A program made the position numbers and the translations under genes. 64,000 nucleotides of DNA from an uncultured Oscillospiraceae bacterium (GTDB lineage: Bacteria; Bacillota; Clostridia; Oscillospirales; Ruminococcaceae): the NCBI GenBank assembly GCA_964490175.1, contig CAZBAI010000002.1, forward strand, positions 21,381 to 85,380. Reading direction: 5' to 3'. Shown piece by piece: positions 1 through 64,000 of this stretch. The notes below the pieces were generated by a model. It had not been told where the DNA came from and made no database searches. It saw nothing but the letters and a program-made list of their open reading frames with translations. Positions within the stretch are counted from its first letter, which is position 1, and the number at the start of each line of letters is the position of its first letter.

Positions 1-1209
1 TTTAACGTATTGCGAGCTGTTTTTCCATTGATAATATCCGCTGCCGACCATGTAAATTCCGTTGTCACTGTCAAAGAAATTATAAGGATCGGTTGAAATC
101 GATATTACTTTAAAGTCGGAATAATACGAAGCGGTTTTGTTTATAAAATAACTGTTTGTAACGACCTTGCTGTATTTGCCGTCAGCCGATTTTGAAACGG
201 CACGCACAACAATGCCTTTGTCAACATTGACCGAGGGCGCACTGTAACCGTTGTGAAGTGTAATGTCGGTAATGGCGCTGTAAACGTTGCTGTCGGATGT
301 ATTGTTGTATATTGAAATGCCCGATGTATACAGCTTGGCGGTTGATGATGTTGTCGGGTCGGAGCCGTCAAGAGTGTAATAGATCTCATTGCCGTTTGCA
401 TCGGAAAGCTCAAGCGAAAACTGTGAATCGTAGAATCCGCCCTCGACAGAAAACATGGGCTTTTCGACAAGCTTTAAGTCGGTGGCGTTGTTGTTATCAC
501 CGCCCGGTGTGGGAGTTAAGTATGAGAAATTATCAGAGCCGTTTGCGAATCTGCCGTAGCAAACATCGGTTTCAAGCTCGGGCACGTCAACTGCGTCGAT
601 TTCACCGAATTGAGGGTGAGTGAGATAAATCGTTTCACCGCTTGCGCTGATTTTGAAATTTGCGTGATATTCACCGTTTACATCAACAGAAGCGTTGTCA
701 CAGCAAACGATGACATAACCGTTTGCGGGAATTATCGAATCTTCGGGGAATTTGAGCTTGTATTTGTTCTTTGTGCCGTCCGAAAGACCGATTCCGCTTA
801 AATCAAGAGATATTTCATTTGGGTTATATATCTCAACCCAGTCGGGATAAGCGCCGGTTGAATCGGCATATGAGGTTTTGTTTGAAGAACAAACCTCGTT
901 TATCACAAGATTCATGTAATAATCACGCCAAAGAAGACTTCTTTTTACAATCAAAGCGTCTGTTATGTTGATTATTTCATCGCCGTTTGTATCTGCGCTT
1001 GAATACTGCTCAAAATTAAGCGCATTGTTGCGGTGTATGCTTTGATTTATAAGCGTAAGGTCGGCAAGCGACAAACAAGAATCGCAATCGGCGTCACCTG
1101 CAACTGCCGCCGAAGCATTATAAGAATTTTGCGGCAAGCAGGGAAGTGCGCTTAAAACACAACCGAACGTTGCCATAGCCGTTAAAACCGAAATTATCCT
1201 GTTTTTCAT
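1..1209 (-). CDS. Secreted dockerin-containing lamin-tail-domain / CotH-family protein (N-terminal part; the ORF runs off the left window edge)
   Basis: Absent from the ORF track because it is open at the edge. Manual reverse-strand translation from ATG at 1207-1209 gives MKNRIISVLTAMATFGCVLSALP (signal peptide). Next come duplicated Ca-binding dockerin segments GDADCDSCLSLADLTLI and DTNGDEIINITDALIVK. Then YPDWVEIYNPNEISLDLSGIGLSD (lamin-tail-domain-like) and FYDSQFSLELSDANGNEIYYTLDGSDPT (Fn3-associated/chitobiase-type module), followed by CotH-like sequence. The frame is open through position 1. Confidence 0.7.
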   Translation of the reverse strand, partial: MKNRIISVLTAMATFGCVLSALPCLPQNSYNASAAVAGDADCDSCLSLADLTLINQSIHRNNALNFEQYSSADTNGDEIINITDALIVKRSLLWRDYYMNLVINEVCSSNKTSYADSTGAYPDWVEIYNPNEISLDLSGIGLSDGTKNKYKLKFPEDSIIPANGYVIVCCDNASVDVNGEYHANFKISASGETIYLTHPQFGEIDAVDVPELETDVCYGRFANGSDNFSYLTPTPGGDNNNATDLKLVEKPMFSVEGGFYDSQFSLELSDANGNEIYYTLDGSDPTTSSTAKLYTSGISIYNNTSDSNVYSAITDITLHNGYSAPSVNVDKGIVVRAVSKSADGKYSKVVTNSYFINKTASYYSDFKVISISTDPYNFFDSDNGIYMVGSGYYQWKNSSQYVK

Positions 1210-1401
1210 ATATAATCACACCTTTAAGATTAAAATAAATATACTATCTATATTATAATAGATTTTTTTGTGCGATTTCAATAGATTTTTTCTTAATTTA
1301 ACCGTAAAAACGTTTACAATTTCAGTATTGTTTAAATTGCCGAATTTAGCTTTTGGATATTGTATATTATCACCAAGATGAGAACAGAGATTTTTAACGT
1401 C

Positions 1402-1430
1402 TTGAAATTTTATCGAAAACAGGTTACAAT
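1402..1430 (+). promoter_or_regulatory. Sigma70-like promoter upstream of ldhA
   Basis: TTGAAA (1402-1407), a 17-nt spacer, then TACAAT (1425-1430), about 110 nt upstream of the ldhA ATG. Confidence 0.45.
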
Positions 1431-1538
1431 ATAGAAAAGATAATTTGCCGATTTAACTGACCGAATGTGCATAATATGCGATTTTTAGGGGCAGGATAAG
1501 GTCGGTACAGCGAATATTAAAGGGAGATTCGACAGTAT

Positions 1539-2555
1539 ATGAAAATTGCCTTTTTTGATGCAAAGCCTTATGATAAGCAGTCGTTTGACAGATACAGCGA
1601 AGCGTACAACGCAAAAATCAAATATTTTGAAACAAAGCTGAATGAAGATACCGCAGAGCTTGCTCAAGGCTATGATGCGGTTTGCGTATTTGTAAATGAT
1701 ACGGTAAATTCGACGGTTATCGACAAGCTTTCGCACATCGGGGTCAAAGTGTTGGCACTGCGCTGTGCGGGTTTTAATAATGTTGATTTGGAGTATGCCA
1801 ACGGCAGATTGCGTGTTTTGCGTGTGCCGGCTTATTCGCCCTACGCCGTTGCCGAACATACAATGGCACTGCTTTTAACGTCCATTCGGCGCATTCATAA
1901 GGCATATATTCGTTCACGTGATTTTAATTTCAGCCTTGTCGGACTTACCGGATTTGACCTTCACGGAAAGAATATAGGCGTAATCGGCACTGGACGAATC
2001 GGCAGAGCCTTTATCGATATATGCAAAGGTTTCGGTATGAATGTTTTGGCGTATGACAAATATCCGTGCATTGAAATCGACAACGGCAGTTCTGTAAGAT
2101 ATGTACAGCTGACAGAGCTTTTTAAAAATTCCGATATAATTTCACTGCATTGTCCGCTTAATGATGAAACCTACCACATGATTGACGAAAACGCTTTGGA
2201 AATATGCAAAAAAGGCGTTGTTTTGCTTAACACGTCAAGGGGTGCGCTTGTAGATGCCGAAGCGGTTTTATCGGGCATAAAATCACGCAAAGTAGGCGCT
2301 GCCTGTCTTGATGTATATGAGGAGGAATCGGATTTGTTTTTTGAGGATAATTCCGGGCACATCATGCAAGATGACACACTTGCAAGGCTGATATCCATGC
2401 CGAATGTTATTGTCACTTCTCATCAGGCATTTCTTACAGAAGAAGCGCTTGAAAATATCGCCGAAACCACAATAAAAAATATTGCCGAGCTTTTTGAAAC
2501 GGGTCGGTGCGCAAATGAACTGTGCCGCAAGGGCGCTGCGATTCAAAATGCTTAA
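1539..2555 (+). CDS. ldhA: D-lactate dehydrogenase (D-isomer-specific 2-hydroxyacid dehydrogenase)
   Basis: The 338-aa protein is colinear with E. coli LdhA as I recall it (MKIAFFDAKPYDK..., LRCAGFNNVDL, VPAYSPYAVAEH, GVIGTGRIG Rossmann motif, NTSRGALVD, DVYEEE..LFFED). GGAG RBS upstream. Confidence 0.9.
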   Translation: MKIAFFDAKPYDKQSFDRYSEAYNAKIKYFETKLNEDTAELAQGYDAVCVFVNDTVNSTVIDKLSHIGVKVLALRCAGFNNVDLEYANGRLRVLRVPAYSPYAVAEHTMALLLTSIRRIHKAYIRSRDFNFSLVGLTGFDLHGKNIGVIGTGRIGRAFIDICKGFGMNVLAYDKYPCIEIDNGSSVRYVQLTELFKNSDIISLHCPLNDETYHMIDENALEICKKGVVLLNTSRGALVDAEAVLSGIKSRKVGAACLDVYEEESDLFFEDNSGHIMQDDTLARLISMPNVIVTSHQAFLTEEALENIAETTIKNIAELFETGRCANELCRKGAAIQNA

Positions 2556-2616
2556 AGTTCTTTAAACGGCTATATTAAAGCTGTTTTAAATATATTTTAT
2601 CAAAGGAGAAAATTTT

Positions 2617-2997
2617 ATGAGTAAAACGGAATTTTACATTTGCAGGCATTGCAAAAACATTGTAAGCATGATTCACAATGCAGGCGTGCCGATTGTATGC
2701 TGCGGTGAAAAAATGGAAAAGCTTTCGGCGGCATCGGTTGACGCAAGCCGTGAAAAGCACGTTCCCGTTGTGAAAATCGAGGGTGACAAGGTGATTGTCG
2801 ATGTCGGTTCGGTATCTCACCCGATGCAAAGCGAACACCATATTGCGTGGGTTTATTTGCAAACCGACTGCGGCGGTCAAATTAAATACCTCAAAACCGA
2901 TTCCGACCCGATTGCAACTTTTGCGATTTTTGACGAAAATTTAGAGGCTGTTTATGCTTATTGCAATCTTCACGGACTGTGGATGAGCGAAATTTAG
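2617..2997 (+). CDS. dfx: Desulfoferrodoxin (2Fe superoxide reductase)
   Basis: The 126-aa protein has an N-terminal desulforedoxin CxxC...CC centre (ICRHCKNIV...VCCGEKM). The SOR centre-II signature follows: KHVPVV...H...H...CNLHGLW. AGGAG RBS upstream. Confidence 0.9.
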   Translation: MSKTEFYICRHCKNIVSMIHNAGVPIVCCGEKMEKLSAASVDASREKHVPVVKIEGDKVIVDVGSVSHPMQSEHHIAWVYLQTDCGGQIKYLKTDSDPIATFAIFDENLEAVYAYCNLHGLWMSEI

Positions 2998-3050
2998 GAC
3001 TTCAATCTGCAAAAAACACATTTGCAAGAATGACTGATTCGACAAACAAT

Positions 3051-3091
3051 GCACCTCCGAAAGTGTTTTACTTTATGAGGTGTATATTTTT
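3051..3091 (+). terminator. Intrinsic terminator after dfx
   Basis: CACCTC (3052-3057) pairs with GAGGTG (3077-3082), followed by TATATTTTT. Confidence 0.55.
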
Positions 3092-3215
3092 AACAGCACA
3101 CCGCCTTAGAGCTGAGAAACGCATGAGTTAAGTTATTTTAATCGCTGTTTCTTGATTTTTTTCGCAAATATGCTATAATAGTATCATTAGATTGAATGCC
3201 GATGAGTTTTAAAGG

Positions 3216-4979
3216 GTGGTTTTTTTGGAAGAAAAAAAGAATTTTTTGTGGCTTTTTAAAAGGTTTTTGCCGTATTATAAAAAATATAGGCTGACAATGG
3301 CGCTAACTTTGTTTTGTGCGGCGCTGACGACCGTTTGCGAGCTTACCTTGCCGATGATTGTGCGTGAAATAACCAACGCCGCTACAAGCGACATTGCAGC
3401 CTTGACGGCACAGCTTATATGGAAGTGCGGAATTTTTTATATTGTGCTGCGCCTAATCGATACGGCGGCAAATTTTTATTTAGCGTCAATCGGGCATATT
3501 ATGGGCACGAAGATGGAAACCGATATGCGCAAGGATATGTTCGACCATTTGCTCAAACTTTCGTTTTCTTATTATGATGATGCCAAGGTCGGCACGCTGA
3601 TGTCACGCATTACAAACGACCTTTTTGATGTGACCGAGTTTGCGCACCATTGCCCCGAACAGCTTTTTATTGCATTTTTGAAAATTTCGTGTTCGTTTAT
3701 AATTTTGTGCACAATGAGCGTTAAGCTGACGCTGATTATTTTTTCGATAGTGCCGCCGATGATTGTCATTTTGGCGATATTTCAGTCAAAAATGAAGCAG
3801 GGATTTCGTGAATCGAGAAAACAGGTCGGTTTGCTTAATTCGCAAATAGAGGACAGCCTTTTGGGAATTAGGGTGGTAAAATCCTTTGCACAAGAGCCTA
3901 ACGAGCAGAAAAAGTTTGACAAGGGCAACATTAAATATCTTGATATAAAGAAAAAAGTATATTTTATAATGGCTGGATTTCAATCCTCAACGAGGTTCTT
4001 TGACGGATTGATGTATATTGTCGTGGTGATAGCCGGCGGCTTGTTTTTGCTTGATAATCAAATCACTGCGCCGGATTATGTTGCGTATATGATGTTTGTG
4101 TCAACGTTTTTGAACTCGGTGCGAACCTTGATAAATTTCACCGAACAGTTTCAGCGAGGTATGACCGGTATCGAGCGTTTTGCCCAAATTATGGATATTA
4201 AGCCCGATATTGCCGATGCAGACGGCGCAAAACCTCTTGATGACGTAAAGGGTAACGTTACTTTTGAAAATGTTACATTTAAATATGAAAGCGCTTCAAG
4301 CGATGTTTTGACTCATTTAAATCTTGATGTAAAAGCCGGCGAAAGTATTGCGCTTGTAGGTCCTTCGGGCGGCGGAAAAACCACATTGTGTTCGCTTATT
4401 CCGAGATTTTATGAAGCAACAAGCGGCAAAATCCTCATTGACGGCGTTGATGTGGCAAGCGTGACGTTAAAATCATTGCGTGAAAATATCGGCGTTGTTG
4501 CGCAGGATGTTTACCTTTTTTCCGGCAGTATAAGAGAGAATATTGCCTATGGAAACAACGATGCGACCGATGAGGAAATCAAAAATGCCGCAATTCTTGC
4601 CGGTGCGCATGAATTTATATCATCGCTTGAAAACGGGTATGATACATATGTCGGCGAGAGGGGAGTGAAGCTCTCCGGCGGGCAAAAACAGCGTATTTCA
4701 ATCGCAAGGGTTTTTCTCAAAAATCCGCCGATACTCATTCTTGATGAGGCGACAAGTGCGCTTGATAACGAGAGTGAAAGGCTTGTTCAGCAGTCGCTTG
4801 AAAAGCTTGCAAAGGGCAGAACTACATTTACGATTGCACACCGTTTGACTACAATACGCAATGCCGACAGGATTCTTGTTTTGACCGAAAACGGCATTGA
4901 AGAAAGCGGCACGCACGCAGAACTTATCGAAAGCGGCGGAATTTACAGCGAGCTTTATCGGCTTTATGCCGCAGTGTGA
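3216..4979 (+). CDS. ABC exporter, fused permease/ATP-binding protein (MsbA/multidrug type)
   Basis: The 587-aa protein has an N-terminal six-helix ABC membrane domain. It carries Walker A GPSGGGKTT, ABC signature LSGGQKQR and Walker B ILILDEATSALD. The start is uncertain (GTG 3216 or TTG 3225). Confidence 0.9.
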   Translation: MVFLEEKKNFLWLFKRFLPYYKKYRLTMALTLFCAALTTVCELTLPMIVREITNAATSDIAALTAQLIWKCGIFYIVLRLIDTAANFYLASIGHIMGTKMETDMRKDMFDHLLKLSFSYYDDAKVGTLMSRITNDLFDVTEFAHHCPEQLFIAFLKISCSFIILCTMSVKLTLIIFSIVPPMIVILAIFQSKMKQGFRESRKQVGLLNSQIEDSLLGIRVVKSFAQEPNEQKKFDKGNIKYLDIKKKVYFIMAGFQSSTRFFDGLMYIVVVIAGGLFLLDNQITAPDYVAYMMFVSTFLNSVRTLINFTEQFQRGMTGIERFAQIMDIKPDIADADGAKPLDDVKGNVTFENVTFKYESASSDVLTHLNLDVKAGESIALVGPSGGGKTTLCSLIPRFYEATSGKILIDGVDVASVTLKSLRENIGVVAQDVYLFSGSIRENIAYGNNDATDEEIKNAAILAGAHEFISSLENGYDTYVGERGVKLSGGQKQRISIARVFLKNPPILILDEATSALDNESERLVQQSLEKLAKGRTTFTIAHRLTTIRNADRILVLTENGIEESGTHAELIESGGIYSELYRLYAAV

Positions 4980-5027
4980 TTCAATAAGCGGCTTGTTCCT
5001 TTATTGAAACTTCTTTTGAAATTTTTC

Positions 5028-5056
5028 TTGACATACTCAAAAAAATATGCTATGAT
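5028..5056 (+). promoter_or_regulatory. Sigma70-like promoter of the DUF2325 gene
   Basis: TTGACA (5028-5033), a 17-nt spacer, then TATGAT (5051-5056). Confidence 0.55.
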
Positions 5057-5062
5057 TTATGC

Positions 5063-5080
5063 AGTTAGCTAATGCTAACT
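5063..5080. promoter_or_regulatory. Operator-like 18-bp palindrome AGTTAGC-N4-GCTAACT (copy 1)
   Basis: AGTTAGCTAATGCTAACT with perfect 7-bp arms. It begins 6 nt after the -10 hexamer, the same geometry as the feoA copy at 20220-20237. Confidence 0.55.
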
Positions 5081-5139
5081 TGTTTCGACCGATATGGTGT
5101 GCTTATCAAAAATATTGATAAGCAAATTTTTTACAGTAT

Positions 5140-5157
5140 AGTTAGCTTACGCTAACT
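5140..5157. promoter_or_regulatory. Operator-like 18-bp palindrome AGTTAGC-N4-GCTAACT (copy 2)
   Basis: AGTTAGCTTACGCTAACT with perfect arms, immediately upstream of the AAGGAG RBS of the DUF2325 gene. Confidence 0.55.
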
Positions 5158-5175
5158 AAAAGAAGGAGAAATAAT

Positions 5176-5463
5176 ATGAGCGTGGTAATTGTAGGCGGAA
5201 ATGAATGCATGGCAAGAAAATATGTGGATATTTGTAACGAGTACCAATGCAGCGCAAAGGTTTTTTGCAAAATGCGTGATGGATTGAAGAATAAAGTCGG
5301 CAGTCCGGATTTGCTTGTGCTTTTTACAAACACAACCTCACACAAAATGGTAAAGTGCGCTTTGAGCGAAGTAAAAGGCACCGATGTGACGATTGCACGG
5401 TCGCACAGCAGCTCGGCATCGGCATTGCGGAATATTTTAACACAGCATTCAGCGGTTAAATAG
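5176..5463 (+). CDS. DUF2325 domain protein
   Basis: The 95-aa sequence MSVVIVGGNE...DLLVLFTNTTSHKMVKCALSEVKG..V matches my recollection of the small DUF2325 family (VGG...vi.ft...sH pattern). Strong RBS AAGGAGA. Confidence 0.7.
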   Translation: MSVVIVGGNECMARKYVDICNEYQCSAKVFCKMRDGLKNKVGSPDLLVLFTNTTSHKMVKCALSEVKGTDVTIARSHSSSASALRNILTQHSAVK

Positions 5464-5578
5464 TGTGCAAATTTAAATTAAATAAAAAATCGCAAATTAT
5501 GCCGCTGTTGACTTTTGCGCGCTTTGATGATAAAATATTGTTGTGAGCAAAACGTTTTTTTGAAAAGGAAGTGGCACG

Positions 5579-6760
5579 GTGTTGAAGAAAAAAATTTTCA
5601 TTTTAGCATTGTGCATTGCCTTGTGCTGCTGTATTTTGCCTGCACAGCGACATTTTCAAACCGCAAAATCAAACGATTTTGCTGAAATTTCAATTAAGCC
5701 CGAAAGGATTATTACTCAATCGGCGGTGGATTCCATGAAAACTGCATACGGATATACAACAACAAAATCACGTTTTTCACGCACGCAAATTTTGCAAACG
5801 TTAAAACAATACGGTGATTTTGACAAATTGCTTGACAGGGCAAACTCCTTTACAATACCCGGTTTGGAGAATACATTTGTCGGAATTGACTGTAATTCCA
5901 TGGTTCCGCAGGGGATTTGCGTTACTGACAAATATTTTTTTACAACGGCATATGATTCTGATTCTGTCTGTTCTTCGGTGATATATGCAATATCAAACAA
6001 TGCCGAACACGCACTGCGCTGTGTGATTGTTTTGCCGATGAAAATTCACGCCGGCGGTATAACTTGTGATGGTGAAAACGTTTGGATATGCGGCGATGAT
6101 GAAATTACCGATAATTCAAGGTTCGGAGTGGTGTACAGCGTCAGCGTTCGGATGATTAACGACTTGGCTGACAGCGCCGAGGCTTTCACTTTGCTTGATG
6201 AAAATATGCTCACAAAATATAAAATTTCAAATTCGGCAAGCTTTTGTACATATTATAAGGATAGACTTTGGGTCGGAACGTTTGCAAACGCTTCTGAAAG
6301 CGAGAGCACATACGGCTGTATTATGTCCTACAATACAGCTTTTGTCGATTGCTCAAACGGCGAAAAATCGTTGAAATTTGAAAGTTTTGTCCTTTTGCCG
6401 AACCGTTCGCAGGGCGTTTGTTTTTTTGAAAAAAATAATGAAACCTATATGCTGCTTAGCCGCTCGTTCGCTCGAAACCGCCAAATGTCAGGCTCGTTTA
6501 TTTCGGAAATCAGGCTGTATAAGCCGACATTTCATTCAAAAACATCCGCAAAAATGACTAAAAAGGGCAACGCAGTTTCCGTTTTCGCAACTCCCCCCAT
6601 GATTGAGGAGGTTTGCTTTGATGTTGCAAATGAAAAACTTTATGCGATTTTTGAGTCCGGTGCTTCAAAATACAGCATAAACGGTAAAACACAGTTGCAA
6701 AAATGCCGTTATATTTTTGATAAAATAGCCGCAATTGATATAAATCGGCTTATCGGATAA
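5579..6760 (+). CDS. Hypothetical secreted protein, possibly beta-propeller-like
   Basis: The 393-aa protein has an N-terminal hydrophobic signal (KKKIFILALCIALCCCILPA). Hydrophobic-G-x-D...W/Y-V strand-like segments recur (MVPQGICVTDKYFF, GGITCDGENVWICGDD, KDRLWVGTF, SQGVCFFEKNN, LYAIFESG). I recognise no family. Confidence 0.55.
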   Translation: MLKKKIFILALCIALCCCILPAQRHFQTAKSNDFAEISIKPERIITQSAVDSMKTAYGYTTTKSRFSRTQILQTLKQYGDFDKLLDRANSFTIPGLENTFVGIDCNSMVPQGICVTDKYFFTTAYDSDSVCSSVIYAISNNAEHALRCVIVLPMKIHAGGITCDGENVWICGDDEITDNSRFGVVYSVSVRMINDLADSAEAFTLLDENMLTKYKISNSASFCTYYKDRLWVGTFANASESESTYGCIMSYNTAFVDCSNGEKSLKFESFVLLPNRSQGVCFFEKNNETYMLLSRSFARNRQMSGSFISEIRLYKPTFHSKTSAKMTKKGNAVSVFATPPMIEEVCFDVANEKLYAIFESGASKYSINGKTQLQKCRYIFDKIAAIDINRLIG

Positions 6761-6778
6761 TTTTTTTGGAGAAAACTT

Positions 6779-8371
6779 ATGCGTAAAACAAATAACACGT
6801 TGATTGCACTGCTTTTGTGCTTATCGTCATTGCTTGCCGGCTGTAACAATGACCAAACTTCGCCACAATCTTCGCTTGCGAACGTTACAACGACAAGCGC
6901 AGTCACAACCGATGATTTAACATCTCAAATTCATGATGATTTTGAGTTTTCACAGCAGGTTTTGAGTGGGAATTTCGGTGAAATCAACTGGAAGATTGAT
7001 GAATACGGGCTGCTTGTTGTTTCGGGAAACGGCGCAATTTCGGACTTTGTAAATAGTGAGGATGTGCCGTGGCATGAAATTTGCGATGATATTCTTTATG
7101 TTAAGGTCGAAAGCGGAATAACCGATATCGGTGCAGGCGCTTTTTGCAATTGCAAAAATGTTCGCCGAATTATGATTTGCGGTGAAATCAGCTCAATCGG
7201 CAACTATGCATTTTTTGGGTGCGAATCACTTAAAACGCTGTCGATTGGCGGAAATGTTGCTTCAATCGGAATTTCGGCATTTGAAAATTGCTATACGCTT
7301 GAAGAAATCGATGCAGAGTTAAATCCGACTTTAATCGCAAAATGTGCCTTTAAAAACTGTATTTCGCTGTGTCAAGCGCCTAAGCTTTACAATATAAATC
7401 GCATTGAGGACTACACGTTCAGCGGCTGCATCTCAATGCAATTTGATGAAATTCCGCAAAATGTCGAATGCATCGGCAGGGGAGCGTTTGAAAACTGCAA
7501 GGCTCTGCTTGATTTAACTTTGCCGCCGTGCATAGATGAAATTTGCGAGTCGGCATTTGCAGGCAGTGGGCTTTGTGAGCTGACGATTCCAAGCAATGTT
7601 ACGACTATCGGCATTGCCGCTTTCGCTAATTGTGAAAAATTGCAGACCCTGTCGCTTTCCGATGGGCTTATTGACATTGAAATGGCGGCGTTTTCGGGGT
7701 GCACGGAGTTGCAGACTGTTTTGATTCCGCAGAGTGTTGAATATATTGACAGCAATGTTTTTGCACACTGCACATCGCTATATGCAATAAATGTTGATGA
7801 AAATAACGCCAATTATCAAAGCGTTGACGGTGTTTTGTATACCGAATCTATGCGAACATTAAAGCAATATCCTTTAGGGTGCGATAAATCGGAGTTTGTG
7901 CTGCCTGCAAGGGTGACGGCGATTGAGCCGGGTGCGCTTTACGGAAAATCGGCTTTGAACAGTGTTGATGTTGAGCAGGGGAATTGGTCTTATACCTCGC
8001 TTGACGGTGTTTTATACGCCGGCTCATATGAAGAAGTGGTGTATTATCCGTATGGCAAAACCGACAAAAGCTACTTGGTACCGGCTACTGTAACTTCTGT
8101 TGATATTTATGCCTTTTACGGTAACGAATATCTTGAAAACGCTATTTTGACGCCGCAGGTTAAGCATATAGGCGGCGGTGCGTTTGAAAACTGCAAAAAT
8201 CTTTCAAGCGTTGATATTCGTGAAGATATCGACTATATCGGGAAGAACGCATTTATCGGAACAGGACTGAATTGTGAATTTTCGTTTTGTGACGGTGTTG
8301 AGTATTTTGAATCTTCATTCCCGAACGGGTGCACGGTTTCGATTATGCAAAGTTCTGAAATTCATGAATAA
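6779..8371 (+). CDS. BspA-type leucine-rich-repeat surface lipoprotein
   Basis: The 530-aa protein has a lipobox LLAGC. It contains many ~23-aa repeats of the LRR_5 type (I..I...AF..C..L..I.IP..V..IG..AF). Confidence 0.85.
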   Translation: MRKTNNTLIALLLCLSSLLAGCNNDQTSPQSSLANVTTTSAVTTDDLTSQIHDDFEFSQQVLSGNFGEINWKIDEYGLLVVSGNGAISDFVNSEDVPWHEICDDILYVKVESGITDIGAGAFCNCKNVRRIMICGEISSIGNYAFFGCESLKTLSIGGNVASIGISAFENCYTLEEIDAELNPTLIAKCAFKNCISLCQAPKLYNINRIEDYTFSGCISMQFDEIPQNVECIGRGAFENCKALLDLTLPPCIDEICESAFAGSGLCELTIPSNVTTIGIAAFANCEKLQTLSLSDGLIDIEMAAFSGCTELQTVLIPQSVEYIDSNVFAHCTSLYAINVDENNANYQSVDGVLYTESMRTLKQYPLGCDKSEFVLPARVTAIEPGALYGKSALNSVDVEQGNWSYTSLDGVLYAGSYEEVVYYPYGKTDKSYLVPATVTSVDIYAFYGNEYLENAILTPQVKHIGGGAFENCKNLSSVDIREDIDYIGKNAFIGTGLNCEFSFCDGVEYFESSFPNGCTVSIMQSSEIHE

Positions 8372-8384
8372 ATGTATTATTATA

Positions 8385-8416
8385 CCCCTAATCATAATGC
8401 TGATTAGGGGATTTTT
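8385..8416 (+). terminator. Intrinsic terminator after the LRR gene
   Basis: CCCCTAATC (8385-8393) pairs with GATTAGGGG (8402-8410), followed by ATTTTT. Confidence 0.6.
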
Positions 8417-8487
8417 CATACGTGATGTGAAATGCTGTGTGTCGCACTTGACAATTTCGTTAAAATAGGCGTTATTTGATTGCGTTA

Positions 8488-8528
8488 AAAAAATATGCAC
8501 TCAAAAGCAATTTAAGCTTTGAGTGCAT
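8488..8528 (-). terminator. Intrinsic terminator after the capD-like gene
   Basis: ATGCACTCAAA pairs with TTTGAGTGCAT (11 bp). On the minus strand it is followed by ATTTTTTT. Confidence 0.6.
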
Positions 8529-8562
8529 AACCGATTTTAAACTTTAAAAACCGTACGCCGCT

Positions 8563-10407
8563 TTAATTGTCATGGGTAAATGTGGGAACAACTTTAAGCA
8601 GCAGTTCGATAATCTGTTCATCGTCATTGTTCATGGCGGCGGCTTTCAGTTCGGAAAGACTGCGCATAAAGCTGTCGGAATCAATCTCAATCTGATTGCC
8701 GATGAAAATCTTTTTGTTGCGAGTGTTTTTCAAGCCTTCCTCGTTCATCAAAAGCTCTTCAAAAAGCTTTTCGCCCGGTCTTAATCCGGAAAAAACAATC
8801 GGAACGTCTTTGTAAGGCACTTTGCCGTACATCTTTATCAAATTTTCGGCAAGAGTTGTAATTTTGACGGGTCTGCCCATATCAAGCACAAAAATTTCGC
8901 CGCCTTTTGCCATCATACTTGCGGTAAGCACCAGCGAAACCGCTTCGGGTATAGTCATAAAATAGCGGATAATATCGGGGTGAGTGACCGTAACCGGCAA
9001 GCCGTTTTCGATTTGCTTGCAAAAAATCGGAATTACAGAGCCGTTTGAACCCAAAACGTTTCCGAATCTTGTCGTGATAAATTCTGTTTCCGATTTTTCC
9101 TGCGACATATATTGCATAATCATTTCGCAGCAGCGTTTTGAAGCGCCCATAACGTTCGTCGGATTTACCGCTTTGTCGGTGGAAATCATGATAAACTTTT
9201 TTACTCTGTAATAATCGGCAAGGGTTGCGAGATTCAATGTGCCGACAATATTGTTTTTGACCGCTTCGGAGGGCGAAACTTCCATCATCGGAACGTGCTT
9301 GTGAGCTGCGGCGTGAAAGACTATTTCGGGTCTGTATTTTCTGAAAATTTGATTCAACCTGCCGTAATCACGCACTGAGGCAATAAGCGTTAAAATGTTG
9401 GGAACGGGATCGCAATTCATCAACAGCTCTTGCTGAAGCTCATATGCGCCGTTTTCGCATATATCGAGAATGATGAGAAGTTTTGGGCTGTGCTTTGCAA
9501 TTTGCCTGCAAAGCTCCGAGCCGATTGAGCCGCCGCCGCCCGTTACAAGGCAGACTTTATCTTTAATTAGCGATGTAAAATCCGAATCGTCAAGCGTTAC
9601 GGCATCTCTGCCGAGAAGATCCTCAACATTCAGCTCAATTGTTTGGTTTAAAAGGTTTTCGTTTGAAATTGTGTCGCTAATCGAGGGGATTTGCTTAATG
9701 CGGCAATTTGTTTGAATGCACTGCGTCATAATGCGGTGTCTTGTTTGAGCGTCAAGCGAGGGCATTGCGAGAAAAATGCGCTGCACACGGTATTTAATAC
9801 ACATTTCGACAATATCGTCGGTAGTGCCTACAACGCATACGCCCTCAATACTGCGGGAAATATTCGCTTTATTGTCATCGATTATGCAAACCGGAATGTA
9901 GGCACGGCTGTATTTCATCTCAACAACAAGGTCCTTGCAGGCTTGCCCTGCGCCGATAATCATTGTTCTTTCGCCTTGAGTGTATCCCTTTGAGCGCATA
10001 AAAGCGTATATCTGCATATATATCACCCTTGAAGCGATAATCGAAATGCACGTGAGAAAGCAGAAAAACAGGCTGTAAACCTTGGAAAGCTCAGCGTTGA
10101 AAACCAAGGTGTAGTTTTCAAAAAGCACCAGCAGGAAATATACAAAAGAGGCAATGCATATGCTTGCAAAATAGTTTAAAAGGTCGCTTGGACTTGAATA
10201 GCGCACAATTTGCTTATAAACGCCCAAAATCGCCATTGCCGAAATGAAAAAGAAAGAAAATGCGATTGTTGAATAATAAAAATCATATATCGAAACATTG
10301 ACTATCGGCGAGCAGTATTTTAAAAGCGCACAGGTAATAAGTCCGCACACGACTATTTGAAAGAAATCGATAATGCATAGGACAATTCTTTTCGTATTGG
10401 CATTCAT
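8563..10407 (-). CDS. Membrane-anchored polysaccharide biosynthesis protein, CapD/PglF/WbpM-type nucleotide-sugar 4,6-dehydratase
   Basis: The 614-aa protein has four N-terminal TM helices. It has two Rossmann regions (IIGAGQA; VTGGGGSIGSEL) and the Polysacc_synt_2 core (FHAAAHKHVP, STDKAVNPTNVMGASKR). Confidence 0.9.
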   Translation of the reverse strand: MNANTKRIVLCIIDFFQIVVCGLITCALLKYCSPIVNVSIYDFYYSTIAFSFFFISAMAILGVYKQIVRYSSPSDLLNYFASICIASFVYFLLVLFENYTLVFNAELSKVYSLFFCFLTCISIIASRVIYMQIYAFMRSKGYTQGERTMIIGAGQACKDLVVEMKYSRAYIPVCIIDDNKANISRSIEGVCVVGTTDDIVEMCIKYRVQRIFLAMPSLDAQTRHRIMTQCIQTNCRIKQIPSISDTISNENLLNQTIELNVEDLLGRDAVTLDDSDFTSLIKDKVCLVTGGGGSIGSELCRQIAKHSPKLLIILDICENGAYELQQELLMNCDPVPNILTLIASVRDYGRLNQIFRKYRPEIVFHAAAHKHVPMMEVSPSEAVKNNIVGTLNLATLADYYRVKKFIMISTDKAVNPTNVMGASKRCCEMIMQYMSQEKSETEFITTRFGNVLGSNGSVIPIFCKQIENGLPVTVTHPDIIRYFMTIPEAVSLVLTASMMAKGGEIFVLDMGRPVKITTLAENLIKMYGKVPYKDVPIVFSGLRPGEKLFEELLMNEEGLKNTRNKKIFIGNQIEIDSDSFMRSLSELKAAAMNNDDEQIIELLLKVVPTFTHDN

Positions 10408-10561
10408 AATTTATTTCCTCGAAATTTTTTTAAATTTGCGGCAGATATTTCACTCACACCTATGTTTATTATATTATATCCGTCGATTATTGTCAATAAC
10501 ACGTTTTTGAATAATTTGGATTTTCAACTCACACCGTTATGAACAAAGTGCTTTATCTGCC

Positions 10562-10591
10562 TTGACATCGATAGCCGATTTGTGTTAGAAT
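10562..10591 (+). promoter_or_regulatory. Sigma70-like promoter of the MFS transporter leader
   Basis: TTGACA (10562-10567), an 18-nt spacer, then TAGAAT (10586-10591) preceded by TGT. Confidence 0.5.
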
Positions 10592-10692
10592 AGACGCAGT
10601 GAAAACTTTTTGCGCTTACAGCGCATTTAATACGGAAATATTGCAAATAAATCAAGAGGAGAGTATATTGTTGAAGCTCTGCATTGGCACAG

Positions 10693-10757
10693 CTCCATGC
10701 AAGGAATGACGGATTGCATGGAGAAATGTTAGCGCCGTCATACCTTGCGTTTTTGTT
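10693..10757 (+). promoter_or_regulatory. Putative transcription attenuator (antiterminator/terminator alternative hairpins) in the MFS leader
   Basis: Hairpin A is a perfect 10-bp pairing of CTCCATGCAA (10693-10702) with TTGCATGGAG (10714-10723). Hairpin T pairs GCAAGGAATGACGG (10699-10712) with CCGTCATACCTTGC (10735-10748), 13 of 14 positions, and is followed by GTTTTTGTT. The left arms overlap, so the two structures are mutually exclusive. Confidence 0.45.
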
Positions 10758-10787
10758 AAGAATTTTACAAAAAAGGAGCAAGGTATT

Positions 10788-12056
10788 ATGAAAACCTTAA
10801 AAGAACTTAAATATTTTATTATTCTCTATATTACGCAGTCGTTTTCTTCGCTTTCAAGCGCTATGACAAACTTTGCACTTGTAATTTGGCTGTATCAAAC
10901 CAGCGGTTCGGCACTGACAACATCGTTGTTGACAGTATGCTCTTATGCGCCGTATGTAACAATGAGCATTTTTGCCGGCGCAATAAGCGATAAGTGGAAC
11001 AAGAAAACGATAATGCTTGTTTGTGACAGCTTTGCCGCCTTGTGCACGGTTGCCACGCTGGTTTTGCTCAAAACCGGCACTCTTGCCACATGGCATTTGT
11101 ATATTCTCAATGCGCTCAACGGGTTGATGAACACCTTTCAATCGCCTGCCGCCGATGTGGCTTCCACATTGCTTACGCCTAAAAAGCATTATCAAAAAAC
11201 AAGCGGAATGCGTTCGCTTTCAAATTCGCTTGTGTCGATTTTAACGCCTGTATTTGCAACCGCTGTTGTTTCGTTTGCAGGCATAACGGCGGTCATCGCA
11301 TTTGACCTTTTAACGTTTGGCATTGCGTTTACAGTATTGCTTTTCTTTATAAAGCTGCCGCAGGTGCCTTATGAATCGCACAAAGACGAAACGCTTGTGC
11401 AATCGGCAAAAAGCGGACTTTGCTTTTTGAAATCAAACAAAGGCATTCTTTGGATGATTTTGTTTTTGTCGGCAATCAATTTAATCGCATCGATATATGA
11501 ATCGGCTTTGCCTGCATTGGTTTTGTCAAAATCAAACGAATATGCTTTGGGTCTTGTCAATAGCTTTGTCGGTATTGCGACCTTGCTCGGCAGTGTGCTT
11601 GCCACTTTTTTGCCGGAGCCGAAAAGCAGGATAAAAGCTATATGCAACTGTTTGCTTGTTTCGATGAGCACCGAAAACTTTTTACTCGGTTTTGGCAATT
11701 CTATTCCCGTTTGGTGTTTGGGTGCAGTGCTCGGCTGGATTTTAATTCCGCTGATGAACGCCAATTATGACGTGATTTTTAAAAAGAACGTGCCTGCGCA
11801 AATGCTCGGCAGAGTGTATTCGGTTCGGAATGCGTTGCAGTTTTTTACAATACCCATAGGCTATTTTCTCGGAGGATTTTTGATTGACAAAGTTTTTGAG
11901 CCGTTTATGAAAAATACGAAAAATCGCTTGCTCTGCACACTTTTTGGTTCGCAAAAGGGCGCAGGTGCGGCACTGCTGCTTTTTGTAATCGGCGTAGTCG
12001 GCGTTTTGATTTGTCTTGTTTTCAGAAATATTAAGGCGTTTGATGAGCTTGAATAA
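10788..12056 (+). CDS. MFS transporter (12-TM, EntS/MFS_3-like efflux type)
   Basis: The 422-aa protein has about 12 hydrophobic segments. A D-K-W-N-K-K loop after TM2 matches the MFS signature position. AAGGAG RBS upstream. Confidence 0.85.
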   Translation: MKTLKELKYFIILYITQSFSSLSSAMTNFALVIWLYQTSGSALTTSLLTVCSYAPYVTMSIFAGAISDKWNKKTIMLVCDSFAALCTVATLVLLKTGTLATWHLYILNALNGLMNTFQSPAADVASTLLTPKKHYQKTSGMRSLSNSLVSILTPVFATAVVSFAGITAVIAFDLLTFGIAFTVLLFFIKLPQVPYESHKDETLVQSAKSGLCFLKSNKGILWMILFLSAINLIASIYESALPALVLSKSNEYALGLVNSFVGIATLLGSVLATFLPEPKSRIKAICNCLLVSMSTENFLLGFGNSIPVWCLGAVLGWILIPLMNANYDVIFKKNVPAQMLGRVYSVRNALQFFTIPIGYFLGGFLIDKVFEPFMKNTKNRLLCTLFGSQKGAGAALLLFVIGVVGVLICLVFRNIKAFDELE

Positions 12057-12060
12057 AGAA

Positions 12061-12099
12061 TCGCCTTCGGTGTTTAAAATACCGAGGGCGAATTTTTTT
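12061..12099 (+). terminator. Intrinsic terminator after the MFS gene
   Basis: TCGCCTTCGGT pairs with ACCGAGGGCGA, followed by ATTTTTTT. Confidence 0.7.
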
Positions 12100-12182
12100 G
12101 CTTATATAGTGTATGTCGGATTATCGCTCATATAACAGAGATGTCTTGTGACTGCAAAATAGATGAAAAATAACCGGTCGAG

Positions 12183-12223
12183 ATCTAAGAAAAGATCGTT
12201 TCTCAAAAAGTGAGAAACGATCT
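12183..12223 (-). terminator. Intrinsic terminator after tRNA-Val
   Basis: A 13-bp stem pairs AGATCGTTTCTCA with TGAGAAACGATCT. On the minus strand it is followed by TTTCTT. Confidence 0.6.
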
Positions 12224-12242
12224 GTCCTGTGCGGTCACACAC

Positions 12243-12319
12243 TGGTGAGGATGAATGGACTTGAACCATCGACCCCCTGCATGTCAAGCAGGTACTCTAA
12301 CCAACTGAGCTACACCCTC
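12243..12319 (-). tRNA. tRNA-Val (anticodon GAC)
   Basis: The 77-nt minus-strand sequence GAGGGTGTAGCTCAGTTGGTTAGAGTACCTGCTTGACATGCAGGGGGTCGATGGTTCAAGTCCATTCATCCTCACCA folds as a cloverleaf. The anticodon loop is TTGACAT, the T-loop is GTTCAAGTC, and CCA is encoded. Confidence 0.95.
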
Positions 12320-12331
12320 AAAACTTTGATA

Positions 12332-12360
12332 ATTGTAGCACAGATTGTCGAGAATGTCAA
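12332..12360 (-). promoter_or_regulatory. Sigma70-like promoter of tRNA-Val
   Basis: On the minus strand: TTGACA (12355-12360), a 17-nt spacer, then TACAAT (12332-12337), 12 nt upstream of the tRNA 5' end. Confidence 0.6.
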
Positions 12361-12411
12361 GGGTCATTGCAATATTTAATTAAAATTTAAAAAATATCGC
12401 AAATTGCAGTG

Positions 12412-13740
12412 TTAATAGTGGTATTTTTTTCTTTGGGTGATATAGAAAGCAACGGTGACAAACATTGCAAGAATTTCCGCTGTGGCAAATGAACACCAAA
12501 TGCCTTTTAATCCGAAAAATATGGGAAGAAGCAGTACGGTTGAGGTTTGAAAAAGCAATGTTCGCAGGAATGAAATTGCGGCGGATATGCCGCCGTTTCC
12601 GAGCGAAGTGAAAAATGCCGAACCGAATATGTTAAATCCGCTGAATAATACAGAGAGTGAATAAAACCGAAATGCAGTAACGGTCATGTTCAATACGTAA
12701 GCGTCATTTTTGGCAAAAAGCTCTGCCAGCGGTTTGGAAAAAATGAAGGCGAGAAACGCCAGTACTATGCCGCCGAGCGTTATTAAAGTATTGCTTTTGC
12801 GAAAAAGACTTTTAAGTTCGGCGTCATGTTGCGCACCGTGGTGAAATCCGATTACCGGTGCTACTCCTATGGAATAACCGAGAAATACGGCGGCAAAAAT
12901 GAATCCTACATACATAACGGCACCGTATGCGGCAACGCCGCTTTTACCGGCAATTTTCATTAGCTGAAAATTATAAAGAATCGAAACTACCGACATCGAA
13001 ATGTTGGTTACCAATTCCGAAGAGCCGTTTGCGCAACAGCTTATAAGCGCTTTAAAATCTAAGCGGAATTTGCCTAGCCTGAGCACGCTGTCATTTTTTC
13101 TTGCAAAGAAAACAAACGGCACAATGCCGCCGACGCACTGCGCAACAGAAGTTGCGACTGCCGCACCGACAAGCCCTAAATCAAAGACAATTATGAACAA
13201 AGCGTCTAAAATGATGTTTGTAAGTCCTGCCCCGACTGTTACTATCAAGCCCAAGGTCGGCTTTTCGGCGGTGACCAAAAATGCCTGAAAAAGGTTTTGC
13301 AGCATAAATGCAGGCAAAGCAGCCAAAAGAATGCGCCCGTATGTTGCGCAGTACGGCAGTAAATCCGAGTCGGCACCCATTGCCGATGCTACCGGCTTTA
13401 TGAATATGCAGCCGCAAACGGCGAGCACAACGCCGCTGATTATTGTGATGTATACGAGCATTGAAAAAATCCTGTTGGCTTTTTCGATGTCGTTTTCTCC
13501 AAGCGTTGCGGAAACCAACGCAGTGCCGCCTGTGCCGAACATGAATCCGACGCAGCCGAGAATCTGCGTAAACGGCATTATCAGATTGATTGCCGCAAAG
13601 GGCGTTATGCCGACGTAATTTGAAACGAAAAATCCATCGACAACGCTGTAAATAGATGTGAAAATCATCATAATTACGGTGGGCAGTGTAAAGCGCAGCA
13701 ATTTTCTGTAATTAAAGCTGTCGGAAAGTTGAATATGCAT
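12412..13740 (-). CDS. MATE family efflux transporter
   Basis: The 442-aa protein has 12 TM segments and a typical MATE N-terminus (LLRFTLPTVIMMIFTSIYSVVDGFFVS). Confidence 0.9.
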   Translation of the reverse strand: MHIQLSDSFNYRKLLRFTLPTVIMMIFTSIYSVVDGFFVSNYVGITPFAAINLIMPFTQILGCVGFMFGTGGTALVSATLGENDIEKANRIFSMLVYITIISGVVLAVCGCIFIKPVASAMGADSDLLPYCATYGRILLAALPAFMLQNLFQAFLVTAEKPTLGLIVTVGAGLTNIILDALFIIVFDLGLVGAAVATSVAQCVGGIVPFVFFARKNDSVLRLGKFRLDFKALISCCANGSSELVTNISMSVVSILYNFQLMKIAGKSGVAAYGAVMYVGFIFAAVFLGYSIGVAPVIGFHHGAQHDAELKSLFRKSNTLITLGGIVLAFLAFIFSKPLAELFAKNDAYVLNMTVTAFRFYSLSVLFSGFNIFGSAFFTSLGNGGISAAISFLRTLLFQTSTVLLLPIFFGLKGIWCSFATAEILAMFVTVAFYITQRKKYHY

Positions 13741-13741
13741 T

Positions 13742-14182
13742 TTATAAAATCTCCTTTATTTCTTCTTTAAGGCGGCTTAGATATCGCTCGGTTAATTTGA
13801 CATAAAGCTCCCATTCTTCTTTCGACCAGGAAGAATATATCTTTTTTTCGATGTCAATAACTTTTCCGAATGTGTTTTTTGTGATATCAAAACCTTTTTC
13901 GGTCAGGCAAACCTGCTTTGATTTGCCGCCGCAAGGTTCAAGATAAACTATGTTTTCTTCTTCCAAACGGCGCAAAGCGGAATTGACGGTTTGTTTGTTT
14001 ATGCAAATGAGCTTGATTAAATCGGTCAAACGGCATTTGCCGTCGTTATCTGTCAGTGCGTACAAAATTGCAGAAGCACTGTCTGAAAAGCCGTAGTGCA
14101 AGGCGATTTCGTGATAAACCGTATCAATTTCGGAAAGCAGCCGGTTGTAACGTCTGGTTTCGGATTGATTTATATTTTGCAT
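13742..14182 (-). CDS. MarR family transcriptional regulator
   Basis: The 146-aa winged-HTH protein (LTDLIKLICINKQTVNSALRRLEEENIV) ends 1 nt upstream of the MATE gene start, a classic regulator-pump pair. Confidence 0.85.
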   Translation of the reverse strand: MQNINQSETRRYNRLLSEIDTVYHEIALHYGFSDSASAILYALTDNDGKCRLTDLIKLICINKQTVNSALRRLEEENIVYLEPCGGKSKQVCLTEKGFDITKNTFGKVIDIEKKIYSSWSKEEWELYVKLTERYLSRLKEEIKEIL

Positions 14183-14427
14183 ATATAATCCTCTTTATTT
14201 GAAAAATCACACATATCGGATTATAGTACGAAATCATACATATGTCAAGCGCCGATATAAATTTTACAAAAATGTAATAGCTTAATGCAATCCTCTTTGC
14301 GTTTAGGCAGTGATTTTTAAGCGAAAAATGCAGATTCGGTTTACGTTTTTTGTTTTGCCGTGCTTTACATTTTGCGTAAAATATGGTACAATATTTACAG
14401 TATCAAATTATCGGAGGTTTATATATC

Positions 14428-16587
14428 TTGAATATCAATGAAATGCTTGCCCGTGAGTTTAATTTAAAAATCGGGCAGATTGACAATACGGTTGCACTGA
14501 TTGATGACGGAAAAACCATTCCGTTTATCGCACGTTATCGAAAAGAGATGACAGGTTCGCTTGATGACCAAATTTTAAGAAATATATTTGACAGATTGAA
14601 TTATTTGCGCAATCTTGCAAAGCGCAAGGAGGAAATTGCAAATTCAATTGAAGAGCAGGGGAAGATGACCGAGGAAATTCGGCTCAATATCGATAAGGCG
14701 CTGACGCTTGTTGAAGTTGAGGATATATACAGACCGTTTAAGCAAAAGCGCAAGACGAGGGGCTCTTTAGCAAGGGCTAAAGGGCTTGAAAAGCTTGCCG
14801 AAATACTTCTTTTGCAAGATTTTGATACCGACCCCGAAAAAGAAGCGATTAGTTTTATTGTGGAAAGTCAAGAGCCGGATAAGTCCGTTGCAACCGTGCA
14901 AGAAGCGCTTTGCGGCGCAATGGATATCATCGCAGAGGACGCTTCCGACGATGCCGAGCTTAGAAAATATATCAGAGAAATGTTTTATGATATCGGAAAA
15001 ATTTCATCAAAAGCTACCGATGAAGAAGCCGAAACAGTTTACAAAACCTATTATGATTACAGCGAGAGTGTGAAAAAAATCGCAGGTCACAGGGTGCTTG
15101 CGCTTGATAGGGGAGAAAAAGAGGGCGCTTTAAAGGTTTCAATCGACATTAACGAGGACAGCGGCGAAAGAGCCTGCCGCCGAAAATATGTAAAGAACGA
15201 CTCAAAGTGTGCCGAGCTTGTAAAGCTTGCCTGTGAGGACGGCTATAAAAGGCTGATTTATCCTTCTATCGAAAGGGAAATCAGAAGCGAGCTTACGGCA
15301 AATGCCTGCGAGGGCGCTATTAAAGTTTTCGGTGAAAATCTAAAGCAGCTTTTGATGCAGCCGCCTATTAAAAACAGCGTTACTCTCGGTCTTGACCCGG
15401 CTTACAGAACAGGCTGTAAAATCGCCGTTGTCGATCCGACGGGAAAGGTGCTTGATACCACCGTGGTTTACCCCACGCCGCCGCAAAGCAAAACTGCCGA
15501 GGCGCAAAAAAAGCTTGTTGCCCTTATCAAAAAGCACGGCGTTACGACAATTTCAATCGGAAACGGCACGGCAAGCCGTGAATCGGAGAGCTTTGTAGCT
15601 CAAATGCTTAAAGAAATACCCGAAAAGGTGAGCTATGCGGTTGTTTCCGAAGCGGGCGCTTCGGTTTATTCGGCTTCAAAGCTTGCCGCAGAAGAGTTTC
15701 CCGAGTTTGATGTATCATTGCGCAGTGCGGTTTCAATTGCAAGGCGCTTGCAAGACCCGCTTGCCGAGCTGGTTAAAATCGACCCTAAGGCTATCGGAGT
15801 GGGACAATATCAGCATGATATGCCGAAAAAGCGTATGGACGAAGCGCTTTGCGGCGTTGTTGAAGATTGTGTAAATAATGTCGGCGTTGACCTCAACACG
15901 GCAAGCCACAGCTTGCTTTCATATATTTCGGGAATAAACTCTGCCGTTGCGAAAAATATTGTAAAATACCGTGAAGAAAACGGCGCATTCAGCGACAGAA
16001 AACAGCTTTTAAAAGTTCCCAAGCTGGGTGCAAAGGCATATGAGCAATGCGCAGGATTTTTGCGTGTTCGCAACGGCAAAAATCCGCTTGATAACACTTC
16101 GGTTCACCCGGAGAGCTATAAAGCGGCAAAAATGCTTCTTGAAAAATGCGGATATTCACTTGACGATTTAAGCACACAAAGCCTTTCGGACTTGCAAAAA
16201 ACGGCAGAATCGCTCGGAATCGACACGCTTGCAGACCAAATCGACGTCGGAGTGCCGACCTTGCGTGATATTATCAAAGAGCTTACAAAACCGGGGCGTG
16301 ACCCACGTGACGAGCTGCCCAAGCCGATTTTGCGCAGTGGCGATATTATGGAGCTTAAAGATTTGAGCGTCGGTATGGAACTTGTGGGAACGGTGAGAAA
16401 CGTTATCGATTTCGGCGCATTTGTCGATATCGGCGTGCATGAAGACGGCCTTGTGCATATTTCGCAAATGTCAAACCGCTTTATCAAACACCCCATGGAA
16501 GTTGTTAAGGTCGGTGACGTTGTTAAGGTAAAAGTTCTTGATGTTGATGTAAAGCGCAAGCGCATTGCCTTGACAATGAAGATTTAA
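14428..16587 (+). CDS. tex: Tex-like transcription accessory protein (YqgF/HHH/S1 domains)
   Basis: The sequence runs NINEMLAREFNLKIGQIDNTVALIDDGKTIPFIARYRKE... and ends in an S1 domain (GTVRNVIDFGAFVDIG...HISQMS). I prefer the TTG at 14428, 9 nt after GGAGG, over the track start at 14383. Confidence 0.9.
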   Translation: MNINEMLAREFNLKIGQIDNTVALIDDGKTIPFIARYRKEMTGSLDDQILRNIFDRLNYLRNLAKRKEEIANSIEEQGKMTEEIRLNIDKALTLVEVEDIYRPFKQKRKTRGSLARAKGLEKLAEILLLQDFDTDPEKEAISFIVESQEPDKSVATVQEALCGAMDIIAEDASDDAELRKYIREMFYDIGKISSKATDEEAETVYKTYYDYSESVKKIAGHRVLALDRGEKEGALKVSIDINEDSGERACRRKYVKNDSKCAELVKLACEDGYKRLIYPSIEREIRSELTANACEGAIKVFGENLKQLLMQPPIKNSVTLGLDPAYRTGCKIAVVDPTGKVLDTTVVYPTPPQSKTAEAQKKLVALIKKHGVTTISIGNGTASRESESFVAQMLKEIPEKVSYAVVSEAGASVYSASKLAAEEFPEFDVSLRSAVSIARRLQDPLAELVKIDPKAIGVGQYQHDMPKKRMDEALCGVVEDCVNNVGVDLNTASHSLLSYISGINSAVAKNIVKYREENGAFSDRKQLLKVPKLGAKAYEQCAGFLRVRNGKNPLDNTSVHPESYKAAKMLLEKCGYSLDDLSTQSLSDLQKTAESLGIDTLADQIDVGVPTLRDIIKELTKPGRDPRDELPKPILRSGDIMELKDLSVGMELVGTVRNVIDFGAFVDIGVHEDGLVHISQMSNRFIKHPMEVVKVGDVVKVKVLDVDVKRKRIALTMKI

Positions 16588-16613
16588 ATTTGCTTTGATG
16601 AAAGGTTTTGAAA

Positions 16614-17153
16614 ATGAATTTGCATTTGGTAGATTTAAAACGTGATTGCATGGATTTTGAACTGTTTGAAGCAATCAACGCCGAAGCGTTTCCGCCGTCG
16701 GAATATATGCCTATGGAGGATATTTTTACCTTTGCGGAAAATACCGATTCTCATGTGCTCGGAATTTATGATGACCGATGCCCGATAGGCTTTATGCTGT
16801 TTGTCAAAAACGCAAATTGCGGGTATGTTTTCTTTTTTGCAATCGGCAAAAAATTTCGCTCAAAAGGCTACGGCTCGTCGGCGCTGAAAGCCCTTGCGGA
16901 AAAATATCGCAAATTGCAAATCATACTCGATTTTGAACAAATCGATGAAAATGCCGAAAACAATTCTTGGCGCATTCGCCGCAAGCAATTCTATCTTCGC
17001 AACGGCTTTTGCGAAACAAATCGTTATACGCTTTTGCGAGGCGAGCGCTTTGAGGTGGTTTGCACAAAGGGCGATTTGCGTTGCGATGATTTTAAAGAAA
17101 TCATCGCCGTGATTCATTCGCAATGCCCTGATTTTCCGAATGTGCTTATTTGA
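16614..17153 (+). CDS. GNAT family N-acetyltransferase
   Basis: Acetyl-CoA motif A is present: FFFAIGKKFRSKGYGSSALKAL. The start is ambiguous between ATG 16614 and TTG 16608. Confidence 0.8.
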   Translation: MNLHLVDLKRDCMDFELFEAINAEAFPPSEYMPMEDIFTFAENTDSHVLGIYDDRCPIGFMLFVKNANCGYVFFFAIGKKFRSKGYGSSALKALAEKYRKLQIILDFEQIDENAENNSWRIRRKQFYLRNGFCETNRYTLLRGERFEVVCTKGDLRCDDFKEIIAVIHSQCPDFPNVLI

Positions 17154-17226
17154 TTTATTCATTTAATCGATATTTCAAGCAAATTCTGCATAATTCTCAA
17201 AAAGCGAAAAGTTTGTTTTTTATGTA

Positions 17227-17255
17227 TTGACAGCGGCTTACGAACGTGATATACT
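17227..17255 (+). promoter_or_regulatory. Sigma70-like promoter of the 44-codon peptide gene
   Basis: TTGACA (17227-17232), a 17-nt spacer, then an extended -10 TGaTATACT (17247-17255). Confidence 0.55.
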
Positions 17256-17319
17256 GCACTTTGAGGATTTGTATATTTAAATATCGCAAACAGCTTGAAT
17301 AAATAAGGAGGATTTAACA

Positions 17320-17454
17320 ATGAAAGAAACTTATACAGCGCCGAAAGTTGAGATGATTGAGTTTGATACCGATATTGTTGTCGGTAATTCATCCCTACTA
17401 CCCGGAGGAATAGTCGGTGGCAAATCGGATACCGATATCGACGATTGCAACTAA
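17320..17454 (+). CDS. Orphan small ORF (44 aa) of unknown function
   Basis: Below the ORF-track cutoff. It encodes MKETYTAPKVEMIEFDTDIVVGNSSLLPGGIVGGKSDTDIDDCN. A strong RBS TAAGGAGGA ends 7 nt before the ATG. It has its own promoter (17227-17255) and terminator (17491-17527). Confidence 0.5.
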   Translation: MKETYTAPKVEMIEFDTDIVVGNSSLLPGGIVGGKSDTDIDDCN

Positions 17455-17490
17455 GGCTGATGATTTGGTGAATAGCATTTGAAAAAATAA

Positions 17491-17527
17491 AAACCGACGT
17501 CAAGTTTTTAGCTTGACGTCGGTTTTT
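17491..17527. terminator. Bidirectional intrinsic terminator (small peptide gene / feo operon)
   Basis: A 14-bp stem pairs AAACCGACGTCAAG with CTTGACGTCGGTTT. It is flanked by an A-run upstream and a T-run downstream. Confidence 0.8.
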
Positions 17528-17567
17528 GCGTTGTGCATTTATTTTAAAGAAGGTATGGAATTAAGCT

Positions 17568-17747
17568 TTAGCGAAATTCGGAATATTTGTCAGCGACAGC
17601 ACTTTGGCAAGTGCCTTGCTTTGAGCTGCATTGATTGCAATATGGGCAGCCGATGCATTTTTTTCCGCTTTTTTTCGATTTGTATATGTAAAAAGATATC
17701 GCAGAAACAATAATAATGAGAATAGCAATTACAATAAAGTTTTGCAT
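17568..17747 (-). CDS. FeoB-associated Cys-rich membrane protein
   Basis: The 59-aa ORF is just below the track cutoff: MQNFIVIAILIIIVSAISFYIYKSKKSGKKCIGCPYCNQCSSKQGTCQSAVADKYSEFR. It has one TM helix followed by a CxxCxxCxxC-type tail. It starts 32 nt downstream of feoB and has a GGGAG RBS. Confidence 0.75.
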   Translation of the reverse strand: MQNFIVIAILIIIVSAISFYIYKSKKSGKKCIGCPYCNQCSSKQGTCQSAVADKYSEFR

Positions 17748-17779
17748 TTTAAAAATCTCCCTATGTATTTAATACCATG

Positions 17780-19813
17780 TTATTTTGCGGCATTTGCGGT
17801 TGATTTTGAATTTTTGCCGCCAAGAGTATATTCGGCTTTGAGCTTTTTGTTTGAGCGAATGCACAGGTAAATGATAAAGCCTGCCATTGCGGCAACTGCG
17901 GCAAAGCCTGCAAGTGCTGCGCCTACGTTAAGCTGAGAGGGAGCTGTGATAAGTGTGCCGATTGTATAAACTAAATATGCAACTGTGTAACCTGTTGCAA
18001 GCTGAAGACCGATTCCACCCCAAAGCCATTTTGAGCTTTTCATTTCGGAGTTCATCGCACCGATTGCGGCAAAGCAGGGAGGTGTGTAAAGGTTGAACAT
18101 CAAGTAAGCCAAAGCCGCAACTTTTGTGATTGCCATAATTCCGGCAACTTCTGTGCCTGCACCCTCTAAAAGTGCAAGCTCTTCGGTATCAATGAGGTTT
18201 TCAAGTCCGACAAAGCAAACAGCCAATGTGCCTACAACGTTTTCTTTTGCGATAAAACCTGTAATTGCTGCGGCGGCAAGCTGCCACGAAAGAACGCCGA
18301 CTATCGGCACAAGAAGATATGCAAACGGCGATGCGATGGAAGCCAATATTGACTGGTCTGCCGATTCGGCAACCTTAAAGCTCCAGTCAAATGTCTGCAT
18401 GAGCTGAACCGCCATGTTGCAAAGCAAGATGATTGTTGCCGCCTTGACGATATAAGCCCAACCACGGCTGCACATTGATTTGAACGCACCCCAAAGCGAG
18501 GGCGCTTTGTATTCGGGAAGCTCAATGATGAAGAATGATTTTCTTGATTTATAACCTGCGATTTTGTTTACAAGAAGTGCGCCGAGGAAAATAAGTGCGA
18601 TACCGGAGAAGTACATTAAAGTGCTAACCCAGCCGGCATTATTGAAAAATGCGCCTGCAAACAGTGAAATTACGGGGATTTTTGCGCCGCAAGGCATAAA
18701 GGGAGCAAGCATGGCGGTTGCTCTGCGCTCACGCTCATTACGGATGGTACGTGAAGCCATAATACCGGGAACGGCACAACCGATAGTGATTACAAAAGGA
18801 ATAACCGATTTGCCCGAAAGACCGACTTTTTTGAAAATCGGGTCGAGAACAACGGCGGCACGTGACATATAACCGCAATCTTCAAGCAGGGCAATGAGGA
18901 AATACATAACCATAACAAGGGGCAAAAAGCCGATAACGGCTATTACACCGCCGATTACGCCGTCAACGAGGATAGCGGAAAGCAGGGGAGATGCGTCCGA
19001 AAGCAAATCGCCGACCCAGCCTTGGAATGTTTCAAGCCAACCTACGAGCAGGTCTGCGATGGGTGTACCGATCCAAACCTGAGAAATCTGGAACACCAGG
19101 AACATTACAACGGCAAATATCGGAATGCCGAGCCATTTGTTGGTTAAAATCGCATCGATTTTATCGCCGAAGTTCTTTTCATTGGTGAAAACCTTACGGG
19201 TTTCAACTTCTTCAACGATTTTGTTTACAAATTCAAAACGTTTTCTGTCGGCTTCTTCAACCGCCTTTTTGTCGCTTAAATCGATATCTTCCTGAATATA
19301 CGGAGCTTTTTGCAAAGCGCCGCATTTTTCTGCCGCCGCCTTGATAAGCTCACTAAGACCGTCGGCAGAGGTGGAAATCGTGTCGATTACGGGACAGCCG
19401 AGTTTTTGCGAAAGCTCTTTCGAGTCGATTTTTGTATCCTTTTTCTTGTTGATATCCGCTTTGTTGAGCGCAACAACTACCGGAATGCCAAGCTCAAGGA
19501 GTTGTGTTGTGAAAAATAAGCTTCGGCTGAGGTTTGTTGCGTCTACAATATTGATGATAACATCGGGGTTCTCTTTCTTTACATATGAGCTGGTGATGCT
19601 CTCCTCCGAGGTGAACGGTGACATTGAATAAGCACCGGGCAAATCAACTGCGATAAGCGATTCACCGCCGTTATAATAGCTTTTCTTAATCGGGTGCTCT
19701 TTCTTGTCAACGGTAACGCCCGCCCAGTTTCCGACTTTTTCGTTTCGACCCGTCAAGGCGTTATACATTGTGGTTTTACCGCTGTTTGGGTTGCCTGTTA
19801 AAGCAATTCTCAT
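17780..19813 (-). CDS. feoB: Ferrous iron transporter FeoB
   Basis: The 677-aa protein has an N-terminal G-domain (GNPNSGKTT, DLPG, NKAD) and a polytopic gate domain. AAGGAGG RBS upstream. Confidence 0.95.
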   Translation of the reverse strand: MRIALTGNPNSGKTTMYNALTGRNEKVGNWAGVTVDKKEHPIKKSYYNGGESLIAVDLPGAYSMSPFTSEESITSSYVKKENPDVIINIVDATNLSRSLFFTTQLLELGIPVVVALNKADINKKKDTKIDSKELSQKLGCPVIDTISTSADGLSELIKAAAEKCGALQKAPYIQEDIDLSDKKAVEEADRKRFEFVNKIVEEVETRKVFTNEKNFGDKIDAILTNKWLGIPIFAVVMFLVFQISQVWIGTPIADLLVGWLETFQGWVGDLLSDASPLLSAILVDGVIGGVIAVIGFLPLVMVMYFLIALLEDCGYMSRAAVVLDPIFKKVGLSGKSVIPFVITIGCAVPGIMASRTIRNERERRATAMLAPFMPCGAKIPVISLFAGAFFNNAGWVSTLMYFSGIALIFLGALLVNKIAGYKSRKSFFIIELPEYKAPSLWGAFKSMCSRGWAYIVKAATIILLCNMAVQLMQTFDWSFKVAESADQSILASIASPFAYLLVPIVGVLSWQLAAAAITGFIAKENVVGTLAVCFVGLENLIDTEELALLEGAGTEVAGIMAITKVAALAYLMFNLYTPPCFAAIGAMNSEMKSSKWLWGGIGLQLATGYTVAYLVYTIGTLITAPSQLNVGAALAGFAAVAAMAGFIIYLCIRSNKKLKAEYTLGGKNSKSTANAAK

Positions 19814-19885
19814 TATAATTCCTCCTTATTATAAATGCATTTGGATTTATTTTACAATTTTTAGTGTAAAATACGGCAGAAAATA

Positions 19886-19903
19886 GGTTAGCAAAGGCTA
19901 ACT
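19886..19903. promoter_or_regulatory. Operator-like palindrome (copy 3), feoA-feoB intergenic region
   Basis: GGTTAGCAAAGGCTAACT has one arm mismatch. It lies just downstream of a hairpin plus T-run that follows feoA. Confidence 0.5.
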
Positions 19904-19950
19904 TTTTGACAAAAAGTAATCAGCGGATTACTTTTTTTAAAAAACTTCAA

Positions 19951-20163
19951 TCAGACAATAATCGCCTTTGCAAGCGCTTTGTCGATGTTATATCTGCCAT
20001 CCTTGATTGAAACAACGCAGCCGCCTTTTAAGTGCGAAACCACGGTAATAGGCTCGCCGCTGTAGCAACCGAGAGAAAACAAAAACGCATCAAGCTCTTC
20101 ATCGTCTGTATCTATCCGCTGAATGATATACTCTTTTCCTTCTTCTGCTGTGCTAAGATCCAT
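19951..20163 (-). CDS. feoA: FeoA family protein
   Basis: The sequence is MDLSTAEEGKEYIIQRIDTDDEELDAFLFSLGCYSGEPITVVSHLKGGCVVSIKDGRYNIDKALAKAIIV. I prefer the ATG at 20163, 6 nt after GGAG, over the TTG-extended track start. Confidence 0.85.
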   Translation of the reverse strand: MDLSTAEEGKEYIIQRIDTDDEELDAFLFSLGCYSGEPITVVSHLKGGCVVSIKDGRYNIDKALAKAIIV

Positions 20164-20187
20164 ATGTATCTCCAAAAATTTATTTTT

Positions 20188-20205
20188 GATTAGTTTAGGC
20201 TAACT
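20188..20205. promoter_or_regulatory. Operator-like palindrome (copy 4, degenerate left arm)
   Basis: GATTAGTTTAGGCTAACT has a perfect right arm and a left arm matching 4 of 7. It lies 25-42 nt upstream of the feoA ATG. Confidence 0.4.
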
Positions 20206-20219
20206 GAACGATAAATAAA

Positions 20220-20237
20220 AATTAGCCTTTGCTAACT
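20220..20237. promoter_or_regulatory. Operator-like palindrome (copy 5)
   Basis: AATTAGCCTTTGCTAACT has one arm mismatch. On the minus strand it begins 6 nt after the feoA -10 hexamer. Confidence 0.5.
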
Positions 20238-20243
20238 GTACAA

Positions 20244-20272
20244 ATTTTACCACACCTCATACTGTTTGTCAA
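20244..20272 (-). promoter_or_regulatory. Sigma70-like promoter of feoA
   Basis: On the minus strand: TTGACA (20267-20272), a 17-nt spacer, then TAAAAT (20244-20249). Confidence 0.55.
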
Positions 20273-20449
20273 TACTAAATTTTGCAAAAATTTAAATTTG
20301 TACAAATTGTATTTTGCTGTTTTGATATTCGCAATTATAATCGTATAAATTGACTAATAATATATTTTTGGTATTGTAATCAATGTGTTTTTGTGTTAAA
20401 ATATGCTTTATTAAATTCGGATACAAAACACAATACAGAGGAGTAAAAT

Positions 20450-23400
20450 ATGGCAGAAAAAATGCTTTTTTGCGATAAATGGGAGTTTTCAAAAAATCCC
20501 GTAAATACGCAATATTCGGATGAGCTTGATTTTAAACCTGTCGATATTCCGCATGACTGGCTGATATATGATGTCAACAGGCTTTATGAATCTTCGACAG
20601 GTTGGTATCGCCGAAAATTTGTTTGTCAAATTGCGGAAAATCAACGTTATGCATTAAGGTTTGAGGGCGTTTATATGGACAGCAAAGTCTTTGTAAACGG
20701 CGCTTTGGCAATTGAGTGGAAATACGGATATTCAACATTTGAAACCGATATTACGAGATATTTGCGCAGTGGCGAAAATTTGATTACGGTTTGCGTCAAT
20801 CACGTTGCCCCAAATTCAAGGTGGTACTCCGGTGCGGGAATTTTTCGCCGTGTGCAGCTTTTGACCTATAATGATTGTCACATTTGTTCAGATGGGGTTT
20901 ACATCAGCGCAAGTGTTGACGGATGCGTGAAAATTTCAACCGAGGTTGAGCGAAACGCAAACACTTCGCTTTCAAAGCTTTGGCTGCGCCACAGCGTTTT
21001 TGACGGCGATACTTTGGTTTCGCAAATCAGCCGTGGGTGCTGCGGCGTTGACAAAAGCCTTGTTTGCGAGCTTTGCCTGAACGAGGGATATGCTTATTCG
21101 CTCAACAACGATACTTTAAAAGTTGAAAATCCCACGCTTTGGGATATTGATAACCCTAAGCTTTATACGTTGAAAACCGAGCTGTTTTGCGATGATAGCT
21201 TGCTGGATACGCAAAATAACAGCTTTGGATTTCGCAAAATCGAGTTTAACTGCAATGAAGGTTTCTTTTTAAACGGCAGGCATTTGAAATTAAACGGCTG
21301 TTGTGAACATCACGATTTAGGTGCACTCGGTGCGGCTTTTAATATTAACGCTATGCGCCGCAAGCTTGAAGAGTTGAGAACTATCGGCATAAATTCAATC
21401 CGCACAAGCCACAATATGCCCGCAAAAGAGCTTATGGAACTTGCCGATGAAATGGGCTTTTTGATTTTGTCTGAGGGCTTTGATATGTGGGAAATGCCCA
21501 AGACCGAGTATGATTATGCAAGGTTTTTTAAAGATTGGGTCGCAAAGGACGTTGCTTCGTGGGTGCGCCGTGACAGGAATCATCCGTCGCTTATCGGTTG
21601 GAGTATCGGCAATGAAATTTACGATACGCACGCCGGCGAAAGGGGACAGGAGATTGCTTCGCTGCTTAAAGCTCTTGTTTGCAAGCATGATTTTTGGGGC
21701 AACGGTGTTGTTACAATCGGCTCAAACTATATGGTCAGCGAAAATGCACGCAGATGCAGCGATATTTTAAAAATTGCCGGATATAATTATGCCGAAAGGC
21801 TTTATGATGAGCACCATAAAATCTATCCCGAATGGGCGATATACGGCTCTGAAACCGCCTCGACACTGCAAAGCCGAGGAATCTATCATTTTCCGCTTTC
21901 GCAGTCGGTTCTTTCCGATTCCGACGAGCAATGTTCGGCGCTTGGAAACTGCACAACCGGATGGGGTGCGAGAAATACCGAATATTGCATTATTGCCGAC
22001 AGAAACGCCAAATTCAGCGCAGGGCAATATATATGGACGGGCTTTGACTATATCGGCGAGCCGACGCCTTATTCGACCAAAAACAGTTATTTCGGTCAAT
22101 TTGATACAGCCGGATTTGAAAAAGACAGCGCCTATATATACAAGGCGGAATGGACGGATTACAAAACAGCACCGTTTGTGCATATTTTTCCGTATTGGGA
22201 TTTTTCCGATAATCAGGATATTGACGTCAGAGTGACGACAAACGCACCGTTTGTAAAGCTTTATTTTAACGGAAATGAGGTCGCCTGCAAAAAAATCGAC
22301 CATATTTCGGGGAACGAGCTTACGCTTGATACGGTTTTGAAATATCAAAAGGGTGAGCTTTGTGCCGTTGCCTATGACGAAAACGGCTGCGAAATTGCGA
22401 GAGATTATAAAAAATCTTTCGGCGACGCCGAAAAAATAGTGCTTAAAGCCGATAAAACACAAATCAACGCAAACGGCACCGATTTGATTTTTGTTGAAAT
22501 TTCAATGCTTGATAAAAACGGCGTTTGCGTTGAGAATGCAAACAACCGTGTGTTTGTTGATGTAAAGGGCGCAGGCAGGCTGGTTGGACTTGATAACGGC
22601 GATTCGACCGACTATGACCAGTATAAAGGCACTTCACGCAGGCTTTTTTCGGGCAAGTTGCTTGCCATAATCGCCGCCAAAACAGAATGCGGCGAAATTG
22701 AGCTTAAAGTTTCATCACCCGGACTTGAAAGCGTGAATGCGACGTTTTTGTCGAAGAAATGCGATGAAGTGCAAGGTGTATCGGCAAGTGATGAAAACTG
22801 CGCTATGCCTTGCGAATGTATTGATGTGCAAAACGATATTCCGGTGAGAAAAATTTCATTTGAAAGCAATGCTGTGCATTTTGATGAAAATTGCCGTGAA
22901 ATTGATTTTAAGGTTATCGTTAATCCTTGCAATGCGGCATATGCAAACGAAATTGAATACCGCATGACAACCGCACTCGGCATAAACACAAATCTGGCTG
23001 AAATTTCAAAGGTCGAAAACGGCATTGTCAGCGTAAAATGCAACGGCGACGGTGAATTTTATCTGCGTGCGCTTTGCAAAAACGGCACACCGAAATATCA
23101 TATAATTTCCGCTTTAAAGCTTACATCAAGCGGAATCGGCAGTGCGACTTTTAATCCTTATGAGCTTGTGCTCGGCGGATTACGCACCATAGAAAGTGAA
23201 AATATCACCAACGGCGTTGACAGCGGCGCAAACTTTGCCGGCGAAAACAGCTATTTCGGCTTTGAAAATGTTGATTTCGGTAAAATCGGCAGCGACACTA
23301 TTTCGCTCCCGATATTCGCCAATATGTCAACCCCGGTGAGAATCAAAGTGTTTGACGGCACGCCCGAAAACGGCGAATTGCTCGGCGATTTTGAATATTT

Positions 23401-23896
23401 TAAAGAGCCGATTTGGATGACCTATCAAAGTCAAACTTACAAGCTTTCCAAAACGCTTAAGGGCATTCACACAATCAGCTTTCAATCAAGCTATTGCTTT
23501 AATATTCAGGGATTTGTGTTTGAAAAGCAAAATAAAGAGTTTGCCCGAATTTTCGCTGTCGATAACGATAATATTTACGGCGATAAATTTAAAGTGAATG
23601 AAAATGACGTTACCGGAATCGGCAACAATGTTCAGATTGAATTCGGTGAATTTGATTTTGGTGAAAAATCACCCCATGCCGTTGCGATTACCGGCAAATC
23701 AAAGCTTGAGCGCAACAGCATAAATATGATGATTGACGGCGAAAAGCAAGAGCGTATTGTGATTGAATTTGAAAAATCCGATGAATATACCGAGCGTGTG
23801 TTTAAGCTTGCTCCGATATTCGGCAAGGTAAAAATCTCGTTTACGTTTTTGCCCGGCAGCGATTTTGATTTTGAATCTTTTAGATTTGTAGAATGA
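20450..23896 (+). CDS. Glycoside hydrolase family 2 (beta-galactosidase-like) with C-terminal carbohydrate-binding-type modules
   Basis: The 1148-aa protein has GH2 sugar-binding, Ig and TIM domains (WYRRKF, NGRHLKLNGCCEHHD, IRTSHNMP, acid/base WSIGNEI, nucleophile region YGSE). No signal peptide is visible. Confidence 0.85.
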   Translation: MAEKMLFCDKWEFSKNPVNTQYSDELDFKPVDIPHDWLIYDVNRLYESSTGWYRRKFVCQIAENQRYALRFEGVYMDSKVFVNGALAIEWKYGYSTFETDITRYLRSGENLITVCVNHVAPNSRWYSGAGIFRRVQLLTYNDCHICSDGVYISASVDGCVKISTEVERNANTSLSKLWLRHSVFDGDTLVSQISRGCCGVDKSLVCELCLNEGYAYSLNNDTLKVENPTLWDIDNPKLYTLKTELFCDDSLLDTQNNSFGFRKIEFNCNEGFFLNGRHLKLNGCCEHHDLGALGAAFNINAMRRKLEELRTIGINSIRTSHNMPAKELMELADEMGFLILSEGFDMWEMPKTEYDYARFFKDWVAKDVASWVRRDRNHPSLIGWSIGNEIYDTHAGERGQEIASLLKALVCKHDFWGNGVVTIGSNYMVSENARRCSDILKIAGYNYAERLYDEHHKIYPEWAIYGSETASTLQSRGIYHFPLSQSVLSDSDEQCSALGNCTTGWGARNTEYCIIADRNAKFSAGQYIWTGFDYIGEPTPYSTKNSYFGQFDTAGFEKDSAYIYKAEWTDYKTAPFVHIFPYWDFSDNQDIDVRVTTNAPFVKLYFNGNEVACKKIDHISGNELTLDTVLKYQKGELCAVAYDENGCEIARDYKKSFGDAEKIVLKADKTQINANGTDLIFVEISMLDKNGVCVENANNRVFVDVKGAGRLVGLDNGDSTDYDQYKGTSRRLFSGKLLAIIAAKTECGEIELKVSSPGLESVNATFLSKKCDEVQGVSASDENCAMPCECIDVQNDIPVRKISFESNAVHFDENCREIDFKVIVNPCNAAYANEIEYRMTTALGINTNLAEISKVENGIVSVKCNGDGEFYLRALCKNGTPKYHIISALKLTSSGIGSATFNPYELVLGGLRTIESENITNGVDSGANFAGENSYFGFENVDFGKIGSDTISLPIFANMSTPVRIKVFDGTPENGELLGDFEYFKEPIWMTYQSQTYKLSKTLKGIHTISFQSSYCFNIQGFVFEKQNKEFARIFAVDNDNIYGDKFKVNENDVTGIGNNVQIEFGEFDFGEKSPHAVAITGKSKLERNSINMMIDGEKQERIVIEFEKSDEYTERVFKLAPIFGKVKISFTFLPGSDFDFESFRFVE

Positions 23897-23906
23897 CGCA
23901 TTTAAA

Positions 23907-23949
23907 AAGGCAGATTATGCGCTTTGGTGTAAAAAGCATAATCTGCCTT
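23907..23949. terminator. Bidirectional intrinsic terminator (GH2 / atp operon)
   Basis: A 14-bp stem pairs AAGGCAGATTATGC with GCATAATCTGCCTT between convergent genes. Confidence 0.75.
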
Positions 23950-23973
23950 GGCATTTTGTACAGCCGAAATATT

Positions 23974-25631
<1,658 letters not shown>

Positions 25632-25649
25632 TTATATCCACCCTTTCGA

Positions 25650-26450
25650 CTAATCGCCGCTGCCTGCAACGATTTCGGTAATTTCCTGAGTGATTGCACT
25701 TTGCCTTGCACGGTTATATTCAAGCGCAAGGTCATCAAGCATTTGCCTTGCGTTTTTCCCTGCCGAATCCATTGCAAGCCGCCTTGCGGTGACTTCGCTT
25801 GCAAAGCTTTCTCTTATACACGCTGTCAGCAAGCCCGCAACATATTCACGCACGGCATTGTTTAAAATCGAGATACAATCCGGCTCAAAAACAGTGCCTT
25901 TGTTTTCGCACGGCGTTTTTTTAAGCGGCAAAAGCCACAAAATTTGCGCACGCTGTTCCATCACCGAAACATATTGCGTATATATAACGCCAAGGCGGTC
26001 AAATTCATCATTTGCAAATTGGGTGCAAAGCTCATCGCTTAGCTTGCAGGCTTGTAAATCCGAAAAATGCTCTGATGAAACGCTTTCGCAGTCGAATCTG
26101 TCGCACGCACGCTTGCCTATGGGGAAAATTTGCGCATCGGCAAAACTTTCGCACAGTCTGAATACGTTTGCGTTATAGCCGCCTGCCATGCCTCTGTCGC
26201 CCGCAATTGCTATGATTTTTGTCCGTATTGTGTTTGCGGTGCGCAAATACGGGCTTTTAAGGCAATCATCGGTGCCTGTCAGCAGTGACATTGCGTTTTT
26301 GAGCAATTCGGCATATTCCTTGGCATTTTGCATATTTTCATTTGCACGCTTTATTTTTGAAGATGCGACAAGTCCCATGGCGTTTGTCAGTTGCAGTGTG
26401 GAATTGACGCTTTTTATTCTGATACGCAGCGCCTTTGAGTTACTGCTCAT
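25650..26450 (-). CDS. atpG: F1 ATP synthase gamma subunit
   Basis: The 266-aa protein has an N-terminal helix (IRIKSVNSTLQLTNAMGLVASSKIKRA) and a C-terminal helix (ITQEITEIVAG). Confidence 0.9.
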   Translation of the reverse strand: MSSNSKALRIRIKSVNSTLQLTNAMGLVASSKIKRANENMQNAKEYAELLKNAMSLLTGTDDCLKSPYLRTANTIRTKIIAIAGDRGMAGGYNANVFRLCESFADAQIFPIGKRACDRFDCESVSSEHFSDLQACKLSDELCTQFANDEFDRLGVIYTQYVSVMEQRAQILWLLPLKKTPCENKGTVFEPDCISILNNAVREYVAGLLTACIRESFASEVTARRLAMDSAGKNARQMLDDLALEYNRARQSAITQEITEIVAGSGD

Positions 26451-26454
26451 AGGG

Positions 26455-27945
26455 TCATACCTGCATTTCCTTTAAAATCAATTTCAGCTTTTCTTCATCG
26501 TCGTGCTCAAACAAGCCGCTTTCGATTCTTTCAAGCCAATCTGTATATTGAGCGTTCAGCCTTGCATAAAGCCGAGCCTCATATTTTTGCACATTTTCAA
26601 TATCGACAGAATCAAGATACCCCTTTGTGGCGGCATAAATAATCGCTACCTGACATCCCGGTCTTATAGGTGCGTTTCTGCCTTGCTTTAATATTTCGAT
26701 AATGCGCTGACCTAAGGCAAGTCTTGCCTTTGTGTCGGCGTCAAGATCACTGCCGAACTGTGCAAACGCCTGCAATTCACGGTACTGCGAATACAGCAAT
26801 TTCAGTTCGCCCGAAACCTTTTTCATCGCTTTAAGCTGTGCCGAGCCGCCTACACGACTGACTGAAATACCCGGGTTTATAGCGGGGATAATGCCCGAAT
26901 GAAACAGCTCGGTTTCGAGAAAAATCTGTCCGTCGGTAATTGAAATAACATTTGTCGGTATATATGCCGAGACATCGCCTGCTTGAGTTTCGATAATCGG
27001 CAAAGCGGTGATAGACCCTCCGCCGTATTCATCACTAACGCACGCCGCACGTTCAAGCAGCCTTGAATGAAGATAGAACACATCGCCCGGATACGCCTCT
27101 CTTCCGGGAGGACGGCGTATCAGCAACGACAAAGCACGGTATGCAACGGCGTGTTTGCTCAAATCGTCATAAACAATCAAAACATCCTTGCCCTGCTCAC
27201 GAAAATATTCTGCCATTGCACAGCCGCTGTAAGGTGCGATATATTGAAGCGGTGAGCTTTCGGAGGCGCTTGCCGAAACGATTATGGTATGTTCCATAGC
27301 GCCGTTGGCGTAAAGCTCGTCGGCAATTCTCGCAACCGAAGCGCTTTTTTGACCGATTGCGACATAAATGCAGATAACGTTTGTGTTTTTTTGGTTGATA
27401 ATTGTGTCGATTGCGATTTCGGTTTTGCCTGTTTGCCTGTCGCCGATAATCAGCTCACGCTGACCCTTGCCGATAGGAATCATACCGTCAATCGCCTTGA
27501 TTCCGGTTTGCAAAGGCTGATTTACGCTTTTTCGTTCAATAATGCCGGGCGCCTGCGCTTCGACAGGGCGTGTGCCCGCATATTCGATAGGGCCTTTGCC
27601 GTCGATAGGCTCGCCGAGTGCGTTGACAACACGTGAAAGAAGCTTTTCGCCGACGGGAACCGACAAAACCTTGCCTGTTCGCCGCACGCTTGAGCCTTCT
27701 TTGATATTGTTTTTGTTTGAAAGCAAAGCGACGGAAACGGTTTCTTCTTCAAGATTTTGCGCCATTCCGAAGGTCGAATCTTCAAATTCGAGCAATTCGT
27801 TGGCCATACAGTCAGAAAGACCGTAAACCCTTGCTATTCCGTCGCCGACAAGAATTACTTTGCCGGTTTGCGACATTTCCGTGCGTGCTTTATAGTTTTC
27901 AATCTGCGATTTTATAACACTGCTGATTTCATCAAGCTTGTTCAT
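26455..27945 (-). CDS. atpA: F1 ATP synthase alpha subunit
   Basis: The 496-aa protein has Walker A GDRQTGKT and conserved [13 protein letters not shown]. Confidence 0.97.
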
Positions 27946-28472
27946 TTGTTTATCACTCCCTTTATGTGACCAAGGCGGCTTGAAAGGCTTGTGTCAAGCG
28001 TTTTTCCGTCAATATCGACTTTAATGCCGCCGATGAGAGATTTATCCTCAATATATACGGCGTCAACGGATTTTTTTGTCAGCTTTTCAAGCTTGGCGCA
28101 AAGCCTTAATTTTTGCGAAGCGTCAAGCGGCATGGCATAATACACAACGGCTTTAGTACGGTTTTGGGCGCATTGCACTAACTTTGCAAATTCATCAAGG
28201 CATTGGCAAAGCAGTTTTATATGTCCGTTTTCACACAAAAGTTTTAAAAATGAGATTAAGTGTTCATCAACGGCAGAGGAAAACGCCGTTTCGATAAGCT
28301 GTAATCTTTCGGACAAAAGCAACGCCGGCGAAGAAAGCAATTCCGAATAACCGCTGTTTTTGCATACAGCATCGTTTATGAGTGCGGATTGGCGCAAAAA
28401 TTCCTGCGTTTTATTTTCCTCGGCACAAATCGCATAAAGTGCGGCGGCATATTCTCTGGCTATATCCGTCAT
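27942..28472 (-). CDS. atpH: F1 ATP synthase delta (OSCP) subunit
   Basis: Assigned from its 176-aa size, its position between atpF and atpA, and the OSCP-like N-terminus AREYAAALY. Confidence 0.85.
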
Positions 28473-28981
28473 TGCAAATCACCCATATTGTCAATTTCAT
28501 CGAAAAATGTGTCAACGAGTTTGTCGTGATCGTTTCGGTTGATTTCACGTTCAAGCAGTTTTTGAGCGAGCAATGTCGAAGTATCGACAATTTCGCCTTT
28601 AATGGTTTCGTTAGCCTTTTTAATTTCAAGCTCGGCGTTTTCCTGCGCTCTTTTAACGATACTGTCGGCGTCTGCTTTGGCCTTTGCGATTATTTCGCTT
28701 TCTCTCTCCTCGGCACTGTCAAGTGCGGATTGTATGATACTTTCCGCTTCAAGCTTTGCGTTATCAAGCTTTTGGCGATAAGCCTTTTCCTCCTGCATAG
28801 CCTGAGTTTTCGCTTTGTCGGCTTGTGAATATGCATCATCTATGCTTTGCTGACGTGTATTGAGCATTTTTCGTATGGGGTTGTACAAAAATTTCCTGAT
28901 TATCAAGAAAAGAATCACAAGATTTAAAAGAGATACGATAATCTGCCAGATATTTATCGAAATAACATCTAACGTTTGCAT
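28469..28981 (-). CDS. atpF: Fo ATP synthase b subunit
   Basis: The 170-aa protein has a single N-terminal TM helix and then a long charged coiled coil. Confidence 0.85.
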   Translation of the reverse strand: MQTLDVISINIWQIIVSLLNLVILFLIIRKFLYNPIRKMLNTRQQSIDDAYSQADKAKTQAMQEEKAYRQKLDNAKLEAESIIQSALDSAEERESEIIAKAKADADSIVKRAQENAELEIKKANETIKGEIVDTSTLLAQKLLEREINRNDHDKLVDTFFDEIDNMGDLQ

Positions 28982-29015
28982 AAACTTAAAGCTCCGATTG
29001 TTTTAACTGATGTGA

Positions 29016-29309
<294 letters not shown>

Positions 29310-29330
29310 TTACCTCCATAGTGTGATTTT

Positions 29331-30224
29331 TTAAGACAGTTTTGATTTGAGCCGTCTTTTTTTGTATTCTTCAAGCGGAAAGCCGTTTGAAATGTTCATC
29401 ATTGTAAGCATTGCGAAAATGAACGCCTGCAAGCATCCGCTGAAAACATCAAAATATATCGAAAGCACAGCCGGAATACCGATTTGAAATATCGGAAAAT
29501 CGGCCAATGTACCGGGCAGAGAGCCGAGTACCAGTGACGAAAGCGCACCGAGTGCCGCTGAAAGCAAAACGGATATCACCGTTCCCGAAAGGACGTTGCC
29601 GTAATGACGAAAGGTCATCGAAATCGGGGTGGAAAGCTCGCTTATCAGATTTATCGGCGCAAGCAGCGGCACAGGCTCTGTCAGCCCTTTTAAGTAATAT
29701 AACGGGCCGCATTTGAGCTTGTAGTACATTATCAATATAAAAACGAGAATTGCCCAGCCGCCGACAATGTTTACATCCGAAGTCGGTGCAAACAGCCCGA
29801 AAAGCGACAAAAGGCTTGAAAATGCGGAAAGCGCCAAAATCGATATGACAAACGGCGAATAGCCCGCAAAGTATTCGCCCATATTGTCCATAACGAGAGC
29901 GTCAACCTTTTCAACGATAAGCTCGGCAAAGTGTTGCCTTTTCAGCACGATATGCTCGGACATGCCGTGAGTAAGGTAAAGGCATATAAAGAAAACCGAT
30001 ACAATTACGATAACAGAGTTTACCTGCGCTTCGGTTATCGGCAGATTTTGAATCGGCATTTTTATTGTGAAGTAAATTCGTGCCCCTGTCAGAGTAATGC
30101 CTTCGGTTTTCGGCTTTGTCAGCACGCAAAGTACAATTCCGCACAAAATCGGCAAAATCATCATAATTATATAGAATATATCCAGCGCTTTGAATTTTCG
30201 GCTGAGAGTTTGCAATTTTTTCAC
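29331..30224 (-). CDS. atpB: Fo ATP synthase a subunit
   Basis: The 297-aa polytopic protein carries the conserved Arg region ISMTFRHYGNVLSG. Confidence 0.9.
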   Translation of the reverse strand: MKKLQTLSRKFKALDIFYIIMMILPILCGIVLCVLTKPKTEGITLTGARIYFTIKMPIQNLPITEAQVNSVIVIVSVFFICLYLTHGMSEHIVLKRQHFAELIVEKVDALVMDNMGEYFAGYSPFVISILALSAFSSLLSLFGLFAPTSDVNIVGGWAILVFILIMYYKLKCGPLYYLKGLTEPVPLLAPINLISELSTPISMTFRHYGNVLSGTVISVLLSAALGALSSLVLGSLPGTLADFPIFQIGIPAVLSIYFDVFSGCLQAFIFAMLTMMNISNGFPLEEYKKRRLKSKLS

Positions 30225-30242
30225 CTCTGTATGTTATGCGCC

Positions 30243-30632
30243 TTATTTTTTTAAAAAAAACATCTTCATTCCGATAGCGATTCTCGGAAAAACAAGCGGA
30301 ATGAGCAGTGCTATTGTGTTAAATATCGGAGCGAGAGTGCCGATTGCGGCAATTATTATCAGCAGCAAATAACGCAGACTTTGCGAAAGTTTAACGGTGT
30401 TTGCAGCTTCCTTTTCATCCTTTGTCACTGCGGATTGAATTGTCAATCCCATAAGATAAAAATTAGCAACAGCGGAAAAAAGTCCGAGAAGATTCCCGAG
30501 AATAACGGTATAATCCCATTTGCCGATAATCAAAAAAACCGACTGCATAACCGCACTCAAAATAAGCCCTGTCAGCGCAATGTATTTGGTTTCGTCGATT
30601 ACGGCAGGCTGAACGTTTTTAAACAGCTTCAT
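30243..30632 (-). CDS. atpI: ATP synthase protein I (AtpI-like small membrane protein)
   Basis: The 129-aa protein has 4 TM segments and is the first gene of the atp operon. Confidence 0.7.
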   Translation of the reverse strand: MKLFKNVQPAVIDETKYIALTGLILSAVMQSVFLIIGKWDYTVILGNLLGLFSAVANFYLMGLTIQSAVTKDEKEAANTVKLSQSLRYLLLIIIAAIGTLAPIFNTIALLIPLVFPRIAIGMKMFFLKK

Positions 30633-30768
30633 ATCCTTGTCACCTCACAAAACAAGAGTAATAAGGCAACCGCCTGTCTGTATGTTAAGATTTTATCACT
30701 CATGCTTACTTTATGCAATATTTTAATTTTTAAACTTTTGTTACTTTAAAAATGTTTAAATCAAAAAA

Positions 30769-31320
30769 TCAAATTTCAAGACTGTGCTTTGCATATGTCG
30801 AAAAGTCGGCAAGGTTTTTCCATTCAAAAATTTTGCCGTCAAAGGTCATGTAGCTGTGTGGCGAGCCTTCTTTCGGGATTGAAACCGAGCCGGGATTCAT
30901 GTATATAAATGTATCGTGAATTTCCGATTTCGGAATATGCGTGTGTCCGCAAAGCAAAATATCGCCGTATTTAAGCGTTGCTATCGATTCTTGATTTATT
31001 TTGTGCCCGTGTGTTGCGTAAATAACGTTATTGCCCGATGCAATCACGGCATATTCGGCGAGGATGGGAAATTCAAGCACCATTTGGTCAACCTCGCTGT
31101 CGCAGTTGCCTCTAACGCATAAAATCTCATGCTTTATGCTGTTAAGCATTTTCAAAACCTGTTTTGGGTCATATTTTTCGGGCAAATCGTTTCTCGGTCC
31201 GTGATAGAGCAAATCGCCGAGCAAGAGCATTCTGTCGGCGTTTTCTTTTTTATAAGCGCAAAGCAGCATTTCGCAATAATGCGCCGAGCCGTGAATATCG
31301 GAGGCAATTAACCATTTCAT
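30769..31320 (-). CDS. YfcE/MJ0936-family metallophosphoesterase
   Basis: The sequence contains MKWLIASDIHGS...LLLGDLLYHGPRN...VRGNCD...THGH...GHTH. I prefer the ATG at 31320, after GGAGA, over the track start. Confidence 0.85.
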   Translation of the reverse strand: MKWLIASDIHGSAHYCEMLLCAYKKENADRMLLLGDLLYHGPRNDLPEKYDPKQVLKMLNSIKHEILCVRGNCDSEVDQMVLEFPILAEYAVIASGNNVIYATHGHKINQESIATLKYGDILLCGHTHIPKSEIHDTFIYMNPGSVSIPKEGSPHSYMTFDGKIFEWKNLADFSTYAKHSLEI

Positions 31321-31331
31321 AAAATTTCTCC

Positions 31332-32666
31332 TCAAATTACAACATCGATTTTATCGATATTGCAGTGTTTTAAAAGTTTGATATCGTTTTGCGTGATTAT
31401 TTCGCCGCTGATAACAACAGGCACGGCAGGCGGGCAGGAAACAAGCGGCATGGCGCAAATTTTACCTAATGCGTCATCTATTGCAACGCTTTTGTGTTTT
31501 GAAAGCATTGCCTGCCTGATTGAAAGTGCGACTTCGTGCTTTTGCGTATACATCGGTGCGGAAAAAGTCGGCGTGTGTTTTTTAACGCTTAAAAGCGCAC
31601 AATACAGCCTTTCAAAGTCGTTATCCGTATTGAAAGGCGATGTCATCATAACAAGATAATCATCATCGGCAAATTCATGTTCAATGCCGTGCTTTTTCAG
31701 CGTATCGCAAAGCTCGGTTGATACAAAGCCGGTTTTTTTTATGTCGATCACAATTTTTAACTTTTCGCCCATTAGAATGCAAATGCTGTTTTCTTTTAAA
31801 CGCTTTTTTAAATCATCGATTTTTGCAATGCATTTATTTAAGTCATTTGCAAAATGATTTTCAAGATAATCATTGCACGAATCAAGCGACTGCAAAATCA
31901 AATATGAAGGACTTGTCGAAGCAAAAAGCGAAAGCGCCGAGCGTGCGTTTTGGCAATAATGCGCCGAATTTTTTGAAATATGCAGATATGCACCGCCGGT
32001 TAAAACAGGTAGCGTTTTGTGTGCCGAATCACAGCAGATATCCGCACCGAGGTTTATAGGGTGCAAATTTTCATTTGAAAATGCAAGATATGCGCCGTGC
32101 GCATTATCGACCAGCAGGGGAATGCCGTGATTTTTGCAAACAGCCGCAATTGCTTTGATATCGAGAATGTGACCTAAATAATCGGGCGATGTTACAAATA
32201 CCGCATCAAATAAATCGCCCGATTCGGCAAGTGCGTTTTCGACATCTGCCGCATTGATGTGAGCAGAGCATATGTGGCTTGAAGCTTTTGGGTATATCCA
32301 GCTGATTTGCAAATCAAGCAATGCCGCTGAGTGCACAAAGGCTTTGTGCACATTTCTTGCCGCAAGTATGTGCGTTTTGCCAAGCGGCTTATCCATAGCG
32401 ATTATCGCAAGCATGGCGTTTATGCAAAGCGACGAGCCTTGTGTTGAATAATAGGTGTGCGCCGTGCCAAACAGTTGAGATGCATTATCTTCGCTTTGCT
32501 TGATTATGCCGATATCGTCGCTGTAAAGTACATCTGCACCGCCTATTTCGGTGATATCAAGCGCTTCACAGCCCAATATGTTTTTGCCCTTGTGCCCCGG
32601 CATATGCATTCTTACCGGCTGTGACAAAGCATAATTTTGCACAAAATCACAAATCGGTTTATTCAT
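31332..32666 (-). CDS. PLP-dependent Orn/Lys/Arg decarboxylase family protein (SpeA/YaaO-like)
   Basis: The sequence is colinear with B. subtilis SpeA as I recall it (MHMPGHKG, GIIKQSEDNASQLFG, YYSTQGSS, ARNVHKA, LVDNAHGA, DSAHKTLPVLTG). The preferred ATG at 32666 overlaps the scfB stop (GAAAATGAATAA). Confidence 0.8.
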   Translation of the reverse strand: MNKPICDFVQNYALSQPVRMHMPGHKGKNILGCEALDITEIGGADVLYSDDIGIIKQSEDNASQLFGTAHTYYSTQGSSLCINAMLAIIAMDKPLGKTHILAARNVHKAFVHSAALLDLQISWIYPKASSHICSAHINAADVENALAESGDLFDAVFVTSPDYLGHILDIKAIAAVCKNHGIPLLVDNAHGAYLAFSNENLHPINLGADICCDSAHKTLPVLTGGAYLHISKNSAHYCQNARSALSLFASTSPSYLILQSLDSCNDYLENHFANDLNKCIAKIDDLKKRLKENSICILMGEKLKIVIDIKKTGFVSTELCDTLKKHGIEHEFADDDYLVMMTSPFNTDNDFERLYCALLSVKKHTPTFSAPMYTQKHEVALSIRQAMLSKHKSVAIDDALGKICAMPLVSCPPAVPVVISGEIITQNDIKLLKHCNIDKIDVVI

Positions 32667-34038
32667 TTTCTTCCGATTGTGCAACCTGAAGCATTACGGC
32701 GCATTCGATTCTTTTCTTGAAAAGCTCACAGCCGTATTTATAAACGCCGTTGACGCTACCTGTTGCGTGATAAGCGTTTGCGGCACAACCGCCCGAACAA
32801 TAAAGCTTTGCCCAGCAGGATTTACATTCTTCCTTTGCGTATGCATTGCACTTTCTGAATTGCTCCTGCACCTGCGTGTTTGTAACGCCATCGAATATAT
32901 TGCCCAAGCTGTATTTTCCATCACCGACAAATTGGTGACAGGGGAAAAGTTCGCCCCACGGGGTGACTGCCATATATTCCGTTCCCGAACCGCAGCCTGT
33001 AATGCGCTTGTATATGCACGGACCGTTTTTCAAATCGAGCATATAGTGATAAAATGTAAACGGACGACCTTGTTTTCGGCGCTTTAGCATTTCCTTTGCA
33101 AGAATTTCATATTGCTCGAAAAGCACGGGCAAATCTTCATCGGTTAGGGCGTATGGGTCGTTTGGCGGGCAAACCACAGGTTCCATGCTAAGCTCGGTAA
33201 AGCCTAAATCCGCCATATGAAATAAATCGTTTGTAAAATCGATGTTGCTGTGGGTAAACGTCCCCCTCATATAGTAATCCTTGCCGCCTCGCTTTTCGAC
33301 AAGGCGTTTGAATTTCGGTACAATCGTGTCATAACTGCCCTTGCCGCTGTAATCAACACGAAAACGGTCGTTTGTTTCTTTTCTGCCGTCAAGGCTCAAA
33401 ACAACATTGCTCATTTCCTTATTTAAAAAGTCGATAATTTCGTCATCTAAAAGCACGCCGTTTGTTGTGAGAGTGAAGCGAAAATTCTTGTTGTGCTGTT
33501 TTTCAATGCTTCTTGCGTAGGCGACCAGTTGCTTTACGACTTCAATGTTCATCAAAGGCTCGCCGCCGAAAAAGTCAACTTCAAGGTTGCGGCGTGTGCC
33601 GGAATTTTCAATAAGAAAATCAAAAGCACGTTTGCCGACTTCAAATGACATAAGCGCACGTTCGCCTTGATATTTGCCTTGGCTTGCAAAGCAATATGAG
33701 CAGTTGAGGTTGCAGGTGTGTGAGATATGCAGGCAAAGCGCCTTAATAATGCGGCTGTTGTTTTTATAGTCATATGCGAGTTTCTCAAATTCATCTTCCG
33801 AGAAAAGCAAGCCGTTTTCTTCAAGCTCTTTTATATCATTTAAGCATTCTTCGATTTCTTCTCGGGTGACATCCGGCAAATCTTTATATTTTTTTAAAAT
33901 TGTCGAAATGATTTCGCTTTCGCTTTCGGTTTTAAAAAGCGATATTATGTCATATGCAACATCGTCAACACTGTGCACCGAACCGCTGCACGTATCAAGC
34001 ACAATGTTGTATCCGTTTAATTTATACTGATGTACCAT
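32659..34038 (-). CDS. scfB: SCIFF radical SAM maturase (SPASM-domain)
   Basis: The sequence begins MVHQYKLNGYNIVLDTCSGSVHSVDD.... It has the radical-SAM motif CNLNCSYC and a C-terminal SPASM Cys cluster (CGSG...C...C..C....C.GGC). It lies directly downstream of a SCIFF peptide gene. The start at 34038 follows GTGAGGA. Confidence 0.9.
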   Translation of the reverse strand: MVHQYKLNGYNIVLDTCSGSVHSVDDVAYDIISLFKTESESEIISTILKKYKDLPDVTREEIEECLNDIKELEENGLLFSEDEFEKLAYDYKNNSRIIKALCLHISHTCNLNCSYCFASQGKYQGERALMSFEVGKRAFDFLIENSGTRRNLEVDFFGGEPLMNIEVVKQLVAYARSIEKQHNKNFRFTLTTNGVLLDDEIIDFLNKEMSNVVLSLDGRKETNDRFRVDYSGKGSYDTIVPKFKRLVEKRGGKDYYMRGTFTHSNIDFTNDLFHMADLGFTELSMEPVVCPPNDPYALTDEDLPVLFEQYEILAKEMLKRRKQGRPFTFYHYMLDLKNGPCIYKRITGCGSGTEYMAVTPWGELFPCHQFVGDGKYSLGNIFDGVTNTQVQEQFRKCNAYAKEECKSCWAKLYCSGGCAANAYHATGSVNGVYKYGCELFKKRIECAVMLQVAQSEENE

Positions 34039-34167
34039 TTGATTCCTCACTTTATAATGACGGGGCAAGCCCCTTATTGAATGATAGGACAAGCCCTTTA
34101 TTGAAATTAAAACTAAAACGCCGCCTTTATATTAAAGACAGCGTTTTTTTGAATGTTCACAAAAGAT

Positions 34168-34317
34168 TTACTTGTTGTTTTTGTTTTCACACTTCTGATT
34201 TGCAACGCCGCATGATGTTTTGCAGGCAGACTGGCACGAGGTCTGGCATTCGCCGCAGCCGCCGGTCTTAACTGTATTTGTGACGTTTCTTGTTTCAATA
34301 GTTTTGATTCTCTTCAT
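34168..34317 (-). CDS. scfA: SCIFF (six-cysteines-in-forty-five) ranthipeptide precursor
   Basis: The 49-aa ORF is below the track cutoff: MKRIKTIETRNVTNTVKTGGCGECQTSCQSACKTSCGVANQKCENKNNK. It matches the canonical GGCGECQTSCQSACKTSC core. AAGGAG RBS upstream. Confidence 0.9.
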   Translation of the reverse strand: MKRIKTIETRNVTNTVKTGGCGECQTSCQSACKTSCGVANQKCENKNNK

Positions 34318-34376
34318 CGGAAAATACTCCTTTTTATATTATTGAGCGATTTGTAAAGCTCTTTAGCTCTTTACGT

Positions 34377-34405
34377 ATTCTAACATATTACTTTAAAATT
34401 GTCAA
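34377..34405 (-). promoter_or_regulatory. Sigma70-like promoter of scfA
   Basis: On the minus strand: TTGACA (34400-34405), a 17-nt spacer, then TAGAAT (34377-34382). Confidence 0.55.
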
Positions 34406-34446
34406 TAGCAAATCCGCACCGTATTTATCAATAAAAAGTAATTTTA

Positions 34447-35592
34447 TTACTGCAAAGAGATTTCGTCGCTGTGCGCTTCGTATAACGGAAGCGAGCCTAC
34501 AATCATTGTATCATAATCTCCGCAATCGTCAACACCGTTTGATGTCCACACAAAAATGCCGTCCCATCCGTTGTCGTAAGCGCCCTGATATTTTTCAAGT
34601 GCATCGCCTTGATCATCGGAAGCGGGGCATTCGCCGATTACGCTTGGGCGATCGTTTGAAAGTCCGAAGGCTTCCGGCGAGTTTTCATATGCAGTGCCGT
34701 ACCATTGTGACTGCCAGCTGTAATAATGCGTTGAATAAAAATCAAGATATCCCAAATCGCTGCCGGATTCTTGAATCAACAATTCATCGCAAACCATGTT
34801 TCCGCTTCGCATATCCGAGTTGTATTTAACAGTGGCAATGCCGACCGTTACAAGAACATCTGTGCTTTCATGAATTGCGGCGGCGCTTTTGCCGAAATAG
34901 CTTGCCATATATTCCCAGCCGATGTTGCCGCATTCGGAGTTTTCATAAACCCAATCCGGCTCATTCATAAGGTCAATGCTCCATAAATAAGGGTTATCGT
35001 CATATCTTTCCGCAAACGGCTTGATATAGCCTTGAACAAAGCTGTCGATATTATCATCGCTCATTATCATGTTCCGCCAGCAGGAATAATTTCTGTTAGA
35101 GGACTTGAAGTGGTCGAATGAAAGCATTGTCGCCATTATGTAAATTCCGTGTTTTTTGGCAATTTCAAAAAGGGCGTCGCAGTCGTTCCAGTGCTTGTCG
35201 GTGACTTCTTTGAAGCTACCGTCGGCATTTAGTTTTACACCGATCATATCACTGCAATTAAACCATATTCTGCATGAATTTATGCCGGCTTTTTTTAAAT
35301 CGGCAAAATGCCCGTCCCAAAAAGCTTCGTCAAAATCACCGCCGAAATCGTTCCAGTTATCCCAAGGGGCATTTGCTCCGTTAAACCAAATTTTGTTGCC
35401 GTTTCTGTAAAAATCCGTTCCGTCAACGGTGATTGTCAGCTCGTCGATTTGAGCTTCGGTGAGATTTACAGTCGATGAGCTTGAAGCGTCGCTTTCGCTC
35501 TTGTCGCCATCGGCGCAAGCGCATAAATTTGCACAAATTGCGAATGCAAGTGTTAACGCAGTCGCTTTTTTAATAATTTTTGAAAATTCCAT
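34447..35592 (-). CDS. Glycoside hydrolase family 5 lipoprotein (beta-mannanase-like)
   Basis: The preferred start gives MEFSKIIKKATALTLAFAICANLCACADG, a lipobox. It has the GH5 acid/base motif WSIDLMNEPDW, plus FYSTHYYSW and a nucleophile region IGECP. Confidence 0.75.
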   Translation of the reverse strand: MEFSKIIKKATALTLAFAICANLCACADGDKSESDASSSSTVNLTEAQIDELTITVDGTDFYRNGNKIWFNGANAPWDNWNDFGGDFDEAFWDGHFADLKKAGINSCRIWFNCSDMIGVKLNADGSFKEVTDKHWNDCDALFEIAKKHGIYIMATMLSFDHFKSSNRNYSCWRNMIMSDDNIDSFVQGYIKPFAERYDDNPYLWSIDLMNEPDWVYENSECGNIGWEYMASYFGKSAAAIHESTDVLVTVGIATVKYNSDMRSGNMVCDELLIQESGSDLGYLDFYSTHYYSWQSQWYGTAYENSPEAFGLSNDRPSVIGECPASDDQGDALEKYQGAYDNGWDGIFVWTSNGVDDCGDYDTMIVGSLPLYEAHSDEISLQ

Positions 35593-35738
35593 CAAATATT
35601 TTGACTTTTCAATATATACAATATAGAAAAGCCGAGAACTCCTTTCGCATAATATCAACATATTGACTATGATAACACATATCGGAGCGCATTTCAAGGT
35701 TAATATAAAATTTAACAAATATTTATTTAAAAAAAGTG

Positions 35739-35767
35739 TTGACAAATCTCAAACGGTGTGATATAAT
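35739..35767 (+). promoter_or_regulatory. Sigma70-like promoter of the second LRR lipoprotein gene
   Basis: TTGACA (35739-35744), a 17-nt spacer, then an extended -10 TGaTATAAT (35759-35767). Confidence 0.55.
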
Positions 35768-35833
35768 GTTCTAACGTAAGCGGAACAAATGTGCGCTGCG
35801 TTGAGGAGCTGTCAGAGAATTAGAGGAGCTGTT

Positions 35834-36646
35834 ATGATAAATAAGCGTTATTTTGCTGTATTGTTATCTGCCTTTCTTCTCACGTTTTCCCTCGCTTCTT
35901 GCAAAGCTTCTTCCGATACTGACGATGACGGCTTTAATACCGATGTCGTCGTTTCCGATGCTGTCGATTATAACGTTGAGGATATTCCGGCAGCACCCTC
36001 TTCGGATTTCGCTTATGTCGTGAGTGATTCAAAGGTTTTTATCACTCGTTATAACGGTCACGCCGCCGAGGTGGCGGTTCCGTCGCAAATTGATGAAATG
36101 CAGGTTACTTCAATACTTTCATCTGCATTTTTCGGAAATGAAGAACTGTGTGCGATAGTTATACCCGAGGGTGTTACCTCAATTAAAGACAACGCCTTTT
36201 ACGATTGCTCGTCGCTTGTGTTTGTTTCACTTCCCTCAACGCTTGATTTGCTCGGTGAAAGTGTTTTTGCCAATTGCACTTCGCTTCAATCGCTTACATT
36301 GCCGAGTCGCATTTCTCAAATACCCAAGCGTTGTTTTTACGGCTGTACTTCGCTGAAAGAAGTAGTAATGGGTTCTCATGTCGGTCATATCGGTGATTAT
36401 GCGTTTGCTGAGTGTGATTCGATTGTAGGTTTATCATTGTCTGATACAATTGTTTCAATCGGTGAATTTGCCTTTTTCAACTGTGAGAATTTATCTGCCG
36501 TTCAATTTTACGGCGACACCGTGTTCGCTAAAACCACGTTTTTGCAAACGCCGCAACTCACGCTTTATGTAAACAAAGGCTCACAGCCATATGAGCTTGC
36601 TACTCAATACCACATATCATATATGGTCAATAACACGATATCTTAA
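35834..36646 (+). CDS. BspA-type leucine-rich-repeat lipoprotein
   Basis: The sequence begins MINKRYFAVLLSAFLLTFSLASC (lipobox) and continues with LRR_5-type repeats. The start at 35834 follows GAGGAG. Confidence 0.8.
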   Translation: MINKRYFAVLLSAFLLTFSLASCKASSDTDDDGFNTDVVVSDAVDYNVEDIPAAPSSDFAYVVSDSKVFITRYNGHAAEVAVPSQIDEMQVTSILSSAFFGNEELCAIVIPEGVTSIKDNAFYDCSSLVFVSLPSTLDLLGESVFANCTSLQSLTLPSRISQIPKRCFYGCTSLKEVVMGSHVGHIGDYAFAECDSIVGLSLSDTIVSIGEFAFFNCENLSAVQFYGDTVFAKTTFLQTPQLTLYVNKGSQPYELATQYHISYMVNNTIS

Positions 36647-36668
36647 CGGCTAAGCCGCTAAAATATAT

Positions 36669-36745
36669 GTGCCCGTAGCTCAGCCGGATAGAGTGACTGG
36701 CTACGAACCAGTAGGTCAGGGGTTCGAATCCCTTCGGGCACGCCA
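36669..36745 (+). tRNA. tRNA-Arg (anticodon ACG)
   Basis: The 77-nt sequence GTGCCCGTAGCTCAGCCGGATAGAGTGACTGGCTACGAACCAGTAGGTCAGGGGTTCGAATCCCTTCGGGCACGCCA folds as a cloverleaf. The anticodon loop is CTACGAA, the T-loop is GTTCGAATC, and CCA is encoded. Confidence 0.95.
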
Positions 36746-36767
36746 GCAACCGCACGTTGCACGAATT

Positions 36768-36804
36768 TCGGATTTTGCTTTGCAAAGTCCGATTTTTGTT
36801 TTTG
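36768..36804 (+). terminator. Intrinsic terminator after tRNA-Arg
   Basis: TCGGATTTTGC pairs with GCAAAGTCCGA, followed by TTTTTGTTTTTG. Confidence 0.75.
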
Positions 36805-36914
36805 CCACGAAGATTTTACCTTTTTGCGCTTTTTATCTAAGCTTTATTTATGCTGTGCAATTTGTAAAGCCAAGATAAATATGCTGAATTTTACGTTAAA
36901 TTTACTTTTGCCTA

Positions 36915-36943
36915 TTGCAAAATGTAAAATTCTGTGTTACAAT
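36915..36943 (+). promoter_or_regulatory. Sigma70-like promoter of the riboswitch-led operon
   Basis: TTGCAA (36915-36920), a 17-nt spacer, then an extended -10 TGtTACAAT (36935-36943). Confidence 0.5.
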
Positions 36944-36965
36944 ATTACAAATTTAATATGATAAC

Positions 36966-37170
36966 AGAAGATACGGTTTGAAAAGTTGTTTGCTGAGTAA
37001 ATGTAAAAGGAAATCCGGTTCGAGCCCGGAACAACCGCCATTACTGTATTTGATGGATTTAGCTTGCTTTCATGCTTTTGGGCTTTGTTGATGTGTGCCC
37101 TGAAAAGCTAAGCTTTTTGCGGTATGTTTTTACCGCTGTCATCATAAGTCAGGAACCTGCCGTGTCTTTT
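36966..37170 (+). promoter_or_regulatory. Cobalamin (B12) riboswitch aptamer
   Basis: The core AAAAGGAAATCCGGTTCGAGCCCGGAACAACCGCCATTACTGTA (~37005-37048) resembles the conserved GGGAA..GGUG..UCC..GC.G.CCCGC.ACUGUA region. The B12-box-like AAGTCAGGAACCTGCCG lies at 37146-37162. A closing P1 candidate pairs 36968-36977 with 37160-37169. The downstream genes are cobalamin-associated families. Confidence 0.65.
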
Positions 37171-37293
37171 TCGGGTCAACACAGCTTTGGTGTGAAGAGT
37201 GCAACCGGTTTATCAAACTGAAAATTCGGCTTTGTATTTTGCATCTTCACTCAATATACAGCTGCTGTGTTTTTTGTTCGGTTTATCAGTTGT

Positions 37294-37332
37294 GCCCTGT
37301 CAGCCATTTTTACGGTTGACAGGGCTTTTTTG
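37294..37332 (+). terminator. Intrinsic terminator in the riboswitch expression platform
   Basis: GCCCTGTCA (37294-37302) pairs with TGACAGGGC (37317-37325), followed by TTTTTTG. It lies 58 nt upstream of the first ORF. Confidence 0.7.
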
Positions 37333-37389
37333 TTTAAAAACAGTGATTTGGTTATCTGCCGATTTTAATATGAATGGGGGAAATGTGAA

Positions 37390-38271
37390 ATGAACGGATT
37401 TGAGCGCACTCATCCGGCTGTTTTGGCGCTGTATTTTGTTTCTGTTATGCTCATTGTTATGTTTTCTTCAAACCCTTTTTTGAATATTATAGCGCTCATC
37501 GGTGCGCTTTCGTTTTATATATCATTGAATTTCGGCGCACATCTTGTAAAAGAACTCGGCTTTTCGGCTTTGCTGTTTTTGCTCGTTGCGCTGTCAAATC
37601 CCTTATTTTCGCACAAAGGCTCTACCGTTTTGTTTTTCTTTAACAATAATCCCATAACGCTTGAATCAACGCTTTGCGGAATCGGCAATGCAATTATGCT
37701 CAGTGCCGTTATATACTGGTTTAAATGCTTAAATTCGGTCTTGAATTGCGAAAAGCTTTTGTACCTGATCGGCGGCTTTGCCCCGAAAACCGCCTTGATT
37801 ATATCCTCGTCACTGCGGTTTATTCCGCTTTTTAAATCACAAGGCGAAAAGATTCAAAATGCACAGATTACAATGGGGCTGTATTCAAGTGACGCTTGGA
37901 TCGATAAACTTTTCGGCAATGCACGTGTTTGCTCGGCGCTTATCACACAAAGTCTTGAAAATGCCGTTGATACAGGCAATTCGATGAAAGCACGTGGATA
38001 CGGCTTGAAGCCGAGGACGCATTATTTATTTTGCCCTTTCAGGTTTCGTGATGCCGTAATGCTTGTATTGCTGATTTTGGTTGATTTTTTTCTGTTTTAT
38101 TCGCTGTATATGGGTGATTTTGAATTTATGTTTTATCCGCAGATTATTTATGCGTTTCCGAGTGTTTTGTCCGTTTTTGCGTATATATTGTTTGCGCTAT
38201 TGTGTCTGTTGCCGATTTTTTTGAGGATTAAGGAGGAGCTTGTATGGATATATTGCAAATCGAAAATTTAA
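37390..38271 (+). CDS. ECF transporter transmembrane (T) component, CbiQ/EcfT family
   Basis: The 293-aa polytopic protein carries the coupling-helix A-R-G motif (SMKARGYG). It overlaps the next gene by 28 nt. Confidence 0.8.
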   Translation: MNGFERTHPAVLALYFVSVMLIVMFSSNPFLNIIALIGALSFYISLNFGAHLVKELGFSALLFLLVALSNPLFSHKGSTVLFFFNNNPITLESTLCGIGNAIMLSAVIYWFKCLNSVLNCEKLLYLIGGFAPKTALIISSSLRFIPLFKSQGEKIQNAQITMGLYSSDAWIDKLFGNARVCSALITQSLENAVDTGNSMKARGYGLKPRTHYLFCPFRFRDAVMLVLLILVDFFLFYSLYMGDFEFMFYPQIIYAFPSVLSVFAYILFALLCLLPIFLRIKEELVWIYCKSKI

Positions 38272-39941
38272 GCTTTTCCTACCCTTTAGCCAAAAGCAAC
38301 GCTTTGTCCGATATTTGCTTTTCCGTAAAATCGGGCGAATTTGTTGTTGCCTGCGGCGAATCGGGCTGCGGTAAATCCACGCTTTTGCGCCTGATTAAAA
38401 GGGAAATCACACCGTATGGAAATATACAAGGGCGTATACTTTACAGCGGTGTTGAAACTTCAAAGCTTGAGCATAGAGTGTCGGCGGCGCAAATCGGATT
38501 TATTATGCAAAATCCCGAAAGTCAAATCGTTACCGATACGGTTCGGCATGAGCTGGCGTTTACGCTTGAGAGTTTAGGGTTTGATTCAAAGGTGATTCGG
38601 CGCAAAGTTGCCGAAACAGCGTGCTATTTTGGAATTGAGCATTTGTTTGACAAAAAGACAGCCGAGCTTTCCGGCGGTGAAAAACAACTTGTAAATCTTG
38701 CTTCGATAATCGCCGCCGAGCCGAAAATCTTACTTCTTGACGAGCCGACTTCACAGCTTGACCCGATTGCCGCTTCAAATTTTATCGCCATGCTGAATAA
38801 GCTCAATCTTGAAACCGGTCTTACCGTAATTATTGTCGAACACAGGCTTGAAGAGCTTTTTGAAATCGCAGATAAAGTGCTTTTTATGAAAAACGGCAAA
38901 AATGTATTTTTCGGCAGCCCAAAACACTGCGCCGAATATTTTTCAAAAAACTCAGAGGATAATGCAAAAAAAATTTTGCCGAGCGCCGTGCGCATATATA
39001 CAGCGCTTGAAAATAACGGAAATTCGCCGCTGACGGTTAAATCCTGCCGTGAATATATATCACAAAATTATTCAAATAAAATAGATTCGCTTGAAATTTG
39101 CGAATATTGTCAAAGCGAGAAAAAAGCGTTAGAGTTTAAAGATGTGTATTTTCGCTATGGCAAAAATTCGCCCGATGTGCTCAAAGGCGCTTCGTTTTCG
39201 GTGGGAAAAGGCGAGCATTTCTGCCTTCTCGGCGGCAACGGCAGCGGCAAAACGACCGTATTGAGCATTGCCGCACGGCTTTTAAAACCGTATCACGGCA
39301 AGGTGATGATAGATGGCAAAAACGCCGATAGCTTTTCAAAAAATAAGCTGTATGACGGAAACATAGCGCTTTTGCCGCAAAATCCGCAGAATATATTTGT
39401 TGAAAAAACGTTATCTCGGGATTTGCTTTTGACCTGCAATGTTATGAAATACACTCAAAGTGAAGCTTTTGACAGAATAACTCAGCTTGCCGAGCTTCTT
39501 GATATTGCGCATTTGCTTGATTCTCACCCATATGATTTGAGTGGCGGAGAACAGCAAAAAGCGGCTTTGGCAAAGGTGCTGATTTTAAATCCCAAAATTT
39601 TGCTGCTTGATGAGCCTACAAAGGGTATTGACGCAATTGCAAAAGCAAAGCTTATTGAAATATTGAAAACTCTCAAAAGTAAGGGAATCACTGTTTTAAA
39701 CGTTACTCATGATGTTGAATTTGCAGCGCAAAGCGCCGACCGTGTGGGAATGCTGTTTGACGGTCAGCTTGTTTCAAGCGATACGCCGATTCGTTTCTTT
39801 TCGCAAAACAGCTTTTATACCACGGCGGCAAGCCGCATTGCCAAAGGAATATATAAAAATGCGGTTTTGTGCGAGCACGTTGTTGAGCTTTGCCGAAAAA
39901 ATAAAAATGCACAAATGGGTTTGCAAAATGAAAAAATATAA
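38244..39941 (+). CDS. ECF transporter fused double ATPase (EcfA-EcfA')
   Basis: The 565-aa protein has two complete ABC cassettes. These are GESGCGKST/LSGGEKQ/LLLDEPTSQLD and GGNGSGKTT/LSGGEQQ/LLLDEPTKGID. AGGAGG RBS upstream. Confidence 0.9.
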   Translation: MDILQIENLSFSYPLAKSNALSDICFSVKSGEFVVACGESGCGKSTLLRLIKREITPYGNIQGRILYSGVETSKLEHRVSAAQIGFIMQNPESQIVTDTVRHELAFTLESLGFDSKVIRRKVAETACYFGIEHLFDKKTAELSGGEKQLVNLASIIAAEPKILLLDEPTSQLDPIAASNFIAMLNKLNLETGLTVIIVEHRLEELFEIADKVLFMKNGKNVFFGSPKHCAEYFSKNSEDNAKKILPSAVRIYTALENNGNSPLTVKSCREYISQNYSNKIDSLEICEYCQSEKKALEFKDVYFRYGKNSPDVLKGASFSVGKGEHFCLLGGNGSGKTTVLSIAARLLKPYHGKVMIDGKNADSFSKNKLYDGNIALLPQNPQNIFVEKTLSRDLLLTCNVMKYTQSEAFDRITQLAELLDIAHLLDSHPYDLSGGEQQKAALAKVLILNPKILLLDEPTKGIDAIAKAKLIEILKTLKSKGITVLNVTHDVEFAAQSADRVGMLFDGQLVSSDTPIRFFSQNSFYTTAASRIAKGIYKNAVLCEHVVELCRKNKNAQMGLQNEKI

Positions 39942-40620
39942 AAATATTTTAACTATTGTATTGCTCGGATTATTCATTCCGCTTTTTACGGTTTTCGGGG
40001 CAATTGTATTCAAGCAGCGCCATTATGCCTTTATTTGCCTTTGCGTTGCGATTATTTCCTGCGTTCCTCTGTTTTACGCCTTTGAACGTGCCGAGGCGAC
40101 CTCAAAGGAGCTTGCGGTTCTTTCCGTTATGATTGCGCTTTCGGTTTGCGGCAGATTTATTTTTGCGGTTATTCCCGGATTTAAACCGATAACTGCCATT
40201 ACCGTGATTTGTGCGATTCATCTCGGCAAAGAAGCCGGCTTTGTTGTAGGTGCGCTTTCCGCTGTTGTGTCGAATTTTTATTTCGGGCAAGGGCCGTGGA
40301 CGCCTTTTCAAATGTTTGCATGGGGATTTTTGGGGCTTGCCGCAGGTCTTGCTTCCGAACCTTTAAAAAAAAGCAAGGTTGCACTGTGTATATACGGGGC
40401 GTTATCCGGCGTTATCTTTTCGCTGATTATGGATATTTGGACAACCCTTTTGATTGACGAAACCTTTAATCTTCAAAGATATATCGCCGCTGCTGTATCG
40501 GCATTGCCCTTTACAGTCGAATATGCGGTTTCCAATGTGATTTTTCTTTTGCTTTTGTCTAAACCTATCGGCGAAAAGCTTGAAAGAATTAAGATTAAAT
40601 ACGGTTTGTTTGCCGTTTAA
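39928..40620 (+). CDS. ECF transporter substrate-specific (S) component, probable corrinoid specificity (CbrT-like by context)
   Basis: The preferred ATG at 39928 overlaps the ATPase stop. The product begins MKKYKNILTIVLLGLFIPLF.... It is about 230 aa with 6 TM segments, an S-component size and topology. Specificity is inferred only from riboswitch context. Confidence 0.65.
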   Translation: MKKYKNILTIVLLGLFIPLFTVFGAIVFKQRHYAFICLCVAIISCVPLFYAFERAEATSKELAVLSVMIALSVCGRFIFAVIPGFKPITAITVICAIHLGKEAGFVVGALSAVVSNFYFGQGPWTPFQMFAWGFLGLAAGLASEPLKKSKVALCIYGALSGVIFSLIMDIWTTLLIDETFNLQRYIAAAVSALPFTVEYAVSNVIFLLLLSKPIGEKLERIKIKYGLFAV

Positions 40621-40678
40621 AACGTTCAAATTCAGCCAAGCGCTGTTTTGATATATTATGAGAAAGAGGTATAAAAAA

Positions 40679-41578
40679 ATGAAAAAATTACTTAGCACCG
40701 CAATTGCGCTTGCAATTGTTTCAACCGCTTCGGCTTTTTGTGCATCGGCAGCAGACGATGCGTCCGCATCGGTATACGTCACCGTGTCGAATAAAGGCGA
40801 GCTTGTTGCGATTTCGCAAAAAGTCAGCGTTACCGATATCGACAGTGACGGCGCTTTGACTGTAAATGATGCGCTTTATGCACTGCACGAGGATTCATAT
40901 AGCGGCGGCGCTTCGGCGGGATACAGCTCATATACGGGCAGTTACGGGCTTTCTCTCGGTATGCTTTGGGGCGATAACAGCGGAAATTTCGGTTATTGTA
41001 AAAACAATACCATGTGCTTTTCGCTTGCCGATACCGTTGCCGACGGCGATTATATAACGGCTTATATTTACAGCGATACCGATAATTATTCCGATATGTA
41101 CACGTTTTTTGATGTAAACGAGCTTGAAGCCGAGCAGAAAAGCCAAATCACGCTTACGCTTTCAGGTTTGGGCTATGACGATAATTGGAACAGCGTTACA
41201 AAGCCGGTTGAGGGTGCAAAAATCACGTTAAACGGCATTGAAACGGATTTTGTTACCGACGCACAGGGAAAAGTTACATTTTCGATTGAAGATTGCGGCG
41301 AATGTGTTATCAGTGCAAAATCCGATACACAGGTAATCGTGCCGCCCGTTTGCCTTGCCGATATCATTGAAACGCCTGATAATAACGAAGTGACAAGCAC
41401 TAATCAGACAACCGCTTTAACCCAAACGCAGGCGCAAACAACAACCGCAACCCAAGCTGCCGCAACGCCTAATACAGGTGAAGAAACAAGGACTGTGCAA
41501 TGTGCGGCATTTGTGCTGTTTTGCGTTTTGGGCGTATCGGCAATTACCGTATCCGCAAAATTAAAAAATGAAAAATAA
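40679..41578 (+). CDS. Cell-surface DUF4430-type (transcobalamin beta-domain-like) protein with sortase-type C-terminal anchor
   Basis: The signal peptide is MKKLLSTAIALAIVSTASAFCASA. A DUF4430-like module follows (VYVTVSNKGELV...LTVNDALYAL...GYCKNN...VADGDYITAYIY). Then come an Ig-like module, a T/Q-rich linker, and a TPNTGEE motif with a hydrophobic helix and a KLKNEK tail. Confidence 0.65.
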   Translation: MKKLLSTAIALAIVSTASAFCASAADDASASVYVTVSNKGELVAISQKVSVTDIDSDGALTVNDALYALHEDSYSGGASAGYSSYTGSYGLSLGMLWGDNSGNFGYCKNNTMCFSLADTVADGDYITAYIYSDTDNYSDMYTFFDVNELEAEQKSQITLTLSGLGYDDNWNSVTKPVEGAKITLNGIETDFVTDAQGKVTFSIEDCGECVISAKSDTQVIVPPVCLADIIETPDNNEVTSTNQTTALTQTQAQTTTATQAAATPNTGEETRTVQCAAFVLFCVLGVSAITVSAKLKNEK

Positions 41579-43250
41579 GCTGCATTCTCTTTTGGCGCTG
41601 CTTGCTGCAATTGCGGTATTGTTAAATTTACCCGCATTGCAGCTGTGCGGTGCCGATATTTCCGATTCTGCCGACATAATAAACCAAATCACCGAATATA
41701 AGCTCAGCGAAGGCTCATATAATGATATTGAAGAGTGGATAAACGGTGCTTTAACGCAGTCTGCCGGAGTTGATTCGGAGTGGTATATAATCGGGCTGAG
41801 CCGAATCTGCGATTATGATTTTTCAAATTATCGCAAAGCTTTGGGTGAATATTTAAGCGCAAATGAAATAGGTTCGGCTTCCTCACGCCAAAAATGCGCC
41901 CTTGCGCTGATTGCCGCAGGCGATACCGACGCTTTGTATATTCAAGAAACGCTTAATAATTCTATTGGCGAGCAGGGGATAATGAGCCTGATATTCGGCT
42001 TGCACCTTTTAAATAACGGATACATATCGCCGCAGTTTACTTTGCAGCAGGTAAAGCAACAGCTTTTGTCACTGCAATTGACTGACGGTGGCTTTGCCGT
42101 TATGGGCACTGTTTCGGATGTTGATACAACCGCCATGGCGATTTCGGCGCTTGCATCGTATTATGAAACCGATTCCGATGTTAAAGCTTGCATTGATACT
42201 GCAATTGAATTTCTTTCATCAAAGCAAAATGCTTTGGGTGATTTTTCAAGCTACGGCACTGATAATGCCGAAAGTACCGCACAGGTGCTTATAGCTCTTT
42301 CATCGCTTGGCATCGACGCTGTGAGCGATGTGCGGTTTATCAAAAATTCAAACACTATATTTGATGCTCTTGCGCAATATAGTTTGCCAAGCGGCGGATT
42401 TTCGCATACAAAAGGCGGCGAAGTCAATGAGCTGGCAACGGTGCAGGTTTTTCTCGGTGCAATTTCTTATCGGCTTATGCTTGAAAACAACGCCTCGCTT
42501 TATGACTTTGCCGATAGATTTTGCGATGAAAGCGAGAGCGATAACGTTTCTCAAAGCGAATCTTCTTACATATCTAATTCTGATAAAGATGAACAGTCTG
42601 TTTTGACAACGCATGAAAGTCAAACACAAAGCGAAATTGATGTGCCAAGCGATTCGGCAAATCTAAAAATTACGTCAAATTACAAGATATGGGCGATTTT
42701 GGCGATTTCGATTATTTGTCTTATTGTTTGCGTTGCGATGTTTGCATTAAAACGGCGCAATTTTAAAAATTATATCGTTGTGATAATATTGGCGTTGCTA
42801 TGCGTTATCTTTGTGCTTGCAACCGATTTTAAAACTGCCGATGAATTTTACAATGCAAATTCTTCGCCTGACAGTTCAAAGTATGAAAACAGCGTTACAA
42901 TTTCGATTAGTTGCGATGAAATAAAGGATAAAAATATATCGTATATTCCTGATGACGGCATTATACTTAACGATACCGTCATTGGATTTTGTGACGGCGA
43001 AAGTGTGTATGATATTCTTTTGCGTGCGTCATCCCAAAACAAAATCCGCATTGACGCAAGCGCTGTGGGCAAATCCGTTTATATCAAGGGCATTGCCGAT
43101 ATATATGAATTTGACTTCGGCGAGCTTTCCGGCTGGATGTATTATGTAAACGACGAAAAGCCTTCTGTCGGGTGCGGCGAATATATTGTCTGTCAAGATG
43201 ATGTAATCGAATGGGTTTATACCTGTGATTATACCGATAAGGACTTTTGA
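41568..43250 (+). CDS. Membrane protein with an N-terminal alpha/alpha-toroid (prenyltransferase/terpene-cyclase-like repeat) domain, a TM hairpin and a C-terminal DUF4430 domain
   Basis: The 560-aa protein starts with a signal peptide. It has repeats LQLTDGGFAV...DVDTTAMAISALASYY, KQNALGDFSS...AESTAQVLIALSSLG and LPSGGFSH...ATVQVFLGAIS. An acidic/Ser linker follows. The two TM helices are WAILAISIICLIVCVAMFAL and YIVVIILALLCVIFVLATDF, separated by KRRNFKN. The DUF4430 module reads VTISISCDE...GESVYDIL...GWMYYVNDEKPSVGCGEYIVCQDDVIEWVY. The start overlaps the previous stop. Confidence 0.7.
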   Translation: MKNKLHSLLALLAAIAVLLNLPALQLCGADISDSADIINQITEYKLSEGSYNDIEEWINGALTQSAGVDSEWYIIGLSRICDYDFSNYRKALGEYLSANEIGSASSRQKCALALIAAGDTDALYIQETLNNSIGEQGIMSLIFGLHLLNNGYISPQFTLQQVKQQLLSLQLTDGGFAVMGTVSDVDTTAMAISALASYYETDSDVKACIDTAIEFLSSKQNALGDFSSYGTDNAESTAQVLIALSSLGIDAVSDVRFIKNSNTIFDALAQYSLPSGGFSHTKGGEVNELATVQVFLGAISYRLMLENNASLYDFADRFCDESESDNVSQSESSYISNSDKDEQSVLTTHESQTQSEIDVPSDSANLKITSNYKIWAILAISIICLIVCVAMFALKRRNFKNYIVVIILALLCVIFVLATDFKTADEFYNANSSPDSSKYENSVTISISCDEIKDKNISYIPDDGIILNDTVIGFCDGESVYDILLRASSQNKIRIDASAVGKSVYIKGIADIYEFDFGELSGWMYYVNDEKPSVGCGEYIVCQDDVIEWVYTCDYTDKDF

Positions 43251-43268
43251 GAAAGGCAGTTGAACCTT

Positions 43269-43532
43269 ATGAATAAAAATGCTTTTTTCCAAAATACAGA
43301 CTGCGAGTATTTTCCTTGTCACAGCGGCGTTTGCCTTGATGATTTTAACTGTATGTTTTGTTATTGTCCGCTGTATGTTCTCGGCGATGAATGCGGCGGA
43401 AAATACAAAATATTGCAAAGCGGCGTTAAAGATTGCTCGGATTGTGTTCTCTGCCACGGCAAGAATGCATACAGAGTGATTGAATCAAAATTTACGCAGA
43501 TATCAAATATAGAGAGAAAAAACCGTAAATAA
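43269..43532 (+). CDS. Cysteine-rich small domain protein (zinc-finger-like family seen with cobalamin genes)
   Basis: The sequence is MNKNAFFQNTDCEYFPCHSGVCLDDFNCMFCYCPLYVLGDECGGKYKILQSGVKDCSDCVLCHGKNAY.... The start is ambiguous between TTG 43260 and ATG 43269. Confidence 0.65.
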   Translation: MNKNAFFQNTDCEYFPCHSGVCLDDFNCMFCYCPLYVLGDECGGKYKILQSGVKDCSDCVLCHGKNAYRVIESKFTQISNIERKNRK

Positions 43533-43565
43533 ATGTGATTTATTAAAAATTTTTATCTTTATATA

Positions 43566-43594
43566 TTGACACAGCGCTACATATGTGATATAAT
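43566..43594 (+). promoter_or_regulatory. Sigma70 consensus promoter of the Mn riboswitch-mntP unit
   Basis: TTGACA (43566-43571), a 17-nt spacer, then an extended -10 TGaTATAAT (43586-43594). Confidence 0.65.
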
Positions 43595-43600
43595 ATCCGC

Positions 43601-43700
43601 CATATGAGGGAGTAGCAGGCGCTTAATCAGCGCAGCAAGTCAACATTCTAACCTCTTAGATTGCAGAGGTTTGGCTTGCTTTAATTTGCAAGACTCATGC
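43601..43700 (+). promoter_or_regulatory. yybP-ykoY (Mn2+) riboswitch aptamer
   Basis: P1 pairs ATGAG with CTCAT. The conserved GGGAGTAGC, AAGTCAACAT and TTGGCTTGC...TTGCAAGAC elements are present. It lies upstream of an MntP gene, the canonical target. Confidence 0.8.
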
Positions 43701-43746
43701 AAAGTCGGCTTGTGCCATGCGTGGGTTTTGTGTTTGCTTAAAAATG

Positions 43747-43785
43747 CCAAGCGTGGTTTTGCCGTGCTTGGTTTATTTTTATTTT
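43747..43785 (+). terminator. Intrinsic terminator of the Mn riboswitch expression platform
   Basis: CCAAGCGTGG (43747-43756) pairs with CCGTGCTTGG (43762-43771), followed by TTTATTTTTATTTT. Confidence 0.7.
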
Positions 43786-43800
43786 AGCGGAGTGATGAAT

Positions 43801-44385
43801 ATGAATTTTGGTTTTGCTTTCTTTTTCAACAGTATTTTACTTGGCGTAGGGCTTGCAATGGATGCTTTTTCGGTTTCGCTTGCAAACGGTTTGAATGAAC
43901 CTAAAATGAAAAAATCGAAAATGTGCGGAATTTCCGGCGTTTTTTGCGCATTTCAATTTGCAATGCCGATGATTGGATGGATATGCGTTTCAACCATAGC
44001 ACAGTATTTTAAGGCGTTTGAAAAATGCATTCCGTGGATTGCGCTTGTTTTGCTTTCATATATCGGCGGCAAAATGTTGTTTGAGGGCATAAAAAACAAA
44101 GGCGGCGATGAGAATTGCGCCGCTGTCGGAGTGGGAGCGCTTTTGTTGCAGGGCGTTGCCACTTCTATCGACGCTTTATCCGTAGGATTTACCATTGCCG
44201 ATTACGACCTGCCGCACGCTTGCTGTGCCTGCCTTTTAATCGGTGCGGTTACATTTTTGATTTGTTTTGCAGGGCTTGCAATCGGAAAAAAAGCCGGCAC
44301 AAGACTTGCGGGAGGCGCAGGGATTCTCGGCGGTTCGATACTTATATTTATCGGGCTTGAAATATTTATATCGGGCGTTATGTAA
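43801..44385 (+). CDS. mntP: Manganese efflux pump MntP
   Basis: The sequence begins MNFGFAFFFNSILLGVGLAMDAFSVSLANG... and has a second DALSVG motif (TSIDALSVGFT). I prefer the ATG at 43801, 8 nt after GGAG. The longer track ORF would run through the riboswitch terminator. Confidence 0.9.
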   Translation: MNFGFAFFFNSILLGVGLAMDAFSVSLANGLNEPKMKKSKMCGISGVFCAFQFAMPMIGWICVSTIAQYFKAFEKCIPWIALVLLSYIGGKMLFEGIKNKGGDENCAAVGVGALLLQGVATSIDALSVGFTIADYDLPHACCACLLIGAVTFLICFAGLAIGKKAGTRLAGGAGILGGSILIFIGLEIFISGVM

Positions 44386-44420
44386 AAAATCACATATACA
44401 ATACATATAGCGAAAATGCA

Positions 44421-44460
44421 AAAAACAGAGCTGTAAAAACCTTACACAGCTCTGTTTTTA
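44421..44460. terminator. Bidirectional intrinsic terminator (mntP / GH13)
   Basis: ACAGAGCTGT pairs with ACAGCTCTGT, flanked by an A-run and a T-run. Confidence 0.75.
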
Positions 44461-44463
44461 ATT

Positions 44464-46020
44464 TTACGGTTTGATTTTGTAGAATCCGGCAAAAAGCGCA
44501 GGGCAGGTGATTTTATTGCAATTTGATGTTGCACTGCCGTTAAAGCCGTATATATTTTCGCCGAGTTTTAAATCACATTCAAACGATACTTCGCTGTCGC
44601 TCGGATTGATTATTACAAGAATTTTTTCATCGTCAAGGCTTCGGGTATAAGCGAGAGGATATTTATTTTTCTCGGCATATACAAAATGAATAGCGCCTAA
44701 GCTTTGCAGTGCTTTGTGCGATTTGCGAATGCAAATGATACGCTTTATTTCGCTAAGCAGCGAATTTGAGTCGGACATTTGCGCCTTGACCGTTGGCATA
44801 TTTGCAGCTTTATCGAGCGGTATATACAGTATATTTTCCGGCGCTGTACTAAAACCTGCATTTTGCGTGTCATCCCATTGCATGGGTGTGCGTGAGCCTG
44901 TTCGTCCGTATCCGCCCTCAACGGATTTAAGATTTTCGACATAATTCATTCCGATTTCATCGCCGTAATAGATGAACGGCGCACCCGGCATTGAAAGCAG
45001 AAAAGCAAAGGCGATTTTAAGTCTGTCACCTTTAATGTACCGTGCAAGCCTGTCCATATCGTGATTGCCCGAGGGTATGCAAATCAATCCTCGGTGCTCG
45101 GTCTTTTCATAGCTTTCAATATATTTTTTCACAAATTCGTACGCATCGCCAAAACCGCCGAAATACGGATTTTCACATCTGAAAAGGTCGTTGTAATGCG
45201 AAGGGCCGAAATGCAGGAGAAAGTCCATATGAAAACCTCCTGCAAGTGATTTGTCGGGTTCACCCCATTCCGAAACCATTGCCGCAAACGGAAACTCATC
45301 ATCGAGAAATTTGCGCACATTTTGCCACAGCAAAACAGTGCCTTTGCCTTCTTCGTCATTCTTGACAAGTGAGCCTGCCATATCCACACGGAATCCGTCA
45401 CAGCCCATTTTCAGCCAAAATCGCATAATATCTTTCATTGCTTCAAGCGTTGCCGCAGGTCCTTTTGCGTTCATCGGCTGCTGCCAGAATTTTTCGGGGT
45501 TCGGTTCATAAAAGCCGTAATTCAAGGCGGGTTGGTGCGAAAAAAAGTTTACCGCACATGAGCCGTCACGCTCGGAAATTCCTCTTATACAGCCCATTTT
45601 CTGCGGTTCTTCCCAAATTGAATCCGTCCACACATAGCGGTCGGTAAATTCGTTGATTTCCGCTTTGGCTGATTCCTTAAACCAAGGGTGTTCAATCGAA
45701 GTGTGCCCGGGAACAAGGTCAAGCAAAATGTGCATTTTGCGTTTGTGAACCTCATCGAAAAGCCTTTTTGCATCGTTATTTGTGCCGTATCTTGCGGCGA
45801 TACGGTAATAATCCGAAACGTCATACCCCGCATCGCCGAACGGTGATTCAAAGCAGGGATTGAGCCAAATTGCATTGCAGCCTATGCCGGATATATAATC
45901 AAGCTTTTCGATAATGCCTTGAATATCTCCTATGCCGTCGGCGTTTGAATCTTTAAACGACTGCGGATATACCTGATAAAAAATTGCGCTGTCAAGCCAG
46001 CTCGGTCTTTTTGTGCTCAT
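44464..46020 (-). CDS. GH13 alpha-glucosidase / oligo-1,6-glucosidase-like enzyme (cytoplasmic)
   Basis: The 518-aa protein contains FYQVYPQSFKDSNADGIGD, YDVSDYY, DLVPGHTS, GFRVDMA, EWGE and SGNHD, the conserved alpha-amylase-family regions I-IV. Confidence 0.85.
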   Translation of the reverse strand: MSTKRPSWLDSAIFYQVYPQSFKDSNADGIGDIQGIIEKLDYISGIGCNAIWLNPCFESPFGDAGYDVSDYYRIAARYGTNNDAKRLFDEVHKRKMHILLDLVPGHTSIEHPWFKESAKAEINEFTDRYVWTDSIWEEPQKMGCIRGISERDGSCAVNFFSHQPALNYGFYEPNPEKFWQQPMNAKGPAATLEAMKDIMRFWLKMGCDGFRVDMAGSLVKNDEEGKGTVLLWQNVRKFLDDEFPFAAMVSEWGEPDKSLAGGFHMDFLLHFGPSHYNDLFRCENPYFGGFGDAYEFVKKYIESYEKTEHRGLICIPSGNHDMDRLARYIKGDRLKIAFAFLLSMPGAPFIYYGDEIGMNYVENLKSVEGGYGRTGSRTPMQWDDTQNAGFSTAPENILYIPLDKAANMPTVKAQMSDSNSLLSEIKRIICIRKSHKALQSLGAIHFVYAEKNKYPLAYTRSLDDEKILVIINPSDSEVSFECDLKLGENIYGFNGSATSNCNKITCPALFAGFYKIKP

Positions 46021-46059
46021 AAAAATATTCTCCTCATTGTGTGATTTTTTGTCTGTATA

Positions 46060-46650
46060 TCAGGTCACCTCAAACTGCCTTTTTGATGACCTTAATTCAA
46101 TAAATTTTGCGACCCAATATTTTGTGTATTCATAAAGATCGTCTAAGGTTACTGCCGAATATCCTCTGCATGATTTAACATATTCGCAAAGCAATCCTTC
46201 CAAGAAAATCTGCAAATCAAGCTCAATATGGGTGCGTTCTATAATGCGGCGGTCATTGCAACACAGCTCAATCAGTTTGTTTGAAGCAATAGTCGTTAAT
46301 TTTTTTGCGGCAAATAAAAAATCGTTTGATTTGCAAAGCAGCCTGTAGTTTTCATCGTTTTGCAGTATAAACTCAAATACAGAGTCGATAAAATGGTCGA
46401 TATTCTGCGAAGAAACCAAACGTGCGCTGTCAAAAAACGTGTCAATCATTTCGTTTTCATAATCTTGTGCTACCGAATAAATATCGTCATAATGAGAATA
46501 AAATGAGCCTCGGCTGATATCGGCACGCTTGCAGAGTTCGCTGACCGAGATTTTTCCCAGCTCCTTTTTTTCGGAAAGCATTTTGGCAAATTCTTTCTTT
46601 ATAAGTGCACGTGTTTTTGCAGATGAACGGTTTAAATTCTGCGCTTTCAT
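46060..46650 (-). CDS. TetR/AcrR family transcriptional regulator
   Basis: The 196-aa protein has an N-terminal HTH (ISVSELCKRADISRGSFYSHY). It is divergent from the ABC-2 operon. Confidence 0.85.
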   Translation of the reverse strand: MKAQNLNRSSAKTRALIKKEFAKMLSEKKELGKISVSELCKRADISRGSFYSHYDDIYSVAQDYENEMIDTFFDSARLVSSQNIDHFIDSVFEFILQNDENYRLLCKSNDFLFAAKKLTTIASNKLIELCCNDRRIIERTHIELDLQIFLEGLLCEYVKSCRGYSAVTLDDLYEYTKYWVAKFIELRSSKRQFEVT

Positions 46651-46683
46651 AAAAATCTTCTCCTAAAAAATATATACAAATTG

Positions 46684-46786
46684 TTCAACACTGTTTAAAT
46701 TTGAACAGTTGTAAAATCGCTGTACTTCTAATTCTCTCTATCTGATATTATAATTCAACATAGTTCAAATGTCAACACTGTTTAAA
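46684..46786. promoter_or_regulatory. Repeated operator-like elements in the TetR / ABC divergent region
   Basis: TCAACACTGTTTAAA occurs twice (46685-46699 and 46772-46786). There is a related TTCAACATAGTTCAAA (46754-46769). An inverted partial copy TTTGAACAGTTG lies at 46700-46711. Confidence 0.45.
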
Positions 46787-46815
46787 AAATATATAGAGAG
46801 AGGAGCAAAAGACAT

Positions 46816-47781
46816 ATGGAGCAAAACGAAGCGATGTGCGCCAAAGCGCAGCATATTATCGAAACTTCACACCTGACCAAAGACTACGGTTTCGGCAGGG
46901 GAGTGTTTGATGTCAGCATTTATGTTGACAAAGGTGAGGTTTTCGGATTTTTAGGACCTAACGGTGCGGGAAAATCCACAACAATTCGCCATTTGATGGG
47001 GTTTTCAAAACCCGATTCGGGCAGTGCTGTGATTTTAGGTGAGCAGACCTTTAAAAATTATGACAAGGTATTAAACCGTGTGGGGTATATCCCCGGTGAA
47101 ATTGCGCTTCCCGCAGGGCTTACCGGCTGGGAGTTTATCCGCATGATGCAAGATATGCAAAAAATTCACAATGAAGAAAAACTAAAAGAAATGTTGACGT
47201 TGTTTGAACTGGACAACAAAGTTCTTTGCGGCGAAACAAAGCGAATGAGCCTTGGCGTTAAACGCAAGCTTGCGATTGTTGCGGCATTTATGTCAGACCC
47301 GCAGGTGCTTATTCTCGATGAGCCTACCAGCGGACTTGACCCTGTAATGCAGGAGTGCTTTATACAATTTATTCACGCCGAAAAAGCACGTGGCAAGACA
47401 ATTTTGCTTTCAAGCCATATTTTTTCGGAGATTGATTCGACTTGTGACCGCATTGCCATCATTAAGGACGGAAAAATCGTATCTGAGTTTATATCAGCCG
47501 ATTTAAAGCACGCTTCACGAAAATTTTATACGGTAGATTTTGCAAATGAAGCTTCAAGGCAAAAATTTAAAACCCAAAGCGCAAAGCTTGCATCGTGCAA
47601 AATCGGGGCAGAGCAGGGCAGTACTATTCAACTTTCCGTTGAAGATAAGGATTTGAACGAATTGATTGAGTTGCTTTCAAGCCTTTCGGTTCGGTCATTT
47701 AGCAACAGAAAAGAAACTTTAGAGGATTATTTTATGAAGTTTTATAAGGAGGATAAGGATTTCGGAGGTGCATTGCAGTGA
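46816..47781 (+). CDS. ABC transporter ATP-binding protein (ABC-2 type system, NBD 1)
   Basis: Walker A is GPNGAGKST, the signature-like motif is MSLGVKRKL, and Walker B is LILDEPTSGLD. Confidence 0.9.
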   Translation: MEQNEAMCAKAQHIIETSHLTKDYGFGRGVFDVSIYVDKGEVFGFLGPNGAGKSTTIRHLMGFSKPDSGSAVILGEQTFKNYDKVLNRVGYIPGEIALPAGLTGWEFIRMMQDMQKIHNEEKLKEMLTLFELDNKVLCGETKRMSLGVKRKLAIVAAFMSDPQVLILDEPTSGLDPVMQECFIQFIHAEKARGKTILLSSHIFSEIDSTCDRIAIIKDGKIVSEFISADLKHASRKFYTVDFANEASRQKFKTQSAKLASCKIGAEQGSTIQLSVEDKDLNELIELLSSLSVRSFSNRKETLEDYFMKFYKEDKDFGGALQ

Positions 47782-48677
47782 ATGTAATAGAGCTTTGCAA
47801 TCTGACAAAGGATTATGGTAACGGACAGGGCGTTTTTGACCTGAATCTTGCTATTAAAAGCGGCGAAATGATAGGCTATGTCGGCACAAACGGCAGCGGC
47901 AAAACAACTACAATACGTCACATTATGGGATTTTTAAAGCCCACTTCGGGCAGTGTATGCGTAAACGGATTATCATCATGGGAACATTCAAGTGAGATTG
48001 TAAAGCAAATCGGTTATGTTCCCGGCGAAATTGCTTTCCCCGATTTGAAAACAGGTATTGATTTTTTAAAGTGTCAGGCAGAATTTTTAAATCTTCGTGA
48101 TATGTCATATGCCAATGAGCTGATAGAACAACTTCAGCTTGACCCGAGAGCTAATCTTAAGCGCATGAGCAAGGGCATGAAGCAAAAAACTGCGCTTGTT
48201 GCCGCTTTGATGAACGATTCGCCGATTATTATCCTCGATGAGCCGACTACCGGACTTGATCCGCTTATGCGTGCGACATTTCTTGATATTATAAAGCGTG
48301 AGCATCAAAAAGGCAAAACCGTGCTGATGAGCAGTCACAGCTTTGATGAGTTGGAAAAAACCTGTGATAAGGTTGCACTTATCAGCGACGGACATATTGT
48401 CGATGTTTGCGATATGAACGATATCAGAAACCGCCAAGTGAAAGATTTTAAAATCGAGTTTTATACACAGCGGGATTATGTTCGGTTTTTGGACGAAAAT
48501 TATGAAAAAATACGCTTGCAGGAGCAGTATAATCAGGCAACGGTGCGCATTGATGCCGACATGACGGCACGGCTTTTGAGCGTTTTGAAATCATATAATG
48601 TCAAGTTCATTTCCGAGCTGCCTTTTACGTTGGAAATGCATTTTAAAAATATATTATTTGAACAAAAGAAAGGTTAA
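47778..48677 (+). CDS. ABC transporter ATP-binding protein (NBD 2)
   Basis: Walker A is GTNGSGKTT, the signature-like motif is MSKGMKQK, and Walker B is IILDEPTTGLD. It overlaps NBD 1 by 4 nt. Confidence 0.9.
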   Translation: MNVIELCNLTKDYGNGQGVFDLNLAIKSGEMIGYVGTNGSGKTTTIRHIMGFLKPTSGSVCVNGLSSWEHSSEIVKQIGYVPGEIAFPDLKTGIDFLKCQAEFLNLRDMSYANELIEQLQLDPRANLKRMSKGMKQKTALVAALMNDSPIIILDEPTTGLDPLMRATFLDIIKREHQKGKTVLMSSHSFDELEKTCDKVALISDGHIVDVCDMNDIRNRQVKDFKIEFYTQRDYVRFLDENYEKIRLQEQYNQATVRIDADMTARLLSVLKSYNVKFISELPFTLEMHFKNILFEQKKG

Positions 48678-48690
48678 AAGGTGAAGAACA

Positions 48691-50496
48691 ATGTTCAGTA
48701 AGGCTTTATTTAAGCAATCATGCAAAGCCAACGGTACAATGTGGGGAGTAATTACCTTTGCCGTTTGCTTTATGCTTGCCTGTGTTATGCTGATTTCCGG
48801 CAACGGAAACATCGGCATGGTGAGAAATTCGATTGAGGATACAATAATCATTAAAGAAACAGATGCGCAACTTGAAGAAAAAGCTATTTCGTATTATGCA
48901 AATGCCGAAGAGGGTTTGGCGGAGTTCGACGGTTTGTTTTCGGCAAATGCCGCCGATACGCTTTCTTATCTGACGTGGTGCTCACAAATGCCAAGCAGTG
49001 CCGATTTTGCGGATATAGAGAGCTATGCCGCCGCAACCGATATCTGGACGAATGCCGCACCGACAATGCAAACGCAGGCAGGCAAAGCGTTTTCGGATTC
49101 GTTAAACGAATGGCTTGACAATGCCCCGAAATCGGAGGATTTTGCATCTCAAGAGAGTTACAGCGCCGCCGCACAGTCTTGGTTAGAGCTTGCGCCTACG
49201 CAGCAAGACGCCGTTGCAACAGCGTATTCATATGCTTGCGATGAGCTTTCGGATTATCTTGCAAATTGTGCATCAAAAGTCGGCTATGCCGAAGATTCAA
49301 CACAGGCTAATGAAATTTTGGGCACTGTTATGTATACGCTAAACCCAAACGGCACATTTGATGATTTTTATGAAAAAAACGGCGAACAGCCGCTTGATGA
49401 GTATGATTATATTTCGCTGATTACTCATATTGCCGATGGTGACATCGAAACCTACCTTAACGGCAGTGAACGTGATTCATACCGTCAATCAAGGGCGGCA
49501 GACGGCGCTTCGATTTTTCTTGCCGCCAATGTGACTGACGAAGAAGTTATTGAAGCAATGCTTGAAGCGCTTGACGATTATGGCGTAACAAGAGAAAAAT
49601 ACGATTCGTTCGGATATACATATGACCATGTTAAGCATATGGCAAACACCGCCGTTGTTACATATCAAGGCAGGCTTGAATATGAGCTTTCACTTATTGA
49701 TGAGCAATATAAGACAGACGACCTTGAGAATAATGAAGAGTATATCAATGCGATGACCGAGAAAAAGGCCGAGCTTAAAAGCGATATATCCGCAAGTTTT
49801 CTTTCCACCTTGCCGAGTGAGGTTTCCGAGGCGCTTGACGAAATCGGTCAGGCTGACCTTTATACCTTGATTGTCGGTTCGATTTTTTATAAATTAGCCG
49901 GTTTGCTTTTGCCGATAATTTATATGATAATGGCTTCAAATAACCTGATTGCCGGTCAGGTAGACAGCGGCTCAATGGCGTACGTGCTTTCTACCTCGAC
50001 CAAAAGAAGCACAGTTGTGTTCACACAGGCTATCTATCTTTTAGGGTCGTTGTTTGCAATGTTTTCGCTTACAACGATTACCGGCTGCATATGCTTGCGC
50101 CTTGTCACGCAAGAGGTTGAACTGACATACACCAAACTGATTTTGCTTAATGTCGGCGCATTTCTTGTGCTCGTCGCACTCTCGGGGCTTTGCTTTTTCA
50201 CTTCGTGCGTATTCGACCGCAGCAAACGTTCAATGGCAATCGGCGGCGGACTTTCGATTTTTGCGCTTGTTGCCGCAATGCTCGGATTATTCGGCAGCCC
50301 TGTAATTCCCTCGGTTGTACGTCTTGAAGCATTAAATAACTTTAATTTTGCAACAATTATTTCTTTGTTTGATGTAATTTCGATTATCGACGGCACAAAC
50401 ACATTTATTATTAAATTCATCATTTTGGGAATATCGGGTATTATCGGATATATAGCCGGTTCTCTATGTTTTGTAAAAAAAGATTTGCCGCTGTAA
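48691..50496 (+). CDS. ABC-2 family permease with a large acidic extracytoplasmic domain
   Basis: The 601-aa protein has one N-terminal TM helix and an acidic loop of about 370 aa. The loop contains an internal duplicated module (SADFADIESYAAATDIWTNAAPT and SEDFASQESYSAAAQSWLELAPT). Five C-terminal TM helices follow. Confidence 0.75.
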   Translation: MFSKALFKQSCKANGTMWGVITFAVCFMLACVMLISGNGNIGMVRNSIEDTIIIKETDAQLEEKAISYYANAEEGLAEFDGLFSANAADTLSYLTWCSQMPSSADFADIESYAAATDIWTNAAPTMQTQAGKAFSDSLNEWLDNAPKSEDFASQESYSAAAQSWLELAPTQQDAVATAYSYACDELSDYLANCASKVGYAEDSTQANEILGTVMYTLNPNGTFDDFYEKNGEQPLDEYDYISLITHIADGDIETYLNGSERDSYRQSRAADGASIFLAANVTDEEVIEAMLEALDDYGVTREKYDSFGYTYDHVKHMANTAVVTYQGRLEYELSLIDEQYKTDDLENNEEYINAMTEKKAELKSDISASFLSTLPSEVSEALDEIGQADLYTLIVGSIFYKLAGLLLPIIYMIMASNNLIAGQVDSGSMAYVLSTSTKRSTVVFTQAIYLLGSLFAMFSLTTITGCICLRLVTQEVELTYTKLILLNVGAFLVLVALSGLCFFTSCVFDRSKRSMAIGGGLSIFALVAAMLGLFGSPVIPSVVRLEALNNFNFATIISLFDVISIIDGTNTFIIKFIILGISGIIGYIAGSLCFVKKDLPL

Positions 50497-50525
50497 AATC
50501 TTTGGTTTACAATACGGTGATAATG

Positions 50526-50570
50526 CAAAAAACGGGCACTTACTGTTTTCGGTAAGTGCCCTTAGCTTTT
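50526..50570. terminator. Bidirectional intrinsic terminator
   Basis: GGGCACTTAC pairs with GTAAGTGCCC, flanked by an A-run and a T-rich tail, between convergent genes. Confidence 0.7.
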
Positions 50571-50672
50571 AAACTGTATGTTGATACTGTGTGATTTGAT
50601 ATTTTGGGGCGCCGCAATAGGTGCAAAAGCTCTGTGCCTGCGTACATCGTTCCGATGAAGTTAAATGAATCG

Positions 50673-52730
50673 TCAACAATCGACAAGCTTTAGTGCTCCG
50701 GTAGGGCAAGCTTCAAAGCATTTTTTGCAATCTTTGCAAGCCGAAATAACCTCATCGTTGTCAAATTCGGGTTTAATAACCGTATTAAAGCCTCTGCCGA
50801 CCAGTCCGAGAATGCCTTTTTTAGCGTCTTCGTCGCAAATTCTGACGCAAAGTCCGCAGAGAATGCATTTTCCGGGGTTGCGTTCGATAACTTTAAGCCG
50901 CCGTTCAACAGAACCTATGTTTTTGATGCCGTCAAGTCTTTTCGGGTTGATATCATGCATATCGGCATATTTGATGAGCTTGCAATCTTTGTAATCAAAA
51001 CAGCCGCATTTTAGACAGCGTGCAGCTTCGGAGCGCACGGCTTGCTCATCATCAAATCCGAGATTTATTTCATCAAAATCATTTTTGCGGATATGAGATG
51101 AGCGCAGCGGCATTTTTATGCGCATTTTCTTTTCTTTAGCGCTAAAGTCGATATCCGAAAGGCGCCGCTGCGAAACAAAATGTGTTTTGCACGGCTTGAT
51201 ATCGCCGCACAAAAAGCTGTGCACAACCTCGGCGCATTTGTTTGCCTCGCCGATTGCGGCAATTGCAATTGAAGCGCCTTTGTTAGTTGCGTCGCCAATG
51301 GCAAAAACCTTTTCGTCATTGGTGAGAAATGTCGTTTCGTCCGCAAGAATTGTGCCTTTTTTTGTCTTGCCGATACTTTCAAATCCGCTCGGTTCAATCG
51401 TTTGACCGATTGCCATGATTACCGTATCGACATCAAGATATTCAAATTCGCCGTCAATTGCAACAGGTGAGCGACGTCCGCTTGCATCAGGTTCGCCAAG
51501 CTGCATTTTTGCAAGTTTTATTTGCGAAACATTGCCGTTTTCGCCGATGATTTCTTCGGGATTTGTTAAAAACTTAAACTCAACGCCTTCTTCTATTGCC
51601 TCGGAAATTTCAATGTCCTCGGCGGGCATTTCGTTTCTTGTTCGCCTGTAAATTACATAAACCTTGTCGGCATTGCAGCGAACAGCACTTCTGCAAGCGT
51701 CCATTGCGGTGTTTCCGCCGCCGCATACGGCAACTTTTTTGCCGCGCAAATCAGCGATTTGAGCCATCCCCGATATGGGCGCAAGAAAGTCGATTCCGCC
51801 GATAACTCCGTTTAAATCCTCACCCTTAACGTGCATCGACATACTTTTCCATGCGCCTGATGCTATGATAACCGCATCGGATTGCGCTTTGATTTCGTCT
51901 AACTCTATATCAACACCGATTTTGCAATTGTTTATAAATTCGATTCCGTAAAGCTCAATTTCGGCAATTTCCCTATCAAGAACATTTTTAGGCAACCTGT
52001 ATGCGGGAATGCCGTAGCGAAGCATGCCGCCCATTTTCGGCATCATGTCGTAAACCTTAACGCCATGTCCTTTTAAAGCAAGAAAATACGCCGCAGTAAG
52101 TCCTGCCGGACCGCCCCCGATAACGGCAACTTTTTTTCCCGTGTCGGCATTTGCGATTGCCCTGTATGTGTCTGACTTTAAATCCATATCGGCGGCATAT
52201 GCTTTAAGCTTCGCTATCGAGAGCGACTGCTCAACATATTGTCGGCGGCAGTTTTGCTCACATGGGTGCGGACATACTCTGCCGATTGAAGCCGGCAACG
52301 GAAGCTTTTCTTTAATGGTTTTTACAGCGCCGTGATAATCTCCGTTTGCGATTTGCTCAATATATTTTTGACAATCGGTTTGTGCGGGGCAATTTAGCCT
52401 GCACGGACCTATGCAGTCACCGTCATGGTCGCTCATAATCAGCTCCAAAGCGATTTTTCTTGCGTTAGCTGCACGTTCGGTGTCGCTTGAAACGACATAT
52501 CCGTTCATTGCCTTTGCAGAGCACGCACGCATAAGTTTCGGCAGCGCCTTGCCGTTTCCGTCATCAAGAATTTCAACGGCGCACAAACCGCACGCACCGT
52601 ACGGCTCTACGCTTTCATTGTTGCAAAGGTTGGGAATTTCAATGCCGTTATCCAGCGCGGCTTTTAGAATTGAATCACCCTCAAAGCATTGGCATTGCCT
52701 GCCGTTTATAGTTAATTCGATTTTATTCAT
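50673..52730 (-). CDS. NuoG-N-terminal [2Fe-2S]/[4Fe-4S] + GltD/NfnB-like NAD(P)H flavoprotein + ferredoxin-domain fusion (StnC/NfnC-like)
   Basis: The sequence begins MNKIELTINGRQCQCFEGDSILKAA...CGLC, a plant-type 2Fe-2S motif. The GltD signature is GGGPAGLTAAYFLALKGHGVKVYDMMPKMGGMLRYGIPAYRLPK. A second dinucleotide motif is CGGGNTAMD. C-terminal Cys clusters include CILCGLCVRIC and CKDCKKCFEACP. No H-cluster motifs are present. The start at 52730 follows GAGG. Confidence 0.8.
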   Translation of the reverse strand: MNKIELTINGRQCQCFEGDSILKAALDNGIEIPNLCNNESVEPYGACGLCAVEILDDGNGKALPKLMRACSAKAMNGYVVSSDTERAANARKIALELIMSDHDGDCIGPCRLNCPAQTDCQKYIEQIANGDYHGAVKTIKEKLPLPASIGRVCPHPCEQNCRRQYVEQSLSIAKLKAYAADMDLKSDTYRAIANADTGKKVAVIGGGPAGLTAAYFLALKGHGVKVYDMMPKMGGMLRYGIPAYRLPKNVLDREIAEIELYGIEFINNCKIGVDIELDEIKAQSDAVIIASGAWKSMSMHVKGEDLNGVIGGIDFLAPISGMAQIADLRGKKVAVCGGGNTAMDACRSAVRCNADKVYVIYRRTRNEMPAEDIEISEAIEEGVEFKFLTNPEEIIGENGNVSQIKLAKMQLGEPDASGRRSPVAIDGEFEYLDVDTVIMAIGQTIEPSGFESIGKTKKGTILADETTFLTNDEKVFAIGDATNKGASIAIAAIGEANKCAEVVHSFLCGDIKPCKTHFVSQRRLSDIDFSAKEKKMRIKMPLRSSHIRKNDFDEINLGFDDEQAVRSEAARCLKCGCFDYKDCKLIKYADMHDINPKRLDGIKNIGSVERRLKVIERNPGKCILCGLCVRICDEDAKKGILGLVGRGFNTVIKPEFDNDEVISACKDCKKCFEACPTGALKLVDC

Positions 52731-52741
52731 AATATTTAACC

Positions 52742-54490
52742 TCACTTGACGCAAATTGCACCGAAACGGCATACATTTGCGCATTGACCGCATTTAATGC
52801 ACCGCTTAGGGTCAATAATATGGGCATTCTTTACAGCGCCCGAAATTGCCTTTGCAGGGCATTTTTTTGCGCACAAAGTACAGCCTTTGCATTTTTCCGG
52901 CAATATGCTGTAACATAGCAAATCCTTGCATTCTGCCGCAGGACATTGCTTTTCGGCGATATGTGCCTGATATTCATTTCTGAAATATTTTATAGTTGTC
53001 AGCACCGGATTGGGCGCTGTTTGACCCAAACCGCAAAGTGCGCCGTCTTTAATGGCATAGCAAAGCTCTTCAAGCAGTTCGATATCACCTTGCCGACCTT
53101 TGCCTTGTGTAATTCTTGTAAGAATTTCCTGCATACGCTTTGTGCCGATTCTGCAATGCACGCATTTACCGCATGATTCTTTAGCGGTAAAATCAAGGAA
53201 AAATTTTGCCATTTGCACCATGCAGGTAGATTCATCCATAACGACCATACCGCCGCTGCCCATAATCGCACCGGTTTTGGCAAGCTCTTTATAATCGATA
53301 ACGGTGTCAAGCAAATCCGAAGGAATACAGCCGCCCGAAGGACCGCCCATCTGAACAGCCTTAAACTCTTTATCGTTTTTAATGCCGCCGCCTATGTCGA
53401 AAATTACATCACGCAAGGTTTTGCCCATCGGTATTTCGACAAGTCCGCCACGTTTGATTTTACCTGTCAAGGCGAAAACCTTTGTGCCCTTTGAATCGGG
53501 CGTGCCCATTGCCGAAAACGCTTTGCCCGAATTTGTGATTATCCATGCAACATTCGCAAGCGTTTCAACATTGTTAATATTTGAGGGCTTATGCCAATAT
53601 CCCGCCTGCGCCGGAAAAGGCGGCTTCAGCCTCGGCATACCTCGGCTGCCCTCAAGCGATTCGATCAATGCGGTTTCTTCACCGCAGACAAAAGCACCGG
53701 CGCCTGCCTTGATGGTAAAATCACACGAAAACTTGCTGCCTAATATGTTTTTGCCGATAAATCCTGCTCTTTCGGCTTGTTTGATGGCATTTTGCAGTCT
53801 TACAATTGCAAGAGGATATTCTGCACGCACATAAACGATTGCGTGTGAAGCTCCGATTGCAAAAGCGCCGATAAGCATACCTTCAATCAGTGTGTGCGGG
53901 TCGCTTTCGATAACAGCCCTGTCCATAAATGCTCCGGGGTCGCCCTCGTCGGCATTGCATATAAAATATTTTTCATCACCCTTCGAGTTCCTTGCGGCGT
54001 TCCATTTAAACCATGTCGGGAATCCGGCGCCGCCTCTGCCGGCAAGCCCGGAAATTTTGATTTCTTCAATCACACTTTCGGGCGACATATCGGTTAAAAC
54101 CTTTGAAAGTGCGGTATATCCGCCTGCGGCAATGTAAGCGTTAATATCGTTAGGGTCGATAATGCCGCAGTTGCGCAGGGCGATTCGTGTTTGCTTTTCA
54201 AGAAAGGCTTTGTCCTCGGCAGAAATTTCAAGGTCTGAAATTTCGGAAAAATTACATGAATTTACAGCCATAGCGATCCTTTGAGCATCGTTTTCTCCGA
54301 CTTTTACAAGTCTATGCAAAACGCCGTTATCATCATATATATCGACAATCGGTTCAAGCCAACACATTCCGATACAACCTGTTGTCAAAACCGAAATGCC
54401 GCTGCTTTCAAGTTGTGCTGTTAAGGCATTTGCAACTTTTTGTGCGCCGGCGGCAATACCGCAGCTGCCCTGTCCGACAGAAATTTTCAT
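52742..54490 (-). CDS. NuoF/HydB-like NADH-binding FMN iron-sulfur flavoprotein (StnB/BfuB-like)
   Basis: The 582-aa protein has an N-terminal thioredoxin-like ferredoxin domain. Its motifs are GRGGAGFPTWFKW (FMN/NADH), CGKCVHCRIG (N3 cluster), and two C-terminal 4Fe-4S motifs CKGCTLCAKKCP and CIKCGQCANVC. Confidence 0.9.
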   Translation of the reverse strand: MKISVGQGSCGIAAGAQKVANALTAQLESSGISVLTTGCIGMCWLEPIVDIYDDNGVLHRLVKVGENDAQRIAMAVNSCNFSEISDLEISAEDKAFLEKQTRIALRNCGIIDPNDINAYIAAGGYTALSKVLTDMSPESVIEEIKISGLAGRGGAGFPTWFKWNAARNSKGDEKYFICNADEGDPGAFMDRAVIESDPHTLIEGMLIGAFAIGASHAIVYVRAEYPLAIVRLQNAIKQAERAGFIGKNILGSKFSCDFTIKAGAGAFVCGEETALIESLEGSRGMPRLKPPFPAQAGYWHKPSNINNVETLANVAWIITNSGKAFSAMGTPDSKGTKVFALTGKIKRGGLVEIPMGKTLRDVIFDIGGGIKNDKEFKAVQMGGPSGGCIPSDLLDTVIDYKELAKTGAIMGSGGMVVMDESTCMVQMAKFFLDFTAKESCGKCVHCRIGTKRMQEILTRITQGKGRQGDIELLEELCYAIKDGALCGLGQTAPNPVLTTIKYFRNEYQAHIAEKQCPAAECKDLLCYSILPEKCKGCTLCAKKCPAKAISGAVKNAHIIDPKRCIKCGQCANVCRFGAICVK

Positions 54491-54990
54491 ACGTTTTGTC
54501 GCTCCTTTTGCATGATATCATCAAGAATTTCGTTTACTTTTGCAGGGTTAAGCGAGCCGTAAGTTTCGCCGTTTATCATCATAACAGGTGAAAGACTGCA
54601 ACAGCCGAGACACGCAACAAAGCTCAGCGAAAAAAGCCCGTCGTCGGTGGTTTCGCCGTCATTTATGCCAAGCTTTTGCAAAATCGCCTTTGCGATATCA
54701 TCACTGCCGTTTACATGGCAGGCAGTGCCCTTGCAGAGCATTATCAGGTATTTTCCGATAGGCTTAAATCTGAACTGGGTGTAAAATGTGGCAACGCCCA
54801 TAACCTTTGCGGGTGTGTTGTTTGTGGCTTTCGCAATTTTATATATCACAGGCGTGGGCAGATATCCGTATATATCCTGTGCTTTTTGCAAAATCGTGAT
54901 AAGACTTCCCTTAACTTGGGCGTATCTGTCAAGAACGCCGTCGATAAGCGAAAGGTCTGTATTTGTGTTGTTACAGTTGCAACAGCTCAT
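54487..54990 (-). CDS. NuoE/HydC-like [2Fe-2S] thioredoxin-like ferredoxin subunit (StnA/BfuC-like)
   Basis: The 167-aa protein has the Cys pattern CKGTACH...CLGCCSLSPV. It overlaps the next gene by 4 nt. Confidence 0.85.
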   Translation of the reverse strand: MSCCNCNNTNTDLSLIDGVLDRYAQVKGSLITILQKAQDIYGYLPTPVIYKIAKATNNTPAKVMGVATFYTQFRFKPIGKYLIMLCKGTACHVNGSDDIAKAILQKLGINDGETTDDGLFSLSFVACLGCCSLSPVMMINGETYGSLNPAKVNEILDDIMQKERQNV

Positions 54991-55061
54991 GATTTTTCAT
55001 CTCCGAATAACAAAAATATTACATTATACATTTTAATACATTTCTTTTAATAAGTCAATAC

Positions 55062-55099
55062 ACAAAAAACGCCAAGACGTTGTTTGTCGCCTTGGCGTT
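55062..55099 (-). terminator. Intrinsic terminator after plsC
   Basis: On the minus strand AACGCCAAG pairs with CTTGGCGTT, followed by TTTTTGTG. Confidence 0.7.
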
Positions 55100-55108
55100 T
55101 TGCATATT

Positions 55109-55828
55109 TTATCTGTGCCTTACTTTTGAAGCTATAAGCGAGTCGATACGGCTCTTGACAAGAGCGCTTATTTCGGAGGTTTTCATATTTTTATAATCTT
55201 CATAATATATCGGTTCTAAATAATAAACTCTTGTGAAAACAGGCGTCAGCTTCAAACCGGTGAAAACTTTGTAGGAATTTATCAACGCAACCGGCACGAT
55301 GGGACATTTTGCATCAACGGCACTGCGAAAACAGCCGCTGTAAAATTTTTGCAGTCGGTTTTTGTTGTTTGAATAACCGCCCTCGGGAAAAATTATGTAC
55401 TTACCGCCGTTTTGCGCCCTTAAACTAAGTTCGGAAATGGCATTGCGCTGTTGGCGCAGACTGGATTTATCGAGCGTTATCGCTCTTATAAATTTGACAA
55501 AGTCCTTTACAATGGGCAACTTTGCACGTTCATAGTCCATAACAAACGAGCAGGGTTCGTTATGGGTTGCCATGATGCCGAGCACATCGTATTTGCCTTG
55601 GTGATTGGGAAACATGATGTATCCCGTATCTTTCGGGAGATTTTCCTTGCCGTAGGCTTTTGTGAACACAAAACCTTTGGTTTGAATTATCCTTATCATC
55701 TTTTTGGTCATATTATAGCATTTTTCGACTGTATATTTTGACGGATTCGCCGCATATCTTCTCATCCTCGGCACGTAGTAGAGAATATCGGGCGTGCAGA
55801 CAAGTATCACAAAAATAAACCTTAGCAT
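55109..55828 (-). CDS. plsC: 1-acyl-sn-glycerol-3-phosphate acyltransferase family protein
   Basis: The 239-aa protein has the HX4D motif (NHQGKYD) and the FPEGG motif. Confidence 0.85.
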   Translation of the reverse strand: MLRFIFVILVCTPDILYYVPRMRRYAANPSKYTVEKCYNMTKKMIRIIQTKGFVFTKAYGKENLPKDTGYIMFPNHQGKYDVLGIMATHNEPCSFVMDYERAKLPIVKDFVKFIRAITLDKSSLRQQRNAISELSLRAQNGGKYIIFPEGGYSNNKNRLQKFYSGCFRSAVDAKCPIVPVALINSYKVFTGLKLTPVFTRVYYLEPIYYEDYKNMKTSEISALVKSRIDSLIASKVRHR

Positions 55829-56052
55829 TCATTTCCTCCTTTACCGTATTGTACATATATATTGTACATTATTATTTTAAAGCTTTTGTTAAATTATTTT
55901 TAATATAAAAATACGACGTGTTTTAACGGTGATTTAACATTGAAAAGATATATTTTACTTACACAAAGGGCAATATTAGCCGCGGAATGTTTTTTTAAAA
56001 TTTCCGATTGCCCGAAATATCACTAAAATCAACATTTTTGGGAGGAATATCA

Positions 56053-58077
56053 ATGCTTACAAAAGCATTAAAGCGAACGCTGTCGGGCGCTTGTGCTGTC
56101 AGTGTTGCCGCTTGCTGTATGCAAAGCGCCTGCGCTACGGTCACCTTATCGGGCGATGCAAACGGCGACTCTTGTTTTAATTCAAGCGACCTTGCAACAG
56201 CGCAGAGTGTTTTGCTGCGTGCGCAGAGCATAGGTTCACAGTATATGGAAAACTGTGATATGAACAGTGACGGCATTTTCAACGCAGTTGACCTGCTCAT
56301 TATGCGCCGCACCCCGTTTGGCGGTGCTTTGGATACGGACAACACCGTCACCGAAATACAATATGCCGAATCAGGCGTTACACTTTACAACGCCTCGGGC
56401 AATGTTGTTGAGGCAAACAAAGCTTTGAACGTTACTGTCGAAAACAACACATACGTTACGGTTATCGCTCCGAGCGATATTGACGTTTCCGGCACTTGTT
56501 CTTCGGGTCAGCTTGCGGTAGACTGTGATAAAACAGCCTATGTTGACGGTGCTGTTACCTTTAATCTCAAGGGCTTGACCCTTTCAAACACATCTACATC
56601 GCCGATTTATATTGCCGCAATTGACGATGAGGTCGTATTCGCCAGCAAAAAAGGCTATACCAACACGATTACGGACGGAAGCGATTATACAAACGCTTCG
56701 GGTGATTGCGGTGCGATTTATGCCTGTGATGACATCAAATTCAAGGGCAAGGGCGTTTTGAATGTAAACGGCAACTGTCAAGACGGTATTGTTTGCAAAA
56801 ACGATATCAAGATTTGGAACGGCACGCTTAACGTTACAGCGGCAGATGACGGTATAAGGGGAAAGGATTCGGTAAGAATCGGCGACCCCGACGCTACCGA
56901 TTATTCATCGCTGAATGTAACCGTAAAAGCTTTGGGCGGTGACGGAATCAAATCAACGGACGACTCCGACACAAGCTGCGGATTTGTTCGCATAAACGGC
57001 GGCAATATAAATGTTAATTCCTACGGCGATTGCATTTTCGGCGTGTATAATGTCGAAATCAACGGCGGCTCATTGGAGCTTGTATCGGAAACCACATACG
57101 GAACGACCAGCTCAAAGGGCATAAAATCCGGATATACCGATGATGACACAGACACCGAATATACCGGTAATGTCACAATCAACGGCGGATATATGAATAT
57201 TAACACAACCGATGACTGCATTAACTCAAACGGCAATATCGACCTTATCGGCGGTCAGATGGAGCTGACGATAAACGCAACAAGTTTTTCCGATGATAAA
57301 GACGGACGTCAGGCAATTCATGCCGATGACACTATCAATATCGGCACAAGCGGAAACGAAACCGTTTATGACGATGTAACGATTATTGTATATAACGCTT
57401 ATGAGGGTCTTGAAGGATATAATATCAACCAGATGAGCGGCAGCGTAATAGTCAATTCATATGATGACGGCTTTAACGTTGCGGGCGGTGCGGATGATTC
57501 CGGCTCTTCCGATTTCCGTCCCGGAATGGGCGGCGGCATGAGTGGTTTCGGCAGTTCTTCCACTGCCGGTGACCTTGTAATCAGCGGCGGATTCTCACTT
57601 GTAAATGCTCAAGACGGTGATCATGACGGCTACGATTCCAACGGAAACATCATCATTTCGGGCGGCATTGCCATCTCCAACGGCAACGACCCGTTTGACT
57701 GGGGCGACAGCGGTACAATTACCTATTCCGGCGGTGTTTATGTTGAAAACACAGGTTCAGGCGGCATGGGCGGCTTTGGAGGAATGGGCGGCTTCGGCGG
57801 CATGGGCAACAGTTCATCAATGACCCAATCTGTCAGCGTATCGACATCGCTCAGTGCGCAAACAAGAATCACGCTTTGCGACGGCTCGGGCAATGTTATC
57901 GTTTCGTTTATTGCGGATAAGAGCGTAACTTCGCTGGTTGCAGGCTGCACGGCATACAGCGGCGCTGCATTCTATTCCGGCGGAACGTTGACAAATTCAA
58001 CTTATTTCCAAACGCTTGACGATACTCAGCTTGCAGCATACGGCGGAACGTTATCAAACGGCACAAAGCTCGGCTGA
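56053..58077 (+). CDS. Secreted N-terminal-dockerin protein with a beta-helix carbohydrate-binding (Cthe_2159-like) region and Gly/Met-rich repeats
   Basis: The signal peptide is MLTKALKRTLSGACAVSVAACCMQSACA. The dockerin segments are GDANGDSCFNSSDLATAQ and DMNSDGIFNAVDLLIMRR. Repetitive D-G-I/ING-G beta-helix-like turns follow, then GGMGGFGGMGGFGGMG near the C-terminus. The start at 56053 follows GGAGG. Confidence 0.7.
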   Translation: MLTKALKRTLSGACAVSVAACCMQSACATVTLSGDANGDSCFNSSDLATAQSVLLRAQSIGSQYMENCDMNSDGIFNAVDLLIMRRTPFGGALDTDNTVTEIQYAESGVTLYNASGNVVEANKALNVTVENNTYVTVIAPSDIDVSGTCSSGQLAVDCDKTAYVDGAVTFNLKGLTLSNTSTSPIYIAAIDDEVVFASKKGYTNTITDGSDYTNASGDCGAIYACDDIKFKGKGVLNVNGNCQDGIVCKNDIKIWNGTLNVTAADDGIRGKDSVRIGDPDATDYSSLNVTVKALGGDGIKSTDDSDTSCGFVRINGGNINVNSYGDCIFGVYNVEINGGSLELVSETTYGTTSSKGIKSGYTDDDTDTEYTGNVTINGGYMNINTTDDCINSNGNIDLIGGQMELTINATSFSDDKDGRQAIHADDTINIGTSGNETVYDDVTIIVYNAYEGLEGYNINQMSGSVIVNSYDDGFNVAGGADDSGSSDFRPGMGGGMSGFGSSSTAGDLVISGGFSLVNAQDGDHDGYDSNGNIIISGGIAISNGNDPFDWGDSGTITYSGGVYVENTGSGGMGGFGGMGGFGGMGNSSSMTQSVSVSTSLSAQTRITLCDGSGNVIVSFIADKSVTSLVAGCTAYSGAAFYSGGTLTNSTYFQTLDDTQLAAYGGTLSNGTKLG

Positions 58078-58100
58078 TAATTTAAAACAGTGCAAATACA

Positions 58101-58129
58101 AAGCCGCAGATTTTGATTCTGCGGCTTTT
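58101..58129 (+). terminator. Intrinsic terminator
   Basis: AAGCCGCAGA pairs with TCTGCGGCTT, followed by TTG. Confidence 0.65.
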
Positions 58130-58217
58130 GCCGTGCCCGAACGTGGGTGCGCTTGACAAATTTTGTGAAAAGATATAATATATAGTGTAGTTTAAAATCC
58201 GTATCCGAAAGGGAAAA

Positions 58218-61145
58218 ATGATTTATATGCTAAAACACATTAAAAGAATGTCGTCGATATTTTCGGCTGTATGCATTGCTTTGAATTTAACCTTGCCGAT
58301 ATCGGCTTTGTACAATATTGAGGATTTCGGTAATGAGGCAAACGCTCGTGGAAACGAATATACATATACCGCATTTGACCGCACCGACGGCATTGCTTCC
58401 AATACCGTTAATGATGCCGTGCAGACCGATGACGGCTATATGTGGTTTGCTACCGATTGCGGACTTGTGCGATATAATGCATCTGAATTTGAAGCTGTTG
58501 ATTTTGAAGAAGATGATTTAAAAAGCTGCTGCGTTACCGCTCTTGCCTGCGACGGTGCAGGCACGCTTTGGGTGGGCACCGAAGGCAGCGGGCTTTTTAA
58601 ACTCTGCAAAAACACGCTGCGCCGCTTTGATACAAAGGGCTACCTTTCGCAGGATATTGTCGCAATCGAGTGCGACGCTTTGGGAAATATAGTTGTCGCC
58701 GCAGGCAACGGCATAGCCGTTATCGATTCTGATAATAATGAAATTAACAATTTGTGTGATGAGCTTACCAGCGCAGATAAAAGCCTTGCGGATATATCGG
58801 CGGCAGCAAACGGTCTTGTTTGGTGTATAACCGAAAATTCTTCGGTATATTTTATTGCAAATTCAAAAAAATCGCTTGTGGATATTGACGGCGATGACGG
58901 TAAAAATATTGTTTCAACTCAAAAACCGATAAGCGTTTTCGCAAGCGCTTCGGGTCGGGTTTATGTGGGAACGGCTTCAAACGAAATTATTTATTTTGAC
59001 CCGTGTGATGACGGTTCGTTTGATTCGGGCGTTATTAAATGTGATTTTTCAAACGCTGTATATTCTTTCGTCGAGGACGGCGCTTCAAGGATATGGCTTT
59101 GCACCGACACAGGAATAGGATATATCGAAAACGACCGAGCTTATGCCGTTGAATCTTATATTTCGGGCAATGTTAATTCGGGCTATTGCGACAGCGAATC
59201 AAACCTGTGGATGTGCTCACAAGAAGAGGGCTTGCTTGAAATTACAGCAGGTCGTCAGGTCAATCTCAGCGCACAGGCAGGCATGGGCGCAAAACTTTGC
59301 AATTGCACTGCCGTTTATAATAATCTTTTGTATATGGGCACGAATGACGGCCTTTGCGTTTATGATGCGCTTAATGTTGCCTCGGTTGAAGAAAATGAAC
59401 TTACAGCGCTTCTTTCGGGAATAAAAATCAATTGTATTATTGTCGGTGAAAACGGCAATTTGCTGATAGGCACAGATGAAAAATACGGATTTATAAGATA
59501 TAACGCCGACACCGACCGAAGCTGGAGCATTCTCAATTCGGAAAACGGTCTTTGCGGACAAAGCGTTTACGCTATCGCTACCGATAAATCCGGAAATGTC
59601 GCAATTGCAACGGAAAGTGCCGTTTGCATTCTTATCGGTGATTCGATAGAATCGGTATATGAGATAGACTTTAAGGTAAATGATATTGAGTTTGATTTGC
59701 AAGGTACGCTTTATGTTGCCTGCGACAGCGGCGCTTATAAGCTTTGCGGCGAAGAATTTATAAGTCTTGGCAATGACCTTGACAATGTGTGCGTTTATGA
59801 TATATGCGCCGCTGACGATTCGACAATGCTGCTTGCGGCGCAAAGCGGCGTTTATTCATATTCGTCGGATACATTGAAAAAAGCCGTGCATGATACAGAG
59901 CAAATATTCAGCGATATTGTATTTGACGAAAGCGGTGTTTTTCTTATCGGTGAAGAATCGGTTTACAAAGCAAATTTCGACGGTAAAGGGAATTTAACCG
60001 ATATTTGCGATATTTGCGGAATGTTCGGGCTTTATGCTTCACCGACCGTTGCTTCAAAGGCGTGCATGCAAAGCGGCGTGCTTTATATCTGCACGGTAAA
60101 CGGCGTTGTGGCGCTTAAAACCGCAATTCCCGAAAGTATGCCTAAAATATCCGTAAACGCCATATACGGCAACGGCGAAGTGATATCGGCAGACAACGGC
60201 GTGTATAAGCTTGATTCTGACGTAAAACAGCTTGATATCGACGTTTCCGTGCTAAGCTTTAAGGGAAAAAGCAGTATAACATATGTGCTTGAGGGTTTTG
60301 ATAAATCCGAAAAAACGGTATTGTCATCAGAGCATATAAGATACACAAATCTTGACGGCGGAAAATATACCTTAAAAATTTACGGCACCGATTGTGACGG
60401 TAACAATACAGAAGTGATTTCGATAAAAATATCAAAACAAAATGTTTGGTATGAATCCGTTGTGTTTTGGATTGTGCTTGTCCTTGCCGCCGCTATAATA
60501 TCGTTCCTTGTCAGTATGTTTTTTATTGCGCAAAAGTTGGAAAAAGAGGAAAATTTGCAAATTGTCAGGTCAAATCTTTCCGTAGCGTCAATAATGGCGG
60601 TTTCCGAAACGATTGATTCACGCTCGAATGTTTCGGCAGGGCATTCAAAACGTGTTGCTGAATATTCCGTTAAAATTGCAAAGCAGCTTCGCTGTGACGA
60701 TAATTTTAAAGAAAGCCTTTATATTGCCGCATTGCTGCATGATATCGGTAATATCGGCGTTTGCGATGAGGTTTTGAAAAAGCCGCACAAGCTCACCCCC
60801 GAGGAAATTAAATCGGTGCAGCAGCACGTTGATATCGGCTTTTCGATTCTTAATGAACATGATGCACTGCGTGACCTTGCAAGCGCTGTTTTGTATCATC
60901 ATGAACGCTATGACGGTTCGGGATATTCAAAGGGTATTAAAGGCGATGCGATTCCGCTTGCCGCCAAAATTATTTTTGCGGCAGAATCGCTTGACGCCAT
61001 GACAACCGAAAAACCTTACAGACCAAAGCTGACAAGAGAGCGCATTATCAATGAATTTAAAGTCGGCTCGGGTACGCAGTTTGACCCCGAAGTTGCTTCG
61101 GCGGTGATAAAAATCGTCGAAATCGGCGGTGTTGCCGAAATTTAA
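58218..61145 (+). CDS. Sensor protein: extracytoplasmic two-component-regulator-propeller + Y_Y_Y domains, one TM helix, cytoplasmic HD-GYP domain
   Basis: The 975-aa protein has repeated propeller blades (V..I..D..G.lWvgT). A Y_Y_Y-like module (IRYTNLDGGKYTLKIYGTDCDGN) follows, then the TM helix VVFWIVLVLAAAIISFLVSMFFI. The HD-GYP motifs are HSKRVAEY, LLHDIGNIGV and HHERYDGSGYSKG. Confidence 0.85.
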   Translation: MIYMLKHIKRMSSIFSAVCIALNLTLPISALYNIEDFGNEANARGNEYTYTAFDRTDGIASNTVNDAVQTDDGYMWFATDCGLVRYNASEFEAVDFEEDDLKSCCVTALACDGAGTLWVGTEGSGLFKLCKNTLRRFDTKGYLSQDIVAIECDALGNIVVAAGNGIAVIDSDNNEINNLCDELTSADKSLADISAAANGLVWCITENSSVYFIANSKKSLVDIDGDDGKNIVSTQKPISVFASASGRVYVGTASNEIIYFDPCDDGSFDSGVIKCDFSNAVYSFVEDGASRIWLCTDTGIGYIENDRAYAVESYISGNVNSGYCDSESNLWMCSQEEGLLEITAGRQVNLSAQAGMGAKLCNCTAVYNNLLYMGTNDGLCVYDALNVASVEENELTALLSGIKINCIIVGENGNLLIGTDEKYGFIRYNADTDRSWSILNSENGLCGQSVYAIATDKSGNVAIATESAVCILIGDSIESVYEIDFKVNDIEFDLQGTLYVACDSGAYKLCGEEFISLGNDLDNVCVYDICAADDSTMLLAAQSGVYSYSSDTLKKAVHDTEQIFSDIVFDESGVFLIGEESVYKANFDGKGNLTDICDICGMFGLYASPTVASKACMQSGVLYICTVNGVVALKTAIPESMPKISVNAIYGNGEVISADNGVYKLDSDVKQLDIDVSVLSFKGKSSITYVLEGFDKSEKTVLSSEHIRYTNLDGGKYTLKIYGTDCDGNNTEVISIKISKQNVWYESVVFWIVLVLAAAIISFLVSMFFIAQKLEKEENLQIVRSNLSVASIMAVSETIDSRSNVSAGHSKRVAEYSVKIAKQLRCDDNFKESLYIAALLHDIGNIGVCDEVLKKPHKLTPEEIKSVQQHVDIGFSILNEHDALRDLASAVLYHHERYDGSGYSKGIKGDAIPLAAKIIFAAESLDAMTTEKPYRPKLTRERIINEFKVGSGTQFDPEVASAVIKIVEIGGVAEI

Positions 61146-61164
61146 GAAGATTTGACAAAATAAA

Positions 61165-61215
61165 AACAGCAAAGCGATTGCGGCAATTGATAATCGCTTT
61201 GCTGTTATATTTTTC
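61165..61215. terminator. Bidirectional intrinsic terminator
   Basis: A 15-bp stem pairs AACAGCAAAGCGATT with AATCGCTTTGCTGTT, followed by ATATTTTT. Confidence 0.75.
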
Positions 61216-61281
61216 ATTAAATTAGCCCCTACTCGTTCGCTTGAATTTGCTTTGATTTGCAAATTGAGCGAAAGGACAAAG

Positions 61282-61749
61282 TCAACAATCGGGTTTGACA
61301 ATATATTCCATTTCAATATCAGCTTTTTCGGATTTCCAAATGTCTTTTCTGTATGGAATTTGCTTAAAGCCGAATTTTTTATACAGATGAATTGCAGGTT
61401 TTAATCCCGATACGGTAATTAAGCATATTTTCTTTGCTCTATGTGAAATTGCGTAGTCCATACAGGCTTTTAATACCGCCGAACCTGCGCCCGTTCCCGT
61501 ATATTGTCCCTGTGCCGCAAGTTTGCATATTTCCCATACATCATCACCTAACGGCTCTATCATGCAGGTTGCCAATACTTTCTCATTTTCAAGGCAAAAA
61601 TATACCATTGCGCCTTTTTCAATTAGTTCTTCAACATGCTCCATCGAATATCGGTCAAAATCTTCGATATAATAAAGCTTTGTCAGCCATTCGGTGTTCA
61701 ATCGTACAAAATCATCTTTGTATTTTGAATCGTATTCAATTATCTGCAT
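61282..61749 (-). CDS. GNAT family N-acetyltransferase
   Basis: The 155-aa protein has motif A: QGQYTGTGAGSAVLKACMDYA. Confidence 0.85.
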   Translation of the reverse strand: MQIIEYDSKYKDDFVRLNTEWLTKLYYIEDFDRYSMEHVEELIEKGAMVYFCLENEKVLATCMIEPLGDDVWEICKLAAQGQYTGTGAGSAVLKACMDYAISHRAKKICLITVSGLKPAIHLYKKFGFKQIPYRKDIWKSEKADIEMEYIVKPDC

Positions 61750-61775
61750 AAGCTTAATCCTTATCGTGAATACTG

Positions 61776-62300
61776 TTATTGTCCTTTGCCGATTCCCTTG
61801 TTATATAGTTTATGCATTCCGCATTTCCAGCACAGTATCATGCCTAAAACTGCGCCCACAACCGCCTGCAAAATCTGATAAGGAAGTTTTAGCAACGCAT
61901 ATTCGGGCGTGCTGTAAATAAATGCTCTGCCGAGCGAATATCCTACAACCATGATGACTGCGCCGAGTGTAACGCCGATTCCCGAAGATATTACGGGGTG
62001 TTTTTTCAAAACATAGTGTGAAAAGACGGAGATAACCACAGCTTGTAGTCCGTGCGTTGCCAGCGAAACAAACATCGGAGCGGGGTAAAAAAACATATCG
62101 CCCAAGAAAGCTCCGACGCCGCCTACCATAAATGCCGCAAATGGGTCGAGCAAAATCGAAGCGGTGCAGATAACGATATCGTTCATGTAAAGGTGACCGC
62201 CCGGAACGGGAACGCCGAACGAGCTCATAGCAACATTAAGCGCCATAAACATTGCCGTTGTGCAAAGCCAAAGTGTTGTTCTTTTTTTTGTGTCTTTCAT
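61776..62300 (-). CDS. ECF transporter S component (orphan; substrate unassigned, vitamin B6 vitamer suspected from context)
   Basis: The 174-aa protein has 5-6 TM segments and the typical S-component pattern (TAMFMALNVAMSSF..P.P...HLYMNDIVI....LLDP..AFMVGGVGAFLGD). It is divergent from a MocR/PdxR-type regulator. Confidence 0.6.
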   Translation of the reverse strand: MKDTKKRTTLWLCTTAMFMALNVAMSSFGVPVPGGHLYMNDIVICTASILLDPFAAFMVGGVGAFLGDMFFYPAPMFVSLATHGLQAVVISVFSHYVLKKHPVISSGIGVTLGAVIMVVGYSLGRAFIYSTPEYALLKLPYQILQAVVGAVLGMILCWKCGMHKLYNKGIGKGQ

Positions 62301-62392
62301 TTTAATTTTCTCCTTGATATTTTTATGAAAATATTATATAATATCAACTGGTGATACAAAATAACCAGAACGGAGAAAAATAATATAACCAG

Positions 62393-63487
62393 ATGAACTA
62401 TACAATAAAAAAAGAAGAACGACCTATATATTTGCAGGTATATAAGCAAATAAGAGATGACATTATAGCCGGGGCATATCCGTATATGAGCAAGCTTCCA
62501 TCAAAAAGGCTGCTTGCCGACGAAATCGGAATCAGCACGATAACTGTTGAACACGCATATTCTCTCTTGTGTGACGAGGGCTATGCAGAGGCACGTGAAA
62601 AGAGCGGATATTTTGTTATATTCAAGCAAACAGACTGCTTTGCATCATCCGGCATCATTGATGTTTTGCCGATAAATCATAAAATCATCACACCGTCTTA
62701 TCCGAATCTGTCCATTTCCGTTTTGTGCAAAACGATGAGAAAGGTCATTACCGATTACTATGATGTGATGTTGGAAAAGTCGCCGAATACGGGCTGTTTG
62801 GAGCTGCGAAACGCTATAAAACATTATCTTTTGCGCAACCGTGCAATGAATGTTGAAGTTAATCAAATCGTAATCGGTTCGGGAGCGGAATATTTATATA
62901 CGTTGATTATCGAGCTTCTCGGCAAAGACAAAACCGTTGCAATCGAGAATCCGTCTTATGAGAAAATCGAACAGATTTATCGCACCGCACAGGTGAACTG
63001 CGAATTGTTGCCATTGGCTAAAGACGGTATTGACAGTAAATCGCTTTCAATGTCCAAAGCCGATATATTACACACCACACCGTACCAGAGTTATCCGAGC
63101 GGCGTAACAGCTTCGGCTTCAAAAAGGCACGAATACATAAAATGGGCGGAAAAGGGCGAATGCTTTATAATAGAATCCGATTACGGTTCCGAATTTTCCG
63201 TATCATCACAGCCGATGGAAACTTTGTTTAAGCTTTCAAATTCCGATAATGTGATTTATTTGAACACATTTTCAAAAACAATTTCGTCTTCAATGCGTGT
63301 GGGATATATGGTTCTTCCGAAAAAGCTGATAAAACCTTTTGACGAAAAGCTCGGATTTTATTCTTGCACCGTTCCCACATTTGAACAGTATGTTTTGACA
63401 GAACTGTTAAACAGCGGCGATTTTGAAAGGCACATCAACCGTGTGCGAAGAGCTATAAGAAAAGAATTGCGCAGCAAACAGCCTTAA
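62393..63487 (+). CDS. MocR/PdxR-type regulator (GntR wHTH + fold-type I aminotransferase-like domain), short form
   Basis: The N-terminal GntR HTH is PSKRLLADEIGISTITVEHAYSLLCDEGY. The aminotransferase-like core has the PLP-lysine context NTFSKTISSSMRVGY. At 364 aa it ends soon after the HINRVRR helix. Confidence 0.75.
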   Translation: MNYTIKKEERPIYLQVYKQIRDDIIAGAYPYMSKLPSKRLLADEIGISTITVEHAYSLLCDEGYAEAREKSGYFVIFKQTDCFASSGIIDVLPINHKIITPSYPNLSISVLCKTMRKVITDYYDVMLEKSPNTGCLELRNAIKHYLLRNRAMNVEVNQIVIGSGAEYLYTLIIELLGKDKTVAIENPSYEKIEQIYRTAQVNCELLPLAKDGIDSKSLSMSKADILHTTPYQSYPSGVTASASKRHEYIKWAEKGECFIIESDYGSEFSVSSQPMETLFKLSNSDNVIYLNTFSKTISSSMRVGYMVLPKKLIKPFDEKLGFYSCTVPTFEQYVLTELLNSGDFERHINRVRRAIRKELRSKQP

Positions 63488-63497
63488 AAATGCAGAT

Positions 63498-63537
63498 AAA
63501 AACAAGCCGCCTTTGAACGAACCAAAGGCGGCTTTAA
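63498..63537. terminator. Bidirectional intrinsic terminator (MocR gene / pck)
   Basis: A 12-bp stem pairs AAGCCGCCTTTG with CAAAGGCGGCTT between convergent genes. Confidence 0.7.
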
Positions 63538-63554
63538 TACCGTTTATGAAAAAA

Positions 63555-64000
63555 TTATTTAAGTCTTGCTTCAAGATTGTCAAGCTGATGTGAAAGTTCA
63601 GCCGGGAGCTTATCGCCGAATTTTGCATAAAATTCACGAATACCCTTAGCTTCTTCTTTCCAAAGGTCAACATCAACATCGAGCAGACCCTTGATAGTGT
63701 CAACGTCGATGCCGTCAAGACCGTCAACATTGATATCTTCAGCCTTAGGCTCAAAGCCGATAGGCGTTTCAACAGCGTCCGCAACGTCTTCACAGCGCTG
63801 AATAATCCAGTCGAGAACACGCATATTGTCGCCGAATCCGGGCCAAATAAAGTGACCTTCATCGTCGGTTCTGAACCAGTTTACGTTGAATATCTTCGGA
63901 GCTTTATCGCCGAGCTTTTCGCCCATTTCAAGCCAGTGTGCCCAATAATCGCCCATGTGATATCCGCAGAAAGGAAGCATAGCCATGGGGTCACGTCTTA
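63555..64000 (-). CDS. pck: Phosphoenolpyruvate carboxykinase (GTP), C-terminal part (the gene continues beyond the right window edge)
   Basis: The C-terminal residues are ...PFCGYHMGDYWAHWLEMGEKLGDKAPKIFNVNWFRTDDEGHFIWPGFGDNMRVLDWIIQR..., typical of GTP-dependent PEPCK. Confidence 0.85.
   Translation of the reverse strand, partial: RRDPMAMLPFCGYHMGDYWAHWLEMGEKLGDKAPKIFNVNWFRTDDEGHFIWPGFGDNMRVLDWIIQRCEDVADAVETPIGFEPKAEDINVDGLDGIDVDTIKGLLDVDVDLWKEEAKGIREFYAKFGDKLPAELSHQLDNLEARLK

Follow-up and report, generated by a model that had tools for sequence, protein, structure and literature searches.

The locus at 36915-43532 of the window, the whole 64,000-nucleotide stretch of DNA that was analysed, raises the question of what an ECF importer takes up when it is encoded with transcobalamin-like surface proteins behind a cobalamin riboswitch. 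Our data point, with moderate confidence, to a B12-repressed operon with which a Gram-positive gut anaerobe acquires corrinoids; two surface proteins encoded there, here called P4 and P5, would form a capture module feeding an ECF-CbrT-type importer. Downstream of the riboswitch and its terminator lie six ORFs, all on the forward strand as are the leader elements. They encode an EcfT/CbiQ-like T component (293 aa, 37390-38271; Pfam CbiQ at residues 9-212, 3.7e-10), a fused EcfA-EcfA' double ATPase (565 aa, 38244-39941; two ABC_tran domains, 4e-58), a CbrT-like S component (230 aa, 39928-40620; Pfam S-component families), P4 (40658-41578), P5 (41568-43250) and a small Cys-rich protein (43260-43532; PF04071, 2e-25). 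The ATPase also exceeded the NCBIfam cutoffs for ECF_ATPase_1 (359 bits, cutoff 315) and ECF_ATPase_2 (334 bits, cutoff 330). Junctions are tight: the EcfT gene shares 28 nt with the EcfAA' gene, followed by an overlap of 14 nt, a gap of 37 nt, an overlap of 11 nt and a gap of 9 nt. A riboswitch-led run of six same-strand ORFs had been described in an earlier note made from the sequence, and the Rfam match, the terminator scan and the ORF annotation all bear this description out.

The leader was also claimed there to be a cobalamin riboswitch, and cmscan agreed, with a match to the full RF00174 model (1-189) at 36957-37178 that reached 42.0 bits (E 3.3e-7) against a gathering score of 31.5 bits. 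The B12 box AAGTCAGGAACCTGCCG at 37146-37162 lies inside this aptamer. The aptamer contains several non-canonical pairs and its score was the lowest compared, whereas 77-89 bits were reached at four of the other seven loci that had Rfam matches. The expression platform is an intrinsic terminator at 37294-37335, whose hairpin (37294-37325) has a 12-bp stem with 8 GC pairs and an 8-nt loop and is followed by the T-run TTTTTTGTTT. The terminator scan and folding of 37140-37340, in which the hairpin forms in both MFE and centroid structures (z = -3.5), are in accordance with the strong terminator proposed after the B12 box. Further 3' are the ribosome-binding site GGGGGA and then the start codon, ATG at 37390. 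For the proposed promoter at 36915-36943, the consensus scan recovered the site itself, TTGCAA-17 nt-TACAAT with a TG upstream of the -10 hexamer (9 of 12 consensus matches), located 14 nt 5' of the aptamer start. However, the scan found 23 promoter-like sites in the region against 18 expected, which is no enrichment, hence position, and not statistical distinctiveness, supports this candidate.

As a single sequence the S component found 6FNP_A, the ECF-CbrT structure, as its best solved relative (E 5e-10), and its family profile (A5) matched the same chain with 66.8 bits (2e-17), while the next S components reached 27 and 23 bits (2e-5 and 5e-4), a preference for CbrT of about 40 bits. A grouping with a non-corrinoid family, which would have spoken against the original reading, was examined, and the protein falls with CbrT instead. 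The transporter is of the dedicated (group I) ECF type, with a CbrT homologue as S component. CbrT is a proven importer of cobalamin and cobinamide (PMC5997447). Compared with ECF-CbrT of Lactobacillus delbrueckii (PDB 6FNP; Santos et al. 2018, PMC5997447), the S components are homologous, but the ECF module on which CbrT relies is shared (group II), while that in the window is dedicated and co-encoded, with EcfA and EcfA' fused. In addition, the S component of the window carries an N-terminal extension of about 55 aa, comprising two extra predicted TM helices, and its operon encodes accessory surface proteins that CbrT does not have.

The first of these proteins, P4, begins with a signal peptide; a divergent SLBB/DUF4430-like beta-grasp domain (about residues 36-151) and then an Ig-like domain (155-237) follow, and a Thr/Gln-rich linker leads to the C-terminal anchor. 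Its start is more likely at 40679 than at 40658, because the NCBI model has 299 aa and homologues begin with MKK. The AF2 model has a mean pLDDT of 86.2, with 10-residue block means of 94-98 across residues 41-240. P4 had been described as a sortase-anchored DUF4430 protein, and this description holds in part. Pfam does not recognise DUF4430 in P4, even at E<=10, and the annotation is absent from all 120 homologues listed; a full-length fold search returned generic Ig-like matches only. In contrast, profile-profile comparison by hhalign gave DUF4430 a probability of 84.5% (P 7e-6), while no control exceeded 6%, and the secondary structures follow one another as b-b-a-[b-b]-b-b-b, the same order as in the transcobalamin-clade SLBB topology of PMC1796856. 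From this controlled comparison and the matching topology, the N-terminal domain can be regarded as a DUF4430 homologue in the sense of remote homology only. The value of 84.5% falls short of the usual 90-95% HH confidence, and a shallower alignment gave only 0.8%. The sorting signal is likewise non-canonical (TPNTG, a hydrophobic stretch and KLKNEK); signals of the xPxTG type occur in only 32 of the 120 homologues, and no sortase was found among the window ORFs scanned with Pfam. The P4 family comprises 1302 representative clusters.

In P5 a signal peptide precedes an alpha/alpha toroid (32-305), which a disordered acidic linker (319-369) and a TM hairpin connect to a DUF4430 beta-domain (441-552). 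Pfam matched DUF4430 at residues 477-552 (3.6e-15), and the toroid matched the prenyltransferase/squalene-cyclase families weakly. The hairpin helices (372-393 and 399-418) enclose the cytoplasmic loop KRRNFKN, whose basic character is consistent with an out-in-out topology, and both halves of the protein, toroid and beta-grasp, are extracytoplasmic with the hairpin joining them. When the AF2 model (mean pLDDT 83.8) was searched against the PDB with Foldseek, a check proposed at the outset, intrinsic factor, transcobalamin and haptocorrin filled the first 15 places (E 2e-7 to 3e-6, with 552-582 columns aligned), thereby recovering the two-domain carrier fold. The rmsd of 13-16 Å and TM scores of 0.40-0.53 mean that this similarity holds per domain, and in the model the two domains are not oriented as a closed B12 sandwich. 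Pfam Cobalamin_bind (PF01122) did not match. Judged from its model, P5 is, in both of its domains, a structural homologue of the carriers intrinsic factor, transcobalamin and haptocorrin (2PMV, 2BB5/2BB6, 4KKI), which likewise join an N-terminal alpha6/alpha6 toroid to a C-terminal beta-grasp. Identity to these eukaryotic carriers is 10-12%, and between its domains P5 has an insertion made up of about 50 disordered linker residues and the two-helix membrane hairpin; the carriers are soluble B12 binders, whereas P5 is tethered to the membrane and its ligand binding is predicted. Its family has more than 1257 clusters and was found in at least 479 species genomes.

The arrangement of P4-P5, ECF genes and B12 riboswitch is real and widespread. 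We surveyed 80 related loci of gut and rumen Clostridia, 76 of which were evaluable for a riboswitch. P4 and P5 are adjacent in 79 loci, the ECF T-AA'-S set adjoins them in 70, and a riboswitch precedes the cluster in 67 of the 76; the remaining nine have no recognisable riboswitch despite intact upstream DNA. This supports the proposed link of the surface proteins to ECF genes and B12 riboswitches. Separate riboswitches for P4-P5 occur in 22 loci: 16 carry a second riboswitch between P5 and T, and six contain P4-P5 alone, with no ECF genes nearby. Rfam confirmed both riboswitches in seven of eight two-riboswitch loci tested. Moreover, natural fusions (P0301 and P0385) place the P4 N-domain, the toroid and DUF4430 in one chain, and 14 representatives carry both domain types.

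Such a module is not new. On evidence of the same types, the riboswitch excepted, Burroughs, Balaji, Iyer and Aravind (2007, Biol Direct 2:4, PMC1796856) predicted that secreted or anchored transcobalamin-like SLBB proteins scavenge B12. Their proteins were fused to alpha/alpha toroids, Ig-fold and beta-propeller domains, genes for CbiO-like ATPases and CbiQ-like proteins adjoined them, and the operons included a second paralogous SLBB protein. The window fits this computational prediction on almost every point, including signal peptides, Gram-positive anchors and the toroid fusion, while riboswitch control, the CbrT-type S component and the membrane hairpin between toroid and SLBB domain are unmentioned there. 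The novelty claimed in the earlier note, that to its author's knowledge the accessory module had not been characterised experimentally, was overstated, given this prediction and a deletion study of a homologous operon in Lactobacillus sakei (bioRxiv 10.1101/864751).

According to the corrinoid acquisition model, low intracellular cobamide would let transcription bypass the terminator, and all components of the operon would be made. P4, as a solitary divergent beta-grasp on an Ig-like stalk and long linker with a sortase-type or membrane anchor, would be displayed out in the cell wall and capture corrinoid. At the membrane P5 may sandwich the corrinoid between toroid and beta-domain in the manner of transcobalamin and pass it to the S component, and EcfT with EcfAA' would power import with ATP. 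We infer corrinoid binding and hand-off by P4 and P5; the searchable literature yielded no study in which such proteins had been assayed directly for corrinoid binding. Canonical ECF transporters work without a soluble binding protein (PMC5997447). Functional analogues exist elsewhere: in the BtuJ/BtuH/BtuK/BtuG relay of Bacteroides thetaiotaomicron (PMC13616437), B12 binders displayed at the surface on Ig-like stalks deliver to a transporter under the control of B12 riboswitches, one operon having two of them, and fusions of relay components also occur. However, the relay proteins have unrelated folds (jellyroll, novel globular, beta-propeller) and are anchored as outer-membrane lipoproteins, and the transporter is TonB-dependent BtuB and not ECF. 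BtuF of BtuCD is likewise an extracytoplasmic corrinoid binder delivering to an ABC-type importer, but has an unrelated class III substrate-binding fold.

P4 and P5 could instead bind corrinoids without feeding the transporter, acting as a surface store, a competitive sink, a device for analogue selection or for stripping host carriers, with ECF-CbrT working independently. This we regard as rather unlikely. It would agree with B12 import by L. delbrueckii ECF-CbrT without an accessory protein (PMC5997447), with the six loci that have no ECF genes nearby and the 16 with separate riboswitch control, and with P4-type domains in tandem arrays of giant surface proteins of up to 3720 aa. However, adjacency to the ECF genes in most loci, and in two different gene orders, argues for selection on linkage, and the conserved P5 hairpin keeps the binding domains at the plane of the membrane, which is also the location of the S component.

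Import of heme, or of tetrapyrroles generally, has a precedent in L. sakei, where deletion of the Lsa1836-1840 operon lowered the 57Fe-hemin content 5- to 8-fold, overexpression raised it, and the operon was interpreted as a heme importer (bioRxiv 10.1101/864751). Among homologous systems, only this one has been studied genetically. Both operons encode S, T, a fused AA' and a pair of secreted transcobalamin-like proteins, and heme and corrins are related macrocycles. In L. sakei, however, the alpha-like and beta-like domains are on separate proteins, the gene order is S-AA'-T, a riboswitch is not reported, and the P4 architecture of domain, Ig and anchor has no counterpart. The hemin effect there appeared only at 5 uM or more and not at 1 uM, in an assay that did not include cobalamin, and heme binding by the accessory proteins is a docking result. 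ECF S components have roughly nanomolar affinities, far below this threshold. Given, in addition, the B12-riboswitch control of most of the Clostridia clusters, and of P4-P5 on their own, and the grouping of the S component with CbrT, we consider it improbable that the transcobalamin-like proteins of the window scavenge heme and not corrinoids.

The toroid of P5 might also be an enzyme of the squalene-cyclase/prenyltransferase class or a lipid- or glycan-binding module on the envelope, its likeness to the carriers being merely a shared fold. By sequence the toroid is indeed nearer to squalene-hopene cyclases (family profile, 6e-8), terpene cyclases match P5 with rmsd of 4.4-5 Å across about 283 columns, and two of the three Asp in the cyclase DXDD motif have aligned counterparts in D184 and D186. 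However, the third Asp is replaced by Thr or Val, so that the motif reads DVDT. Moreover, P5 is extracytoplasmic, always fused to DUF4430 and under B12-riboswitch control, and its two-domain structural matches are exclusively B12 carriers, which makes this explanation very unlikely. A cobalt transporter of the CbiMNQO type, as the Pfam CbiQ and NCBIfam cbiO-type matches might suggest and as B12 riboswitches also regulate (PMC11477304), is barely credible, with neither CbiM nor CbiN present, a CbiQ equivalog score of 20.7 against a cutoff of 111.8 and an S component resembling CbrT and not CbiM, an assignment by which it is effectively refuted.

The sixth gene, for which the NCBI model starts at ATG 43269, was originally counted as part of the unit. 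It is probably co-transcribed with the operon, but it lies beside the cluster in only 4 of the 80 loci, which leaves a conserved unit of five genes. Its homologues sit in unrelated contexts whose neighbourhoods have no B12 connection; the Cys-rich gene is a lineage-specific passenger and not a conserved member of the system.

P4 and P5, the two surface proteins encoded 3′ of the S-component gene, are extracytoplasmic transcobalamin-class proteins that are coupled genomically and regulatorily to an ECF transporter module, and the whole is probably a B12-repressed corrinoid acquisition operon. Our confidence is higher for the riboswitch and the importer, and lower for the hand-off. Six forward-strand genes follow one another, namely T (EcfT; 37390–38271, 293 aa), AA′ (fused EcfA–EcfA′; 38244–39941, 565 aa), S (CbrT-like S component; 39928–40620, 230 aa), P4 (40658–41578, 306 aa), the transcobalamin-like P5 (41568–43250, 560 aa) and a Cys-rich gene (43260–43532, 90 aa). 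Their junctions are, in order, overlaps of 28 and 14 nt, a gap of 37 nt, an overlap of 11 nt and a gap of 9 nt.

The features described in the earlier note are present in the sequence where it placed them. RF00174 matches 36957–37178 of the forward strand with 42.0 bits against a gathering score of 31.5 (E = 3.3e-7), covering the full model (1–189) as the sole cobalamin riboswitch match in a whole-window Rfam scan, and the B12 box AAGTCAGGAACCTGCCG lies within this match at 37146–37162 (+). The strong terminator is likewise confirmed: a terminator scan found a 12 bp hairpin with 8 GC pairs at 37294–37325 (+; to 37335 with its T-run), which starts 116 nt 3′ of the aptamer end and is present in both minimum-energy and centroid folds. 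No antiterminator was resolved in the riboswitch leader. On the 3′ side of the terminator, a ribosome-binding site (GGGGGA) precedes the ATG at 37390 on the same strand. This arrangement of riboswitch and terminator suggests a putative ligand-dependent control of the downstream genes. The claimed promoter at 36915–36943 (+) exists as a site (TTGCAA, 17 nt, TACAAT, with an upstream TG) 14 nt 5′ of the aptamer; however, promoter-type sites are no commoner in this region than in shuffled sequence, and hence its position is the one argument for it.

The earlier note had proposed a survey of how often such accessory genes lie behind B12 riboswitches and beside ECF genes, and both associations are common. 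Relatives of P5 were found by a P5 family profile in at least 479 species-representative genomes. Locus statistics cover the best 80 loci of these relatives, all from gut or rumen Clostridia (Oscillospiraceae, Acutalibacteraceae, Lachnospiraceae and Ruminococcus). P4 is directly 5′ of P5 in 79 of the 80 loci, and T–AA′–S adjoins the pair on the same strand in 70, with the gene order P4–P5–T–AA′–S in 56 and the window type T–AA′–S–P4–P5 in 14. Six of the 80 have P4–P5 with no ECF genes nearby, with at least 2.5 kb of downstream DNA present, and contig ends make the ECF neighbourhood of another four not assignable. In the nearest locus (L001, an Oscillospiraceae MAG from goat rectum, P5 58% identical), gene order is the same as in the window, the Cys-rich gene and MntP included. 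Rfam placed RF00174 directly 5′ of the first cluster gene in seven of the first eight loci tested. A covariance model built from those matches and run on the 80 loci gave at least one aptamer 5′ of the first gene, on the operon strand, in 67. Four of the 13 aptamer-negative loci are cut by contig ends, which leaves 76 evaluable. The other nine (L016, L030, L038, L039, L043, L053, L056, L074 and L079) showed no cobalamin riboswitch by the custom model, nor by Rfam at its gathering score; their upstream DNA is intact, and they carry P4–P5 and mostly the ECF genes too.

P5 and T are separated by a second aptamer in 16 loci (L018, L022, L025, L028, L029, L033, L040, L044, L057, L058, L062, L063, L064, L071, L073 and L078), as exemplified by L025 with aptamers at 6815–6984 and 9705–9837. 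Both aptamers were confirmed by Rfam in seven of eight such loci tested. These loci are Acutalibacteraceae MAGs except L018, L029 and L064, which are labelled Clostidia bacterium, and they parallel operon 1 of B. thetaiotaomicron, which has two riboswitches (PMC13616437). Moreover, the six stand-alone P4–P5 loci have their own aptamer upstream. P4–P5 is therefore placed under a B12 riboswitch apart from the transporter in 22 loci (16 + 6), which is the strongest evidence here for a corrinoid ligand, and the module is tied to B12 riboswitches more tightly than was documented earlier. Other RNA elements were also seen at two loci: tandem TPP riboswitches downstream of the cluster in L029 (14420–14668), and in L019 a T-box leader directly after the S gene (12950–13186) with a 6S RNA upstream (4920–5101).

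According to the corrinoid acquisition reading, low B12 would let the operon be read through the terminator. Corrinoid would then be captured by P4 out in the wall and sandwiched in transcobalamin fashion by P5, which is held at the membrane by its hairpin; P5 would deliver it to S, and import would be driven by ATP hydrolysis of EcfAA′. Transcobalamin and intrinsic factor have beta-domains that bind cobalamin when isolated, and a solitary SLBB binder such as P4 would therefore be plausible. The relay as a whole, a Gram-positive-specific, two-tier route from wall P4 to membrane P5 and on to ECF-CbrT, is a tentative proposal, in which P5 possibly docks via extra TM segments of S and T. If the proposal is true, a binding-protein stage of the soluble type would be described for the first time in an ECF transporter, the animal B12 carriers would have a living relative among bacteria in P5, and B12 might be taken from host carriers in the gut. 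That P4–P5 form instead a surface store or a competitive sink and do not feed the importer seems unlikely to us.

Heme as the substrate is more doubtful still. This alternative comes from the homologous Lactobacillus sakei operon (Lsa1836–1840), which comprises S, a fused AA′, T and separate beta-like and alpha-like transcobalamin proteins, and whose deletion lowered 57Fe-hemin uptake (bioRxiv 10.1101/864751). However, the effect was seen only at ≥5 µM hemin in assays that left cobalamin out, the heme binding in that study is docking only, and the riboswitch linkage in Clostridia favours corrinoids. Confirmation of the proposed module would give a biochemical handle on this heme-versus-B12 question in L. 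sakei. Against the textbook definition, it would also mean that extracytoplasmic binding proteins can serve an ECF transporter.

In line with the earlier note, we found no biochemical corrinoid-binding test of such proteins in the searchable literature, and a review of 2026 describes capture outside the cell in Firmicutes as "entirely uncharacterized" (PMC13616437). The novelty claimed in the note is nevertheless overstated, since the L. sakei operon has been deleted and Burroughs et al. had already described in 2007 the class, its architectures, paired paralogues, CbiO/CbiQ neighbours and a role in B12 scavenging (PMC1796856). The same authors proposed that animals gained their carriers from low-GC Gram-positives (PMC1796856). 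The window module is a real, ordinary-looking member of this computationally predicted system, and because the idea is already published, the value of the present data is to sharpen and extend an existing prediction. The present analysis puts numbers on the riboswitch control, with the accessory pair also controlled separately, affiliates S with CbrT, and describes the conserved membrane hairpin of P5, the extent of the P4-type domain family, which has no Pfam model, and natural P4–P5 fusions. With its presence in at least 479 species-level genomes from Clostridia of gut and rumen, the module is a concrete candidate for cobamide capture in Gram-positive gut bacteria.

The description of P5 as an alpha-toroid plus DUF4430 membrane protein was upheld by both sequence and predicted structure. 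Pfam DUF4430 (PF14478) matches residues 477–552 (E = 3.6e-15, 56.6 bits against a gathering score of 23.8), and the toroid has a weak prenyltransferase/squalene-cyclase match. An AlphaFold2 model built from 61 homologues (mean pLDDT 83.8) has a signal peptide, an alpha/alpha toroid (residues 32–305), a disordered acidic linker (319–369), TM helices (372–393 and 399–418) linked by the basic loop KRRNFKN, and a beta-domain (441–552) ordered strand–strand–helix–hairpin–strands, that is, a beta-grasp with a hairpin after the helix. From the basic loop it follows that both globular domains are extracellular. In a Foldseek search of the PDB, the top 15 matches were eukaryotic cobalamin carriers only (intrinsic factor 2PMV, transcobalamin 2BB6, 2BB5, 4ZRP and 8IXU, and haptocorrin 4KKI), with E-values of 1.9e-7 to 2.6e-6, a probability of 1.0 and 552–582 aligned columns covering both domains; below them came terpene cyclases and prenyltransferases, aligned on the toroid only. 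Since the rmsd between P5 and the carriers is 13–16 Å, the likeness holds per domain, and relative domain orientation is not modelled. Cobalamin_bind (PF01122) gave no Pfam match to P5 at E≤0.01, no B12 carriers appeared in P5 sequence or family-profile searches of the PDB, and by sequence the toroid is nearer squalene-hopene cyclase (6e-8 with the family profile). Nevertheless, the toroid is unlikely to be an enzyme. The DXDD motif of class II terpene cyclases is degenerate in P5 (D184-V-D186-T187 against D374-V-D376-D377 of squalene-hopene cyclase), and the matches to the two-domain fold are cobalamin carriers. P5 has the two-domain carrier fold of toroid and C-terminal beta-domain, with a predicted corrinoid sandwich. 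The DVDT stretch (42117–42128, residues 184–187), in which D186 is invariant in the family and which aligns with the catalytic DVDD, appears to be a vestige from a cyclase-like toroid ancestor.

For P4, the DUF4430 label of the earlier note fails in the strict sense but survives as probable remote homology. Searches of P4 against Pfam and NCBIfam gave nothing, in Pfam even at E≤10, none of 120 P4 homologues listed carries the annotation, and sequence and family-profile searches of the PDB had no match. The P4 model (mean pLDDT 86.2; 10-residue block means 94–98 across residues 41–240) has an N-domain (36–151) of strand, strand, helix, hairpin and three strands, the order that defines the transcobalamin clade of the SLBB beta-grasp superfamily (PMC1796856), followed by an Ig-like domain (155–237), a disordered linker and a C-terminal helix. 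Foldseek with the full-length model gave generic Ig-like matches only, because the second domain drives them. Comparison of the N-domain with the P5 DUF4430 domain by hhalign gave 0.8% with shallow alignments, and became informative only once 350 diverse domain copies were gathered, when it reached 84.5% against the DUF4430 domains (P = 7e-6, 79–95 columns) with secondary structure in matching order; controls with reversed profiles, with 20 column shuffles and with unrelated domains did not exceed 6%. The N-domain is thus probably a remote DUF4430 homologue outside Pfam coverage.

The P4 N-domain (40763–41152, residues 36–165) defines a large family without a Pfam model, and a profile search of 1.84 billion representative proteins gave 1302 clusters at 50% identity. 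The domain is present in one to five copies, often two to five, in surface proteins that reach 3720 aa, and partners among the representatives P0241–P0385 include SLH domains, PQQ-like beta-propellers, Ig-like domains and toroid plus DUF4430. P4-type and toroid/DUF4430 domain types occur together in 14 representatives, and the fusions P0301 and P0385 have the P4 N-domain, toroid and DUF4430 in a single chain. Such fusions add to the evidence for the predicted corrinoid ligand. The C-terminus of P4 (TPNTGEE...AAFVLFCVLGVSAITVSAKLKNEK), with TPNTG, a hydrophobic stretch and KLKNEK, looks like a sortase-type signal. The C. difficile sortase recognises an (S/P)PXTG motif. Among the 120 P4 homologues listed, 32 have xPxTG-type signals, SPKTG being the most frequent, and the rest carry either a plain membrane anchor or, where the relationship is more distant, SLH domains. 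Of the window ORFs that were scanned with Pfam, none is a sortase. Residues 60–71 (40835–40870), which follow strand 2 and precede the helix, form a near-invariant D-x-D-x-D-G-x-x-T-x-x-D, which resembles an EF-hand/dockerin calcium loop and is an insertion relative to DUF4430. In BtuH2 of Bacteroides, a Na/Ca site holds the phosphate of the B12 nucleotide loop (PMC13616437), and a connection of the acidic loop of P4 with a metal site of this type is our speculation.

The transporter genes have the composition of a group I (dedicated) ECF system, in which T, two A-type ATPase domains and S are encoded together with overlapping junctions. T matches CbiQ/EcfT (Pfam 3.7e-10), AA′ has two ABC domains and exceeds the cutoffs of both NCBIfam equivalogs (ECF_ATPase_1, 359 bits against 315; ECF_ATPase_2, 334 bits against 330), and S matches S-component Pfam families. 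Neither Pfam nor NCBIfam has a CbrT-specific model, and CbrT itself matches generic S families only. The best solved relative of S is 6FNP chain A (E = 5e-10, single sequence), from the L. delbrueckii ECF-CbrT that transports cobalamin and cobinamide (PMC5997447). When 32 orthologous S components were combined in a profile, CbrT was matched at 2e-17 with 66.8 bits, and other S components fell far below with the same profile (4HZU_S 27.4 bits, RibU 22.9 bits). By sequence, S hence sits nearer CbrT than it does S components with other specificities, and the grouping with a non-corrinoid family, which the earlier note had named as counting against its proposal, is not seen. T–AA′–S is accordingly a predicted corrinoid importer of the ECF-CbrT type. 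A cobalt transporter is unlikely, and was rejected, because S is CbrT-like and not CbiM. The N-terminus of S is extended by about 55 aa (residues 1–57, 39928–40100), a conserved addition with two predicted TM helices that CbrT lacks, and T continues for about 80 hydrophobic residues past the CbiQ domain (residues 213–293, 38026–38271). The extension and the tail could be contact sites for the membrane hairpin of P5.

The sixth gene, which the earlier note had included in the module, drops out. The Cys-rich protein (PF04071, 2e-25) accompanies the cluster in just 4 of the 80 loci, and its homologues adjoin an amino-acid permease, aldehyde:ferredoxin oxidoreductase and fumarase; we therefore rejected it as a B12-linked component and regard it as a passenger. 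No mention of PF04071 was found in the searchable literature. The operon is bounded upstream by tRNA-Arg(ACG) (36669–36745), with a terminator-like hairpin at 36768–36792 on its 3′ side, directly 5′ of the operon promoter, and downstream by a perfect-consensus promoter (TTGACA-17-TATAAT with TG, 43566–43594) that serves the gene of the manganese efflux protein MntP (43717–44385). A sub-threshold match to RF00080 (yybP-ykoY, manganese) lies upstream of the MntP gene at 43608–43752, scoring 21.7 bits where the gathering score is 45 (E = 2.7e-4, for a search space of 261 nt).

Among the Pfam-scanned ORFs of the window there are no B12 biosynthesis genes or obvious B12-dependent enzymes, and 64 kb cannot decide auxotrophy. 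Two ORFs have no Pfam match at E≤1e-5, one of 432 aa whose N-terminus appears to be a signal or lipoprotein-like sequence (34447–35745, reverse strand) and one of 393 aa (5579–6760, forward strand). The window also encodes two BspA-type leucine-rich-repeat surface proteins and a dockerin/Cthe_2159 carbohydrate-binding protein (35789–36646, 6779–8371 and 56008–58077), which would fit a gut organism that is fibre-associated and belongs to the Oscillospiraceae or is Ruminococcus-like.

Follow-up and report, generated by a model that had tools for sequence, protein, structure and literature searches.

A membrane-tethered transcobalamin-like protein with a conserved transmembrane hairpin, encoded beside a CbrT-type ECF transporter, as a candidate corrinoid-capture protein

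The window analysed here, 64,000 nucleotides of contig CAZBAI010000002.1 (assembly GCA_964490175.1) from an uncultured Oscillospiraceae bacterium, carries an operon headed by a cobalamin riboswitch and encoding an ECF transporter, a partner protein, N, and a two-domain protein, X (Table 1). X had attracted attention in a sequence-only reading of the same DNA; its open reading frame is present, all peptides quoted in that reading are found in the translation, and the claimed position beside an ECF transporter holds, with the genes for the T component, the fused ATPase (A-A') and the S component lying in the same operon.

Table 1. Features of the operon and segments of protein X (positions refer to the window, residues to X)
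Feature	Residues	Position	Strand	Basis or remark
Promoter-like hexamer pairs		36901..36943	+	Upstream of riboswitch; consensus scan only, 9/12 matches; weak
Cobalamin riboswitch aptamer, RF00174		36957..37178	+	Rfam 42 bits (gathering score 31.5), E 3.3e-7, full-length model match
Intrinsic terminator		37294..37335	+	12-bp stem, 8 G-C pairs, then TTTTTTGTTT
ECF T component, CbiQ-like		37390..38271	+	Pfam CbiQ, E 3.7e-10
Fused ECF ATPase A-A', two ABC domains		38244..39941	+	Pfam ABC_tran x2
ECF S component, CbrT-like		39928..40620	+	Pfam ECF-ribofla_trS, E 3.6e-12; ORF open from 39709
Partner protein N		40679..41578	+	Alignments A2 and A4; AlphaFold2 pLDDT 86
ORF X		41568..43250	+	Encodes 560 aa
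X signal peptide	1-28	41568..41651	+	MKNK, hydrophobic core, CGA before D
X alpha/alpha toroid, transcobalamin alpha-domain-like	29-319	41652..42524	+	AlphaFold2, Foldseek, family profile
X disordered S/T/E-rich leash	320-371	42525..42680	+	pLDDT 35-42
X TM hairpin	372-421	42681..42830	+	Predicted cytoplasmic loop K395-RRNFK-N401
X juxtamembrane tether	422-440	42831..42887	+	TDFQSxDxYY consensus, fixed short length
X DUF4430/SLBB beta-grasp domain, transcobalamin beta-domain-like	441-556	42888..43235	+	Pfam PF14478
Small Cys-rich protein, PF04071		43260..43532	+	Pfam zf-like, E 2e-25; 10 nt 3' of X

The intrinsic terminator downstream of the riboswitch aptamer ends about 55 nt before the first operon gene and is likely the expression platform, or attenuator, of the riboswitch; through these two elements, B12 would switch off the whole operon. 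The T gene overlaps the fused-ATPase gene by 28 nt, and the fused ATPase exceeds the cutoffs of both NCBIfam ECF_ATPase_1 (359 bits) and ECF_ATPase_2 (334 bits). The S component, which likely starts at 39928, has its best PDB sequence match in 6fnp_A (E 5.1e-10 over 166 residues, 61-226), and 6FNP is the structure of ECF-CbrT, a vitamin B12 ECF transporter (PMC5997447). Judged from sequence, the S component is homologous to CbrT, and the locus combines what characterizes CbrT-type ECF uptake: a CbrT-homologous S component, a T component with ECF ATPases, and RF00174-linked regulation. The end of the N gene and the beginning of X share 11 nt. N consists of a signal peptide, a beta-rich domain, a transthyretin/Ig-like domain, a low-complexity stalk and a C-terminal PNTGE motif with TM segment and basic tail, which is a candidate sortase-type wall anchor. 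Foldseek returned only Ig-like matches for N, and among the members of its family Pfam found DUF4198/CarboxypepD_reg in up to 46 of 56 and Gram_pos_anchor in six.

Along the chain of X follow a signal peptide, a 13-helix alpha/alpha toroid, an S/T/E-rich disordered linker, a pair of TM helices joined by a KRRNFKN loop and a DUF4430 (SLBB) beta-domain. The signal segment appears in the hydropathy profile at residues 8-26 and in the AlphaFold2 model (mean pLDDT 86.4) as a helix at 2-19 followed by disorder at 22-28, with cleavage predicted between CGA and D. Most of the sequence-only reading of X was borne out by the model and by profile searches. The N-domain claimed to be an alpha/alpha toroid folds as a single toroid whose 13 helices span residues 29-307, most of it at pLDDT >90; the claimed acidic, Ser-rich linker is seen as a disordered stretch at 321-368 within a 52-residue linker; the two hydrophobic helices said to be joined by KRRNFKN were found both in the model (372-393 and 399-418, pLDDT >90) and by hydropathy (376-394 and 403-421), with the loop at K395-N401; and the DUF4430 module expected at about 441-553 is matched by PF14478 at residues 477-552 with 56.6 bits, well above the cutoff of 23.8 (E 3.6e-15, profile positions 1-71 of 72).

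The structural superposition on transcobalamin (TC) or intrinsic factor (IF) proposed in the same reading likewise came out in its favour. In a Foldseek search of the PDB with the X model, TC, IF and haptocorrin (HC) were the best whole-chain fold matches and took all of the first 15 places (E 1e-7 to 3e-6, probability 1.00); class II terpene cyclases and prenyltransferases came next. The alignments to the 15 carrier structures span both domains, over about 530-570 columns, and X, like the carriers, has an alpha6/alpha6 toroid and, after it, a beta-domain on a single chain; the view of X as a bacterial counterpart of the two-domain carrier design thus holds structurally, with B12 binding putative. 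Since the whole-chain superpositions gave an rmsd of 11-14 A, the modelled domain arrangement of X (apo) differs from the closed holo-TC sandwich. Sequence comparisons detected no membership of X in the TC/IF/HC family: PDB searches with X alone (phmmer), with the family profile and with a beta-domain profile returned zero TC, IF or HC chains, hhalign of the family profile against human TC reached a probability of only 8.9% (E 0.0037, beta-domain only), and Pfam Cobalamin_bind had no match in X at E <= 0.01. The mammalian carriers (PDB 2BB5, 2PMV, 4KKI) share with X the N-terminal alpha6/alpha6 toroid, the C-terminal beta-grasp with hairpin insert, an extracellular location and the VDTxAMA helix-start motif. 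The motif reads 185-VDTTAMA-191 in X, 175-VDTAAMA-181 in TC and VDTGAMA in IF, and the VDTGAMATLAL given for IF in the sequence-only reading was located at residues 145-156 of 3kq4_A. Unlike X, however, the carriers are soluble proteins with a short interdomain linker and use an endocytic receptor, whereas the X family has a leash of 23-138 aa (52 aa in X) and two TM helices between the domains and is paired with an ECF importer.

In the beta-domain of X, the model elements (strands 441-448 and 465-474, helix 480-490, hairpin strands 495-500 and 503-509, strands 522-527 and 546-552) follow the order beta-beta-alpha-[hairpin]-beta-beta, which has been described for the TC beta-domain (PMC11107200). 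The core is a beta-grasp whose helix is followed by an inserted beta-hairpin, and according to passages of an earlier domain analysis such an insert defines the transcobalamin-like SLBB clade (PMC1796856). Against the human TC beta-domain (5no0), Foldseek gave a TM score of 0.76 and an rmsd of 3.2 A; residues C449, Y505, Y513, G518, S521, G522, W523 and Y551 are invariant in the X family. For the toroid, the sequence-level signal is weak in X itself, with Pfam Prenyltrans at 23.3 bits and SQHop_cyclase_C at 17.6 bits, under their cutoffs of 26.5 and 26.1, respectively. Searched against PDB sequences, a 108-sequence profile of the X family detected the toroid repeats of squalene-hopene cyclase (SHC) and drimenyl-diphosphate synthase (E ~3e-7). 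On this profile evidence the toroid folds of the X family and of these cyclases are homologous, and by the same measure the alpha-domain of X is nearer to the terpene cyclases.

The segment between the two domains had been interpreted as a TM hairpin that takes the place of the flexible linker. This part of the sequence-only reading did not stand, since a disordered linker of 23-138 aa (median 80, column conservation 0.27) persists before the first TM helix throughout the family; the hairpin is an addition to the linker, not a substitute. A signal segment and the TM pair occur in 120 of 120 listed homologues, 106 of the 108 aligned sequences have an 8-residue loop, and the net charge of the loop is +2 to +6 in all 108, with outer flanks mostly neutral or acidic. 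Hence, given its retention in all listed homologues and the near-fixed length and charge of the loop, the hairpin is not a chance feature. Both the signal peptide and the strongly basic 8-residue loop agree with the earlier proposal that the two globular domains face outward, and we infer this topology. Conserved positions in the hairpin region are Y372, K373, W375, C388, L391, K395, N401 and T419, and mean column conservation is 0.70 for the loop (KKRNxKN) against 0.49-0.50 for the TM helices. The link from the second TM helix to the beta-domain (residues 420-440) measures 17-21 aa in 108/108 sequences; within it Y427 and Y428 are conserved, and the model shows a short helix at 424-430.

Relatives of X are encoded in at least 591 species genomes; most of these are from rumen or gut Clostridia, and cultured Ruminococcus flavefaciens strains are among them. 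Of 80 species loci, about 75 have N directly upstream of X, and X is tightly linked to T-A-S in about 72, in two gene orders. Six related loci have sequence ahead of the cassette, and in five of them the Rfam Cobalamin model finds a match there; a riboswitch sequence profile found a match at the cassette head in 55 of 80 species loci. Ten loci missed by this profile were re-examined: three carry an AdoCbl-II variant, and in the other seven no riboswitch reached the Rfam gathering score. Most X loci thus keep N-X, T-A-S and a B12-class riboswitch.

Taken together, we consider it probable that X is an extracytoplasmic, membrane-anchored corrinoid-capture protein serving a dedicated CbrT-type ECF vitamin B12 importer. 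B12 is indicated as the ligand of the system by the cobalamin riboswitch heading the operon and by the homology of its S component to CbrT. In the scheme we propose, X would be exported by its signal peptide, and its long disordered leash would hold the toroid on the cell exterior; the first TM helix would cross inward, the 8-residue basic loop would lie in the cytoplasm, and the second helix would cross back out and thus hold the SLBB beta-domain about 20 residues from the membrane surface. In TC and IF, corrinoid is bound initially by the beta-domain and is then covered by the closing alpha-domain (PMC11107200). By analogy, the membrane-proximal beta-domain of X would be the first to capture a corrinoid, the tethered toroid might then clamp or select the ligand, and the ligand would pass, through contact with the transporter, to the S component for ATP-driven import. 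N, co-translated with X and wall-anchored, would probably extend the capture system into the cell wall.

How far the hairpin itself takes part in transport is a separate matter. It might dock X on the S component or EcfT within the membrane, making X a true transporter subunit, a rival to simple anchoring that we hold only tentatively. The loop is more conserved in length and sequence than a simple stop-transfer signal needs, and W375, C388, L391 and T419 in the TM helices are conserved at 85-90% or more; however, most TM positions vary freely among hydrophobic residues, and a basic loop is all that the positive-inside rule requires. Moreover, such hairpins can arise trivially by fusion: in P0084/L010, the anchor helix and KKKRR tail of N are fused in frame to the start codon and signal peptide of X, which yields a second hairpin. 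With this junction as a precedent, the simplest explanation for the hairpin of X is that an alpha-protein anchored at its C-terminus became fused to a beta-protein that began with a signal sequence; the hairpin would be the scar of this event, later retained as an anchor. The fuller version of the docking idea, in which X is the substrate-capture subunit of the ECF transporter, docked to CbrT/EcfT via the TM hairpin and the KKRNxKN loop and receiving corrinoid from N in a wall-to-membrane relay, is similarly doubtful.

X could also bind corrinoids without feeding the transporter, as a surface hoard or reservoir, by stripping them from host or other carriers, or in selecting among cobamides. 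The same evidence of corrinoid binding would apply, and the long leash of the alpha-domain suits an outward reach; BtuG, a surface B12-binding lipoprotein of Bacteroides, has an extreme affinity and a competitive role. We regard this as unlikely, because the linkage of X to T-A-S in two gene orders and the common riboswitch control argue for one functional unit, and because the beta-domain is kept at a fixed short distance from the membrane. Less likely still is the capture of heme or another tetrapyrrole by the same architecture. In L. sakei, the TC-beta-like Lsa1839 and TC-alpha-like Lsa1840, encoded with the ECF proteins Lsa1836-1838, were assigned to heme uptake via a deletion mutant and docking (bioRxiv 10.1101/864751). 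Both systems place TC-alpha-like and TC-beta-like extracytoplasmic modules beside a dedicated ECF S component, fused A-A' and T component, but the L. sakei modules are separate secreted proteins, whereas X is one chain through the membrane. Regulation and the S component of the X locus point instead to B12: this cassette and most related ones begin with a riboswitch of the B12 class, so expression answers to B12, and the closest solved relative of the S component is CbrT, in whose B12 transport hemin did not compete. That the N-domain is a terpene-cyclase- or prenyltransferase-type enzyme acting on isoprenoid or envelope lipid, with DUF4430 as an accessory, is highly improbable even though SHC and drimenyl-diphosphate synthase are the only PDB matches of the family profile, Pfam matches point weakly the same way and D184-V-D186-T187-T-A resembles DxDDTA, the catalytic motif of class II terpene cyclases: the last Asp of DxDD is missing (T in X, DVDVTA in the family consensus), these cyclases have a two-toroid (beta-gamma) catalytic body where the X model has one toroid only, TC and IF carry VDTxAMA without being enzymes, and the domain would lie outside the cytoplasm, remote from the pools of isoprenoid diphosphates, is joined to a beta-domain of the B12-carrier type and is encoded under control of a B12 riboswitch beside a B12-type importer.

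ECF transporters are textbook ABC importers without an extracytoplasmic binding protein, and ECF-CbrT uses a shared, not a dedicated, ECF module. High-affinity corrinoid binders placed before a transporter are known in BtuG and BtuH, surface lipoproteins of Bacteroides, and in BtuF of BtuCD; their folds (beta-propeller; class III substrate-binding protein) are unrelated to X, and the transporters that they serve are TonB-dependent or of the type II ABC kind, not ECF, so that the analogy with X is functional only. ECF-CbrT of Lactobacillus delbrueckii (PDB 6FNP), with an S component homologous to that of the X operon (E 5e-10), imports cobalamin and cobinamide in an ATP-driven manner without competition by hemin, and its transport was reconstituted with the ECF module and CbrT alone (PMC5997447). 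In a text search of that paper, the words "operon" and "riboswitch" did not occur. Close to X in design are the bacterial toroid+SLBB proteins that Burroughs, Balaji, Iyer and Aravind (2007) predicted, in passages of their analysis, to be B12 scavengers encoded in CbiO/CbiQ operons, with a Desulfotomaculum protein among the examples (PMC1796856). According to these passages, they share with X the domain pair, the secreted or surface location, the CbiO-like ATPase, the CbiQ-like membrane protein and a second extracellular protein; neither a riboswitch nor an S component of the CbrT type appears in the passages, and no TM hairpin is described there as separating the two domains. Hence, with the bacterial two-domain B12 clamp beside CbiO/CbiQ published in 2007 and split alpha and beta modules in an ECF operon studied in L. 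sakei, the novelty is lower than the sequence-only reading implied. New are the conserved hairpin architecture, for which we found no published description, the unequal tethers of the two domains and how strongly the system is linked to B12.

These findings place a CbrT-type B12 ECF system with a membrane-tethered TC-like module and a wall-anchored N, under a B12 riboswitch, in hundreds of species of rumen and gut Clostridia. If X and N capture corrinoids, this would help to show how anaerobic Gram-positive bacteria of the gut compete for B12 where it is scarce. The X family would offer a natural split-clamp version of the TC/IF mechanism, separable domain by domain, and, including cultured R. 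flavefaciens, bacterial material bearing on the proposal, made in passages of the 2007 paper, that animal B12 carriers came from Firmicutes (PMC1796856). Should X prove to be a docked subunit, it would give the ECF class, whose defining trait is the lack of a binding protein, its first member with a dedicated module of this kind, and would be an extant relative of the bacterial protein ancestral to the B12 carriers of animals.

Downstream of X, no terminator was found before the PF04071 gene, which is probably co-transcribed with X at the present locus. A PF04071 homologue occurs near the cassette in just 3 of 90 loci, and the gene does not belong to the conserved cassette; beyond it, at 43566-43594, lies a perfect sigma-70 promoter.

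The open reading frame at 41568-43250 on the plus strand encodes a protein of 560 residues, here called X, in which all the peptides quoted in the sequence-only reading were found. That reading had proposed that the N-terminal domain of X is an alpha/alpha toroid resembling cobalamin carriers, and the AlphaFold2 model, built on 108 homologues (mean pLDDT 86.4), bears this out. Residues 29-307 form 13 helices, residues 321-368 are disordered, two long helices follow (372-393 and 399-418), and the beta-domain (441-552) shows the strand order beta-beta-alpha-hairpin-beta-beta. Foldseek comparison of the model with the PDB returned transcobalamin (TC), intrinsic factor (IF) and haptocorrin (HC) as the top 15 matches (E 1e-7 to 3e-6, probability 1.00), with approximately 530-570 aligned columns covering both domains; next came class II terpene cyclases and prenyltransferase beta subunits, in which the toroid alone was aligned. 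Comparison with the isolated human TC beta-domain gave a TM of 0.76 and an rmsd of 3.2 A. The whole-chain rmsd to TC/IF/HC was 11-14 A, hence the domain placement in the apo model differs from that in the closed holo crystal structures.

At the sequence level, X does not belong to the eukaryotic Cobalamin_bind family (TC/IF/HC). TC/IF/HC chains were not found in the PDB sequences by phmmer of X, by the 108-sequence family profile or by a beta-domain-only profile, and hhalign of the family profile against human TC (a sequence identical to 7qbf_A) gave a weak match (probability 8.9%) within the beta-domain (X 471-550, TC 328-405), in the expected register. Pfam recognizes DUF4430 at residues 477-552 (E 3.6e-15, above cutoff), the toroid matches lie below cutoff (Prenyltrans, 23.3 bits vs 26.5; SQHop_cyclase_C, 17.6 vs 26.1), and the toroid is nearest by sequence to squalene-hopene cyclase and drimenyl-diphosphate synthase (E 3e-7). 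X belongs to DUF4430/SLBB and is not a cyclase. The helix-start motif that the sequence-only reading gave for IF (VDTGAMA) does have counterparts in X (185-VDTTAMA-191) and TC (175-VDTAAMA-181). Since the toroid repeats look alike, the hhalign match is weak, and the pairwise local alignment of the X and TC alpha-domains landed in another repeat, we take this correspondence as a lead rather than a proven register. In the beta-domain of X, Cys449 is invariant and Cys536 is conserved in at least 90% of sequences (contexts TIRCDT and SVGCGEY); the latter is in the segment connecting the final two strands, and the corresponding region of TC contacts cobalamin. A disulfide staple between the two residues is conceivable, as is a role in ligating cobalt; BtuM uses a cysteine as axial ligand. 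Other invariant polar residues are K109, N150, D186, Q220, E235, Q239, D254, H280 and Q293 in the alpha-domain and Y505, Y513 and W523 in the beta-domain.

The layout of X is no accident, being conserved among its homologues. At least 1257 relatives came out of a protein search; the 120 among the matches listed are 523-845 aa long, share approximately 36-65% identity and carry no NCBI name other than 'DUF4430 domain-containing protein'. Oscillospiraceae, Ruminococcus and Tyzzerella MAGs hold the closest relatives with a name. Hydropathy places three hydrophobic segments in X (8-26, 376-394 and 403-421), and all 120 relatives have an N-terminal signal-like segment and an adjacent transmembrane (TM) pair approximately 140-160 residues from the C-terminus. 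Among 108 aligned homologues, the predicted cytoplasmic loop (consensus KKRNxKN) is eight residues long in 106 and basic in all 108 (net charge +2 to +6), and the outer flanks of the hairpin are for the most part neutral or acidic. Given the signal peptide in front and the positive-inside rule, which the basic loop fits, both globular domains would face outward, as had been proposed. The hairpin does separate the two domains; the further suggestion that it replaces the flexible linker is not quite right, since X retains the linker and has the hairpin in addition. In the same alignment, the stretch from the alpha-domain to TM1 is 23-138 aa long (median 80), S/T/E-rich and poorly conserved (0.27), and the link from TM2 to the beta-domain measures 17-21 aa in all 108 sequences; the beta-domain would sit close to the membrane and the alpha-domain on a long leash. 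Conservation of the loop and of some TM residues exceeds the demands of anchoring, so that the hairpin might serve in docking and not just hold X in the membrane, a possibility that we regard as real if somewhat doubtful. With one genome scanned for each species, at least 591 genomes proved to encode a relative, and the best 80 of these are nearly all rumen or gut Clostridia (Ruminococcus, Acutalibacteraceae, Oscillospiraceae, Lachnospiraceae, Ruminiclostridium and Tyzzerella), including the cultured R. flavefaciens FD-1, MA2007 and Y1.

Genomic context ties X to B12. As the sequence-only reading had noticed, X stands beside an ECF transporter: the genes of the T component, the fused AA' ATPase and the S component precede N, a wall-anchored partner protein, and X in one cassette, in which the genes are tightly packed or overlapping, and a cobalamin riboswitch lies at its head (see table). 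The best solved-structure match of the S component is 6FNP chain A (E 5e-10), the ECF-CbrT of L. delbrueckii, which carries cobalamin and cobinamide and for which hemin does not compete (PMC5997447). A tRNA gene (36669-36742) lies just 5' of the riboswitch. The Cys-rich small-domain gene that follows X was rejected as a cassette member, since just 3 of 90 loci (L009, L028 and L031) have a homologue close to the cassette; the PF04071 domain occurs also in cobalamin-biosynthesis contexts. Beyond the cassette region, a Pfam survey of 30 further window ORFs, each 150 aa or longer, detected neither B12 biosynthesis nor B12-dependent enzymes.

Features of the window and of related loci (L numbers) in other genomes
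Feature	Location	Strand	Remarks
Cobalamin riboswitch aptamer	36957-37178	+	Rfam, 42 bits vs gathering score 31.5
Intrinsic terminator, strong	37294-37325 or 37294-37335	+	about 65 or 55 nt, respectively, upstream of first gene
ECF T component	37390-38271	+	
Fused AA' ATPase	38244-39941	+	
ECF S component	39928-40620	+	
N, 299 aa	40679-41578	+	
Cys-rich small-domain protein, 90 aa	43260-43532	+	PF04071, E 2e-25; start 10 nt past X stop
Solitary second ECF S component	61776-62300	-	ECF-ribofla_trS, E 3.7e-24
GntR + aminotransferase-fold regulator, PdxR-like	62393-63487	+	divergent to the solitary S component
P0084, N-X fusion, 845 aa	L010:8001-10538		GCA_965340035.1
AdoCbl-II (RF01689)	L045:2924-2999; L047:5896-5971; L053:866-945		in place of classic Cobalamin aptamer
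HNH_repeat-type small protein	L001:3700-3987; L003:3637-3888; L009:3300-3500		

The set of T, AA', S, N and X was found again in six relatives on long contigs with unrelated flanks. Among the best 80 of the at least 591 species genomes, tblastn placed N directly upstream of X in approximately 75 of 80 loci and T-A-S in approximately 72; the usual order is N-X-T-A-S, and the T-A-S-N-X order of the window is a minority. The Rfam Cobalamin model matches 5' of the cassette in five of the six loci having upstream sequence, and a sequence profile built from six aptamers matched, in some cases weakly, at the cassette head in 55 of those 80 species loci. When ten profile-negative loci were put through Rfam, the AdoCbl-II variant turned up immediately 5' of N in three, and seven gave no riboswitch match. 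Seven N-X-T-A-S loci (L016, L021, L027, L035, L038, L043 and L054) have another cobalamin-riboswitch-like element in the interval from X to T, and therefore capture and transporter genes may be under separate B12 control there. A small conserved, cytoplasmic-looking protein (66-95 aa; core ELGRLPKKDDFDxVTRSRIKAFLGPWPRALEAAGLKE; Pfam HNH_repeat match) is encoded 3' of the riboswitch and 5' of the ECF T gene at each of the three loci looked at (L001, L003 and L009); tblastn found it in 50 of 90 related loci and not in the window (37179-37389).

In N, the signal peptide is followed by two domains, the first conserved and beta-rich, the second all-beta. A stalk of low complexity then leads to a predicted sortase-type wall anchor, in which an (S/P)xTG-type motif (PNTGE in the window) precedes a TM helix and a basic tail. 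The all-beta domain is transthyretin/Ig-like (Pfam matched DUF4198 in 46 of 56 N family members; Foldseek matches Ig-like only), and the beta-rich one shows an SLBB-like secondary-structure order and a similar GYYVNN...GDY motif. The notion of N as a second SLBB protein (cf. the paralogue of 2007) was unsupported by profile comparison, Pfam and Foldseek; hhalign of the N and X profiles aligned only the signal peptides, or the motif at E 0.043 (probability ~1%), and Pfam matched DUF4430 in none of the 56 N family members. The N stop overlaps the X start by 11 nt in the window and in several relatives, which suggests coupled translation. At a seventh locus (L010, order NX-T-A-S) N and X are fused into a single protein, P0084, with five hydrophobic segments and three extracytoplasmic modules predicted. 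Its junction (...TGEPKNNGCG - SVIAISAVSVVAVAAAAGFICF - KKKRRL - MKLRFSVGLLCCLILLSCIGVLSV - TAEA...) joins the anchor helix and basic tail of N in frame with the start codon and signal peptide of X, and so creates another TM hairpin, whose loop is basic. Since this junction makes an analogous hairpin, we infer that the hairpin of X itself (TM1 - KKRNxKN - TM2) may be a fusion scar between an alpha-protein anchored at its C-terminus and a beta-protein bearing a signal anchor at its N-terminus; separate alpha and beta proteins exist in L. sakei (bioRxiv 10.1101/864751).

Taken together, X is probably the B12 capture protein of an ECF importer. The core of this interpretation, a bacterial toroid plus SLBB protein capturing B12 next to a transporter, is not new, since two studies precede it: Burroughs et al. 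2007 (PMC1796856) defined the SLBB superfamily and described bacterial fusions of an alpha/alpha toroid with a TC-like SLBB domain in either order, and separate alpha-like and beta-like proteins beside an ECF system were modelled in L. sakei (bioRxiv 10.1101/864751). The searchable literature text contained neither the hairpin-split single chain, its strict conservation or the asymmetric tethers, nor the quantitative riboswitch linkage or the CbrT-type S component. In TC and IF, cobalamin goes to the beta-domain first and the alpha-domain then shuts over it, domain association being ligand-dependent (PMC11107200). By analogy, the membrane-proximal beta-domain of X would make the first capture, the leashed toroid would close or select, and the ligand would be passed on to the CbrT-like S component; N may carry capture out into the wall. 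X could instead bind a corrinoid for hoarding or selection, with no delivery to the transporter, which we consider unlikely. Heme as the ligand has a precedent in the L. sakei system (bioRxiv 10.1101/864751) and is less probable still, because the cobalamin riboswitch and the CbrT-like S component speak against it. An enzymatic toroid is highly improbable and was rejected, given the incomplete DxDD motif (DVDT in X, DVDV in the family consensus), the single toroid, its predicted extracellular location and the gene context.

Apart from the putative B12 capture cassette, the window encodes a solitary second S component divergent to a PdxR-like regulator. At L007 a like pairing is accompanied by a pyridoxal-kinase-like gene, which suggests that the solitary S component is vitamin B6-related. 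Downstream of X, a perfect sigma-70 consensus (43566-43594, plus strand; TTGACA, 17 nt, TATAAT, with an upstream TG) precedes an MntP-family gene (43717-44385), the annotated start of which is overlapped by terminator-like hairpins (43707-43772, plus strand). Its true start may lie 3' of the annotated one, or the gene may have a leader element; Rfam at gathering score found nothing in this region. Finally, BspA-type leucine-rich-repeat surface proteins and a dockerin-bearing Cthe_2159-like protein (35789-36646, 6779-8371 and 56008-58077, all on the plus strand) fit a cellulosome-type, fibre-degrading Ruminococcus/Oscillospiraceae-like organism.
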